Source: Cirrosporium novae-zelandiae (taxonomy: Eukaryota). From it: a DNA stretch of 64,000 nucleotides. The position numbers and the translations under genes are program-made. Shown piece after piece: positions 1 through 64,000 of this stretch. The DNA is taken from NCBI GenBank assembly GCA_026023565.1, contig JAPETS010000041.1, positions 1 to 64,000 on the forward strand, read 5' to 3'. Each line of letters begins with the position of its first letter. Within the stretch, counting starts at the first letter, position 1. The notes beneath the pieces were generated by a model. The model saw only the letters and a list, made by a program, of their open reading frames with translations, was not told the origin of the DNA and made no database searches.

Positions 1-351
1 GGGGGGGGGGGGGGGGGGGGGATTGTGGCAGTAGTGGCTTGACTGAGGGTCTGGTTGAGGGTTTTTGGTTGAGGGTTTTTGGTTGAGTGGGGGGTTGGGG
101 TGTGTGTGGAGGGTGTGAAGAAAAATGTACTATATAGAGAGTAGAGTAGAGTAGAGCATTTGGATAAATACATCCGCTGTTTTTTTTTATATTTTTCTCT
201 TATTTACCAATCCACTCTACTCTACCCTAACCCAACTCCAACCCGACCCAATTCAAACACATCCCCTACTTCGGTACAGTACATGCATCCCTCTTCCCCC
301 CCCTCCCTTCTCCCACCCAACCCACCCGACCAACGCAACGCAATCAACCCC

Positions 352-2563
352 CTACTCCCCTCTCACATCCCCCACACTCACATTCTTCTGACTCGTATGT
401 TCCAAAATCGTCCGAATCATTGCATTTCCCACGCGCGTTGCCTCGGGGAACTGAGGTGCGAAGTACGCCTGGACGCTTTCGAAGCGGTCGCGGTAGGCTT
501 CGAAGGAGCCGAAGCGCACGGTGTCGGACCAGCCCTGTGGTTTTTTTGTGAGTTTTTTTTTTGCTTTTGGGGGCAAGGAATGGGGATGGGATGAGAGTAG
601 AATGGGATGAGAATTGAATTGAATTGGGTGGAGGAATGAATGGATCAGAGGTGCGGTGAAATGGAGGGGAGGGTAGGTAAATGCTTACGCGAGCTGCAAA
701 TGTAAATTCTAAATCGTCGGAGCGGAAGCTGGTGTCTGAGATTGCGGTGTCGAGGGCTTCGGAGAGGAGGCGCGGGGTGCGGAAGAGGTATTCGGTGACG
801 CCGAGCCAGAGGCGGAAGAGCTGTGTGGGTGGGTGGGTTGGTTAGATATGTGTGGTTGGGTATGTGGATTAAATTGGATGAAATGGGTGGTGGAAATAGT
901 TTATTTGCTTACCGGTGTAGAACAAATCATATGGTCGAACGGTATAATGCCCAATTGACTCCAGCAGTCTACAATCCCCAATAAACTAAGATGGTTATTC
1001 CGTACGCGTCCCTCCGTCGGGGGGATCTTTCCCAGACTGAATTGATCCAGAAGGTCATCTTTCAGTAGCATTTCCTCGCCCTCACGGCCCTTGAACACCA
1101 TGTCCCCAGCAGCTCTAACCCGCCGTTCAAGCTCCGTCTTATTCCCCTCAAGCATAAGCTTGAAAAGCTCCGTCACCGACTGCGCGTACTGCTGGATCTG
1201 CTCCTTGGCAGCGGGATTGAGGATCGCCAGCCCGGCATACACGTGCCATTTGTTCGAGTAAATGCGCATCATGACGTTTATTTTTACGTTTTCAATGCCA
1301 CCCACATATCGGGGGATTTGCCAGGGGAATTGATTGTTGGCGCGCCAGGCACAGCCCATGGAGAGGAAAGCTGCATGCGTGACGGCTTGGGTGTCGGCTG
1401 TTATGCGGTCGTGCTGCTTGGAGGTGAGGTGTACCGGGGTGGAGTGGAGGGGGGACAGTATGCGGGTTACAAGGTTGAAGGATTTGTCTGAGGCGCGCTC
1501 TTTGATGAGGACCTGGGTGGTGAGTTAGTTGAGTGGGATGGCGGGATAACAAGAGGAGATAGGAAGAGGAGATTGGAGTACCAGAGGTTGCCCTCGTGGG
1601 TCGACTTTGGGACCGTGGAGGGAGTGGCAAGAGACGATTTCGACATCGGAAGGGAGGTGGGCTGCAAAGGCACGCATTTCTGGGTCCTTGCAAGAGGTTT
1701 GACCGCCTACGATGGCGCCAACTTTGGTCGCTGGATGGAATAATACATGGTTAATATATGGAAGAAAAGCTACGGGATATACACAAAAGGAAATAGAAGC
1801 AATGTAAGAGGATGGAAGCATACACGGCCCATATTCAGCTACAACTTGGTCCATCAATCCGGCTTCTACGCTGTAGATGATATAGTCGCTTGATCGAGAA
1901 ACAAGATGACCGTTGGGGAAGATAGTGATGTTGGACTTTTGTATGTAAAAGTAAACCATTTAGTATTTTTCTAGTATTCAAACTTGGACTATATAAAGAT
2001 AACGCTATATATGAGCTCACCTTATCCCCAAACTCTTCTTTCAGAGCTTCGTACTTGGAAGGGATGTCGCATGCATGGATTCTATCAGATGATAAGCGTC
2101 AGTACGAATGGCGGATTGGTAATATGTTCTCAAGCATTGGGAATAATAAATCTAAGGTCTGAGTGAGTTAGCCTCCAGTCACAATTGCAAACGATAGAAA
2201 TAGTAATTGTTGGGGTTCATGATATTTCAGACAAAAATAAATTAGGTAGCTGAGATGTTACATCAGTGACAGCCCGTTCGCGTTGACAAGGAGCCAGAAA
2301 GGATTCTAGTCTTGCAACCAGACCATACTCGAGCCAAATGCACTCAAGTCATCATATCAAGAGTTGTGCAATTTGCAACGATAGATAAAGAAGTAACTTA
2401 CCATGAGGGAATCAATCAAGGGTTGATAACAACTTGAATCAAAAAAAAATTACCTCCAACCAGCTTCACTCAACCTCCAGGCATACATCTTGCCCATATC
2501 ACCCATTCCTATTATGCCAACGACGGCATCGTTCATATTTTCTGTGTTTGTTGCTGCCATCAT
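352..2563 (-). CDS. TYR1: Prephenate dehydrogenase (NADP+), spliced, about 7 exons
   Basis: Manual splicing gives MMAATNTENMNDAVVGIIGMGDMGKMYA (Rossmann motif) ... GAIVGGQTSCK ... SCHSLHGP ... HDRITADTQAVTHAAFLSMG ... RYVGGIENVKIN ... HMICSTP/LFRLWLGVTEYLF ... DDLEFTFAAR/GWSDTV. GT-AG introns restore frame at every junction. Confidence 0.95.
2220..2360 (-). ncRNA. snR13: Box C/D snoRNA, snR13-like (guide for LSU rRNA Am2280/Am2281, yeast numbering), inside TYR1 intron 1
   Basis: Minus strand reads ATGATGA (C box, 2355-2349) CTTGAGTGCATTTGGCTCGAGT ... CTCAGCTACCT ... CTGA (D box, 2230-2227) with a short terminal stem. GCATTTGGCT is antisense to LSU AGCCAAAUGC and GCTACCT to the adjacent AGGUAGC. 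The 5' segment matches my recollection of yeast snR13 (ATGATGA...GAGTGCATTTGGCTCGAGT). Confidence 0.88.
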
Positions 2564-2635
2564 TGTAGACTGAAGTGTTCCTTAGATAAATCAAGCCCAA
2601 GTGGAGAAAGTAGAAGTTTTCAAGTCCTGGTGGAA

Positions 2636-2644
2636 GTGAGTCAT
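2636..2644. promoter_or_regulatory. Gcn4/CpcA cross-pathway control element (TGASTCA) upstream of TYR1
   Basis: GTGAGTCAT (ATGACTCAC on minus strand) about 75 nt upstream of the ATG of an amino-acid biosynthesis gene. Confidence 0.55.
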
Positions 2645-2999
2645 GGGAAGAAACCGAACATAAATAGTCCTGAATGGAGCCAGGATGCTGTGTTCCACGA
2701 CATCGGTATTAATCAACTCATCTTCTTCCAAAGCACCGATTAGGCCCTCGAAGCTGAGCTGACTGTACTTAACCAAGTAAAAGTTGAGAAATTTGGTGTT
2801 GCGAAAGAAGAGAAAAAAAAATCCAGTCGGCGTTTTGAAGTTCTTTAGATTGAACTAGATCATATTTGCTCTAGCGCTTTATAACTTTAAGCGAAGCCCC
2901 CTCCCACTTTGAATATTGTAAATCTGAGTGATCTAGTTCAACTCGCCAGTCTCAGCGTCAACTTCCAGAAAATTATACCAATCGACAACTGTAGCTAAG

Positions 3000-3851
<852 letters not shown>

Positions 3852-4100
3852 GCGCCATGGCTCGAGAAATGGAAATGGATATGGAAATGCCTGGTGGATA
3901 TTATGGCAATGGATATGGCGGGAAAATAAACGCGAAGAACGGCCTGTTGCGCCTGGTCTTCATTATTGCATGCAAAATATGAAGCTCTATTACGAGTAGA
4001 ACCCGCCCAGATGTGCCCAAAGTTCATGAATTTTATTAGACGTATGAAATGTGGAATTAAAGCTCGTTTCGTAAAGTATTTTTGTTATGGGAGTGCCTTG

Positions 4101-5303
4101 TTAAAACCCCGGTATCATTTTTGCTTGGGAATCATCAAGCTCCACCACCATTGGGGCATATTCTCCTGTTTCCTCATCTTCTTCAAAGTCATTGGTTTCC
4201 ATCTCAACCATCTCTCCATCTTCCAGCTCCAGCAATCCTTTTCTAACGTAGGAGCTGCTCAACTCCCATTTATATTGTGATTTCAGAAAGTCTTCCAATT
4301 CATCAAACTGCTCCTTCACAGGAAAGACGATGGCTTCACTGGACTCGTCCAGCGTCTTCTTCAGAGTCATCAGTAGCTTCTTCAATACTCCAGCCCCTTC
4401 ATCACTAAGATCAAAAAGGCCCCCTTCGACGTCATCGGAATGCTGGAGTTGCAACTGTAATATTCTGAGGAATTTAGTGAAGAATATAGGGTTCGTATGG
4501 ACAGCTTCCACACAAGTACAGAGAAGTTCAAGGATTCTTTTCCATTGCTCTAAACAGGAATAATTGGCAACTACGAGCATCATCAGAAAGCAGAACTGAA
4601 ATTCGCCGAGTATTTCGTATTGGTTGTCATCGTGGCAGTAGTTGTTGATGATATCCCCCAAAGCCCATGAGCGGTCTTTGGCGGCATTGGTCCTTTCTCT
4701 TCCAACAGCACCGTCTCGCCAGGTTTGCTTTAGGTCGAGGGGAAGGAAATGCAACTCTTTCTCTTCCTCGAGGGCGGATTCGGCCGAGGTCAGACCAGGT
4801 ATGTGATCTTGATCCCGTTTGGCAGAACTTGCAGAATCGATCGTCCAGTCATTGGCCGTGCCCCCTGTAATTCGGCAGAGTAAGGCAGCAGTGAGGTGTT
4901 CAGTCAAATCTTGCCAATCCTGGCGGTCCTCAGTCTCAAATTCCGAGCCCTTGGTAGCAGATTGACGATAAGGCGCAAGGCCATCTTTCCAGATTGCAGA
5001 TAAATTGGCCCGCCAACTCAGGGCCTCTGCTGCGTCGGCAGATTCCAACTCTTCTGCGGATGCGTTCCATTTCTTCACAATAATATTATCATAGACGGGG
5101 TGAGATTCATCAATGTAAAACCAAACTCCGTGGCGGAGGGAAAGAGAGTTAGTTGTTGCACAAAATAAAAAGTGCCAACCAGGCGGTAAATCCTTGATGC
5201 CTTGAAAACGTAATGAAGTAGTAAAAGACAAGAGGTCAATGCCACATAATGCTTGCCGGGGGAGATTTGCAACAATCAACGTGGGCGTTATTGTGGCGTC
5301 CAT
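4101..5303 (-). CDS. AAR2: U5 snRNP assembly factor AAR2
   Basis: 400-aa ORF with GIDLLSF..RFQGIKDLPPGWHF, ILGEFQFCFL, NYSCLEQWKRIL and C-terminal EETGEYAPMVV, typical of fungal AAR2. Confidence 0.9.
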   Translation of the reverse strand: MDATITPTLIVANLPRQALCGIDLLSFTTSLRFQGIKDLPPGWHFLFCATTNSLSLRHGVWFYIDESHPVYDNIIVKKWNASAEELESADAAEALSWRANLSAIWKDGLAPYRQSATKGSEFETEDRQDWQDLTEHLTAALLCRITGGTANDWTIDSASSAKRDQDHIPGLTSAESALEEEKELHFLPLDLKQTWRDGAVGRERTNAAKDRSWALGDIINNYCHDDNQYEILGEFQFCFLMMLVVANYSCLEQWKRILELLCTCVEAVHTNPIFFTKFLRILQLQLQHSDDVEGGLFDLSDEGAGVLKKLLMTLKKTLDESSEAIVFPVKEQFDELEDFLKSQYKWELSSSYVRKGLLELEDGEMVEMETNDFEEDEETGEYAPMVVELDDSQAKMIPGF

Positions 5304-5534
5304 GGTGGAGGGGACAACTGCAGATGCTGGGTACTAACAGGAGATCTCTCAACAATAAAATTCAATGTCATCCAATGGTTGAAGCAGATGTTATATTCCG
5401 ATGTCTGTTTGCAGCAGTTTCAAAGATCAATCTATGATTCGTGTTACAAGTACCATCAGATTTTTAGGGTTCTTATCATGATTCACTTCCGTCTTTTTTT
5501 CGATATTCATCATGGCGAAACGCAGGGGAATGTC

Positions 5535-5653
5535 GGTGGGTGTGAGGGTGTGGGTGAGGGTGTGGGTGTGGGTGTTTAGGGGAGGGCTACAAGCATTACA
5601 GGTATTACAACAATGACAACAACAGTAGCAACAGCAGCGACAACAACGACAAG
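5535..5653. repeat. Simple repeats: (GGGTGT/GGGTGA)n tract and imperfect (CAA/CAG)n tract
   Basis: gggtgtgagggtgtgggtgagggtgtgggtgtgggtgt at about 5538-5575 and acaacaatgacaacaacagtagcaacagcagcgacaacaacgac at about 5607-5650. Confidence 0.8.
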
Positions 5654-6357
5654 ACCCCTTTCTTCGGAGACGGTCGCTTGCCTGTTTTAATGCTTGTTTT
5701 ACTTAGAGGGGGGGTTATTGGTACTGGGGGAGCTGATCGGAGGGAATTGGAAGAGTCATTGGCATGAATTTCGCATGTGCTTTGATGTTGCTTTGCTGTG
5801 GTGTCAAGGTTGCCCAGAAAAGCCAAGAGGAGCTTCATAGTTATTTATCCACTTTACGGCCCTCGATCAAGAACTGACTATGTATTTGGTGCCTAATAAG
5901 CATTCAGCTCTTCTTGTCCTTCTGCTCTCTATAAACTCTCATAATGTCCCTCTCTATCCTTCTTGATGAGTTTCAAGCACCTTTGCGGGGGTTGAAAGGT
6001 AAGAAGCTCGTCTTTCCCTTTTCTATCACCGACTTTATCACTATTAAAGTACCCCAGTCTCTCCTTCTCTCTCTTTTCTAAGGAACAAGCCCTACTTAAC
6101 AACAACCCCTGTCATAGAACTATTCGAAAAGAAGAAGAAAAAGAAACAGAAAAAGAAAAAAGAAAAATATCAAGTTCATGATACGAAAGTACACTCTAGT
6201 GATAGTTATTCCAGCTTTAGGGGAGATCCACCACCGAACTACTCGTTAACGCTCCGCAATAATTCAATTCCAAGGTTACATAGGGTAATCCGCACTACTT
6301 GAACGACCACTGGCTGCATCTTAATAATATTCCTCTTATCGCATTGGCCTATCTCCG

Positions 6358-8106
6358 ATGCCTTCGTCCACCCCTTCACCCACTTCCCCGGTCCTTTCCC
6401 CTCTGACCCAACCCGCCCAACTTTCGAAGGATTCTTCTAGTACCGAGACTGGACACCCACAATCCATTGACGCCCCATCGCCTACCGCTGACTCTGATAC
6501 CTTCGGTAAATTATCCAAAGGAAAACAATCAATCGTTCAGCATTTGCAGCATGCGCGACGGCCCTCGAGCATCCAATTCTCTCTGGCAGATTCAGAAAAA
6601 ACACTACGGAACGGAAGTACCAGAAGTCTGCCTTCTATAAACAATAGGAGTTCAAGGCGCATATCCTCTCCTCCCCCACCGACGTAAGGCTTAACTTTTA
6701 CTGTCCTGGTTATCATGACTGTCATATTGGAAGATGAACATTCAAGACCCTCTACGTGTGTCACTACATATAACGCCATATTTTTCGCTACATCTTACTC
6801 AGGCTAACATTTGGTGGCCCTTAGTCCCTACCACGCGCGTGTGTCCTTTGACACATTTAATAATCGCGATACCCCCGACTGGTCCTTTACTCTAAACTAT
6901 ACCCACAAAGACTATGTTCCAACCCGACGCAGCCGAACCTGGCTATGCGGGAATGATAAAAACGACTACTCGGAATTTGCGCTCGAGTGGCTGATCGATG
7001 AACTTGTCGACGATGGCGACCAAATTGTTTGTTTGCGAGTGGTAGAAAAAGATTCTAAAATTGCGACCATCGAGAATGCCAGTAGCGACAAAGCACGATA
7101 TCGTCGCGAGGCAAAGGACTTGTTGGATTTAGTCATTGAAAAGAATGCAGAAGAAGAGAAGGCCATTTCCATAGCGATGGAACTGGCTGTTGGGAAAATC
7201 CAGAGTGTTATCACACGGATGGTGCGTCTCGTCATTTACTATATCCGCACACTTCCTAACTAGTTGGCCCAACAGATAGAAATCTACGAACCCTCGGCCC
7301 TCATCGTCGGCACCCGCGGTCGCAACCTTGGCGGTCTCCAAGGCCTTCTCCCTGGTTCGGTCTCAAAATGGTGCTTGCAATCATCACCAATCCCCGTCAT
7401 CGTCGTGCGCCCTACCTCGAGCCGTGAAAAGAAGAAGCAGAAGCGTGCAAAAGACCCGTCTCGAAAGGTCTACCAGGCTATTGTCAAAGAAAGCGTTGGA
7501 TCTTCAGGCCAATTATTGGATAAAGGCAACCTGAATCAAATGGTTGGGGCCGCGAGTCCGGCGTTGGATGACGAAGCTGCTGCTGTGGCTGCAGAAATTG
7601 GATTGCCAATGCAATACCGGGAGTCTGATCAATATAATGGTGGTTTCGATGCTGCAAAAATTGGAAGCAAGCTCACAAAAGTTCGATCGGGGGTTAGCGA
7701 GGCTACATCTACTGGAGACAGTCCTAGTCCCGATGGCCCATTAGTAGACCCGTTTGAGGCTTCTATAGCTGCGGGAGCGAAAACGCCGGATCTTGAACCG
7801 TTGGGAAGCCCTATTGGAAGTGAGGCTGGAGACGACTATATCGGAGATGGAGTATTACAAGAAGGAAAGGTTATGATTGATACCCAGCCCGGTCAGGCTC
7901 CTGGGGAAGCAGTACCTAACTCCGACGAGGAAGTAGAGGTAGAGAAAACGGAGGTCGACAAAGAAACTATTCAATCGGCAGAACCCAAGGAAGAAGATGC
8001 ATCGAAGGAAGAACCGAAACCGGGGATGATTGAACCGGAGACGAAAGTAGAAGAGCCCAAAGAAGGAGAACCTGAAGGAGAGAAAGAAGTAGTAGAACCG
8101 AAGTAA
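6358..8106 (+). CDS. Universal stress protein (Usp) domain protein, 3 exons
   Basis: RVSFDTF..FTLNYTHKDY..RRSRTWLCGNDKNDYSEFALEWLIDELVDDGDQIVCLRVV ... ALIVGTRGRNLGGLQGLLPGSVSKWCLQSSPIPVIVVRP; introns about 6684-6824 and 7222-7275; acidic C-terminal tail. Confidence 0.88.
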
Positions 8107-8838
8107 CGAATATACCAAAGAGAATGAGTATCTGATATATTTTACATCCTTCCACCTTCAGTCATTTATGGATTACAGTGGGCGTTCTGAAGGGGGACTG
8201 TGGACCATGAGTTTTACAAGAATGGAGTGGGGGAAGGGAACTTTTTTTTCACTATCAAGATTTCTAGGCTAGTGGTGAGTGCTATAGCTATCCATTAGTT
8301 CATCGACTTGGGCTTGTATGTATGCATGTATGTACTGGCGTAATTGGTTTCTTCCTTTTTACGTTCTATAGGGAAGATATGAGAAACAGGAATTGATAAG
8401 TAAAAGGGAATATACAAATAAATGAAATATTATTGGATGAAAATGTTTTTTCTCTCTTCCTTTTCTGATTCTGATACATCATCATCCTATCATACATAGT
8501 ACGTAAAATGGCACGAATGGTGTTGGTGTTGGTGGAGTCATGGAGTTGTGGAGTGATAGTGCTAAAGGCTAAGCTTTCCAGGGACGAGGAATGTGGCTTG
8601 GCATTAGGGCGACCCGTCTCAGTAGCGTCAGTAGTTCCACCGTGACGGAGATGAACCAGCCAAACCAGCCATTACGAAGCTTTGTTTTGAAGTCACTCAG
8701 GCACTCTTCATGCCTTCTTCATACCTTCCACTTTAATGTCAATTTCCGTTTCAATGGTGTACAACAATTATAGACAAAACTATTCAAACTTCTTTTTTCA
8801 TCCTCAGTCATACTTGGATACCAACTCCGCTTTAGATT

Positions 8839-10449
8839 ATGCTTTCTGCCGATGATGATTGCAATGATTGCATACCAAAGTACTTACAACCGAGGCAATC
8901 ATCAATGCAAAGTTCGACGGGTGTTATAATATCATCCCTCCCGTTCGCCCTCACCTTCCTCGTTGTCGCTACCATCCTCCTTCATAATGGATTTCCCCTG
9001 ATCGCTCGAAGTCAAAACAGCAAAAGCCCTTTCACGGAGTTGACATGGGGACGTGGTAGATCCACTAGAGATCACATCAAAGCCACCCTTACGTTCAAGA
9101 ACCTTGTTGCTATTACCTTCGCCGTGACATGTGGTCTGGGTGTTGTGTTGGCGGAACTGATATGGTTCGAAATTATTGATTATGTTGATCCAGATGCAAG
9201 AAAAGCAGCTCTCAGAGTCACAGTTGATAGTCTGCTGGCCCTCCTTATCGTTGTGATACCCCTCCTTGAAATACACTCGATCCTATTTCCAAGAGGGTAT
9301 GAGGCAATCAGCGGGAGAAAACGACTCAAGATGCGAGGAACATTGGAAGCTGCAGCATTTCTATCATGGTTAGGCTGTTTTTGGTATCTTGGTCGTGCTT
9401 TGCCAGGTATCCATAAGCACGCTGAATCCACCTACAACAATACTATTGAAGCTTGCTTGGAAAGGGTTGGGATCATTGGAATTTCGACAATGGCTCTCCT
9501 GTCAGGTTTTGCTTCTGTCAGTTCTCTTTGGCAAGCTTTTGGAGTACGTCCCAGGCAGGTCTCTGAAGCAGACATTGCTCGAAAACAAGCTGGTCTTGAA
9601 GCTACAGTCTCTATGCTCTCCGCAAAACGTGCCCGCTTTGTCCAAATTACTCGAAAGCTCTCTGAAGGCCACCCTGAAACCATCTGGCAAAAAGCCATTG
9701 GAACCATTAGGGGCAATGCCGATGTTCAAGAACGTGACTCCCTCGCCATGGAAATATCTGGTTTGGAAACCATGTCCATGTCACTCCAGAGTTCTCTCAC
9801 CGTTATCCAAGACCGCTATCAATCTCAGCTTCGCGCCTCTACCAAAATTGGACGCATTTTCACCGGATGGACCTATACTTTCTCTATTTACTGTGCTTAT
9901 CGGATTATCGCAACCTCGATTACCTCATTCCGTCGATGGTGGTATCCATCTGCTTCCTTCTCCGGCACAGATCCCATAACTCATATACTCGCTCTTATTG
10001 CCAAACATTTTGATCCGGACCTTGACCGTCTTGCCTGGTCCCGTCAAATTTCTTTCCTCTTCTCTGGCCTTATTCTCGCTGGGTCTTTCTCCGCTGTCCT
10101 CCAAACATTCCATTGGCTCACACGCTATACCCCCTACATCCTCCGCACTGCTACAAACAATATGGCTCTTCTGATAGCCCAAATCTGTGGTATGTATGTT
10201 ATCAGTTCGACTATTACGCTACGGAGTGTCATGCCAAAAGAGGTGGGAAGTGTGATTAATGAAGCCTTGGGGACTGGTTATATTGAAGCGGCTTGGGTGG
10301 ATAGGTGGTTTGAGGGCTGGTTTCTGGGGGCTACTGTCGTAACGGCAATGGGGATCTGGATAGGAAGGAAGGTGGGGAGTATAGGGTGTGAGTTTGGAGC
10401 AGACGAAGAAGGATGGGATGGAGATGTGGAGATGGGGAAGAGAAGTTGA
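8839..10449 (+). CDS. GPR89/Golgi pH regulator (ABA-GPCR/GTG family) membrane protein
   Basis: Intronless 536 aa multi-TM protein with CLERVGIIGISTMALLSGFASVS, TDPITHILALIA, WSRQISFLFSG and AQICGMYVISS. Confidence 0.85.
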   Translation: MLSADDDCNDCIPKYLQPRQSSMQSSTGVIISSLPFALTFLVVATILLHNGFPLIARSQNSKSPFTELTWGRGRSTRDHIKATLTFKNLVAITFAVTCGLGVVLAELIWFEIIDYVDPDARKAALRVTVDSLLALLIVVIPLLEIHSILFPRGYEAISGRKRLKMRGTLEAAAFLSWLGCFWYLGRALPGIHKHAESTYNNTIEACLERVGIIGISTMALLSGFASVSSLWQAFGVRPRQVSEADIARKQAGLEATVSMLSAKRARFVQITRKLSEGHPETIWQKAIGTIRGNADVQERDSLAMEISGLETMSMSLQSSLTVIQDRYQSQLRASTKIGRIFTGWTYTFSIYCAYRIIATSITSFRRWWYPSASFSGTDPITHILALIAKHFDPDLDRLAWSRQISFLFSGLILAGSFSAVLQTFHWLTRYTPYILRTATNNMALLIAQICGMYVISSTITLRSVMPKEVGSVINEALGTGYIEAAWVDRWFEGWFLGATVVTAMGIWIGRKVGSIGCEFGADEEGWDGDVEMGKRS

Positions 10450-11107
10450 GCAGTTGGCAGTGGCACTTGATGGTTGTATGATTCATGCGCGTGTACGATT
10501 GCCTAGACTTAGCTGGCGTTTTTGGAAAACGGAGGAATTGGGGGGAATAGGAAGGGCTAGAATAACGAGGGAAATATCTTGTATGGGTACTATTCTTGTT
10601 GAGGCGCTTATGATGTTTTAAGAAGTTCAATATGACTTTGATAGTCTATTTAATCAAATATCGGTTATACGTGCTAGATAAGGATAAATTCATTTCGTTT
10701 ATTTACGGTGTACTGTAGATATCACGAACGACTGATATCATATTCAATGCAAACAAAGCAAACTCCGATAATATCCCGTCCTGCCCTGGTCCTGACTTGT
10801 ATTAAAGTATCAACGTTAATCAATAACAAACAACCTCGTTTATAGTAACGCTCACTTCTGCAGGAAATGATCCGACCGTTGTCAAAATCAAAACATGAGG
10901 ATGACGGCTTGGGAAGAACCGCTTAAACCCTTTCAGCCTACTCTTCTTCAAGTGAACACTTGGGAAACAACTACCGCCTTCTCCCCTTCCTAATTTACCC
11001 CGCAAATCTCACTTTCAACAAAAATATAAATATATTGATTTTCACATAATCTTACACGTTACACCGCAGTCCCACTACTCACTTGATCATCTTGACAGAT
11101 TCCTAAA

Positions 11108-12152
11108 ATGTTGTCAGACACTATGAGCGATAACAGTCTAGAGGCCAAGATCGTCATTCTTGGCTCTCAAGGCAGGTCTTTCTTTCCTTGCCCTCATTCT
11201 CCTCGGTATCTAATGCTCTATACCTATAGGCGTTGGGAAAACTTCCCTCCTCCACCGCTACGTCAAGAATACCTGGTCACCTTCAACTATACACTCCACA
11301 ATAGGTGCTTCTTTTCTAACCAAACGGGTCTTTGACAGCACATCCGACACAACCATTCGACTTCAGCTATGGGATACCGCAGGCCAAGAACGTTTCCGTA
11401 CTCTTCAACCACTTTACTATCGAGGAGCCCAAGCTGCTATTCTCGTTTATGATATCACATCCGAAAAGTCCTTTTTCGAGATGACTGGTTGGCTTCAGGA
11501 ACTGAAAAGAAATATGGAGAGTGATGTAATCTTACATGTGGTTGGTACCAAGAGTGATATGGTTGCTGCAGACCCAAGCCTACGTGCTGTACCATTCGAA
11601 AGATGTATTGCATATGTCGCAGAACACCTCTATCCTGCCCAAGCCTCTACACCCCCTGCCAGTGCATCAGGTACCCAATTTTCGACCTTGACTGCATCCT
11701 TCAACCCCCCGAAGCTTTTATTTGGACCATCCCCTCATGCCTCTAACACGACTATTTTATATTCACCGGATTCCAAACGCAGTTCTGGCTTCTGGGGTCA
11801 GGACGTAGGATGGGATAGCTGCCACGAGATCTCTGCAAAAGACGGCGAAGGCGTGGACGAGCTCTTCCGTGTTCTCGCCCGTAAACTAGTTGAGCAGCAG
11901 AAAAATAAGAACAAGCTCTTGGCCATAGAGAGGGAAGCCGTGATGTCCCAAGCGGGGATGATGCCAATATCTGGAGGGGACGGAATAAGAGATGGTGGAT
12001 ATTCTGACGGACCAATCACAGATGGGAATCTGAGCTTTAGGGTTGGACACGGAGACAAGAGAAAGAGTTGGCTGGGTTTTCCATCATTACCTAGTGGGGG
12101 TGATGAGACGAGTGTGGAACCAGTGGTGAGAAGAAAGGGGGGTTGCTGCTAA
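11108..12152 (+). CDS. Rab-family small GTPase (Rab5/Rab24-like, atypical), one GC-AG intron
   Basis: GSQG/VGKTS, STIGASF, WDTAGQERF, YYRGA, G4 box GTKSD, EISAK and C-terminal GGCC prenylation motif; intron 11172-11229. Confidence 0.9.
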
Positions 12153-13369
12153 ATTTTAACCACCCCTCGAACCTATGTGTTTATACTGACAATGCTACGA
12201 TGTAATATTGTTTTCTGCAATATACCCCCACAGATTATACCCCTGGGATTTTGTTGAGCAGCAGTATCTGCCACACCTAAACCGGTCGATCATCTTTTAC
12301 GGCGTTTCATGATTCGGGAAATCAAGAAATCGTATCAAAATGGCCTGATGATATCCCTTGGGTGCGTAGTGTTACTTCTTTTCTAGCAAAGCAAGGACAT
12401 CAACAGTTTCTAGGCAAGTTTGAGCAAGGTGTTAGGTTCCGTGCCAGGTTTTTTTTTTCTTTCTATTTTATCTTGTTTCAAGTAGGGCTTTACTTGCCTT
12501 ATGTATGCATGGTGCTAGTGGACTTTTGTTAGTTCTTTTAAGATATAATGGTTTATTTTTTTAATTTTTTTTCCCATGGGATGGAATCTGGGCATAGGAC
12601 AGGCAGGATGGATGGATGGATGAATTGATACAAAGTACACAAAGCAAGGTGCCTCGGAAGGGCTGGCTCTAATTAGTCTAATTAGTTAACTTTGGTTTTA
12701 TTTTGTTAGATGTTTGTATTTCTATGAAAATTTTGATATTCGAACTTGAACTACCATGTACTTCAAAAAAAAACCAAAAAATATCTAGGTTAGTACTAAC
12801 TCACCCCGGCTACCTATAGATACCTAGGTAGATAGATAGAATTCACCCCTCAAAGCCAAAATGATTAGTATAGACATACTGTGGTATCGTTCTATTTTTA
12901 TTAGATTTCTAGTAAGCTTTATTCGTATACTTTTTTTTATCTAATCTAAACCAATCCGCGAAAAGAAAGGAAAAAATATCTACACAGCTATAACCCAATT
13001 ACTATAAAACCTCCGAGAGTAAAAAAAACCCTTTCCCGCTTCTATAGATACTCCTAAACTATCTTTAATACCTTCCAATCCTATTGTACTGTGCCTACGC
13101 ACCCACAAACCGGCATCCCACTATAAAGTTTCACCCTCCTGCATCGTTCTCTCGACCCATCACCAAACAGCTCCTCTACAACCCAGCTAAGAATTTCTTC
13201 AGCGTTGGGTGTTAAGGGCGCTAGTATCATCATCATTATTATTATCATCACCAATCACTACGAGACGCATTTTTGGAGAGAGAGAGGGTCCTGTGGGTGA
13301 GGAGGGACTGGATCAAGGATGTGCGGGGGAGATTAGGTGTGGAGGAGGGGTATAGTATCGTGGTGAGGG

Positions 13370-14026
13370 GATGAGGGGAAGTGATAGCGTGGTGGAGGGG
13401 AGGGGGGGTTCGGTGGGTGTCTTAGGTATTGATGTTTCTGTTGGTGTTTTGTTGGTTGAGCAGGGTGTGGAGGGCGAGGTTGTTTCCGGTGTTGGCGGCG
13501 GGGTGGAGCAGGGTGCAGGCTTCTTGGTCTTGGGTATTAGGTTGGGTGTCATTGTTTAGGAGTTGTTGGATTAGTGCGCAGGGGGCTGAATCTCATGTGT
13601 TTGTGCTGGGGGGTCCGGCTGCTAGGTGAAGAAATGTGGTTTTAGTGGTGCTAGAGGCATTGATATCGGGCGCCGGCTTCTAGGAGTAACTTTGCTACCG
13701 TTGATGCCGCCGCTCCTCCCTGTGTGGCTGTGCAGTGTAGGGGAGTGCTTTCTAGGTCTCCGTTTTTGTCGTCGAAGACGTGGATCTGTACCGAGGGCTA
13801 GCAAGAGTCGTATCGATTCGATATGGTTGCTGCTGGCTGCGTAATGCAGAGGCCTACTTCCGTAATCGTTTGGTACGTTGACCTTAGCGCCGTTCTCTAG
13901 TATTATTTTGATGGTTGTGTCATGCCTCCTCAATGCTGCCGCGTGAAGCGGTGTCTCACCGTTAAGCCTAGGGCTTGAAATCTCAGTTTCGTGGGTCAAG
14001 AGTTGCTGATTTCTCAGGGCTCCCAT
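13370..14026 (-). pseudogene. Degenerate ankyrin-repeat gene
   Basis: Successive ankyrin motifs GETPLHAAA..ILENGAKVN, GSRPLHYAA, STPLHCTA..LLLEAGA/DINA, TTFLHLAA, TLLHPAA and PLHHAI spread across frames with frameshifts and in-frame stops. Confidence 0.75.
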
Positions 14027-14553
14027 CTACTTTCTCTCCATAACTTTGCTTCTTAAACTGCATGGTTCCATCCAGTGGCATTTCCCATTCTTGCATGTCC
14101 ATCAGAAACGACTTCCATTCTGGTGCAGGCAATCTAGGTTATATCCCTAGCTTTAGGATAATCTTGCCTTTGTATAGTGGTGTTATCGACATGATTGGTC
14201 TATATTTGAGCTAGTGTTAACTATCGGGGAGTATAAATGGGTTCTCATTGTCACCGTCTCGACACTCTCAACCAATAAAACGAAACAGATGAGAATTACA
14301 TGCCGCGGGCCTTGCAGAAATATCTTTGGACTGGTGTTCCACTTGAGGTTTCTGGGTCATCATATCTCATAATATTGTCTTCACCTGTGATCTGAATTTT
14401 CCCGGTCTCAATTGTCAGGTTTGCGCCATAAAGTCCTCCTGCAACCTTGCGACAATTGACACAATGACAAAGGTGACCACGACGCTGTGAGCCAAAAAGG
14501 TTATCGTCAGTGATCTTCACACAGACTACTTTGCAGAGACAAGTGCCTTCCAT
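13983..14553 (-). pseudogene. GFA/CENP-V (Mss4-like) family gene with premature stop
   Basis: MEGTCLC..HLCHCVNCRKVAGGLYG..RYFCKARG, intron 14299-14200, then PIMSITPLYKGKIILKLGI*PRLPAPEW. In-frame TAA at 14141-14139; the CxxCG motif reads CKARG. Confidence 0.75.
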
Positions 14554-15903
14554 AATAAAGAAATTGGAGATTTCCGAGTCCAAGTAAATCAAAGTCGGCA
14601 AGTTTTGATAAACGTGGGTTAGAGTTAACTTATAGATGAAGCTCACAACACTTTTAAAGGAACTTTTAATTGTGATGATACCCAAAAATAGATAAGTTCT
14701 AATTTGCTCCTAGGAACAGCGACATCATAGACTCTAGCAGGCGGAAGCTCACCCGAACACTACCTCAATACTTCGAGTCCGAACTGTTTTCAGTGGCATG
14801 AGTAGCCCATCATTTGATCCGAGGGTAACGGGATCTATCAGCCATGACTAAACAAGGTGACAAGATTGGTCAGATTGCGAGTGATAGATCATGGATCGTC
14901 TACAGATAGCAATAACTAGGTTGCGTTTAATCACGATTTTGTGGCAGAAATTGGGCAAGATGAGTGCGATGTCGAACGGCAGTAGCAGTGAGCAGTATAA
15001 TTTGGCGATAGGTGGATAATTGTCGGTTAAAGATATTTGTAAGATCTGTGAAGAATTTAAGGGTGGAATTCAAAACGATTGGATGTGATTTGATTTGTTG
15101 GCGGTTGCTATTTATCAATTGAACATAAGCGTTCCCCTCTGCATTTACCACTTTTCCATAATTAATCTGATTCTACTTTGGGGTATGAGTCCTGCTTATT
15201 CTGGGACCCGCATGATGAGCAACCGTATAGTTGACCTACCGTAGCGCAGGTCTTAATATGATCCGCAAAGCTAGATGCTATGATCTTGGGTCATGACCAT
15301 GGCATCGTCGTCAGTTGGGCATATTCATATTGCAGATATAGCAATTACCAAAGGGGTTGAATTTCCTAGATATCTAATTAACATTGGTTAATATGGTTTC
15401 TAAAATGCTAAGTCACAGCAATCAAGGTTATCTCTAATCGCAGAACCCCGACCAAATGGCCTCCGAGTTCGTATCTATTCCTCGAGGTTTACCCGGTTGA
15501 ACCGATGATTTTGTTCCTGTGCCACTTTCAAACACGTGCTAGCGCGAAGCCACTGTGGTCGATCTTGGTAACTCCATCTCGCGACCCGCTTTCCCATGTC
15601 CTGAAGAAGCCCGATATCGAAGCTGATTACTCCATTGTTCGATCGCCAGAGGAAAAGCTACCGGACTACCTGAACTTTTTGTCCATACAAGATAGAGACA
15701 ATACATGAGTTGCCGCTATCTATGTAACAGTAGAGCAATAGCAACTGATAAACATGTCATGGAGCTGCCCAGCACTACTTGGCAGTCGCCCTGTGATGAT
15801 AAGCTTGATGTAGTTATATACGAAGGGTCCTGCTCACCATTGACATGAATCCTCACCGTTTAGTCAAGCCCTCGAATTTATCCTCCCTAATCAATATACT
15901 ATC

Positions 15904-17831
15904 ATGGCAGCAGGTTCAAGATTCCGCGAATACTTGCGTGGGCATGAAAGTGCGCCTGGAGAAAAAGCCCTTGTCCGCAAAATCGATTTCTTCATCCTCA
16001 CTTTTTGTTGTCTATCGTATTTCATGAACTATGCAAGTTTCTTTCTCTTTTTACTTCAACCTTCTGAGTTGATGGCTAATTGCTATTTTACTATAGCTGG
16101 ATCGTTCGAATTTATCAAATGCCTATGTATCGGGCATGAAAGAAGAACTGTCTTTTAAAGGAAACCAGCTAAACCAGATCAACACCATCTTTACCGTTGG
16201 GTGAGTTGAATATTTTCTTCCAAAGTTTTAGTAGTTTGGTATCAGCATGAAACCCTAGAATTTCTACAGTCATAACGCCTCTTGCAAAAGCACTCGTCAG
16301 AGTAGATACCCTTTCAGGAAGATGGAAACAACAAATGACAAAGAAGTTTGGTGGTTCAATGACTTCGTGATATTTATGTCAATACAACCTTTTCAAGGCT
16401 CCTAGGTTAAGCTGTCATGAATAAGACTAATCCAATTGTCCAGATATATCCTTGGCCAGGTGCCTTCAAACTTAGGCCTATACTACATTAAACCCCGAAT
16501 CTTCTTTCCAAGCATGATGGTGGTCTGGGCCGGTCTGACAATGGTCACGGCATCCGCCAAGCGTCCACAAGATATCATGGCCATCCGATTTTTCCAGGGA
16601 ATCGCCGAGTCTACTACCTTTGTCGGTACTCACTATATTCTCGGATCATGGTACACGGAGCGAGAGCTCGGAAAGCGAAGCGGTATTTTTACTGCCTCTG
16701 GGCTTGCAGGAACGATGTTCGGGGGGTTCATCCAGACGGGTATTCATTCTTCGATGGATGGACTCAGCGGTCTTAGCGGTTGGAGATGGTTATTCGTAAG
16801 ATCCCATTCATTCTACGTTCTAGAAACCTTAAGGCTAACAATCACTCCCTCTAGATCATCGACGGCATCATCACCCTTCCAATAGCGCTCTACGGCCTCC
16901 TCCTATTCCCTGACACACCCAGTACAACAACCGCAACCTATCTTTCCCCAACGGAACGCGCCCTCGCCATCTCCCGCGTCCCCGAGGTCGCCGAACGTGC
17001 CCCCTTCAACCTCTCCTTTGCCAAAAAAGTATTCTCTACTTGGACCTGGTACGGGTTTGTGATGTTGTGGATAATCGCCGGTGAAACCGAATCTTTCTCC
17101 TCCAACTCCTTGATGGCCCTCTGGATGAAAGCGGACCCCACGCACGACTACACTGTTCCGCAGCTAAACAACTACCCAACCGGCATCCCCGCCGTCGGCA
17201 TCGTCTCAACTCTCTTTTGGGCCACCCTCACCGACTTCCTCGGCGGCAAGCGATACCTCGTCGGATACTGGATCGCAATGACAGGCATCATCACGTCAGC
17301 CATGATCCTCGCCCCGGGCGCCACCACCGCATCCACTTTCGGCGCTTACTACTGGGCTGGATCGGTATACGCATGCCAAGCGACCTTTTTCGCCTGGGCA
17401 AACGACACCATGAGGCACGAGGAAGATGCGTTCAGGGCCGTCGTCATTGCCAGCATGAATATGGGGAGTAATGTGGTTAATGCGTGGTGGAGCATTCTGT
17501 TCTATTCTGCGGATATGGCGCCGAAATTCACGGTATGTTTGTATATATACCCTCATTGTTGAATACAAACCTTTTCAAAATAGAAAACAAAAAAAGGCTA
17601 ACAAATACCCCCCAGAGAGGAATGTGGGCCATGATCGGCTGTTCCATCGCCCTCGGCATCTGGACAACCGGTCTCGTGTACATGGCCGCCCGAAACCAAA
17701 AGAAAAACTCTATTAATGGACTTGAGGGAGGTGTCGGTGGTGGCAGTATGATTGAGGAAGGAAGCAGGGAATCACCAGAGAGGGAGGACAAGAATGAAGC
17801 CATTCTTGATGTTAAAGGGATAGGTGCTTGA
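15904..17831 (+). CDS. MFS transporter, pantothenate transporter-like (Liz1/Fen2; allantoate permease family), 5 exons
   Basis: LVRKIDFFILTFCCLSYFMNY/LDRSNLSNAYVSGMKEEL..YILGSWYTERELGKRSGIF..GLSGWRWLF/IIDGIIT; first intron is GC-AG (16033-16096). Confidence 0.88.
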
Positions 17832-20821
17832 AAAGCTCCTGCGCGCCATAATGTTATACATGTGTTTCTTGGAGAAAGATGGGAGGATATGAATAAATGT
17901 ATGGATGGATGGAAGTTATAGTAAATAGAGAGATAGATAGAAAACGGGGGCAGGGGGGTAGAACCCTGCCAGGCTATCATATCCTATCCAACCTACTACT
18001 AAGCAACTATATAATTACAAAGTAATACAACACCCTCTCTACCCTCTACCCTTCACTCCAAATCCAATCCAAAAATAACCCCCAATCCAGTTCCTCCTAA
18101 TCTCCTATCCTTTATCCCCTATCCCTATCCCCCACCAAACCCAAACAAATCACACAACGCAAAGGGAGAACTAACTACCTAACTACCTAGCAAAAAAAAT
18201 TCCCCAGCTACATGAGTCTCGAAAAAGAGGTAATTTTCTTTTCTTTTCTAAATTCCAAGTCTACATGTGATGATGATGAGAGTTATTTTTGTATGTATGT
18301 ATGTATAGGTAGATATATCATTATCATTAAATAAAAAATTTTTGGGTATTTTTGGTATTTTTGCTTTTTTTTAGACTTTTTTTTTGTTTGAGATTGTAAT
18401 GATGATGATGATGATGCTCCCTCCCTCGACCTATATATATATGTGTTTATGACTCCACATTTTTGATATTGATATCTTATTCTTTCAAGTTTTTGTTTTT
18501 TGTATCCAATCCATCAATCAATCCCAATTCCCAATCCCCATTCCAGGACTACGTCATGAGAAGGAGACCCTCACTACCCCGCCTTTAAAAAGGGAAATAT
18601 ATTCCTATTTGTACTCCGATTTTTGTTAGGAGTAGGCATCTTCTTCAAATATATATTATACTATTAAGTAGATACTGTACAGTACTATAACCATCCCCCT
18701 TGTTGTTGTTTTTATTTATTTATTTAGAGTACGCAGCTAATCTACCTAGAAGTGGTTTTATCCATATTACCTACTCACCCACATTCACATTTTTTTTTAG
18801 AGAGAGGATCCTGGTTGGTGGTATGGTTCGTGTGTTTTATTAAAAGCACGTTGGAGGGTAGGTAGAAATCTGAATCTGATCATTCGCTCGCTTTTTAAGT
18901 GAGGTCGGATACGTCCTAGATCTGGGGATCTATCTTCCCTTTATAGTAATTTCGTTTATATGTTTAAGATCTCTTGGTTGGTAATATAGTCTCCTACCCC
19001 ACTTAGACGGAGAATTGGTCCTGCAAGGCGCGGTGAATGGCTAGGAGCCATGGGTGATTGGTGGTCGATTGTATGTGACACAGAAAAGTGGATATGCAAA
19101 GCTGTAGAATTCTAAACTATGGATGCTATAACCTCAATTTTATATCTGTGATAGTATATTTAGGAGTTGGCATTGAGTGATTAGATGATTAGAAAAATTG
19201 GGTCATGTAATATCTTTATTAGGTTGTATTGAATCTATTTTATACGTATGGGGTTAGAGGTTGAAAAGTAGGGAGGTTTAAAAAATAGATGATGGAAATG
19301 GTTGTGTCAAAGTGATTGCATTTCTTGGTTGATCCCGGGTCCATCGATTAAATGTATTAAATTGGGATTAAGCATGTTTAGGATTATTAATACGGTCTTT
19401 TTTCGAACCACTCTAAAAATTCAGTTAACGAATGGGCGACTAGCCGCCTATATATCAAGAACAGAGCAGTTTTTAATACAAAAAAGTGAAGATGTAAGGC
19501 TATAGAATTGTGTCTATAGGATGATATATACAGTTTCTTGAAAATCTGGTACAAGTACTTTCTTTTTTGGCATTCGGCATGCAACATAGGTAAGGTAATC
19601 CAACTCTCGTTTGGCAGCTTCAAGGACTAGGCATGCTGGAACTCCTAGTGTATCTGAAGAGTTAAAGTATCATGAAGGAATATCATAAATAGGGTATAGT
19701 TGTATTAGCAAACAAAGCAACTTAAAAAACTATACAGAAGCATCGTGTTAGGGGCTAGTTGTTATGTGTAGAAGGGATGGTTATTTCTATCACCTATATC
19801 CTCTAGGGGTCCGTGCAAAGCAAAAAGGCTGAGGAGAAGGTCAAAAAGGCCTGAGATATATTGCTCAAGTCAAACATGGATAAATATATAGTAGAATTTC
19901 AATTAGAATAATATATAATTCTAGGAATGTAAGGCTGTAAGAGCTCGACTTAGTCATGGATGAGGTTTTGTCGTTCTAAATGACGAGCTAAAGTGTCGGT
20001 TTTGGTATCGCATGAGAGAATGAAAGGTTGTCAATGGTACTCTAACCTGATATTCATCGTATCACGAAGTAATTATGACTACAAATTCGTCCGCAAAATC
20101 ATACGGACTCGTTCATGGGAAAAGGGGTATACTCACGTAACTCACGGAAGGTGAACATGGAAAATTCTTCGAGAAAGCGGATTCTACGAGACATAAATGC
20201 TTACTCCGGAGGCCAAGATTCACTTCTACAATTCACTTCTGCGATTGTTTGCAATCCGCAAAGCTTGACTGCATAGTAGAATTTTCATTCTTACATTCAT
20301 TCACTATAGGTTACGGACCGTAACAAAGACGCTGTGGAAGTAATTAAATCTCAGGGTCCATCTTACCCCAACAGAGCGAGATAGATAAAGCTGTTCAGGT
20401 CGTGCTACTGGTCGGGAAGCTGATTGGCCAAGAGACGACAAGCTCACGATGCACGAAATCCAAACTTACTTCTTACCATCCCCCAGCCCATCTACACATA
20501 ATTGTGGCATCCAACCATATATTAATTTAGGACCACGCACATGTTCGTACTTAGGTCATTGACTCGTCTTATATCTTTCCTAAGTTAAGCCATAGCTTAA
20601 TTAAACCATCATGCTAGAGAAATTCCCTATCAAGGACATTATCTCATCCATACCAGGTTCCTAGTAGACTTTGGAATATTTTCTTCCCATTTTCCATTTT
20701 GGGTGGCTCACGATGCTTCTAATAGTGCTAAGCTTGAATAAACACAGAGTATATGGACCCTTTCAGTCGGCGCCTTGATCACAGGACTCCATTAACGGCC
20801 GTGAAACTGGGAAATCCACTT

Positions 20822-20846
20822 CTGGAGGGGCAATTGGAGGGGCAAC
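20822..20846 (+). promoter_or_regulatory. Tandem 12-mer TGGAGGGGCAAY x2 containing STRE (AGGGG) motifs upstream of BTA1
   Basis: ctggaggggcaattggaggggcaactggg about 130-150 nt before the BTA1 ATG; function inferred only. Confidence 0.35.
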
Positions 20847-20972
20847 TGGGTCAACGCTATCATTCCCTATAAGGATTGATATTCCAAATGTCCTTTCTAT
20901 CTCTTTCTCTTTTTCTTTGACTTTCTCTCTCATCATTTGCTGGTCTCATGGTTTCGTACAACTTGAAATAGA

Positions 20973-23900
20973 ATGAATTCTCTTCTAGTTATGAACTTTC
21001 CTGCGACATGGAACTTTGTTCCAACCAGTCTCCATTCCGAGATCGCTATTTGTGCATCTCTGGTTTTCCTTCTTATTGCTATCATCTTTACATATAGTTT
21101 TGCAAAGAGAAAAGGGGGCTCCGATTCTGGCTTCCATTCCTTCCTCTGGTTCTTCTATGCGAGCTTTCTAAAACCTCATGAAACGAGCGATGAGGGAGGA
21201 CAGCAGTTTTTTTTGGAGAGTTTCTACAAAGCGCAGGTATGGTCGCTCGTTTTTGACTGGTTCTGATAAAAATTAATCGTACTATTTAACTGCAGGCTTC
21301 CGTTTATGATTCTACACGCAAGAGACTCCTTCGAGGTCGAGAGGATATGCTTGGTTTAGTCGCAGCTCAGTTGAAATATAAGCTCAAGAAGAAGACGCTG
21401 GGCCGTTCGAGACCAGTTTGGGTTGATGTGGGTTTTCTAAATGGCCTTATAAGCAGCGATTGCTAACTTCTTTTCAGATTGGAGGAGGTACAGGGTAATT
21501 CAGCCAAATGCATTTCTTCTAACAAAAACTAAGATTCTCAGATACAATATTGAAGCGATGTCTGCATATGTTCCTGTTGAATCATTCTTCTCTAGGGTCT
21601 ATCTAGTTGATCTTTCACCATCGCTATGCGAAGTAGCCCGAAAGCGGTTTCAACGCCTTGGATGGGGAAATGTTATAGTTGTTTGTCAAGATGCAAGGAC
21701 CTTTCGTCTTGAGGAATATGAGCCTGGAAATGCAGTAGCTATATATTCGTCAGAAGGATGTTCTGAGAACAGCGGGGCCGATCTCATTACAATGAGCTAC
21801 AGCCTATCCATGATACCTGGTATACTATCATCAACCTGACATACAATTCAGCAAGGCTAACATGTGTTAGATTTCTACAGCGTTATTGACTCTCTCTCGT
21901 CGTTACTAAGCCCCTTTGGAACAATTGGCGTATGCGACTTTTACGGTAGGTGATATATCGACTTGAGAAGTACGTCTGGCTAAATTTGATATAGTACAAA
22001 GCATTGTGGATCTATCATCTAGAAACTATGTCGGAGGTGTTTTCAATAGACATGTCAATTGGCTTAGCAGAGTCTTCTGGCGAGCGTGGTTTGATGTTGA
22101 TCGTGTCAGCCTTGAAGGCGCAAGGAGGGATTATCTCGAATACCGGTTCGGGACTGTTCTTTCTGTGAGCGACCGAAACCATCTTCTTGGGTGGATCCCT
22201 TATTACATTTTTGTCGGCTGTCCTAAGAAGATTGCTTCTTTGAGAACAAGCTCCCCAGATTTCCCTCAGCAGGCTATTGAAGCTCTTGACGCCTCTTTTA
22301 CAGAATCACCATACCTATCACCAACACACCATCAAAATCAACAGTCTAAAGCTGCACGGAATAATTCACCAATCGGTATTCGGTCAAAAGCGTACGAGAG
22401 TGCAATTGTCAACCTGAGCGCAAATTTACCGTTGCCTTCAGCCTTCTATCAAAATGATCATTGGCGGATATTCTACAACGACCAATTGAAGAAGCATACA
22501 CAATTTGGAGACGAATATATCTATGCTTTCACCTGGGAGGATCCTCGTATTGACCATCGGCTTCTTAAAATTGGAAGTGACGACGTCATTCTTGCTATCA
22601 CAAGTGCAGGAGACAATATTCTAGACTACCTGCTTCATAACCCTCGACGGGTTCATGCAGTTGATCTAAACCCAAATCAGAACCACCTCCTCGAATTGAA
22701 GGTTGCTGCCTTTACGGCGCTTGGCTACGAAGGTGTTTGGAGGCTGTTCGGCGAAGGAAAACATTCCAAGTTCCGTGATCTCTTAATTTCGAAGCTAAGC
22801 TCACATATGTCAAGCCAGGCTTTTCAGTACTGGCTTGAAAATGCCAGCGTATTCTCTAATCCTCGTGGTATGGGCTTATATGAAACTGGCGGTTCTCGAG
22901 TTGCTATTAAGCTGGTTCGATATCTCTTTAAATGCTTCGGGCTATCTGCCACGGTCAAGAAGCTCTGCGAAGCGAAAACGTTGAACGAACAACGCGAAAT
23001 CTGGCCTCGGATCCGAAGCATTCTTTTGAGTCGGCCTCTTCATTGGGCTGTTATCTCGACGGAATGGTTCTGCTGGAAAGCTGCCGGTGTTCCTAAAGAA
23101 CAGTATCAAATGATCTTACAAGATCATGCTCGTCTGATGGGTATAGGATCCGCAGATAAGCAGAGTACCCTCGGGAATGGGGAAGCCGTCTGGGACTATG
23201 TCGTGAATACCTTGGATCCCATTGTTGAGAACACATTGCTCCGGGACGACAATTACTTTTATCTATTATGTCTCCAAGGAAAATATTCTAGACGGTACTT
23301 ATTTTGCTTAACCTCCGTATACTTTCGATAAACGAAAGCGACCAGACCCAAAAAACGAACCCAGACAAGTAACTTTAGGGAGGCCTTCAAGTTGAATTAT
23401 TATTGAAAACAGATTTCCTTTTGAAGGCCTCCCCAAGATCACTTTTCTAGTTCCACCTTTGGGCCTGGTCGTTTTCATTTCTACCTGTCGAGAGCAGAAC
23501 TCCGCTAATCTACTACAGATGCCATCCCGAGTATCTTACTCCTCGAACACATGCCAAATTTTCCAAGCTCAATGCCTTCGATGGCCTCAGGATACACACA
23601 GACGAAATAAATGAAGTGCTTACACGCATCACATCTGGTACATTAACAATTGCGGTTGTAAGTAGCTAACCTTCGCTTATATATTTTCCCTGAAATCAAT
23701 ATTTAACTAAAATAAAGATAATGGACTCTATGGACTGGTTCACGCCCTCCTCCCCTGCCGCGCAAATCCAAATATCTGCTCTCAACCGCGCTCTCAAGGC
23801 CGGTGGCCGCGTCCTCCTTCGCTCTGCTGGTCTTGATCCTTGGTATGTTAAGGTATTCGAGGAATGCGGGTTCACCACCCGGAGGGTCCAAGAGAGATTT

Positions 23901-24194
23901 CCAGGAAAATATGTAGACAGGTATGCCTTCCCTTTCTTCTCACCTTCTATTCCGCAAGTAACTTTCCTTTCTCGCCGCTCTAACATCATCTAAAGAGTAA
24001 ATATGTACGCCTCAACCTGGCTCTGCAAAAAAATCTCTGAAAACTTCACCCCAATCCCCACACCCATAACCCCAACAACCCGATCCAACAGTATCGACTC
24101 CTCGATCTGTCTCTCCCCATCCCCTTCTATCCACAGCCGTACCGGTAGCATCCACTCTTCCCCCTCCGCACCCATCACAGCCCTAGAAATATGA
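20973..24194 (+). CDS. BTA1: Betaine lipid (DGTS) synthase, BtaB-BtaA fusion, about 8 exons
   Basis: LESFYKAQ/ASVYDSTRKRLLRGREDML, WVD/IGGGTG, MSYSLSMIP, YIYAFTWEDPRID, LAITSAGDNILDY, AVDLNPNQNHLLELK, MDSMDWF, DR/VNMYAS. Confidence 0.93.
23330..23480. repeat. Imperfect long inverted repeat (fold-back / MITE-like) in BTA1 intron
   Basis: aaacgaaagcgaccagacccaaa pairs with tttgggcctggtcgttttcattt, and gggaggccttcaa pairs with ttgaaggcctccc, nested around an AT-rich loop. Confidence 0.85.
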
Positions 24195-24881
24195 CTCGCC
24201 GACATTTCCCCCCGCTTGAACATCCCTACGCACTCGCATTCTTTAAGCCATCATGGGCATTCAATGTCCGACGGCAGCATCGATTTGCTGGCGGTGAACA
24301 TGAGCATCCAGATGCGTGAAAATAACAGGACGCCTACACAAAGAGATTTCAATCGGTTCGGGGCGAAGACGCCGACGCCAAGAGGGGTTTTGGGAAGACG
24401 GGGACGTGCTAGAACGATCTGACGGCGATAGGAATGGTTGATATATGTTTTCCTTTTTTTTTGTATAGTTAGAGATACCACGCATGACATTATACATCAA
24501 ATCGAAAGTTTAATTTATGTTACACTGTAAAACACTTGCAAACAATCAGACCCTTTTCATTCATACCCCCTCGAGAAATCAACAACCAGCCGGTCCAACC
24601 CACACCCCAAATTCCTCTCACCCTACTTCCCCTTTCCCCTATCGCTCCCCCCAAAAAAACCCCTAGCCAATTATTCATTTCAACCATAGCTCCAAAAATA
24701 TTTTTTTACAATTGTCTATAATTTTTTTCTCTTGCAAAGCATAGAAAGTAAATCCACAAAAACCTACCTAATTACCCAACCGGGCTTCCCTTTTCCTTTT
24801 TCCATTTCCCATTTCCATCCAATAGGCCGACACGCCGGCCACCCCCACACAACAAAAAATCAAAAAAATTTCAATTTCTTT

Positions 24882-24969
24882 CGACGCCGACTGGATTTGA
24901 ACCAGTGCCTCCGAAGAGATGTGATTTCAAGTTCTAGTCACACGCGTTAGACCACTCCGCCACGACGTC
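24882..24969 (-). tRNA. tRNA-Ser(AGA) with a 6-nt intron (24931-24926)
   Basis: GACGTCG/CGGCGTC acceptor stem, G73, D-loop GAGTGGTCTAA, anticodon stem TGTGA/TCACA, loop CT-AGA-A[CTTGAA]A, long variable arm TCTC-TTCG-GAGG, T-loop TTCAAAT and a downstream oligo-T terminator. Confidence 0.9.
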
Positions 24970-25410
24970 CGTTTTGTTGAAGGGAGAGGTGGTGGGGTGG
25001 GTTTTGTTTAGGGAGTTTGAGGGTTTGGGGGTTTTTTTTGAGAAAGGGGAAAAATTATGAAATGAAGTTTTTGAGTGGGATGTTTTTGTTCTTTTTGGAG
25101 GGGGAGGGGGAAAGTTGTGTTTTTTTTTTTTTTTATGGTTTTGTGATTTATAATAATAGTTGGGATGGGATGGGATGGCAAATGATGGGATTTTATGGAT
25201 TGGAGATAAGGAAATAATAATAAGGTGGAATAAGAGAGGATAGTAGGATTAAGATATATTATTGGTTTATTGACTATGGGTAGGAGGGAGAGTGTGTGTG
25301 GTAGCTAGGTGGTTGTATTTATTTAGGAAACTGATTAAACGGGCTTCTCCTGTGGTTTTACAAACCAACCTAGCTAATCACAGGTTGGCCCTCGGTTTTT
25401 TTTACAGTCT

Positions 25411-26407
25411 CTACTCATGTACCCATTCGGGCTTCTTCTTTTCAGCAAATGCCGTCATACCAATCTTTTGATCCTTGCTTCCAAATAATGAATGGAATAC
25501 CCTCCTTTCGTACTCGACACCTTCCCTTACCCCAAGTTCTTGACTCTTATTTACCACCTCCTTCGCGGCCTTTACGGCTACCCGGGAATAGCTTGATATC
25601 GTCTCTGCGGTTTTCAGGGCCCCCTCAACGCACTCCTGGGCATTGGGGAAGCACCTAGCTGCCAATCCCCATTTCTCGGCTTCTTCGCCACTGAAATTCT
25701 TACCAGTCAATATCAACTCCATTGCTTTTGCTTTGCCAATGGCCTTGGTCAATCTTTGGCTTCCACCAGCACCCGGAATAATACCTAGCTTAATCTCTGG
25801 CTGACCAAAGGTAGCTGAACTGGAGCAATAAAGAATATCTGCCATCATAGCGAGCTCACACCCTCCGCCCAAAGCATACCCATTGACGGCTGCAATGATT
25901 GGTTTTTTTACTTGGGTTGTAAGAGCAGACCATAGTTCGATAAAATCGTTGCTGTAGGCACTAGAGAAGGTAAGGTCTTTCATCTCTTTGATATCGGCAC
26001 CAGCTGGGTTAGGAATGGGTGTTAGTTAGTCACATCATACCTCGCCTTTAGTTGTGAAGCGTACCGGCAAAAGCTTTCTCGCTACCTGTGATTACCATGG
26101 CACCTATATCCTCGTCTTCATTGAATTTTCGGAGAGCATCGTTCAGCTCCAGGTACAAAGGTGTGGAAAGGGCATTGAGAGCTTTAGGCCGATTGAGAGT
26201 AACTTTATACGGGTTCTGTCAGCCAAATGAGCAATAGATAAAATTCCGGTCAATTAAAAGCCTACTCAATCCGACTCCTGGTTTTGGTGTCGAAAGAAGT
26301 AAATACTTGTAGGAAGGAGATGCCTCCGTAGAATACTGCCGGAGTATGCGGATGGAAGATGGTTGAAATTTGGAGGCTACGGGCCGTAGAGCTCTAAGAG
26401 AAAACAT
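25411..26407 (-). CDS. Mitochondrial enoyl-CoA hydratase (crotonase, ECHS1/EchA-like), 3 exons
   Basis: Presequence-like [80 protein letters not shown]. Confidence 0.93.
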
Positions 26408-26839
26408 CCTTAGTAGATCAGATGAAGGTTATTATTATAGTAGAGATATGAATATCTTCAAACAAAGCCTGCACAGCAGACGGTGATAATCAACATGGAG
26501 ATTTCACGATGACCTAATGCTGGTGTTGAGAATATGCTCCGCATTTCAATTTTGGCCGAGACATCCCTGTTCAAGGGGCTCAATACGCTAGTGACATACT
26601 AAGCAGAATCGCGATTCTAGTGGTCCGTGCGCAGTCTGGGATTACGAAGTTTAACGCCAGCCTAAACTGTCTAAGGACAGTTTGCCATATTGAATCTCTA
26701 GATTTCTTCCAGACACAACTTTTCTAAATACTAGCCAACAGTCTATACATTCCCTTTCACCTCCTACAACCCACTTTCTTTATCCTGACTTTTGTATCAC
26801 CCGTAAAGTTGCCTTACTCCCAGGCAGCCTTCTCCTTCG

Positions 26840-27722
26840 ATGATGGACTCCCCGGAGCCCGAGACCCCTTTCGCAGCCGTGAGCGCGCACACATCGAGAA
26901 TAGGCAGAGTATGTGGATTTTATTACTTGCAATCTGTCGCATATTTGTTTTGACCCTGGTATTCCATTATATTGTCATCGTCAACTATTCTCAGCGATTT
27001 ATGAAGAAATCAACTGACAGTATGATCCTTATCTAGCAATACCAAGCCTATCTTGATAAATGTACTCCATATACGCTCTACCGCTGGCTTGCCACTGGTG
27101 CTTTCCTCGTCCTCTTCTTCCTTCGAGTCATCATTGCCCAGGGATGGTATGTCGGTATGTCTAGAGTCCATACCTCATAAGACCGCTCAGCCTGACCGAG
27201 TCTCCATAGTTGCCTACGCACTTTCCATCTTCCTTCTAAATCAGTTCCTCCTTTTCCTTCAACCTAAATTCGACCCCTCGCTCTCCGTCAGCACCGACCC
27301 TTCACTGGAAGAGGGAACTGCTGGAGAGACCAGTGAACCTGTCCTACCGACGAAACAAGATGAAGAATTTCGGCCATTTATCCGCCGCCTTCCTGAATTC
27401 AAGTTCTGGTACACTGCAACTCGGGGTATTGCTCTGAGTATCGTGGCCACGATGTTTGATTTCCTCGACTTGCCCGTATTCTGGCCTGTTCTGGTCGTCT
27501 ACTTTATAGTTCTATTTATGTTAACGAGTGAGCTACCCCTTGTTACCCCTTAATGTGGTTGATGAATTACAACGTGAAGCATTCATGAGCCTTCCCTGTT
27601 GAGAAAAACTCTAATCTTTATACTGCAAATTAGTGCGGCGTCAAATTCAGCACATGATTAAATATCGATACGTTCCGTTCACTTTTGGCAAGACTCGATA
27701 TGAAGGTCGAACTGAACACTAA
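26840..27722 (+). CDS. RER1: Golgi-to-ER retrieval receptor Rer1, 4 exons
   Basis: QYQAYLDKCTPY..RW, QGWYVVAYALSIFLLNQFLLFLQPKFDP, DEEFRPFIRRLPEFKFW, PVFWPVL, RRQIQHMIKYRYVPF. Confidence 0.95.
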
Positions 27723-28831
27723 GCAACCTTTTATCCTTCCTCCACACATATTAGCGATAGCACCTCCGATAATGTACCCAAACGAAAGACTAAACCACGA
27801 GGGTATTTCCAGATGGAGCCAATGTTGTCAAACAAAAATGGATACATTTCGGGAAGAAAGGCTAAAGTGGTGGCAATCAGTGGGAAAGAATGTGTTTACG
27901 TTTCGTTGTATTATATCTATCCGTTTGTCCGTTGCTACAGGCTCTAGGGGTGGCGGATTTCGATCTCAACGGTGTCGGCTAAGGGGATCTGTAACAAAGG
28001 GGAAACGGCGAAATATGTTGTTACGGATGATGGATGAGTGGGATAGCCGATATAAGGCGTACAATTGTTACAAAAGATATACGTTCTAATGAAGAGATCT
28101 CTACGTATTTATCTTCTACATATTGGGAAAAGGTGACGTTTGTCTATCACTTAGCATAGCTAATAGAGTAAGATAGGGACGAATATAGAATATATTAATT
28201 ATCTTTACCAAACTAGATATCAGGATACGGAAGAGCGCAAATATGAATACCCTTTAGAATGGGATTGGGGACACGGGGGCAGTAATCGAGCCAGCGTCTT
28301 TCTCACCTCGGGCAAATCTAATTGTTTGTGAGGTGTGCTTAATATAATAACGACATGGCCTCAATGCGCCCCTTGGCCGTGGCCTTTGACGCTAACAGGC
28401 GGGTGCTCCCGTAAACTGCTCCCCAGAGAAAGGAAGTTAAAGGTTTTCCTAATTCCTAAACCATCATCATCATTATCAAGTTGATAGCACACTATAGTCT
28501 GTCTTGTATATTTGTATGACTTGTCATATAATACTTGACACGCTTCTATGAGCGATATCAGCGTCTAGAATTCGGAATGTCCTATGCATGATCCTGTGCT
28601 ATGGCTAATTGTTTGCTTAGTCGCCTTTGCAGATTTAGCATTTGGCCTGCGCCGCCTGCATCTATTCACATATACCACTTGCAGCATTAGTTTTCTTGCC
28701 CGGGAATTACGGAAGGATTGGGGTACTGTTGTGTTACCGTCCAAAACGTCGAATATTTTTCCACATTTGTTTCTTTTGTTTTCCTGTCTTTCTACTCTAA
28801 ATATCATAACTTTGTTTCACAAACAGCAACG

Positions 28832-30269
28832 ATGGGAGATCAGATACAACCGGATATCAACATTCCCCTGGTGGCAGATGTGACCTTAAGTCTTTCTTTT
28901 TTTATCTAGCTTTTGTCTGACACCTTCTAGGATGTTGGCTATGACTCCGCTTTCGAAGATAGGTAGGTATTACCTGAACTCAGGTATCCGGCCAATAATT
29001 ATGACTATGTGCAGCTAAGCCTATACAAATAACAGCGACAACAAATCATATACAACCTCCCTTGCATCCAGTGTTATGAACTACAAGCAAGTTTTGCCTA
29101 TCCATCGCTTGCACGTCCATTGAACTAATTTATTGGCCTAGATATGAGGTAGACTTTAGACATTCAAATTTCGATTATCTCTTAACAAATATATAGAATG
29201 GTCGGAGATACCATGCTTTCCATGAAGGCAAATATGTACTGGTATAATCCCATTGACCAAATGAGTTTGATATTGAAAGCTTATGTTCTCAGCCCAACGA
29301 TGAGCAAGAGCAGGACCGGATTGATCTGGTAATAATACTCCCGAATACCGCCATAGATATTTTTAATACTCATACCATGGAACCAGCTTGCCCATTCTTT
29401 CAGGGTACTCAATGGAGGAGCGCATTTTCGTGCTCAGATATCGAATGATGCTCACAGGATACTTGATATTGGAACTGGAACTGGTATATGGGCTATTGAC
29501 GTTGCAGAGTAATCTCCCACCGTTTTAGATATTTAGAGTTGTTTTTAACGGCCTTTTCAGCGAATATCCTAGTGCCGAAGTTACTGGTAAACACTAATCA
29601 AAAAATTCAGCTTACGGTTATTAACCAACACAAGGTACTGATTTATCCCCGATTCAACCTTCATGGGTTCCTCCAAACTGCCACTTCATTGTTGATGACG
29701 TCGAATCACCTTGGGCCTGGACTGAGAGTACACCGTTTGATTACATTCACGGACGCAACTTAGCCGGCAGTATTAAAGATTGGGAAGAACTCCTCAAAAC
29801 ATGCATGAGACATTTGGGATCTGGCGGATGGGCTGAATTCCAAGAAATTGAATTCAACATATGTTCTGACGATGATACTGCCAAGGAAGCAAAGCAACTC
29901 CAGGAATGGAGGAAGCTTACAATTGCCGCAAGCGAGAAGTTTGGGAGAAGCATGAATGTTGCAGGGGACTTGAAAAAGTCGTTCACGGATGCAGGGTTTG
30001 AAAACATAAAGGATGATGTTTTTAAGCTCCCCATCGGCCCCTGGCCTAAGAATAAAAAATTAAAGGAGCTTGGAGCTTTTGGGCGACAAAACACGATTGA
30101 TATTGTCGAGCCGGCTGCCCTGGCTTTGTTAACTCGTGTATCAGGATGGAGCAATGAGGAGGCTCAGGTATTCTTTGCAAGTGTCCGCCAGGAAATTAAG
30201 GATCCGAAACTGCATCTCTATTGGAGGGTTCATTTTGTTTATGGACAGAAGCCCAAAACAGTGGCTTAA
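28832..30269 (+). CDS. LaeA-like SAM-dependent methyltransferase, about 9 exons
   Basis: TSLASSVMNYK/YE/NGRRYHAFHEGKYVL/PNDEQEQDRIDL, ILDIGTGTGIWAIDVAD, GTDLSPIQPSWVPPNC, FKLPIGPWPK; GC-AG intron 29087-29141 and 7-nt exon 29142-29148. Confidence 0.9.
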
Positions 30270-31130
30270 ACGATTGCCCACTCACATCGACACTGAAAAT
30301 TATTGAAACAAATCGATAAAATAAACATATCTCTAATTTGATTAATTACGACAACATTTCCATTCATATTTAGTCAGCCATTTGCTGTAAGGTGCACGTC
30401 CTAGAGCCTTAGCTATGTTCTACAAGCAAAGACGAGCTGCAAGTGTGACCAGTCACTAATGTTATGAATCGAGCCTAGCCTTGGATACAATCCCATTGCG
30501 TTAGAGTATCTACCTCAAACCGACCAGTCAGTTAGTCATTTTGTCTAAAAGCTTCCCAGCTTATCAAATAGTGTCTTGGATTATAAAGTAAAATGCCATT
30601 CAAAACACAACCATCGAGGGAGTGATTTTCATCTTCAGATTTCTTTTGACTGGGTACGCTAGGCCTCTGATTCCGACGATCATTAGTACTGAAATGGAAG
30701 GCAGGTGAAGATGATTGAGCACTGTTCTACATCCACGGATGCAATCATCAGCTGTTTCTCTCCGAATGTACATGTACCTGTGTAATGAGAGACAGCCCTC
30801 CACGTCGGCAGTATCGGTATTTGGAGTGGGGTAAACCGATGTGAAGTGGGGAGAAGCTTGGCCTTGATCGACTCTCAGAACTTAAGGAACATGGCTGATC
30901 GGTAATTTGTTTTGCATGGACCCGAAGATATGTGGAATTGTGAACTTCGAGACTCAAGTGCTGACATTTCGAATGCTGATCTGCCTGGAGTATTTCGATG
31001 ACCATGAGGTTTAGAAGTTGTTTCGAAAGCTATGTATGACGTCGCTACTCGCCCGAGCCATGAAATAGCGAGCATCTAGAAGGTCAGGTTGAATAAGCCA
31101 AAAGGAATTGAAAACTAGACCAGATTCAGT

Positions 31131-31137
31131 TTAGTAA
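31131..31137. promoter_or_regulatory. Yap1/NapA response element candidate (TTAGTAA) upstream of catalase
   Basis: Exact TTA(C/G)TAA about 440 nt upstream of the catalase ATG; TATA-like TATAAA near 31370. Confidence 0.35.
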
Positions 31138-31580
31138 GAAGAGGAGAAAGGCTCGCTTGGCATCTGTCGTAGAAATAGGTGCGACATGATTGGTTGATAC
31201 TTTGCATGGAACGGTCATAAGTGCCACCTGAAAATGCCATACGCAGTAGAAGATTGCGGGGCAAAGTTTGGCTTTTGCTTCAATTCATTATCCGTAGTTG
31301 TACCGCTACAATGTGAATGCTACCCATGGGAATTGAGAATTAAGCATGGAGCCTTTTGCCTCTGAGGGATATAAATCCCTTGATCCCATCGCTTTTTCTA
31401 CCTTTCCTGCAGCCCGAGTTTTGATTTTCTTGCTGTTGCAATCATTTCATTATTACACACATACAAACCTGTTCTGATCATCAATACATCGAACAAGTAT
31501 TATTATCTTTCTCTTGTCCTCACATATACAGAGAAACTAGAACAACCCAATTGCCCATTATTAATTGAATAAACGACAAA

Positions 31581-33218
31581 ATGGGCTCAGACGAAAAGAC
31601 ATATCGCTACAATGAGAAGCCAGTCTTCACCACAAGCAATGGCTGTCCGATTTTGTAATCCCCTCCCATCCCCTTTTATATATGACTCTAATTAACAATC
31701 AATACATAGTGACCCTGAAGCTTCCCAGAGGGTGGGCAAGAATGGCCCTCTTCTCATCCAGGACTTCAACTTGATTGACATGCTTGCCCATTTCGACCGT
31801 GAACGTATCCCCGAACGTGTTGTACACGCCAAAGGAGCTGGTGCATATGGCGAGTTCGAAGTCACCGACGATATTAGTGATATTGTACGCACCGTTTAAT
31901 GTAGTCCGCGTTGAATCCACATGACTAACTAAACCCTCCTATGTAGACCACCATCGACATGCTCCTAGGCAAGGGCAAGAAGACCAAAATGGTCTCCCGT
32001 TTCTCTACCGTCGGTGGCGAGAAGGGCTCCGCTGACTCTGCTCGTGATCCTCGAGGCTTCTCCTTGAAGTTTTACACAGAAGAAGGGAACTGGGATTGGG
32101 TCTTCAACAACACACCCGTCTTCTTCCTTCGCGACCCCACCAAATTCCCAATCTTTATCCACACTCAAAAACGTAACCCACAAACTAATTTAAAGGATGC
32201 CACAATGTTTTGGGACTATCTAAGCACACACCAGGAGAGCGCACATCAGGTTATGCATTTATTCAGTGACCGCGGAACGCCACTATCATATAGAAACATG
32301 AATGGATACAGTGGGCACACATACAAATGGCTGAAACCAGACGGCACATTCAATTATGTCCAAATTCACTGCAAGACAGACCAAGGTTCTAAGACTTTCA
32401 ACAACGCTGAAGCTGCTGAGATGTCCAAGGACAACCCAGATTGGCACACCCAAGACCTCTTTGACAGCATCCAAAAAGGAGACTATCCTTCCTGGACTTG
32501 CTATGTTCAAGTCATGTCTCCAGAGCAAGCTGAGAAATTCCGTTGGAATATCTTCGATCTGACCAAAGTTTGGCCTCAAGGTGAAATCCCACTTCGCCGC
32601 TTCGGAAAGTTTACACTCAATAAGAACCCGGAGAACTATTTCGCCGAGATTGAACAGGCTGCCTTTTCCCCATCTCACATGGTTCCTGGTGTCGAAGCTT
32701 CGGCAGACCCAGTGCTCCAATCTCGTCTATTCTCTTATCCTGATACCCATCGTCACCGCCTTGGTGTCAACTACCAACAAATCCCTGTCAATTGCCCATT
32801 AAGGGCATTCAACCCTTATCAACGAGACGGTTCTATGGCTATCAACGGCAACTACGGCGCTAATCCCAACTACCCTTCCACCTTCCGTAATATGACCTTT
32901 AAACCAGTCAAGGCTTATCAACAACATGAGAAGTGGGTTGGTGCTGTCACAGCAGAACAGATTCCAGTCACAGATGAGGATTTTGTCCAGCCAGGACGCC
33001 TTTGGGAAGTGTTGGGTCGCCAACCAGGACAACAAGATAATTTTGTTGGAAACGTTGCGGGACATTTATGTGCAGCACATCAGCAGGTTAGACAAAAGAC
33101 ATACGAGATGTTCAGAAGGATAAATTCCGACCTCGGTAAGCGGATTGAGACGGAGACGGAGAAGTTGGCTCCTCACCCCCAGTCGAGGGCGGCAGGAAAG
33201 GCTGAGCCTAGACTATAA
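31581..33218 (+). CDS. Small-subunit monofunctional heme catalase, probably peroxisomal, 3 exons
   Basis: [39 protein letters not shown], heme ligand motif RLFSYPDTH and C-terminal PRL (PTS1 variant). Confidence 0.95.
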
Positions 33219-33574
33219 GGATGTGAAGGGGGAAAGGGCGTGGCGATGAGAATATAAATGAAAAGAACGAAATCAATGCTATAAGTTCATGGGTCTTTGG
33301 TATTAATTGTTATTGGCTTTGATTATGAACCATAAGGCATTCTTTTCTATATAGTTACATCAGTGCAATATCGGGTACGAAATATTTTGGTCGAACAGTA
33401 CTTTCTAGTCACGTTTCCCAATTTAACCCTAGTCAGTGAAATTCAATTTTTGTTGTTTAGCAAAATCAATTTCATGCAGTAAATATTAAAATAGAATTTG
33501 TTCGCCAATGTATTGTGTAGCTTGTTCAAATTAAGTTTTATCTAGTCTAATTTTAAGAATCGCATCTCGACCCC

Positions 33575-35158
33575 TCACTTGCCTGTATACTTAATCTCAA
33601 ATATTCGCAGAGGAACAAATGTAACGAGTGCAAATAACCCACTGAATATCCAGCCCAGCTCTGCGCCATGTGGTTTGATGGCACGTGAAACAACACCTTC
33701 ATACCAAGTCTGATCCATCGACAACACCGCTCCGATAAACCCCATGATAATTGCAGATATGCCTGCAAAGCCAACCGGTACCACATTCATATTATCCCAA
33801 TCATCAAGCGGATATTTTGTTTTGCGAAAATAAAAGTGATCCACAATGATAATGATGCAAAAGGGTGTTGTATAGTAGCCGAAGATAGAAAGAAATGACT
33901 CAAGAATCTCTGCAAAATTCTCTTCTCCGGCAATAGAGAAGACTATGTATATAACAGATGCAACAATAGTCCATATGAACCGTGGTACTTTGAGCGCCCA
34001 ACCACCAAGATTTTGCACGGCGAATGCGAAGGAGTAGTTGTTGATGATGTTGCAGCCCACCACTGATAATGCCATGAGAACGAGAAGGAATTTACCAAAT
34101 CCATGAAGTGGTTTGAGAACTTCTCCCATCAGTCCCCCAACGCCATTCTCATCATATGCAGCCGCTAGCCCTGCATCTGCTGCGGTAGCACTCATGAAGG
34201 CTGCTCCAAGTAACTCGGTAAGTCCAGCGCCTAGGAAGTTTCCCGCCCAAATAGTTGTTACTAACTTCCACTTGCTAGTATTTTCTGGCATGCGAACATT
34301 ATAGTCGGCCACGTTGATAGCCCAGCCTGCTACAAATCCATAGACCGTCGCAAGGAATGACATTACGCCAGCCGCCTCGGATGACCCATGACCCATAGGG
34401 GCTGCGCTAGGGTCGAAATGCTTTGCTCCGTAACCGGCTAGGAAACAGAGGACAATTATTTGAGGTATCCAGCTATATCTCTCATATTGGTGGATGACAA
34501 AATAGCCAAAGAAGCATACTACCGTAGCCAGGATACCAATAACGAGATTCCCTGCCCACAGAGGACATCTGCTGTCTGAGAGCTCCTTTAGAATCTGGGC
34601 CCCTGCAATGGAATTCACAGTGGACCACCCAACCATCGAACACAAGTTCAGGAAGACCAGCAGTCTCGAGCCCCAAATGCCGAAAGAGTATCTACATATA
34701 ACAATCTGCCTTAGCCCCGTATGTGGTCCGAATGTCCCGAAAAGTCCCACAACCCAGGAAAAAACAAAGTTGGTTATAATGATAACTGCGAATGAGTCCC
34801 AGAAGCCCAGTCCAAAGATGGGTCCCAAACAGCCGGTGGCGAATGTGGCTGCTGTAAAGTTTGCGGCTGCCCATATTGTGAAACCGTCCCACAGACTTTG
34901 TGGGACACGATGTTCGGGTTTGACACGCTCGATTCCCCGGCCTTCGACATTCGCCTTCTCGACAGTACGAAGCCAAATTCTGAACCACCCTTTGGAGGCG
35001 ACAACATCTTCTTCATTATCAATGTAAGATTTGTACTCTTTCACTTCGGATTCTTGGGGAGCATTTTGGCCTGGTCTTGTATCATCACCTTTCTCAAGGT
35101 CAGCAGTGATTTGAAGACTGTTTTCCAAAGGTTCTTTTTTTCCAGATCCGATGGTCAT
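33575..35158 (-). CDS. NCS1 purine-cytosine permease (Fcy2/FcyB family)
   Basis: 527 aa, about 12 TM; VEGRGIERV, FGPHTGLRQIVICRYSFG, YERYSWIPQ, ADYNVRMP, NNYS, SMDQTWYEG. Confidence 0.9.
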   Translation of the reverse strand: MTIGSGKKEPLENSLQITADLEKGDDTRPGQNAPQESEVKEYKSYIDNEEDVVASKGWFRIWLRTVEKANVEGRGIERVKPEHRVPQSLWDGFTIWAAANFTAATFATGCLGPIFGLGFWDSFAVIIITNFVFSWVVGLFGTFGPHTGLRQIVICRYSFGIWGSRLLVFLNLCSMVGWSTVNSIAGAQILKELSDSRCPLWAGNLVIGILATVVCFFGYFVIHQYERYSWIPQIIVLCFLAGYGAKHFDPSAAPMGHGSSEAAGVMSFLATVYGFVAGWAINVADYNVRMPENTSKWKLVTTIWAGNFLGAGLTELLGAAFMSATAADAGLAAAYDENGVGGLMGEVLKPLHGFGKFLLVLMALSVVGCNIINNYSFAFAVQNLGGWALKVPRFIWTIVASVIYIVFSIAGEENFAEILESFLSIFGYYTTPFCIIIIVDHFYFRKTKYPLDDWDNMNVVPVGFAGISAIIMGFIGAVLSMDQTWYEGVVSRAIKPHGAELGWIFSGLFALVTFVPLRIFEIKYTGK

Positions 35159-36005
35159 TTTTGAAGGAATCTAGGTAGAATCGAGAAGCAATTGATGCCT
35201 TGTGCTGACTTGGATTATATGGAAGGTATATCTAATACAAAGGCAGGTTCTTCGGGAAGCATTCAATACTTATTGTACTCGCGAGGTTGCACGATAACAA
35301 TTCCTCTAGTAGTACTGGATGGGAACATACAAGGATATCTTGTTATCTATTTACTGATAGAGGGATTAGATGATTTGTAACTTGATCAATCCGAGGGCGA
35401 ATCCCAACAAGGACATACCCTTTTGAGAAGGGTTCTGGAAGGGTATGGCCATTGGGAACTCGTCATCTATTCTACAACAGCTGGGTTTAAGCTGCCGATT
35501 TTACAAAGTAATCATTGTGAGACAATATCCCCGGAAATCGATATCACTAGACGTTACTTTGTAAGCTACTAAGCGTAAGCCTCTATGCACCAAGAGATGC
35601 ATTCTGAATAGTCGTGCTGTTGTCTCGATTTCCCCTAAAACCCCGTCAACAGCACCCACGCAAGTAAAATCATGGTTTGAAAGGCTTTTTCCCTGACTCG
35701 AAACTGCAGACGTCGAGATAAGGCTTGATTTACAGCTTAATTGAGTATAGGTTCATCAAGACATTGAACCCAATGGATCTTCTAGAAGCTATCTGGTACC
35801 AAGGTACCTCAATCTCTCAGTACCACATCCCCTACAGCTTTAATAATTCTATTCAAATCACCGTCTCCATCGCTAGCGAGGTGGGATTGAAGTGGCACAA
35901 ATCTTGGTTTTGCTGCTTGGTAACGATGGATATGTTGGTCTTAAGATCTAGTGGCTGATATACCCAGAATAATATATAATTCTCCATAGTCCTAGCATGT
36001 AAGCA

Positions 36006-36019
36006 CCGGGAAAATCCGA
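36006..36019. promoter_or_regulatory. UaY/Ppr1-type Zn2Cys6 site CGG-N6-CCG
   Basis: cCGG-GAAAAT-CCGA, 7 of 8 fixed positions of the UaY consensus TCGG-N6-CCGA, about 80 nt upstream of guanine deaminase in the divergent promoter; several GATA motifs in the same intergenic. Confidence 0.55.
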
Positions 36020-36098
36020 GGATTAAAGCCTTCGCTATCAAGTGGACTTCTTTTCGGATCTACTGAGTACATACACAATCTGTCTTCTTCCTAGAGTC

Positions 36099-37493
36099 AT
36101 GACAGCCCCGAACCCCTCAAGCAACCTTCCCCTCCCGCCATTCGCCTACTACGGAATCATCATCCACGCCCCAACCCCCACCAAACTGGTTATTCAACCA
36201 CACACACTCCTGGTCGTGACCCCACCAAAAATAACCCTTATCGTCCCATCCCTCCCCGCCCCGTACATAACCCAAACTCTTGTCTCCGCAGGTTTCAATC
36301 CCAACAAAATTACCATTCACACCCTCCCCTCAACCTCATTTCTAATCCCGGGCTTCATCGACACCCATAACCACGCCCCACAATGGACACAACGGGGCGT
36401 CGGCCGCGGCCGCCTACTAATGGACTGGCTCAACACAATCACATTCCCACATGAATCACGCTTCTCGGACACTGAATATGCCAAGAAAACCTACGCCTCC
36501 CTCGTCGACGGGTTCCTGAACCAGGGCGTCACAACCGCAAGCTACTACGGCTCCATACACACCGAAGCCACCAAAATCCTTGCCGAGGTCTGCCTAGAAA
36601 AGGGCCAACGCGCCCTCGTTGGAAAATGCAACATGGATCAAAACGCACCCGACTTCTACTGCGAGACAAGCGCGGAGGCCTCCCTCGTCGCCACGCATGA
36701 CTTTCTCGCCCAGATACAAGCTCTCGACCCAACCGAATCCCTAGTCTCTCCAATTCTGACCCCCCGCTTCGCAATTACCTGCTCCGCGCCCCTCCTCGCC
36801 GGCCTCGGGGATCTCATTTCCAAGAACCCAACCCTCCGCTCCCAAACCCACTTCAATGAAGCTGAGCAAGAAATGTACCTCACAAAAACCCTCTTCCCTG
36901 AATTCCCGGATGAAACAGCTCTCTACACTCACTTCAGCCTCCTAAACTCCCGCTCCATCCTCGCACACTGCATTTTCCTGACTCCGTCAGACTTCAGCGC
37001 CCTTAAATCCGCAGACGCAGGCGTATCGCACTGTCCCATCAGCAACACAACAATCGGCCCCTTCATGTGCGCACCGGTCCGGGAATTCCTCCGTCACGAT
37101 ATCAAAGTCGGACTGGGGACGGATTCCGGCGGTGGATACTCGGCCTCAATCCTCGACGCCATGAAACTAGCGTTTGTGGTTAGCAAAGCTAGGGAACTAG
37201 AAACTGCAGGAAAAGATGAAGAGTTGACTTTGACAGAAGGGTTTTATCTAGCCACTAGGGGGGGCGCAAGGGTTTGTGGGCTTGAGGAAAAGGTCGGGGT
37301 TTTGGAGGTCGGGATGGAGTTTGATGCGTTGGAGATTAGGACTGGAGGTATCATGGCGCCCGTGGAGGAGGAAACAGATGATCTCGGAATTATTTTTGAA
37401 AAATTTTTGATGTCGGGGGATGATCGGAATATTCGGAAGGTTTTTGTTGCTGGCAGGTGCGTTAAGGGGGGAACAAGTGAGGTGAGTGAGTAG
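36099..37493 (+). CDS. GUD1: Guanine deaminase (amidohydrolase superfamily)
   Basis: PGFIDTHNHAPQW, LMDWLNTITFPHE, ILTPRFAITCS, QTHFNE, LAHCIF, VSHCPISN, VGLGTDSGGG, GDDRNI; first in-frame ATG at 36099. Confidence 0.9.
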   Translation: MTAPNPSSNLPLPPFAYYGIIIHAPTPTKLVIQPHTLLVVTPPKITLIVPSLPAPYITQTLVSAGFNPNKITIHTLPSTSFLIPGFIDTHNHAPQWTQRGVGRGRLLMDWLNTITFPHESRFSDTEYAKKTYASLVDGFLNQGVTTASYYGSIHTEATKILAEVCLEKGQRALVGKCNMDQNAPDFYCETSAEASLVATHDFLAQIQALDPTESLVSPILTPRFAITCSAPLLAGLGDLISKNPTLRSQTHFNEAEQEMYLTKTLFPEFPDETALYTHFSLLNSRSILAHCIFLTPSDFSALKSADAGVSHCPISNTTIGPFMCAPVREFLRHDIKVGLGTDSGGGYSASILDAMKLAFVVSKARELETAGKDEELTLTEGFYLATRGGARVCGLEEKVGVLEVGMEFDALEIRTGGIMAPVEEETDDLGIIFEKFLMSGDDRNIRKVFVAGRCVKGGTSEVSE

Positions 37494-38295
37494 ATGAGTA
37501 GATAAACGGATGGGTAGTTGGAAATAACGTGAAAACTTCTCTATATGAGTACATGTAGTTATTGGGTACCCATGCTCTTTTGAAATGAACCAGCTTTCTT
37601 CTTCAAGCTGACTCAAAGATTCTCGAACTCCTCCATTTCTTTATCCTTATATGAATCCACTATACCCATCTTCCTTTCTCAAATCTTCCATAAACCGAAT
37701 AAATGGATAAAAAAAACTCTTTCTCCAATTCAAACCTACAGTGACTACTCCCAACTAGCTCCATAACCCCTATTTTTGAAATAAAAATTTCGCTTCGTTT
37801 GCTCCGTTTCATTCTAAATGAATAATATGTCTACCTATCTAAGTAGCTAGATATCCAACAAAAATATGCATCTACTCACCACCAATACCACGTAATTATA
37901 TATCTATACCTACCTACACAGCACGACCGATAGCAACCTCGCTATTGACATCATAAACCTTCTCTCAACACAGAGCTTTTTTTAGCTTAGTCTCACACAT
38001 AGACATATATAGAAATGAGATAGTATAGGATTTTACGTGCTTATTAGAAGTGTGTAGATGTTCTTGGTTATAATTATGATGGAAGGAGCTGCAAAATGAG
38101 GTTCTCCACAAAGTTACCACACACGCTACTTGTAACTTATACCCCAAACTCTTGCCCTTGCCCTTACCCTAATAACCCAACCCCCCTCCCTCCCCCATCC
38201 CGCCTCCCCACAAAACAACACAACGTGACGCAAAAGAACCCAACCCAAATAACTAATAAAACCCAGAATAACGAAAACCAATCAACTCAAGCAAG

Positions 38296-38408
38296 GGTGG
38301 AGTGGCCTAATGGTAAGGCGTGGCTCTCCTAGAAATTTCTTACTCCGGATTTGTCCGGGGGGGAAAGTCTAAAAGCCAAGATTGTGGGTTCGAGTCCCAT
38401 CTTCATCG
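38296..38408 (+). tRNA. tRNA-Arg(CCT) with a 41-nt intron (38332-38372)
   Basis: GGTGGAG/CTTCATC acceptor, TGGCT/AGCCA anticodon stem, loop CT-CCT-A[intron]A, GTGGG-TTCGAGT-CCCAT T arm, immediately followed by TTTTT; intron folds (CTCCGGA/TCCGGGG). Confidence 0.92.
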
Positions 38409-39865
38409 TTTTTGGGGAGTTTTTGTTTTTGGGGGTTTGGAGGTGGGATGGGTGGATGGATAGAGTTGAATGCTGGGTAGGTAGGTATACTTACTTTACT
38501 TGCATATATTTATACCTTATGTTATTTTTTCTTTGGTTTTGGAGGTTTAAGAGTGTATGTTTATTTGATTTGGGGAAGACGAAAAATAATTAGAAGCGAA
38601 TGTAAGTTGTGAGGTCAAAATTAAGTTGCTGATTTGAATAACAATCCCATCTCCAATAGCACATGAGGTTCACTATACAATCTAACCCAACACCCTCTCG
38701 CAATTTATTCCCTCAAGAACTCCTTGTCGCTTTTGTTCTACCATGTTCCCTGCCCGATCGTTTGCCGTGATTACTTCCTCCACGAACAACTCCACTAGTA
38801 TTGGCATCATTGCCTTCCTGAGATTTATTTTTTTTGGATTTATCTCGGACAGTTTTCTAAAGATAAGGGCTATATATCAGTAACAGTCCCTTTGAAGGGG
38901 GAAATAAATCAATAGAAAGACATACGACGATATAACCAATACACAGCATTTTGAGGGCAGCAGGAATTGCTTTCGAATAAAAGGTTAGATTTGAAGGTAG
39001 TTCTTGGGTATATAAGGTAGACAATTATATTGTAAAGGGTCTGTAGTAGGTTGTATAGCCGGGCTTTTGGTAGAAGAGTGAGGACATCTATAGCAGAGCC
39101 AAAGGCCTGATTTATATAGATTTGAGACGGTGACAGAGAAGTAGGCGCTAATACATCCCTCTATCAGCCGCATCATCTAAGATTTAGCTACATTCGCCTT
39201 TTTGGACCTCATTCAAAAATAATCTCAGCTAGAGGTCGTATTCTTCTCCAGTTTGGTCCTTTTCTGAGCATTGCTCGCGGCATGGGATGAAATAGGTTAG
39301 CGCCAAGAGATTATCTTTACTTATCAGAGAAGGCTGCGCGAGCACCCCGCCAGTAATGTTCCAATATAATTAACGCCATGAATAGATTGTTGGAAAAATC
39401 GAATCTTTGTAGGTATGATTATGTGCTTCTAAGTCCCATCTGCCTGTCTTCTTTTGCTTGAGCCTCACCGTATCTAGGCTACAAGGCTGATATTCTATTA
39501 TACCTCATGTAGGTAAATAAAACATAGATGATTACTTTCGAAAAGTAGCCATCTTAGAAACAGCCATCACTAAATGAAGGTAGGGAAGCTGATTTGTTCG
39601 TTTACTCATAGTGGCCTCTGCCTTTAAGCAGATTCTCCATCAACTTTCTTTCCACACCAAGAACCATGGCAATTTCATATACCAAAATTGTAAACTCAGT
39701 AGCCCTCACGAATAGTGCAACTAATAACGATTCCGCTTTAGTGACCCCTAGCAAAATAATCATCTTTACCTGTATGCAAACTTTACGTCGCAACTTGACT
39801 TGTCTTACTTTGTACACTTTCCATGGTCTAACCATCCTAGATCTAATAATCACAATATACCCAAT

Positions 39866-40522
39866 ATGTCAACAATGGAGGATCCCCTCAACCTTGTTCC
39901 CAAAATTCAATCCTACGTGCTTGCCTACATGTCCCAATTCGACCCATCTCATGGCTACGCACACATACAACGTGTTGTCGCTCTAGCCAAACAAATTGCA
40001 GCCCAAGAACTCATCCTCCACCCCTCCACGTCCTACAACCATCTTGTCATCCACCTAGCCGCTCTCCTCCACGACATCGGAGATAAGAAGTATCTCAAGC
40101 CAGGTGAGGACCCCACCACCATGGTATTCAACCTTCTTCAACTCCACGGTGCCTCCACCGCTCTCGGCTCCCGTGTTCAAAGCATCGTCAGTCATGTTTC
40201 ATTCTCCTCGGAAATTGCCTCTCCCACTGCTGTCAAAACTTGCCTCGATCAGAATCCTGAATTAGCTATCGTGCAAGATGCAGACCGGCTAGATGCGATC
40301 GGGGCAGTAGGTATTGGGAGGTGTTTTACGTTCACTGGAGCGAAGAGGAGGGATGATGGGATGGAGGGGGCAATTAGACATTTTGAGGAAAAATTAGAGC
40401 GGCTGGAGGGGATGATGAAGACTGATACGGGGAGGAGATTAGCAAGAGAGAGGACAGAAAGGTTGAGGATTTTTCGGGGGTGGTGGGAGGAAGAGACAGG
40501 GAGGGGAGTTGAGGTTAGGTAG
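39866..40522 (+). CDS. HD-superfamily metal-dependent phosphohydrolase (YedJ/YpgQ-like)
   Basis: DPSHGYAHIQRV, ALLHDIGDKKY, VQDADRLDAIGAVGIGRCF, HFEEKL..MKTDTGRRLARER. Confidence 0.88.
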   Translation: MSTMEDPLNLVPKIQSYVLAYMSQFDPSHGYAHIQRVVALAKQIAAQELILHPSTSYNHLVIHLAALLHDIGDKKYLKPGEDPTTMVFNLLQLHGASTALGSRVQSIVSHVSFSSEIASPTAVKTCLDQNPELAIVQDADRLDAIGAVGIGRCFTFTGAKRRDDGMEGAIRHFEEKLERLEGMMKTDTGRRLARERTERLRIFRGWWEEETGRGVEVR

Positions 40523-41946
40523 GCGAAATCTTGAGGGTGGTGCTAGACCCTGAGCTCTGTCTTCATTACCTATAATTATCGAAAATGGTTCTGGAAATGA
40601 GCGAGAGAAAACAGATGGAAAGCAAGATAGAAAGAGAATAACGTTAGAAAACCTGGTCCCTAATCTCCTTGCACCAGGACCAGAGACATTCTATGACCCT
40701 ACTCAGGCATTCACAGCTCATGTCGGGGATTACTTTCCGCGAAACAACCGATATATCACTTAGTTCACCCCAGGGAAAGGCCTTACTAGAACAACCACTT
40801 CCCCAGTATACATCTACGAGATTTCTAACCAAAATACAATCTAAAAAAAATAACACTTCAATCGAAATCGATTTAGGATATATGGATGTTTGTGGTAGTC
40901 TCCTTCGCCAACTGATGAGGTAGCTAGTTTAGTCAAGTGACCTAGTTCTGATATAGGTGCGCAAAGGAAGTATCATTGTCTAGAGTTACCTTGAGATGTT
41001 AGACATATATTTGTGATCTTGAATATTTAATTTCTATCTTATTATTGGTTTGAATGAATGGATATACATAATCACCAAGGGGAAAAGACGTGTATGGTTT
41101 TTCAACTATAGAGATTCTCTAATATTGCAATCGAACCTGAGGGACGAGGCCCTTATTAACCTTTGGCTGGTCTTCACAAGCCCAAGGAAGTCGATGGTTA
41201 CCTGTCTAGCCCAAAGATATACAATCCCTCTACACCTTCCCGACTACGTTTTCCAGACTCACCACCCCCTAAACATATAAAGGCGAAGAGATAGCGGCGA
41301 AATGGATTTATACAAGATTAATCAAGTATTTACCTAGTGACTGCGAGGACCAGCAAGACAAAGAAATTGGATTTAGGATATTTTAATTATAGAGAAGAAT
41401 AAAGGTTTTTCGGAGCTAGAGTGTTGTTTTGCGTACCCGGCGTCTGGCCTCTATATATCCTATAGGAGCTGTTTTTATAAATTATAGGAGGATTAGACAT
41501 AATAGTAATAGAATAGGGAGGCCCTTAGTTAGAAACAAGGAGCCCCTAGTTATAAGAATCGGGGGTTTAATAGATGATTGCGAGATTGTTAACTCCATGC
41601 AAGCCTATTAAAGTAATAGAGACATTCAGAAGAAATATACTTAGCTCTTGTTGATACATTTCTTGAAATAGGAAAGCCCGGAGAGAAACGTTGAATTAGT
41701 TGCGTCAACCTACTTTAACCCAAACTTTATATTAAGTGTTAAGCTTACATAAAGCGCGTAGCAGTGTTTGCACATTTTGCACTAAACTTTGGAGCTACTT
41801 TCTTCTACTACTGAACGTTTTTGCGACAAGACGGCCAATTTGTCCTTACATCGTGACATTACACGCGCCCGTGGACAATGAATCAGCAATAGACGGCACC
41901 AAATATCCTTTTCCTGAGCTTCAAAGTCGCTCGTCCCTTCACTAGG

Positions 41947-44900
41947 ATGGCTCCCCGAGTCGAAAACCGCGATACTCGACCAACAGTATCAGATCTTCAA
42001 GGCGATAATCATTGGACAGAGCTGGCCAAGAAATATTGGTTGAAGAATACAACCGTCAAGAAAGCGAGCCAGGATGTTCTTAAAATTCAGATATGGGATG
42101 CTCTCGAGGCTGAACAGTTTGCAGCTAAGTCATTACTCATCTTAGAAACTCTCCAAATACTTGAAAAGTAATATCTAGAGCTTTATTTATTATGATTGTG
42201 CAATAATTGACACTCTTTTAGATACCTCTGGCCAACTTATAATGGAGACTCCTCGAATTTTCACGTTCTATTAATCGCATTGATCGTTGATATTAAAAGA
42301 AGGGAACAACTGCCGACGTGGGGTATATTCTACTGATTCCCATTATATATGTACTTTCTAAACGATCCCAAGCTAATTAATCGCAGACCATTTCAAAGGA
42401 AAGCCCCAAGAATTTTCTTCTCTTTTCCGTCGACTCCTTTCTATGAGCTTAGACGAAAGCTTAGCGACATCAGTACGGCTACATGTGTTGTCGTTCATCA
42501 ATGGAGCTTTCGAGTCACTTGATAGTGGGATGATCCGGAAGGAGTGCGCCCCCTTAGTTTCGATATCAATATGGCATAATCTCCATGATAACAAGGCCCG
42601 CGAAACGAAATTAGAGCAAGCAAGTCCTCTAAGAAAAGCATGGCGTGCAGCTAGCAAGCGGTTTGACGGTGCCGACAAAACGAATCAAGCAAAGCTACGA
42701 TTTGATCGTTCTTGGTTATACTCTATGGTTTTAGGCTTCCTAGGTCGCCTTTACGACCCCCAAGGGAAACGCAGTGATAATGTGATGTATTGCGAACGAT
42801 TCATTGAGTTCCTCGTGACATTAGTCTCTCAATTTCAAACGAGGCGCTATGTGAATACTATGCTGCTTGACTTGAACATTTTATCTGTGATAAAGCTTTC
42901 ACCCCTTTTCGACGATGATGAAAACGGGCTCTTTAGAGATTTCTTCAGCCTCCTTCGGCATTTCGTCACCTTTCCCATGAACGATTTCACAGGTGGTCAA
43001 CTATCACCAGCAGATAATTACAACATCCATTGCCAAAACTTGGCTCGCCTTCAAAGAACAGCAATTAAACACTTCAAGGAGAAACTCACGATATTGGCAC
43101 TTTCAAATTATGCGTCCATTGATGTGCGAGAAGAGCTGCAAAACCATCTTAATGCTTTAGATGACGTCGAATTATCCCAATTATGCAATTTATTAGGCTT
43201 CAGGACGGAGTATCCTCAAACAACCCCCGTTGTGACTGATCGAAAGTTTCTCTGCGAAATCTTGATAATGGCCTTTGAGGGGAGGAAACCGTTTCAAGAA
43301 GTTGCGTCAAGTACTAGCGTCTTGCCCACAGAAGAAGCGCTCTATGAACCAGCCTTGCTACGAAATGAATCATTTGATGGCTCAAGGCCATTAGCCATAC
43401 CGAAACTTAATCTACAATATCTTACAGTTGGAGACTTTCTGTGGCGTTCCTTTATCCTGTATCGCTCGGAATCTTTCTTCGAGATCCGAAGAGATATGGA
43501 AGACGCCTTAAAGCGAATCCAACCGAAGAGTTCTCGCAACGCTTCAAATGTTCAATTTGATGGATTTTCAAAGATGGCTCTTCCAATATCAAAACCTGCC
43601 ATCCTCGAAATTGTACCGCCTAGGGTTGGCTTTGATGAACCCTCCCTTGTTCGAGCTGAAATTTCTCTGGACATAACTCATCTCGGCCCAAATGTCCGAC
43701 AAGAGTGGGATTCCCTCCGTCCAGATGACGCTGTATTCTTGCTTGCGGTTCGGTCCAGCGATGATCCATTGTTTGTGGCAAACGGTCTAACAGCTCGAAG
43801 CGAAGCAGGCAAGCACGGAATCGTTACTCTACGTGCTGCAGAGGTTTTGCAAGTTCTTAACAATGATGGTAAACCTCTCAGGGAAACACATATTGGGCAA
43901 GCCAATGGGCACGGCCCTAGACCATCGATACGCAGACTCCAACTAAAACTAGATGCTGCAATGTACAAAATAGACACTGAACTTGCTGGTCAAGGGAAGC
44001 CTGACCCATACGAGGCGATAAATCTCATTGTCCGACGGCGAGGACGGGAGAATAATTTCAAGTCCGTACTTGAATCCATAAGGTCACTGATCATATCTGA
44101 TTTTCCAATGCCTTCGTGGCTTCAAGAGGTCTTTCTAGGGTATGGAGATCCGAGTAGTGCAAATTACAAACGGTTACCTAGCAAACTTACAACTGTTAAT
44201 TTTCGGGACACTTTTCAAGATTGGCAACATCTTGTAGAGAGTCTACCGGGCAAGACAGTTGTCCCGTTTGATGCGACAAGGTCCAGCTTCGGGCCTCCTT
44301 ATGTTCTACAGAATTTCATCGACGCTGCGCCTGTGACAGAGCTCAATCCATCTAAAAAACGGCGCAGAGATCAGGTCGATACCCCTCCTCACAACCAGGA
44401 CTCGATCAAGGTATCCACGTACAAGACAGAGAACACTGGACCATATCCTACCGATGCTCCTAAACTAAATCATATACGCTTCACCCCTGCGCAGGTAGAA
44501 GCAATCACTTCGGGGACTGAGCCTGGCTTGACTGTTATCGTCGGACCTCCTGGGACTGGCAAAACCGACGTTGCTACTCAGATTATAAATAACCTTTACC
44601 ATAATTTCCCGAATGAACGGACATTGATCATTACACACAGCAACCAAGCGCTCAATCAATTATTCCAAAAGATTATATCACTTGATATAGATGAGCGACA
44701 TCTCTTGCGTTTGGGGCACGGCGAAGGGGATCTTGAAACTGAAACAAATTACAGCAAGTACGGTCGGGTTGAGTCCTTTCTTGACAATCGTGCTTTGTAC
44801 TTAACCGAAGTTGACCGCTTGGCAGCCAGTATTAGAGCGCCCGGCGCTCATGGCGGATCCTGCGAAACTGCCGGATACTTTAACCAAGTTTACATAAAGC

Positions 44901-46300
44901 CTGCTTGGACAAATTTCTGGGAAAAGGCTAGGTCACCAGAAAGCAGTATCCCTGATATCATCCAAGCTTTCCCATTCCATGCATATTTTTCAAATGCACC
45001 CCAATCCCTGTTTTCTCTAGATGCTCCTACGGAATCGTTATTGGACATCGCTGCAGGATGTGAGAAACACATGCAGAAAATCTTTTCAGAGCTTGAAGAT
45101 ATCAGACCCTTTGAGATTCTTCGAACACCAAAAGACAAAGCGAATTATCTCCTGACAAAGGAAGCGAGGATTATCGCAATGACCTCAACTCATGCTGCAA
45201 TACGAAGACAGGAGATCTCGAAACTTGGCTTTCATTATGATAGCGTTATTATGGAAGAAGCAGCTCAGGTAACAGAGATTGAGAGTTTTGTTCCATGGGC
45301 GTTGCAGAATTCAAAGAATGGTGATCTCCCTTTAAAAAGAGTTGTGCTCTGCGGAGACCACCTTCAAAACTCTCCTATCATCGAGAATCTTGCTTTCAGA
45401 CAATATGCCAACATGGAACAGAGCCTATTCCTCAGACTTGTGAGACTCGGAGTCCCCATTGTTAACCTAGACCAGCAAGGACGTGCCAGAGCCAGTATTG
45501 CTGAGCTGTACAAATGGCGTTATCACAAGCTTGGGAATCTGCCTATAGTCAAAACCGCACCGGAGTTTCTACGGGCAAATGCAGGGTTCCGCTACGACTA
45601 TCAATTCATCAATGTCCCTGATTACAAGGGAGCGGGAGAACGAGAACCGTCACCTCATTTCATCCAGAACCTCGGCGAAGCGGAATACGCCGTTGCACTA
45701 TTTCAATATATGCGTCTCCTTGGATATCCGAGCTCCAAGATTACAATTCTGACGCCATATGCCGGTCAAAAAGCCCTAATAAAAGACGTCCTGAACCATC
45801 GTTGTGCTAAGAACTATCTGTTTGGATTACCACGGTTAATTACCACGGTGGACAAATACCAAGGAGAGCAAAATGACTACGTTATCCTTTCCTTGACTCG
45901 CACTAAGCGAGTCGGGTACCTTCGGGACGTTCGACGTCTCACGGTTGCGCTATCGCGAGCTCGACTGGGTGTTTATATACTGGGTCGAAGAGATGTGTTC
46001 GAATCATGTTATGAACTTAAGCCGGCTTTTGATGTTCTATTTCAACGATCAGATAAGCTCATGCTTGTGACGAGCGAGATGTACCCCACAACCAGGCTTG
46101 TTGATGCAGACGTCGAAAGCACTCCTATGGAAAGTGTGGAGCATCTAGGACAGTATGTCTATGAAATGACCCAGGCGAAAGTGGCGGCCTTGTCGACGGA
46201 TGGAGGCACGATGGATGTGGAAACTACAAATGACGTGGTGGTGGAAGAAGATGATGAAGAGGAAATGACCAGGGAGGCGACCATGCAGGAGCTCGAATAA
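41947..46300 (+). CDS. AQR: Intron-binding RNA helicase Aquarius (Cwf11/IBP160), 3 exons
   Basis: LETLQILEK/YLWP, LAIPKLNLQYLT, VGPPGTGKTDVATQII, THSNQALNQLF, MEEAAQ, QNLGEAEYAVALFQYMRLLGYP, TVDKYQGEQND. Confidence 0.95.
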
Positions 46301-46446
46301 ACTGCTTCAGAAATCTTTTTTGTTATGCCATCTAAATATAATTCTCTGTGTTCGGGGCACAGGTTGATACCCAATAACCATGTCTGGTCTAAGTAGGAGC
46401 TTGATTATACATTGCGTTCCTCTAGTTGCATATTTCTCATTATCAA

Positions 46447-47631
46447 TTATCCCTTCTTGGGGCTTGGAGAGAGCTCCTCAACAATGTTGTTCGGGTCCTT
46501 CCATGCTTGTGCAACATATCTATTAACGAATCAACCTTAATCATATTTCTTCAAGCTTGTTTGTTTACTAACTTTGTATGGCTCCCTCTTGCAACCAGCT
46601 CGTTCTTATCGTTAAGGAACTTGATTGAAGTGTAGGCTAGCGTTCGGCCAACTGCTTACGAGTTAGCCTTGATTCACAAATGCTCTCCTTAGTAGGACCC
46701 TTATTACACTTGTCACAGGATACTTCCTGCAGTAACTTTCATTAGGCTTATTTCGCTAAACCGGTAGGATGCTTTTTAGCTTACTGCTCGTAACGTGTCT
46801 CCAATCTTTCCTCCGGGATTTAAGTAGGTAACTGTTATTTCACATGTGTAAGTGGAACATGGGTGAAGAGGGGATGGAATATTAGCACGAACCACTTAGA
46901 TCCGTGGATACCCCAGTCGAAAAAAGCCCCTTGGATGCCACAGCCAGGGAGCCACCGAGATCAACTATATAGATCATCTGGTCAAACATCCATTCAGTGA
47001 TCTGATGGTAGGAGGGCTTACCCATGCTGGCTATGGTGCCTCCATGGAGGATATTTAAACGATTCTGGTTGGTTGGTTTCGTATTAGCTACGAGGGGAGG
47101 GGGCTTTGGATAGGTGATGGGGAATATGGAAGACACACAGTATGTTCCTTTTGGATATTGAGCTCAAACTTCACGAGGCCTGGCTTGGCATGGGTGACGC
47201 GGAGCTAGGAGGAATTTCAGATATGGTATTTTTGTAGACTGTGAATAATAGGTGCGATAAACGTGTAATTTGCAGACGATTTAAAGTATCCAAATAAACC
47301 AGGAGTATACCATGAATAGAACAGCATTAATGTGGAAAGAGGTACTCAAAGAGTTATGATGAAATTAAAATATAAGGCAGCAATTTGAGTGGAATACTGC
47401 AAGACCACTTCCACCTACACCGTCAATTAATCTGTAAAAAGAGAAAATATGTATGAGCTGAATTAAATCCTTTTTTTAAAGCATTCTTCCAAAAATGCAA
47501 AATCACCTTGGCTCCAAGCCTGAAGTTGTACGGAATGATTCCCAAACCTGTTATTATAAGAGACGATCAACGGGGGGGCGATATTGTTGATGAGGTCAGC
47601 TTACTGATCTAACGAACTTCAGTGCAGGCAT
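46447..47631 (-). CDS. Hotdog-fold acyl-CoA thioesterase (PaaI/ACOT13-like), many short exons
   Basis: MPALKFVRS/VWESFRTTSGLEP/RLIDG/LRVTHAKPGLVKFELNIQKEHT/NRLNILHGGTIASM/VDLGGSLAVASKGLFSTGVSTDLS..GRTLAYTSIKF..VARGSHTK. Confidence 0.9.
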
Positions 47632-47969
47632 TGCGAATGTTTCGAGACAATGAGAGGTTCAAAATATATGAATCGATTCTGGTGAGATGAATTAAAAGGC
47701 TTTTTGTTATTTGATATATCGAGGGTAGTGATATCTAAATGCCCTTACTTTAAAGCGGCATGAGATAATGACGGAGGTATTTTCAACAAGAGAAAACAAG
47801 TAGCCGCGAATGTTGTACTAAGCGCGACGCGCCTACCTGAAGTAAGTAAATACCCGATAACGAATATATTATTCGAAGGCCCCAAGCCAGAATGATGATT
47901 GATAGGTAACGTCATTGCTCTGAAGGGTTTTTAAAGCCCTTCATAGCATCCTACCCTCCATCAACCACC

Positions 47970-49582
47970 ATGTCGATATCTTCCCTACGCTCCTTTGAGT
48001 ACCTGGAAAAGCTTCCAGGTACCGTTCTCTTCAGGCTGTACCAGCAGCCTTCAGCGGTTCTTGCGATATTTCGTCGTATGCTTCCTCCACTTGGTATGCA
48101 TGCTTTCTTTTTCTTCTTCTCCGCGTAGCCTGGATTTCGCTTGCTTATCAACAGTAGCAAAAACGTTCGTTATGGCCGTACTGTTTCTACCAGAACCGAT
48201 ATCGATGGCGGATCTGAATGCATGGGTTCGAGCAAGCAGCACACGGTGAGGAGAATACAAATACCAGGTTCTTCACTTTTTTTTGTAGACAGAGGCTTAT
48301 GAAATAAAATGAAACAAAAAGGGAGAAGGATCATGGTCTAGCATTACTTGAACAACTCCATATTTTCTTGCCGACACACCAGGATCATACTAGAGGGTAC
48401 AAATTGAGCGATGCGTTCGCCAAATCTCTGCGAATGGCTTTGACTGGTGGCGGCAATCACAATTCCTTTGGTGTACCAGATGACTCCCGAGATCCTCATC
48501 CGATTACGATACCCGACCTCGATAAATATGCAAGGAGACAATGGGAACAGGTGCTTGGGTACATGGTTGGAAGCACCAACGCCAGTCTCTCGAAAGATAG
48601 TTCCCAGGTGAGCCCGTCTGTCAGGGGACTCCTGCAGATGGGAGACTTGGTTGTGATGAAGGGCAAGAGGCCGGAGATCACAGAGGACGGGTTTGCCTTC
48701 GTTTTACAAGAAGTAAATGCACAAGTTTGGACAATTTTGATTCTCTATCTCGAGAATGCGGAAGCTGCAAGTTTAGCCCTACCAAACAATCATAAACCCA
48801 ATCCCTCTAACTTAATACAGCTTCAAATGGACCCCGTAGATGTTCTCTCTTTTCTGTTCATGCTTGGCAGTCTCGAACTCGGACAAGGCTACAGCAAAGC
48901 AAGCCTGACGGCTACCCAGAAGCAGATGCTCGATGACCTCGCTGATTATGGCATCATATACCAGCATAGTAATTCATCATCACGCTTCTATCCTACTCGT
49001 CTGGCAACAACTCTAACCTCGGACGCTGGCGCTCTCAAGAGCCTCTCTTCCGGGTTTGATAGCACACTCCGACCTGGAAATAGCAAGGGATTCATCATCA
49101 TCGAAACAAATTATCGACTCTACGCCTACACATCATCTGAGCTCGAAATAGCTGTTATTAGTCTCTTTGCCAAGCTCAGCTCCAAATACCCCAACCTTGT
49201 CACCGGAAAGATAACCCGTGAATCCATTCGTAACGCCGTTAGCATGGGTATCACTAGCGAGCAAATCATCGCATATCTCAGCACACACGCACATCCTCAG
49301 ATGCGGAAAACAAACCCCGTTCTCCCCCCTACAGTCGTAGATCAGATACGACTTTGGCAGATTGAAGGTGAGAGGATGAAGTCCACGCCGGGATTTCTCT
49401 TTAAAGATTTCAGGGATAATTACGAGTATCAGGCGTCGTGTAAAATTGCTGATGACAATGGTGTCATGGTCTATAGAAACGACGCAAAGAGACTACTCTT
49501 TGTTACGAAGGTTGAGCAGCTGCAAGCGTTCTTTAAAAAGAATAAAGAAAGAGAGAAGCAGGATAAAATGGCTGGTGCATGA
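47970..49582 (+). CDS. TFB2: TFIIH subunit Tfb2 (p52)
   Basis: YLEKLPGTVLFRLYQQPSAVLAIFRRMLP, FYPTRLAT, GFIIIETNYRLYAYTSS, PVLPPTVVDQIRLWQIE; in-frame 54-nt GC-AG intron 48767-48820. Confidence 0.95.
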
Positions 49583-50011
49583 AAATTTGATTTGCTAGAA
49601 TATTTGGCGGATGTAAAGGTAACACTTGGTGTTTGGGGGTTTATTCCTTGGGCGCAGCGATAGTAGGTTCCTGACCGTACCACGTTTCCAGTCTTGAGAA
49701 CAAAGTTTCATATCCACCTCTGTACACCTTGTTGAAAATTGTTGATTCTGATGAGGCGGGCGAATTCCCTGGCCTCAATAGAGAGAAAAAGCAGAAAAAG
49801 AAGATTCTGTATCTGTTTCAAGCCATAATAATATGCACACGTTAGTTTCCATCATTTCAGCCATGTCATCTGCAATTCCTTTTGAACTTAAAACAAATGA
49901 AGATTCGCCATCGTTGTCATGAAGTACCATTAAAGCAAAGAGTACCACCAGCCCATAAACCCCCGAATTGAATCCCGCAGAGGGAAAATACAAAGAAAGG
50001 CGGCGAAGTTT

Positions 50012-51136
50012 TCACTGATAGAAGGTCTGTCCAGTCCTTCTTCCCATTTCATACCCTTCCGAAGCAAACAAACTTTTCCTCTTTACCCGGAAACGTTCAA
50101 TAAACCCAAGTAACTCACCTCCCTGTTTTATGCCCAAGCCCCTATTACGACCCATCTTGATCTGATCCTGGAAAACTTTGAAACTCTTTCGTGCGTCATT
50201 GGTCATGCATAGGGTTTGCAGCTGCATGAAGACGCGGTGATGGCGTACTTCGTCCTCCTGAGGCTTAGCCTTCGACACATCTATGACGGGTTCTACATTC
50301 TCGATTTCTTCGGTGCGGAATTTATCGTTAAGGGAGACAAAGCGGCCTAGCCACCAGGCTGTTGGTTGAAAGCTATGAACCTATTTGCAGGTTTGTTGGT
50401 TGGCTCTGGGGGGATAGATGGATAATAAAGAATATGTAGGGGCACTCACTAGCCGCAGATTTGGATCCTTCTCGGTTGGTGACAAAGGGAGAGTCGCACA
50501 ATCGTCGATACCGTGGTCAGTTGAGTAGTTTGTTGGATCTCGGGTCAAGAAATTAGAGCCTAAGGTTTGGCTTCGTGGAAGGGTTCGTGGTAGTGAAGGT
50601 AGTGGAGGACCCAGTGGCTGCATAAGCTGCCTGAGTTTGATACTAGGTCGTGATAACTTGGACGGAGAGTCTGGGTCTGTTGGGAAGCGTTGGTACCTTG
50701 TCGGGACGGGTGTTCTCGGTATACGAGATGGGCGTGGAGGTGGGCTGCGAGGAGAGATGAAAGTGAACGGTTCCTCTTCTGGGAAGAATCGAGGCGGAAC
50801 GGGAGTAGAGATGCTCGCTCTCGTAGTCTTTCGATTCTTTCTTGTGAAGCTAGATGCTGAAGTTGAGGATTTGAGGTTGGCTAAGAAAGAATTTGGGCGT
50901 GGTAGAGCGGAGGGAGTAGTACGCTTTGGGATGGCGCCTAGGGTAATCGATGAAGATGAAGAGGTGAAGGAAGCCGAGGTCTTTCGATGTTGGAACGGGC
51001 TTGGAGTGATTGCGTTGAACGCTCTTGAAATTGAAGCCTTTCGACCTCGCTTGGCTTGTGCTGGCTCAGGCATCTCGTCAGGCGAGGTATGTAGGAGAGC
51101 CTCTTCGATGGAGAGGTCGTCGTCGTGGATAGACAT
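50012..51136 (-). CDS. Hypothetical Ser/Pro-rich protein with a conserved-looking C-terminal domain (start uncertain)
   Basis: Low-complexity ORF spliced (about 50448-50381) to VHSFQPTAWWLGRFVSLNDKFRTE..DEVRHHRVFMQLQTLCMTNDARKSF, which resembles a fungal uncharacterised C-terminal motif I recall. Confidence 0.6.
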
Positions 51137-51670
51137 CACGAGGTCTTCTAAAGGAAGTGAGGGTGGGGGGGAAGGTGTACCCAAGGTAGAACCTGGGATA
51201 TTCCGAAGTTGGTAATTTTGACCAAACAAGGTAGTAACAAACATAAAAGGCTACTTGTTCTGACTGATGGGAGGCCTCCTCAGAATCCGAATACGGATAA
51301 TTAGTGTATTAAGTCAATTTTGAATGTTTGAACGTATTCGTGGCACTTTCAAGGTAGATATACCATGAACTCTCATCAAGTTAGCTTTCTACACGAATCT
51401 AGTCATCAGATTTACGGCAGATCTCCTGAGCTTATGTTGCTTGTAAAGACTCAAGTGTGGAAATTTTATTGGTATAAATGTATTGACTTGAACCCTATAT
51501 TTATTCCAAGCTATAAACTCACCAAGGTTTAATCAAGACACATATCTGATCCTATCTTATCTATAGTCGCCTGCGCCTGCCATATCCTATTCATACCTTA
51601 ACACCTTAACATATTAGCTAACTCGTGTTACCCGATGCCCCATGATCATAAATTATCTTATACAAAGGTA

Positions 51671-54600
51671 TCATTCAGAGTCACTATCGATAACGAACCC
51701 GCCTAAGCGCCTGCGATGAACGACTGCCACCGGTTCATCATCATCATCATCATCTTCTTCTTCTTCTTGTTCAACTTCATTCTCTCTATCTATGCCCTTC
51801 ATATCAACATCACTGGTTACGTCAATAACGTCCCCAGTTTGCCCCTTCTTCGAATGCTCATCTGGCAAGTCTTGGGACGAGAATGGTGTGTCAGTAGTGA
51901 TATCTCGAGAGATCTGCTGATGTGGTGAAGAGGATTCATGCCAACTAAGTGGTCCATCATCACTGTTAATAATGAGACTGGAATTTCGTCTTCGCTTTGA
52001 AGCTACGATATCTTCACCATTATTCTCCTTTCTCTTCTTACTCTTTCCCCCTTCTTCCTGGCCGATAGCCAGGGCAATGAGCGTTGAAACAGTTTGTGCC
52101 TGTTTCTTCCTTCTTTCCTCCTCCTGCGCGAAAAATTCTCTATCCCTTTCCTCATCTGACTCGTCATCACTAGCATGCACAAAGAGCTCACTCTTAACTT
52201 TCTTCTGCTTCTCAAGGTTTGCTTTTGCTCTAGCTTTCCGGCGTGCTTCTCGAGCTGCTTCGTCCTCTGACCCATCTTCTCCATCCATTTCTTTTGAGTG
52301 CCGCTTTCGTCGCTTCTTCTTGCGTTCATCCGGGTGATCGGACTTTCGAGCCGTGGGGCCGCCAGCAGGGAAAAGTGCATCCAGGTCAATATCGAATTCT
52401 CCTGACTCGTCACTGATGTCTCTTCTAGCAGGCGCTGGCTTGTTAATTCGTCGTATTAGATCACGGGGATCAATTTCCTGTTCCTGGCATTCGATCGGTA
52501 TTTCATTCTCATACTTTTTGACCAGGCCACGGAATTTGGATAGTTCTTCTGAACTAATGGCCGAAGGAATAATCCAAGTAGCCCCAATTTCATCATCACC
52601 CCCTAGACGCTCGAATCCCATCAGCTCCAAAAGAAGACGTAATTTGTTGTCTTTGAACATAGCCGTTTTACAATTATCATTGTTCGGGCTAACAAATATT
52701 GTTGGGGCTTTGGAGGTATCCGCAGAATTATCTGCATGGTCGGGGTTTGACTCTGATTGCATTAACTGGCGGGCTGCTGCTTCATCCTCCCAGCTCTTTC
52801 GCTCATTAGCAGCCTTTTCTAGAACTTGGTCCATCCACCACAGTAATTGGTTCTTGTCCTCTAGACTGAGAGCAGCTACCACAATGTTGACCTGATCCTC
52901 ATGTGACCTTCCAGGTTTTACCTCTAACCGAGCAGGAGGTTTCGGTTTTGACTTTTTCGTAATCTCCTTCTCGTATCCATGTTGTAAATAGAACAACGAG
53001 GTATTAATCTTACTGAAGAGCAGCTCAATAATCAGCTCTGGTCTCTGTTCGGTCTTCTTAATGAGCTTCTTGAATATCTGCCTTGTTAGCTCCTCCCAAT
53101 CTTTGTAAATTTCATTTTTCACTGGTAGTCCTTCCGGTCCCTTTATCATCTTATTAAACAAGGCTATGATGTCTAGCCGAAACAACAAAACGCCCATTTC
53201 TTGTTTGAATGCGACACGATAAAAGTAGCGATGTGCCCGCTTTAGTTGCTCATAATTGAGATCCCTGTAGTAGTTGGTGAACTTAACAAACGTGTCGACT
53301 ACTTTCTGAGTGATGAATCTAGCAGAGAATCGAGTGAAGTCGAATTTTCGCTCTCGGGAGACAATATCTGCCTGTCGTATTTCTTCCTCATCCTCTTCAT
53401 CTTGGGCGTTCTGCTCTACTTTGGATTGACCATTAGCTTGGGCGGCTTTCTTTCGCCTATCTCGTCGGCGTGATCGTACTTGTAGGTCAACGTTTTGTCT
53501 GGAGTATGCTTCAAGCATGCGGAGGAAAGTGTATGCCAGATCGGTACACGCATCCAAATATCCGAAGCCCTGTTCCTTATAATCACGCAGGATTCCAATG
53601 ACTCGGTCATGCGTAGTCTCCTCATAAAATATACGGTTTTGTATATTTTCCGCAATCTCTTGGTCTTCCTCTAGAGGGGAGACTGTCATTTCTTGTATAA
53701 TAAGGAGAATCTGCGTAAAGCAGAGCATACCGGCATGGAGCTCTTCCCATTCTTTGTTATCAATGCCCAATTGCATGAAACGATTGAGTCCAATGAAGGT
53801 TTCTTGATTTAAGACACTAGCCACAAGTGCAAAACTATCGGCTTCAAAATCTTGCTTGCTCTCCATATGTTTTTTCAATTGAGCCCTTCTTCGTGTTCGT
53901 TCGGCACGAAGAAACCATCCAATCAAATAAAAGAATTGTTTTGAGTGAGCGTTTAGAATACGGTCTGCCTGGCGTTCGATGGCTTTCCGCATGTGGTCGA
54001 ATAGCGGGTTAAATCCAGAATCCAGAAACTCTTCTACAAATACTCGAAGATGTTCCACTGCTAAAGGCTTAAGAGATGTTTTCACATCAAAGTCCGATTT
54101 CTCAGGTTGGCTGGATTTTCCATGGTATTTTGGTCTGTTCCATTTCTTGGAAGCGTCCATTTTATGAAGCGCTTTTTGGCTATTTGTTATAGTATCTTGT
54201 CCAGACAGCGTCGAGACCTTATTATCATTCCTCTTCACCCAGATCATGGTTCCAAAGCGATTATGTCTGGTAGGTGCCGTACGAGCGTATTCTCTATTCA
54301 TTCCGGCTTCTTTTTGAAGGAGATCTCGGAGTTCAAGGGATTTTTTTTCTTGCCGTTCTTCATCACTAGAAAACAACTGTTCCGGGTCGACACCCTTCAC
54401 TAGATGATATAATATCTCTATCAAAACTGCGTCTTGGGTATCGAAATCTTCGTTGATGTTGGAGGCAATTGTCAACACCAGGGCAAACACATCTTGCTGA
54501 TGAAACGCGTTGATAGTGGCTGATCTTGATACTTCCTCCTCATCTCCTTCGACGGGTAGGTTTGGTGGTTGTGATATAATGGCGATATTGCGGATGAAGT

Positions 54601-55252
54601 AGAGAACAAGCTTGATTATACCCTCATCGCGCGAGCTTCGATCGCCCCTAGATAAAGACATTGAAGGCAATGCCACTCGAACCGCAGTGCGGAGTATCTT
54701 TGCCGCATCATGATTGAGGATTCCCCGTTTATAGAATAAATGAGAGCGCTGTAGGTATGGAAAATGACGATGGTGGTTCACTGTCATTTCCAGATCATCC
54801 TTTTCCAGAGGCCAAGTGAGGGGAACAAGAAGCTCGACTAAAACCTATTAGTATATCCCCATCTGTATACTGGCCTGGAAAAACTCACGGCATGCCAATG
54901 CTAACTTGCTTTTGAACGCACTCTCCACCTCGTCTTCTTTCCATAATGCGATAATCGGTAACAGATCTCCAGTGACGAGATTTGCTTCTGCTAAACACCT
55001 AGCTACATCCAACCGGTTCAATCGTTCGTCGTATAGTTTAAGCCATCTCTTCAGATCTTTCAGACAACCAAGCACATCGTCACCGAGAACGTAGCGGCCA
55101 CTTTCGTCAGCTCCGGTACCTCCTACCTATGGAGATTGTTAGCACTCTAGCGCGTCCATTGGAGAATATGGACATACAGCAGAGACGATACTATAAATAT
55201 AGGCCCGAACCTCAGGATCCACGGGCTCTCGCTTTCCATCTTCAAGCTCCAT
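51671..55252 (-). CDS. TOF1: Replication fork protection factor Tof1/Swi1 (Timeless), 3 exons
   Basis: VDPEVRAYIYSIVSA/VGG..YVLGDDVLGCLKDLKRWL, ELLVPLTWP, APTRHNRFGTMIWV, EIAENIQNRIFYEE, LKRAHRYFYRVAFK. Confidence 0.95.
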
Positions 55253-55315
55253 TGTGTTGGTTTGACGTTTGTTGTCGGCTACGCATTGAGATCGAGTCCG
55301 GATATTGAAAATTGA

Positions 55316-55347
55316 ACGCGAGGAACGCGTCTTGCATGGGTACGCGT
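55316..55347. promoter_or_regulatory. MCB (MBF) elements upstream of TOF1
   Basis: ACGCGA (55316), ACGCGT (55325) and ACGCGT (55342) clustered 65-95 nt upstream of a DNA replication gene. Confidence 0.7.
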
Positions 55348-55511
55348 CTCGAACGGATTAACGTCATTCCAGACCGAGGTACTTGACGTATGGCTACTTA
55401 CCTCCGCATCCAACTCCGCAATGAAGGATGAAGCAGGTTAACCAAATTCAATAACTTCTCAAATTTTATATTTGTTATACCATTCAAATCTCTACTCTAT
55501 CCAGACTCATC

Positions 55512-56580
55512 ATGATCTTACCAAAAATTGCAGTCAGATCCCTTCGACGGGCTTACATTCTAATTCCAAGCAGACAACTTAGTTCTTCCCCGACATGTGA
55601 TTCTGTCCAGAAGCTGGGAGTAATTGGAGCAGGCCAAATGGTGTGAAATATCCATATTTCGCGGTGATTCATCATAAATACTGAACTGGTTCTAGGGACT
55701 TGGCATAGCTCTGGTAGCCGCACAGAAGGCCGGCGTGCCTGTGACCCTCGTTGATAGTTCACAGGCATCTATTGACAAAAGCTTGAAGTTTGCAGGTAAT
55801 GTTACTGGACACTGACTCTACCTGACAGAGCCTGAATATCTCTATACAGATAAAATCCTTGAGAAAGATGTTTCAAAAGACAGGATATCAAAAGACGATG
55901 TTGTGGCTATTAGAGAACGGTTGAATCCAACAACTAGCATGGATGACCTCTCCAACGTTGATTTTGTTATTGAAGCCGTGCCAGAAATACCAGATCTCAA
56001 AACGACTATTTTCTCACGCCTCGCCCATATATGTCCCTCTCATGCCATACTCGCAACCAATACCTCCTCCATATCTATCACCAAGATCGCTGCTGCCACA
56101 ACCAATGATCCCACTGATTTATCTGCGCCATCAAGAGTTATATCGACACACTTCATGAATCCGGTACCGATTCAGAAAGGTGTAGAGATCATAACTGGTC
56201 TCCAAACTTCACAGCAGACCATTGATATCGCCATCGATTTCTGCAAGAGAATGGGGAAAATACCCTCTCGCTCTGCCGACTCCCCGGGTTTCCTAGCTAA
56301 CCGGATTTTGATGCCTTATATCAATGAAGCAGTAATCTGTCTAGAAACAGGTGTGGGGACCAAAGAAGATATTGATAGCATCATGAAAAACGGGACTAAT
56401 GTCCCAATGGGTCCCCTAACACTTGCAGACTTCATTGGTATTGACACATGTCTGGCTATTATGAATGTTCTATATCAAGAGACTGGAGACAGTAAATATC
56501 GTCCTGCAGTCCTACTTCGAAAGATGGTGGACGCCGGTTGGCTAGGGAAAAAAACTAGGAAAGGGTTCTATGACTATTGA
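55512..56580 (+). CDS. Mitochondrial 3-hydroxybutyryl/3-hydroxyacyl-CoA dehydrogenase, 3 exons
   Basis: LGVIGAGQM/GLGIA, DFVIEAVPE, ILATNTSSISIT, THFMNPVP, DSPGFLANRILMPYINEA, PMGPLTLADFIGID. Confidence 0.93.
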
Positions 56581-56649
56581 AATTTATATTTGATATACAA
56601 GTCCCTAGCATATAAAACGGGGGTTTAAAGCCCTTTACCAAAATAAAGA

Positions 56650-57795
56650 TTATACCTCGCACATTGAAACCACTGCAGCTTTATCCATTCTAACATTCAT
56701 CCCGAGCCTCTTTGCCGCCTCAGTCGCTACTGGCTTTGCTTCAGGGAAGTAAAGGAGGTCAATTCTTCCCAAGCCCGAAATTTGTCCTAAAGCTTGGCTC
56801 ATTATATTCAATGCGGTGCTCTCATAACCAGGTTTCATGGGAAGACCCAAAACTGCCGCTACACCCCTTCTAAAGCTAATCTTTATTATTTTTATATGCT
56901 GACACCGACTTAATTTTTGGAAGGCTTCCTGGCAATGTTTGATCTTGTTCCACGTGAAAGCGACTTCGTAAATATTTTCTTTTGCTTCTAGCGTCAGATT
57001 TGATATCCACCTTCTAACTCCACGAACCCCTCCCAATTGAATTTCTTTATTGCCATAGAAATACGGTAGCGCCTCTTCGCGGACCTGTTTAGACACTTTT
57101 AAGAGTGATGTGATCTGGTCTTTTGGCGTTGGGATCCGTGGGCTGCCGGCATTGAGGAATGGACGAATGATGTCTTCTTTTCTTAGCACGTAGGAATAAA
57201 CACTTTCACGGATCTCTAAAGGTAGGTCCATGAACCTAAATACCGAATCTGGTGCATTCACTGACCTATAAAACCGTTTAAAAGAATCTCCTCCAATTTT
57301 GTCATGAAGAAGTGCGGGTAGGTCAATATTGAGTGGTTGTATATTGTGTTTTTGCTTAAGTTTTTTGAACACTGGAGATATGGTTGGCCGTTTCAAACTC
57401 GGTCTGTCCTGGAGGTTAGCCTTGTGATTTTTAACTATCTTGCCGTTCTTGTCTGTTCCTTCAAAATTTATTTTGTGTGAAAGTTTTGCTTTTTTTGGAG
57501 TGATTTCTGGTCTTATCATATCCTTCGCCGCCCTCTTGGACTTTATTTCTTGTGGGGAGACGCTTAAGTCCGTTATGGGGCTAGATATTCTGTTAGAAGA
57601 ATTGTTGTTATGGCCGGGACTCCCTGCTATGTTGTGCTTCTTGTCCATGTTGAATTCAAAAGTCCTTATCGCGCGTGTCTCTTCGTTACAGTCAAACATG
57701 TGCCTCGAGTTGGTCAAAAAGTCGGATCCAAGTATTAGCTTAAATGGCGATCGAGGCGTCACTAATGCAGCGACCTCTGTTTCAAATCCCTTCAT
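56650..57795 (-). CDS. Hypothetical protein with F-box-like (2EXR-type) segment
   Basis: 381-aa ORF containing FRFMDLPLEIRESVYSYVL ... SLLKVSKQVREEALPYFYG; true start uncertain. Confidence 0.6.
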   Translation of the reverse strand: MKGFETEVAALVTPRSPFKLILGSDFLTNSRHMFDCNEETRAIRTFEFNMDKKHNIAGSPGHNNNSSNRISSPITDLSVSPQEIKSKRAAKDMIRPEITPKKAKLSHKINFEGTDKNGKIVKNHKANLQDRPSLKRPTISPVFKKLKQKHNIQPLNIDLPALLHDKIGGDSFKRFYRSVNAPDSVFRFMDLPLEIRESVYSYVLRKEDIIRPFLNAGSPRIPTPKDQITSLLKVSKQVREEALPYFYGNKEIQLGGVRGVRRWISNLTLEAKENIYEVAFTWNKIKHCQEAFQKLSRCQHIKIIKISFRRGVAAVLGLPMKPGYESTALNIMSQALGQISGLGRIDLLYFPEAKPVATEAAKRLGMNVRMDKAAVVSMCEV

Positions 57796-58598
57796 CCATA
57801 ATTTGAACGAAACTTTTCGGGCTTCGTGGGTAGTAGGGCTATTCTAGCATTTGATTGTAACCGACGGGAAGTTTATCTAGGAGGGGCTTGGAATTTCCTT
57901 AAGGAAATCTATGTGGATAAGGGATGTGGGCAAAGTGTGCTCAATATGGACAGGGAAGTGACGAGCGTCTTTTCTAGGTCCTAATTGGCCTAGGATAGTT
58001 AATAGAGGAAACGAAGGAGGTCCGTGTTTCATCGGGATCTCATAAGGCAAAAAGGACAGGTATCGTGTTAGTGACACTTTCTTTCAAATGTTCTAGTCTT
58101 CTGTTATTATAGTTGATAGTAAGGTAGAAACTATATGCGGCGGTAGTTGAGAAAACAAAGAAAAATATGAGGGAACACGAAATTGGAAAGTGAGATTCTA
58201 ATAAATACCTAGGTAGTCAGAAAGTGTATTAGAAACGGAACGTCGTATCAAAATGAAAGTAAAACAAGTGCTTGAGCGTAGCCTGAGCGCCAACCTTTAT
58301 AAACGTAGCTAATATACTCATTAAAGACTTCTAATATACACGAAGCTTAATTTTAAGGTAAGATTCCAAGCATGTGTATAATATAGGCTCAAAATCTCGT
58401 ACTAAAGTCAATTGTTTGCTTTCTTCTCTAGACATTGAATACGATACATACCAGTACCCAAAATATCTAGAGATACAAGGGGCCTGTACTCATCAACTTA
58501 CTGTTGTAGTAGGCTCACCTAATATCGTTATCCATTTCACAGTAAAAGTACACTTCCATCATACGTCTTCGATCCTCTATAGTTTGTGGGAATATGCA

Positions 58599-59564
58599 TC
58601 ATCTTGATTCCTTGAAGGGGTATTTCACTTCATCATCCTTCCTCAACCATATCTTTGTTTTCCTTTTGTTGACCATATGTTCCACAAATGCCTCTCTTGC
58701 ATGTTTCGCCTTGAACTGGCGAATGAACTTAGGATCCCAGAGTTCGCTGGCAACCCCGAGGTCTTTGCAGCATCGCATCATAGCATTGGATTTGCAGCCC
58801 TCCGTGGCAGTGGGAATGCTGTCTGGTGAGAAGTAGTCTTGTTCTCCTCGTGCAACGGATACGAGTCTATACGCTGTTAGCTATATGAGCTTAAACTTCC
58901 AATTTATAACAAACCTTCCATGAGCAACGAGAGCATACTCTCTTGTAACTGCCTTCGCAGTCACAATTGTCTCCCCGCGAGGCGCTAAACCCCAGCCTCC
59001 TGGACCAAATGCCTTATTCAATATCCTTCTATACTTAATCTCTGGTAAATATACAATGCCATCGGGCTTGATCTCCACGTCGTCCGGAGCGAGCGGCTGC
59101 AAAAGTATATCCGCAACTTCTTTCGGAAATGGTTCGGACGATAAACCATGAAATGATCGAGACCAGTCAACATGATTTGTGCCTTCATCAAGGACCAGAA
59201 GCCCATCTGAAAGTCCACCTGAAAGGTCTGGAACATCTGGTTTGTGCTTGTGAACTACGGTAGACTGAGGCTTGGCATTTCCGTTGCCATTTCCATTGTA
59301 AGATGATGTGGAGGGTTTAACAGTGCTAGGAGCAGCTGTTTGTGGACGGTATGATTTTGTCGAATCGGAAATTGATCGGGTTTGTCGATATTTATGTGCT
59401 TGTTGGTCTAAATATGGCTGAGCCAGTAGTCTTCTGGAAGAAACAAAGCGATGAGTAGCAACACCTTGAGTCTTAGCAAGGGTTAAGAGCGGTGAGAAAG
59501 CTACACGATATGAATTGGAGGTTCCAAAGCAGCAGCTTGGTTGTTGAAGGGCTCGCAAAGCCAT
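58599..59564 (-). CDS. MGM101: Mitochondrial genome maintenance protein Mgm101, 2 exons
   Basis: [46 protein letters not shown], spliced to [33 protein letters not shown]. Confidence 0.96.
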
Positions 59565-59811
59565 GGTTAAGGTAGGATGATAGTTATGTGGTTGAAGTGA
59601 AGTTTCAGGTGCCGCACATAGAGAACCTAGCTAGAAAACCATGTGGATGCTTACCATCCTAGCAAATTACATGATGAATATCTCCATACGACAAATTAAG
59701 GTCCTACAATACATGTATCTATTGATAAAGAGTAGAGTCAATTAAAGGCTATGATACACTAAAGAATTACATTGCGATAGAACCATAACTGTAACTTTTT
59801 GTTTATACAGC

Positions 59812-60299
59812 TTAGGCGTCGGTCATGTCAGTCCTTTTATCATTCCCATTCCTTTTCCAACATTCCCTAAATGCCTCCACCTATACAAATCGATCAAGTT
59901 CAAGTCAGTGATAATGGGCTTCCGAATTATAGTCAAGATAAAAAGAACTCTGGTTGGGGTGAACTTCAAAAGGTTGGGGGCATGGAAAACGTTAAGAAAC
60001 GGATGAGCCACTTACTTCCTTCCTGCAAGCCCGCCAGTCCCTTCCCTCGGCCCAACAGTCATTCATCTTCAACTGTTCCTCTGAAGATTTAAGTCAGCGT
60101 CTCTAGTCCAGTGTTCGACTCTAACTGTTTTGGATATGTACCTGAGCATCCTGTGCTGAAAATTCTTTTGTCCCTAATTGCAACTTCAGTTATTGCTGTT
60201 AATTTGCTTCTGCATGTTGTGACTGTACCACTCATCCGGCTCGTCATCATCATCATCCACTGTCTCAACTTCTTTCTTAGGATCTTTAGAGTCGGTCAT
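59812..60299 (-). CDS. COA4: Twin CX9C cytochrome c oxidase assembly factor Coa4/Cmc3, 4 exons
   Basis: Manual splicing: MTDSKDPKKEVETVDDDDEPDEW/DKRIFSTGCS/EEQLKMNDCWAEGRDWRACRKE/VEAFRECWKRNGNDKRTDMTDA*; two exact CX9C motifs and canonical GT-AG introns. Confidence 0.88.
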
Positions 60300-60398
60300 T
60301 TTGAGGTTTCTTGTTTGTTAGTCTTTGTTGTTTTTCTTTGGTGGATTACATAGTCCCGGACCCCGATTATTCGGTTCGAGGGATTAGATAATTGAAGG

Positions 60399-62651
60399 AT
60401 GGCTTCACGCAAGATGAACGTCCTGGTTTACTCAGGTGTGTCTTGTATGGCTTGATCTATATTTATCTTATTCTGACGTTTCGCAGGAGCTGGGACTACA
60501 GTTGAATCAGTCCGTCACTGTCTTTACAGCCTCCGAAGATTATTGTCCCCCCACTACGCAGTGATCCCAATTAATGGTAATATGATCATCAAAGAACCAT
60601 GGACTGCTACATGTGCTCTTTTGATAATGCCTGGAGGAGCGGACCTGCCCTACTGCCGAACACTCAATGGCGAGGGTAACCGCCGAATCATTCAATATGT
60701 CCGTCGGGGAGGGGCCTATCTAGGCTTTTGTGCTGGAGGCTACTATGGCAGTAAGCATTGCGAATTTGAGGTCGGTGATAAGAATTTAGAAGTCATAGGG
60801 GATAGAGAGTTGGCTTTTTTTCCTGGTACATGCAGAGGATGTGCTTTTCCTGGATTTGTTTATCATAGTGAAGAGGGGGCTCGAGCTGCCGAACTGAAAG
60901 TAAACAAATCCGCATTAAGTTCTGGAACTATCCCAGACATGTTCAAGTCGTATTACAATGGCGGTGGAGTGTTTGTTGATGCTTCCAAGTATCAAGATCA
61001 GGGCGTGGAAATACTCGCAAGCTATACAGAACACTTAGCTGTCGATCCCGGCGAAGGGACCGCGGCTGTGGTATACTGCAAAATTGGCGACGGAGCAGCA
61101 GTGCTTACAAGCCCTCATCCAGAGTCAGTATTTTGATACCCCGTGGAGCCTCTCATACTAACTACTAGCAGATTTGCGGCGTCGAACCTAGACAGGAAAT
61201 CTGATGGACCAGAATATCCAAAGACGGTGGATCGACTTGCAGAAGATGACAAGCCGAGAGTCGACTTCTTAAAAGCTTGTCTTGCTAAACTCGGCTTACA
61301 GATCAGTGAAGATCAGAACGCGACACCATCTCTTTCTCGTCTTCACCTCACGTCCTTAGAACCTTCAGAGGTTAAGACCATCATAGAACCCTTAAACGAG
61401 CTCATTACTACTAAAGATGGAGAAGAATACATTAAGGATGAAAACGACACTTTTCATATAATAAACTCGTCAACGTGGTCAATGGGTGCCTTGAGCAACG
61501 CTCTAGCTGACAAAACCAACGAGCAGCCTATCAAGAAAGTGAAAGATGAAGATGGTAAAGGGGAGGGATTGCCGGACTACCATGCTATGGTCAAGACTCT
61601 CGTCACTCACGATGGAGAATACCCTTCTTCTAAGGAGACACCCTATTTCAATCATGATGCTTTCTTCGGAAACCTCGAGGACTATCAATCCAAATCAATC
61701 GAAGATGTGACTTCGTTTGGAAAGTATATGATGTACGGTGAAGTGGTCACAAGCACCAACACATTACTAGAAAAGTATGTATGTATCGAATCGCTAAAAG
61801 ATCCCTACAACTAAAGTCATCTCCAGAAACACTCAAATCTTACGTCGGTTGCCTAACGGATTCACAGCAACAGCTACAGTGCAGATTGCTGGTCGAGGAC
61901 GGGGCTCCAATGTTTGGATATCTCCCGCAGGCTCGCTGATATTCTCAGTCGTGCTCCGTCATCCCGTTGATAAGCTGCAATCAGCACCAGTAGTATTTCT
62001 ACAATACATAGCAGCTCTAGCCATCATCGAGGGAGTAAAGTCTTACGGCAAGGGCTACGAAAACCTCCCAGTCAGATTAAAGTGGCCCAACGATATCTGT
62101 AAATCCTTTCGCTTTCTCTTCACCTAAAATACATAGCCAGTACATACTAACCACTTCATCTAGACGCCCAAGACCCCACAAACAAAACTAGCAAATCCTT
62201 TGTCAAAATCGGCGGCATCCTCGTAAATTCCCACTACTCCAGTAGTCAATACCTTTCCGTCGTCGGCATCGGCATCAACACCACCAACGCCCTTCCCACA
62301 ACCTCCTTAAATGCACTCCTACCCCCACACCTCCCTCGTTTTACTCTCGAAAAGCTCCTCGCCCGCTTTCTCACTACCTTCGAGTCCCTCTACACCCGTT
62401 TTCTGCGTACCGGTTTCGACCGCAGCTTCGAGGAAATGTATTATAAGCATTGGTTACATATGGACCAGATCGTGACGTTGGAAACGGAGGGAGGCGCCCG
62501 GGCAAGGATTAAGGGGATTACGAGGGATTGGGGGCTGTTGTTGGCGGAGGAGTTGGGGTGGGAGGATAGACCCACGGGGAAGGTATGGGCGCTGCAGACG
62601 GACAGTAATAGTTTTGATTTTTTTAAGGGATTGGTGAAAAGGAAAGTTTGA
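60399..62651 (+). CDS. BPL1: Biotin-protein ligase (holocarboxylase synthetase), 5 exons
   Basis: MNVLVYSG/AGTTVESVRH, MPGGADLPY, YLGFCAGGYYG, YGEVVTSTNT, QIAGRGRGSNVW, LKWPNDI, KIGGILV, DSNSFDFFKGLV. Confidence 0.96.
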
Positions 62652-64000
62652 TGGAAGTTGGCGGGGTCTTTTAAAAAGAGATGGATGTTGGGATTGTTCT
62701 AGGTACGAATAAGATTATGGATATTTTCAGCTGTTTATGAAGATGGTAGGTATAGGTGGCAATGCAGTAGACAGATCAGTCATATATGAACATTTGCAAA
62801 CAACAAGATACACGCTCTTAGGGCATCAAAGGACCTTACGATTACCTTAACTAAAAATCATCATAGCCTTGATTTGCCCATAAAAGTAAGCGAGGAAGCA
62901 CAATCAGAAAGAGCCCATCCCCTTAGTCCACAATACCAGCTCCCCCTTCTCTCAAACTTTTTTATATACTCGTTACCAATCACCCAACTTATTCCCCCGA
63001 CAGATAGTAGGCTACTTAGTTACTTCGGCCTGATGCCGCCGCAACTGTGCTCAAGCAGGCCTTGAGGAATCGCACGCATACCTACTTACGAGAGATCATT
63101 CTTCATCAAAGTTGATGCCTGTTAGTGAACAGGGTATTGAGTCACATATAGCGGTAGTGTGTACTCCCTTGATATAATTTTCAAAATTTATATAAGTTGA
63201 TAAAATTGAAATTTTGCATGTTGGGCCATAACCCTTATATTTGTGGAGGGGGGGGGGGTCAAACTGAGCCTTTTGCTTTTTTCCGTTGTTTGGTGTTTTT
63301 TTCGGGGGGGAGCACTTTTAGGCTTTTAGCTTTTGTTTTTGTTTGAAATAGGGCTATCATGCTGATGCGGTAGAAGCGAGTGAATGGACTTATATTTTGG
63401 TTTGGTGGTGGTCATATTGAGCGAGGTTTTGGTGTTGAAAGTAATTTTTTGGTTGGCATCAGGGGTTACATTCAACGTAGTTTGATGATCGCCATATTGG
63501 GCGTTGTTATAATCATCCTTTCCCTCAAATTACTTCCTTTTTCTCTGAATTTATGGATGTCGTCGTATATAGCTGAGGTGTCATTTGGGTTTACTCCGTC
63601 AGCATATCTGATGGTATTTGTCTTGCAATTATTGGTTTTTCTTTTTTCCACATATCTTCCTAAAAGGCTGTACGGAGGCTTTACAATTAATATCAGTCTC
63701 TCATGTTAGTGGTTGAAGCACCAAAGGCCTATGACGGGACCTGTGTTCAAGAATGCATCATTAGCAATGTCCATACTCGTGCAACTGAAAGAGCCACGAA
63801 AATATCAAAGCTCACGTTCATACTTCATAACATCATTTCTTTGAACTCCATGAACGATCTCAACACCCCATCCTAACTTTTTAACGCCGGGGTCGTCCAC
63901 GCTATGCGCAAGTAGTCCTATCTTATACTATTCCAAAGCAGTTCGCCTTACTAGACCCATTCTTAAAACCAGTCCTTGTCCTTCTATGCTTTCGTCACTA

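What the first reader, a model, noticed from the sequence alone, without database searches (positions are those of the whole stretch)
24882..24969. tRNA-Ser with a 6-nt intron that duplicates the anticodon loop and carries a second Ser anticodon
Seen: the anticodon region reads TGTGA-CTAGAA-CTTGAA-A-TCACA, two tandem hexamers differing only at the wobble base (AGA vs TGA). Established: eukaryotic tRNA introns sit after position 37 and the third-last intron base pairs with base 32. CTTGAA satisfies this (G opposite C32), so canonical splicing gives Ser(AGA), and 6 nt is at the extreme short end of tRNA introns. Inference: the intron may have arisen by tandem duplication of the loop. Removal of the first hexamer instead would give a perfect Ser(UGA) loop, so one gene might yield two isoacceptors or record an anticodon-switch intermediate.
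Basis: partly seen in the sequence, partly recalled or inferred. Interest (0 to 1): 0.72.

Follow-up and report, generated by a model that had tools for sequence, protein, structure and literature searches.

The report
Serine tRNA gene with six-base intron
A normal-looking fungal serine tRNA gene carries a six-base insert just after its anticodon that looks like a fresh copy of the neighbouring bases, perhaps a glimpse of how tRNA introns are born, but nothing suggests it makes two different tRNAs.

Summary
A class II tRNA-Ser gene lies on the minus strand at 24969..24882. Its anticodon loop has 13 nt and reads CTAGAA-CTTGAA-A.

The extra six bases sit exactly at 37/38. They meet the one conserved sequence rule for eukaryotic tRNA introns: a pyrimidine at -6 of the 5' splice site pairs with a purine at -3 of the 3' splice site, here C32 with G. 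Canonical splicing gives only Ser(AGA).

Six nt is the lower bound already on record, 6-133 nt. About half of predicted fungal tRNA genes have introns.

New here:
- Contigs of a DNA run that may be the window's own source fit four near-identical gene copies. Three lack the insert and one, the window's, has it.
- Metagenome relatives with the same tRNA core are all AGA. Two lack an intron and one has a 25-nt intron at the same site.

This favours a young 6-bp tandem duplication of loop bases 32-37 plus one A-to-T change. It argues against a recorded anticodon switch. A Ser(UGA) product would need a 5' cut 4-6 nt upstream of the measured site and is unsupported. No RNA data were obtainable.

The parts
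24882..24969 (-). Whole tRNA-Ser(AGA) gene, 88 nt, with a long variable arm and G at the discriminator position
   Evidence: ARAGORN; Rfam RF00005 at 48.1 bits; sequence read. Among the window gene and three metagenome relatives, 7 of 26 stem pairs keep pairing through changes on both sides and none is broken.
24932..24969 (-). 5' exon (bases 1 to 37 in tRNA numbering, 38 nt). It ends with the loop hexamer CTAGAA (24937..24932), which holds anticodon AGA.
   Evidence: Sequence; ARAGORN places the anticodon at linear position 35.
24926..24931 (-). Six-base insert CTTGAA at 37/38: the putative intron, a 5-of-6 copy of the hexamer before it. Its fourth base, G (24928), is -3 of the 3' splice site and can pair with C32 (24937).
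   Evidence: Sequence; labelling and energies; the same six letters are 'left out' in 2 contigs of run X1 and 1 contig of run X2 (table 4).
24882..24925 (-). 3' exon (A38 to the discriminator G, 44 nt): 3' strand of the anticodon stem, variable arm, T arm and acceptor 3' strand
   Evidence: Sequence; alignment with L001-L003.
24952..24962 (-). A-box-like internal promoter element, TGGCGGAGTGG
   Evidence: Read. The consensus it is compared with is recalled, not tested by a tool.
24893..24903 (-). B-box-like internal promoter element, GGTTCAAATCC, in the T arm
   Evidence: Read. The T loop is invariant in the 4 aligned genes. The consensus is recalled.
24862..24868 (-). Run of 7 T on the gene's strand, 14-20 nt after the 3' end: a likely RNA polymerase III terminator
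   Evidence: Sequence. That T runs end Pol III transcription is established knowledge (recalled).

Best explanation
This is a real nuclear tRNA-Ser(AGA) gene of a fungus-like eukaryote, one of about four near-identical copies. In this copy alone, six extra bases sit between positions 37 and 38.

The insert most likely arose at the DNA level as a tandem duplication of anticodon-loop bases 32-37 (CTAGAA), followed by one A-to-T change. Such a duplication lands at the canonical intron site. Its fourth base is a copy of G35, so it also supplies the purine at -3 that pairs with C32. The transcript therefore already has the geometry that the eukaryotic splicing endonuclease needs.

The expected course (inferred, not shown) is: Pol III transcription, cuts after A37 and before A38, ligation by the fungal ligase, and an ordinary tRNA-Ser(AGA) identical to the product of the insert-free copies. 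No Ser(UGA) is expected from it.

Shown: the sequence anatomy, the fit to the splice rule, insert-free sister copies, and relatives with and without an intron at the same site. Inferred: transcription, splicing, and the direction of change (gain rather than loss).
For: Gene reality:
- ARAGORN and Rfam both call it.
- Against three metagenome relatives, 7 of 26 stem pairs covary and 0 are broken. The D arm, anticodon arm and variable arm are invariant.
- A T7 run lies 14 nt downstream.

Intron rule:
- The only conserved feature is a pyrimidine at -6 of the 5' splice site pairing with a purine at -3 of the 3' splice site (passage).
- Here that is C32 with G. The three bases A, A and A38 are left as a bulge holding the 3' site, at -2.6 vs -3.0 kcal/mol for the open loop.
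- Length 6 lies inside the recorded 6-133 nt range.

The organism has tRNA introns: a tRNA-Arg(CCU) 13 kb away carries a 41-nt insert at the same site.

A relative, L002, with the identical tRNA core has a 25-nt insert at 37/38 with G at -3.

Sister copies, from contigs of run X1 (single-copy depth about 360):
- Two records lack exactly these 6 letters: 55 nt at depth 425 with 0 other letters, and 48 nt at depth 667 with 2 other letters.
- A 51-nt record at depth 1266.7 fits the insert-free form letter for letter. The model predicts 1 mismatch in the first 44 letters and 7 unaligned letters, as seen.
- Its depth fits 3 insert-free copies plus one copy that diverges at 24929: expected 1246-1263, against 1076-1090 for three copies only.

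Duplication: 5 of 6 identity with the adjacent hexamer, p = 0.005-0.016 at a fixed site.
Against: - No RNA evidence of any kind, so transcription and splicing are untested.
- The window's own insert-bearing path (24933-24940) was not itself among the contigs laid. Its presence in the reads is inferred from depth arithmetic only, and X1 may be the very data the window was assembled from.
- The copy count (3 + 1) is my reconstruction from short contigs, not a genome-wide tRNA scan.
- Direction is not proven. No orthologous locus of a close relative could be fetched. Loss of a short intron from three copies by gene conversion would leave the same picture.
- The duplication needs a second event, the A-to-T change.
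- A 0.5-1.6% chance resemblance is not negligible in a scan of very many windows.
- Only 3 relatives were found. L001 and L003 are nearly the same sequence, so effectively there are 2.
- The tRNA-Arg(CCU) insert in the same window has U, not a purine, at -3. The pairing rule is therefore not strictly kept in this organism, or that boundary is read differently.
Confidence: 0.55

Rival explanations
1. Old intron worn down to 6 nt. The gene family once carried a longer canonical intron, like the 25-nt one in relative L002. It shrank to the minimum the enzyme tolerates, and three of four copies then lost it through a spliced-RNA copy or gene conversion. On this reading the likeness to the loop is chance plus the forced G at -3.
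For: - A relative with the same tRNA core has a 25-nt intron at the same site.
- About 50% of predicted fungal tRNA genes have introns (passage).
- Loss is regarded as easy, and gene conversion among tRNA copies is documented (section read).
- With G at -3 fixed, the remaining match has p = 0.0156, which is not vanishing.
Against: - The 5-of-6 match to the immediately adjacent hexamer is what a tandem duplication predicts and is unlikely otherwise.
- MAFFT aligns only short pieces of the two inserts, so no convincing homology to the L002 intron is seen.
- L001, L003 and the one contig laid from organism B (X2) lack the six bases.
Confidence: 0.25
2. Crippled copy. The 6-bp duplication is a recent neutral or harmful mutation in one of four redundant genes. 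The transcript is not spliced, or only poorly, and a tRNA with a 13-nt loop is discarded. The gene is on its way to being a pseudogene. This is compatible with the duplication origin and differs only on function.
For: - Three insert-free copies make this one dispensable.
- There is no evidence of expression.
- No study of a 6-nt tRNA intron was found in the searchable library (2 papers, both unrelated). Six nt appears only as the lower bound of a database range.
Against: - Every sequence feature known to be required for cleavage is present.
- The enzyme reads mainly the mature body and the distance to the splice sites, not the intron sequence (passages).
- The promoter-like boxes and the terminator are intact.
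Confidence: 0.25
3. Dual-product gene. Alternative excision registers give both Ser(AGA) and Ser(UGA) from one gene, or the insert preserves an ancestral UGA anticodon.
For: - Removing six bases in 3 of 8 registers would leave a perfect CTTGAAA loop.
- No Ser(UGA)-type record with this body was laid from X1 at 80% or higher likeness, and 0 of 3 metagenome hits had T at the wobble although the pattern allowed it. A separate UGA gene with this body is therefore not in evidence. That is weak: absence in these data proves nothing.
Against: - The UGA registers need a 5' cut after base 31, 32 or 33. The eukaryotic enzyme sets the cut by distance from the tRNA body and cleaves at 37/38 (passages).
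- No alternative anticodon-intron pair or bulge-helix-bulge can form in a 13-nt loop; the minimum-energy fold leaves the loop open.
- The insert-free paralogue with 0 other letters and 3 of 3 relatives are AGA, so UGA is not ancestral.
Confidence: 0.03
4. Assembly artefact: the extra hexamer is an error of the assembly and the locus is an ordinary insert-free gene.
For: No contig of X1 carrying the double hexamer was among the 10 laid. The bins at 24928-24939 are covered only by insert-free forms laid across it.
Against: - Four copies enter the shared 3' half (depth 1100 + 363) and only three leave as insert-free forms (425 + 667).
- The 51-nt record's mean depth fits a fourth copy that diverges exactly at 24929.
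- Contigs of this kind drop minority branches, as the tool text says.
- X1 holds 0.99 of the sampled words of 20001-30000.
Confidence: 0.03

Closest known systems
Canonical protein-spliced introns of eukaryotic nuclear tRNA genes (SEN/TSEN substrates; bulge-helix-loop with the anticodon-intron pair)
   Same: - Sits between 37 and 38.
- A pyrimidine at -6 of the 5' site (C32) can pair with a purine at -3 of the 3' site (G).
- The 3' site lies in a 3-nt bulge next to the anticodon stem.
- The length is within the recorded 6-133 nt.
   Different: - It sits at the very bottom of the length range.
- There is no intron helix at all.
- The sequence is a near copy of the preceding loop bases, rather than complementary to them.
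- By my reading, it is present in only one of about four otherwise near-identical copies. Reviews say genes for one isodecoder usually all have an intron or all lack it, and that mixed families usually have different origins.
tRNA-Ser(AGA) gene with a 25-nt intron in metagenome contig locus L002
   Same: The D arm, anticodon arm, anticodon AGA and variable arm are identical. The insert is at the same 37/38 site, with G at -3.
   Different: - The L002 insert has 25 nt, with an internal 6-bp hairpin.
- It shows no clear sequence homology to the 6-nt insert.
- The acceptor and T stems differ through compensatory changes, so it is another organism.
Proposed recent intron gains in yeasts: tRNA-Ala(UGC) of Lachancea thermotolerans and tRNA-Gly(UCC) of Kluyveromyces lactis (Yoshihisa 2014, section read)
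   Same: A lineage-restricted intron at the canonical site in a tRNA whose relatives lack one. It is taken as evidence that eukaryotic tRNA introns can be young.
   Different: In those cases no mechanism could be named; the review calls DNA-level routes hard to imagine and proposes RNA cleavage, extension and reverse transcription. Here the insert's own sequence points to a plain DNA tandem duplication, and insert-free sister copies still coexist.
Archaeal bulge-helix-bulge tRNA introns
   Same: Removed by homologous endonucleases, most often at 37/38.
   Different: They need a 3-nt bulge, a 4-bp helix and a 3-nt bulge, and the shortest on record is 11 nt. A 13-nt loop cannot form this, and the minimum-energy fold leaves it open.

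Membership tests
Eukaryotic nuclear class II tRNA-Ser gene | Cloverleaf that matches the tRNA covariance model | tested here: met
   RF00005 at 48.1 bits against gathering score 29, full model 1-71. ARAGORN calls tRNA-Ser aga.
Eukaryotic nuclear class II tRNA-Ser gene | Long variable arm and G at the discriminator position (serine identity; the rule itself is recalled) | tested here: met
   A 13-nt variable region with a 3-bp stem and a TTCG loop, and G after the acceptor stem.
Eukaryotic nuclear class II tRNA-Ser gene | Stems kept by compensatory change in relatives | tested here: met
   7 of 26 pairs changed on both sides and 0 broken, in 4 sequences of which 3 are distinct.
Eukaryotic nuclear class II tRNA-Ser gene | Pol III signals: internal A and B boxes and a downstream T run | tested here: inconclusive
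   Box-like sequences and a T7 run at +14 were read by eye against recalled consensus. No transcription data.
Canonical SEN/TSEN-spliced tRNA intron | Insert lies between positions 37 and 38 | tested here: met
   The 13-nt loop is CTAGAA + 6 + A. Insert-free relatives and paralogues read CTAGAAA.
Canonical SEN/TSEN-spliced tRNA intron | Anticodon-intron pair: pyrimidine at -6 of the 5' site with purine at -3 of the 3' site | tested here: met
   C32 and the fourth insert base G. Rule as quoted. The paired structure is -2.6 vs -3.0 kcal/mol for the open loop.
Canonical SEN/TSEN-spliced tRNA intron | Length within the range seen in eukaryotes | tested here: met
   6 nt, against a recorded range of 6-133 nt (Yoshihisa 2014 citing GtRNAdb; passage seen).
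Canonical SEN/TSEN-spliced tRNA intron | Actually excised and the exons ligated in the cell | not testable with these tools
This needs tRNA sequencing, Northern blot or RT-PCR.
Canonical SEN/TSEN-spliced tRNA intron | The host uses such introns | tested here: met
   The tRNA-Arg(CCU) at 38296-38408 has a 41-nt insert at the same site. The endonuclease genes themselves were not looked for, because no genome was held.
Archaeal-type bulge-helix-bulge intron | 3-nt bulge, 4-bp helix and 3-nt bulge around the splice sites | tested here: not met
   The minimum-energy and centroid folds of the arm leave all 13 loop bases unpaired. There is no room for a 4-bp helix.
Gene giving two isoacceptors by alternative excision (no known family) | A second excision register that the enzyme's distance rule allows | tested here: not met
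   The UGA loop needs a 5' cut after base 31, 32 or 33. The enzyme cuts at a fixed distance, at 37/38.

The most novel reading that the evidence does not exclude
The gene is a snapshot of a tRNA intron being born by a plain DNA slip. A tandem duplication of anticodon-loop bases 32-37 places the new bases exactly at 37/38. In tRNAs whose base 35 is complementary to base 32 (as in Ser-NGA, with C32 and G35), it also creates the anticodon-intron pair. The insert is then spliceable from the first generation and can later drift and grow.

This would answer, for at least some cases, the open question of how eukaryotic tRNA genes gain introns at the canonical site. It also predicts that the shortest introns should be enriched in loop copies and in anticodons with a base 35 that pairs with base 32.
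Probability: 0.45. Interest if true: 0.6.

Novelty: new member of a known kind. Interest (0 to 1): 0.38.

Why it matters
Two reviews treat the way eukaryotic tRNA genes acquire introns at 37/38 as unsolved. One finds DNA-level routes 'difficult to imagine' and proposes an RNA cleavage, extension and reverse-transcription route. [quoted passage not shown]

A gene family in which one of about four near-identical copies carries a minimal insert that is a near copy of the adjacent loop would be such a snapshot. It would give a mechanism that can be tested across genome databases.

If the resemblance is chance, this is simply one more very short fungal tRNA intron and is ordinary. The eye-catching idea that one gene makes two serine isoacceptors has no support.

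Tried and rejected
**Whole genome.** None is held for this window. A genome-wide tRNA scan, a search for a separate Ser(UGA) gene and a look for the endonuclease genes could not be done.

**Sequencing runs.**
- No RNA holder was listed.
- Only one DNA holder, X1, was found. It may be the source of the window, so it is not independent.
- X2 and X3 are other organisms of the same study.

**Read laying.**
- No contig with the window's own double hexamer was laid over 24933-24940. A part without cover proves nothing.
- Nothing was laid from X3.
- Table 3 listed no 'other letters', although records 2 and 7 carry 2 each and record 5 carries 1. The differing bases of the paralogues therefore remain unknown.

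**Record 5.** I first read it as a possible insert-free Ser(UGA) gene. I rejected that after modelling it, where it fits the insert-free AGA form exactly.

**Metagenome loci.** The genome search on L001-L003 failed because the records are not held. Other tRNA genes of the relatives could not be read.

**Whole-gene minimum-energy fold.** It is not a cloverleaf and has z = -0.83. This is uninformative, as is usual for single tRNA sequences.

**L002 insert.** It contains short stretches like the loop and the D arm (CTGAAAT, TAACGC). I judged these chance: about 0.4 six-letter matches are expected by my own arithmetic, with no tool run.

**Literature.**
- The phrases 'duplication of the anticodon' and 'repeat of the anticodon' occur in none of the 15 papers listed of the 33 that one search found.
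- Six phrases for very short tRNA introns gave 2 papers, both unrelated.
- Marck et al. 2006 on hemiascomycete tRNA genes is not held.
- These searches cover only the held open-access library, and supplements were not consulted.

**Earlier findings of this scan.** Five look-ups found nothing that bears on this gene.

**Lineage.** It was not pinned down. The Pfam content (Aquarius, AAR2, Tfb2, Timeless, catalase, 2EXR) and ORFs that begin inside domain profiles point to an intron-bearing fungus-like eukaryote. I ran no further search on taxonomy.

Full report
**1. What is there**

ARAGORN finds one tRNA in the window: tRNA-Ser, anticodon aga, at 24882-24969 on the minus strand. Rfam's tRNA model matches the same span at 48.1 bits against a gathering score of 29, with 10 unmodelled letters in the anticodon loop.

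Read on the minus strand, the gene has:
- a 7-bp acceptor stem;
- a D arm;
- a 5-bp anticodon stem, TGTGA/TCACA;
- a 13-nt loop, CTAGAA-CTTGAA-A;
- a long variable arm with a TTCG loop;
- a T arm;
- G at the discriminator position.

Seven T follow 14 nt downstream.

In window coordinates:

| Part | Coordinates |
|---|---|
| 5' exon | 24969..24932 |
| Six extra bases | 24931..24926 |
| 3' exon | 24925..24882 |

**2. Is the repeat more than chance?**

- A hexamer matching its neighbour at 5 or more of 6 positions has p = 0.0046 with equal base use.
- The figure is p = 0.0156 if the G at -3 is taken as forced by the splice rule.
- In this low-complexity-rich window, 849 of 63988 positions (1.33%) show such a pair.

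For one pre-chosen site this is unusual. For a scan of very many tRNA genes it is suggestive at most.

**3. The host**

No genome is held. The large ORFs carry Aquarius, AAR2, Tfb2, Timeless, catalase, a purine/cytosine permease and a 2EXR domain. Several ORFs start inside the domain profile, which suggests spliceosomal introns. This is a fungus-like eukaryote, and I did not narrow it further.

A second tRNA, Arg(CCU), lies at 38296-38408. It has a 41-nt insert after base 37 that folds into a strong hairpin (z = -3.1). The organism therefore has ordinary tRNA introns.

**4. Fit to the known splice rules**

From papers, passages seen:
- The eukaryotic endonuclease recognises the mature tRNA body and measures the distance to the splice sites. 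It also needs the anticodon-intron pair in a bulge-helix-loop context. The yeast enzyme cleaves only at 37/38.
- The one conserved sequence feature is a pyrimidine at -6 of the 5' site pairing with a purine at -3 of the 3' site. Breaking it abolishes 3' cleavage and restoring it rescues cleavage (Sekulovski 2021).

In this gene, -6 is C32 and -3 is the G of CTTGAA. With that pair formed, the last two insert bases and A38 make a 3-nt bulge that holds the 3' site. This structure costs -2.6 kcal/mol against -3.0 for the fully open loop, so it is readily accessible.

Canonical cutting leaves CTAGAAA, that is Ser(AGA).

Six nt is the lower bound of the range quoted for eukaryotic canonical introns, 6-133 nt from GtRNAdb (Yoshihisa 2014). 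About half of predicted fungal tRNA genes carry an intron. An intron in a fungal Ser(AGA) gene, even one of 6 nt, is therefore within what is on record.

**5. Sister copies in the same organism**

The only sequencing run holding the region, X1, is DNA. It may be the window's own source, and it is kept as k-mer contigs. Laying X1-X3 on 24876-24975 at 80% or higher likeness placed 10 records from X1, 1 from X2 and 0 from X3.

- Single-copy flank contigs have depth 358-363.
- Two X1 records lack exactly six letters at 24926. One is 55 nt at depth 425 with 0 other letters. The other is 48 nt at depth 667 with 2 other letters.
- A 51-nt record at depth 1266.7 was laid without a gap, with 1 other letter and 7 loose letters.

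Modelling showed that the 51-nt record is the insert-free form, 24889-24925 joined to 24932-24945. The model has the same length, shows 1 mismatch in the first 44 letters, and 5 of its last 7 letters disagree, which explains why they were left loose. Ten of its 21 k-mers are shared with the window's form. Its expected mean depth is 1246-1263 if three insert-free copies and one insert-bearing copy exist, against 1076-1090 for three copies alone.

The inflow also balances. Depth 1100 + 363 enters the shared 3' half and 425 + 667 leaves as insert-free forms, so one copy's worth departs at the insert.

My reading is four near-identical Ser(AGA) genes, three without the six bases and one with them. 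Such contigs drop minority branches, so this is indirect read-level support and not independent of the assembly. The single X2 contig, from another organism, also lacks the six bases and has 7 other letters.

**6. Relatives**

I scanned the metagenome collection once, for the anticodon arm with any wobble base and 0-30 extra bases. It gave 3 loci.

| Locus | Anticodon | Insert at 37/38 |
|---|---|---|
| L001 | AGA | none |
| L003 (nearly identical to L001) | AGA | none |
| L002 | AGA | 25 nt, with G at -3 |

ARAGORN missed L002, so I read it by eye and by alignment.

All four genes share an identical D arm, anticodon arm and variable arm. The acceptor and T stems differ by compensatory changes: 7 of 26 pairs changed on both sides, and none is broken. 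This is a live tRNA family in which introns at 37/38 come and go. None of the 3 hits had T, C or G at the wobble position.

**7. Origin**

Two histories fit the data.

(a) Gain. A 6-bp tandem duplication of bases 32-37 occurred in one copy, followed by one A-to-T change.

(b) Loss. An old intron shrank to 6 nt and was then lost from three copies.

History (a) explains the 5-of-6 identity directly. It also has a neat property. The duplicate lands at 37/38, and its fourth base is a copy of G35, which pairs with C32. The anticodon-intron pair therefore comes for free in Ser-NGA tRNAs.

History (b) is favoured by the general view that loss is easy and gain is hard and by the L002 intron. It must, however, treat the resemblance as a 0.5-1.6% coincidence.

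I put (a) at roughly 0.6-0.65 and (b) at 0.25-0.3. Polarity could not be tested, because no syntenic locus from a close relative could be fetched.

**8. The two-isoacceptor idea**

Of the 8 ways to remove six consecutive loop bases:
- 3 give CTTGAAA (UGA);
- 4 give CTAGAAA (AGA);
- 1 gives CTAGAAC (AGA).

The UGA registers need the 5' cut after base 31, 32 or 33. That is 4-6 nt upstream of the site fixed by the enzyme's distance rule, and there is no alternative pair or bulge to guide it. A bulge-helix-bulge cannot form in 13 nt.

The insert also cannot record an ancestral UGA anticodon. The insert-free paralogue with 0 other letters and 3 of 3 relatives read AGA. I give this reading about 0.03. 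It is not excluded, because no RNA data exist.

**9. Function**

If the transcript is spliced, the product is identical to that of the sister copies, so the gene adds dosage only. Whether it is spliced is inferred from the rules, not shown. With three intact sister copies, the gene could equally be a tolerated cripple, which I put at about 0.25-0.3.

From memory rather than from any call: A34 of eukaryotic tRNA-Ser(AGA) is normally deaminated to inosine.

**10. Novelty**

The object is a member of a known kind: a canonical, very short fungal tRNA intron. Two things are not in the papers I could search.

- A mixed family. Its copies appear to share one origin yet differ only by the insert. This differs from the review's statement that such mixtures usually have different origins.
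- An insert whose sequence names its own mechanism. The phrases 'duplication of the anticodon' and 'repeat of the anticodon' occurred in none of the 15 papers listed of the 33 that one search found. Six phrases for very short tRNA introns gave only 2 unrelated papers.

These searches cover only the held open-access library, and a key comparative paper was not held.

**11. Verdict**

| Question | Result |
|---|---|
| Observation | confirmed |
| Canonical reading | supported |
| Duplication origin | plausible, and strengthened by the sister copies |
| Dual-isoacceptor and anticodon-switch readings | unsupported |
| Interest | modest; it rests on the value of the gene as a possible snapshot of intron birth |

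Noticed in passing
window 38296-38408 (+): A second tRNA gene, Arg(CCU), has a 41-nt insert after base 37 that folds into a strong hairpin (-23.8 kcal/mol, z = -3.1). ARAGORN missed it and Rfam found it at 52.3 bits. Its third-last insert base is U, so the usual pyrimidine-32 to purine(-3) pair is not obvious here. Five T follow the gene directly.
   Followed up: partly
window 24980-25130 and 38410-38450 (+): On the plus strand, both tRNA genes are followed by G+T-rich low-complexity tracts (runs such as GGTGGTGGGGTGGG and TTTTTGGGG). For the Ser gene this tract lies upstream of the gene; for the Arg gene it lies downstream. Near-tandem hexamers are about three times more frequent in the window than equal base use predicts (1.33% vs 0.46%).
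   Followed up: no
L002 218-242 (+): The 25-nt insert of the metagenome relative holds a perfect 6-bp hairpin (AATTTC/GAAATT). It also has short stretches like the tRNA's own loop and D arm (CTGAAAT, TAACGC). I judged these to be chance, but they would be worth a look if more relatives become available.
   Followed up: partly
window 42443-46300 (+), 4101-5303 (-), 56650-57795 (-): Genes for an Aquarius-type intron-binding helicase, AAR2 and a 2EXR-domain protein lie in the window. Several large ORFs begin inside their Pfam profiles, which suggests spliceosomal introns in the genes of this window.
   Followed up: no
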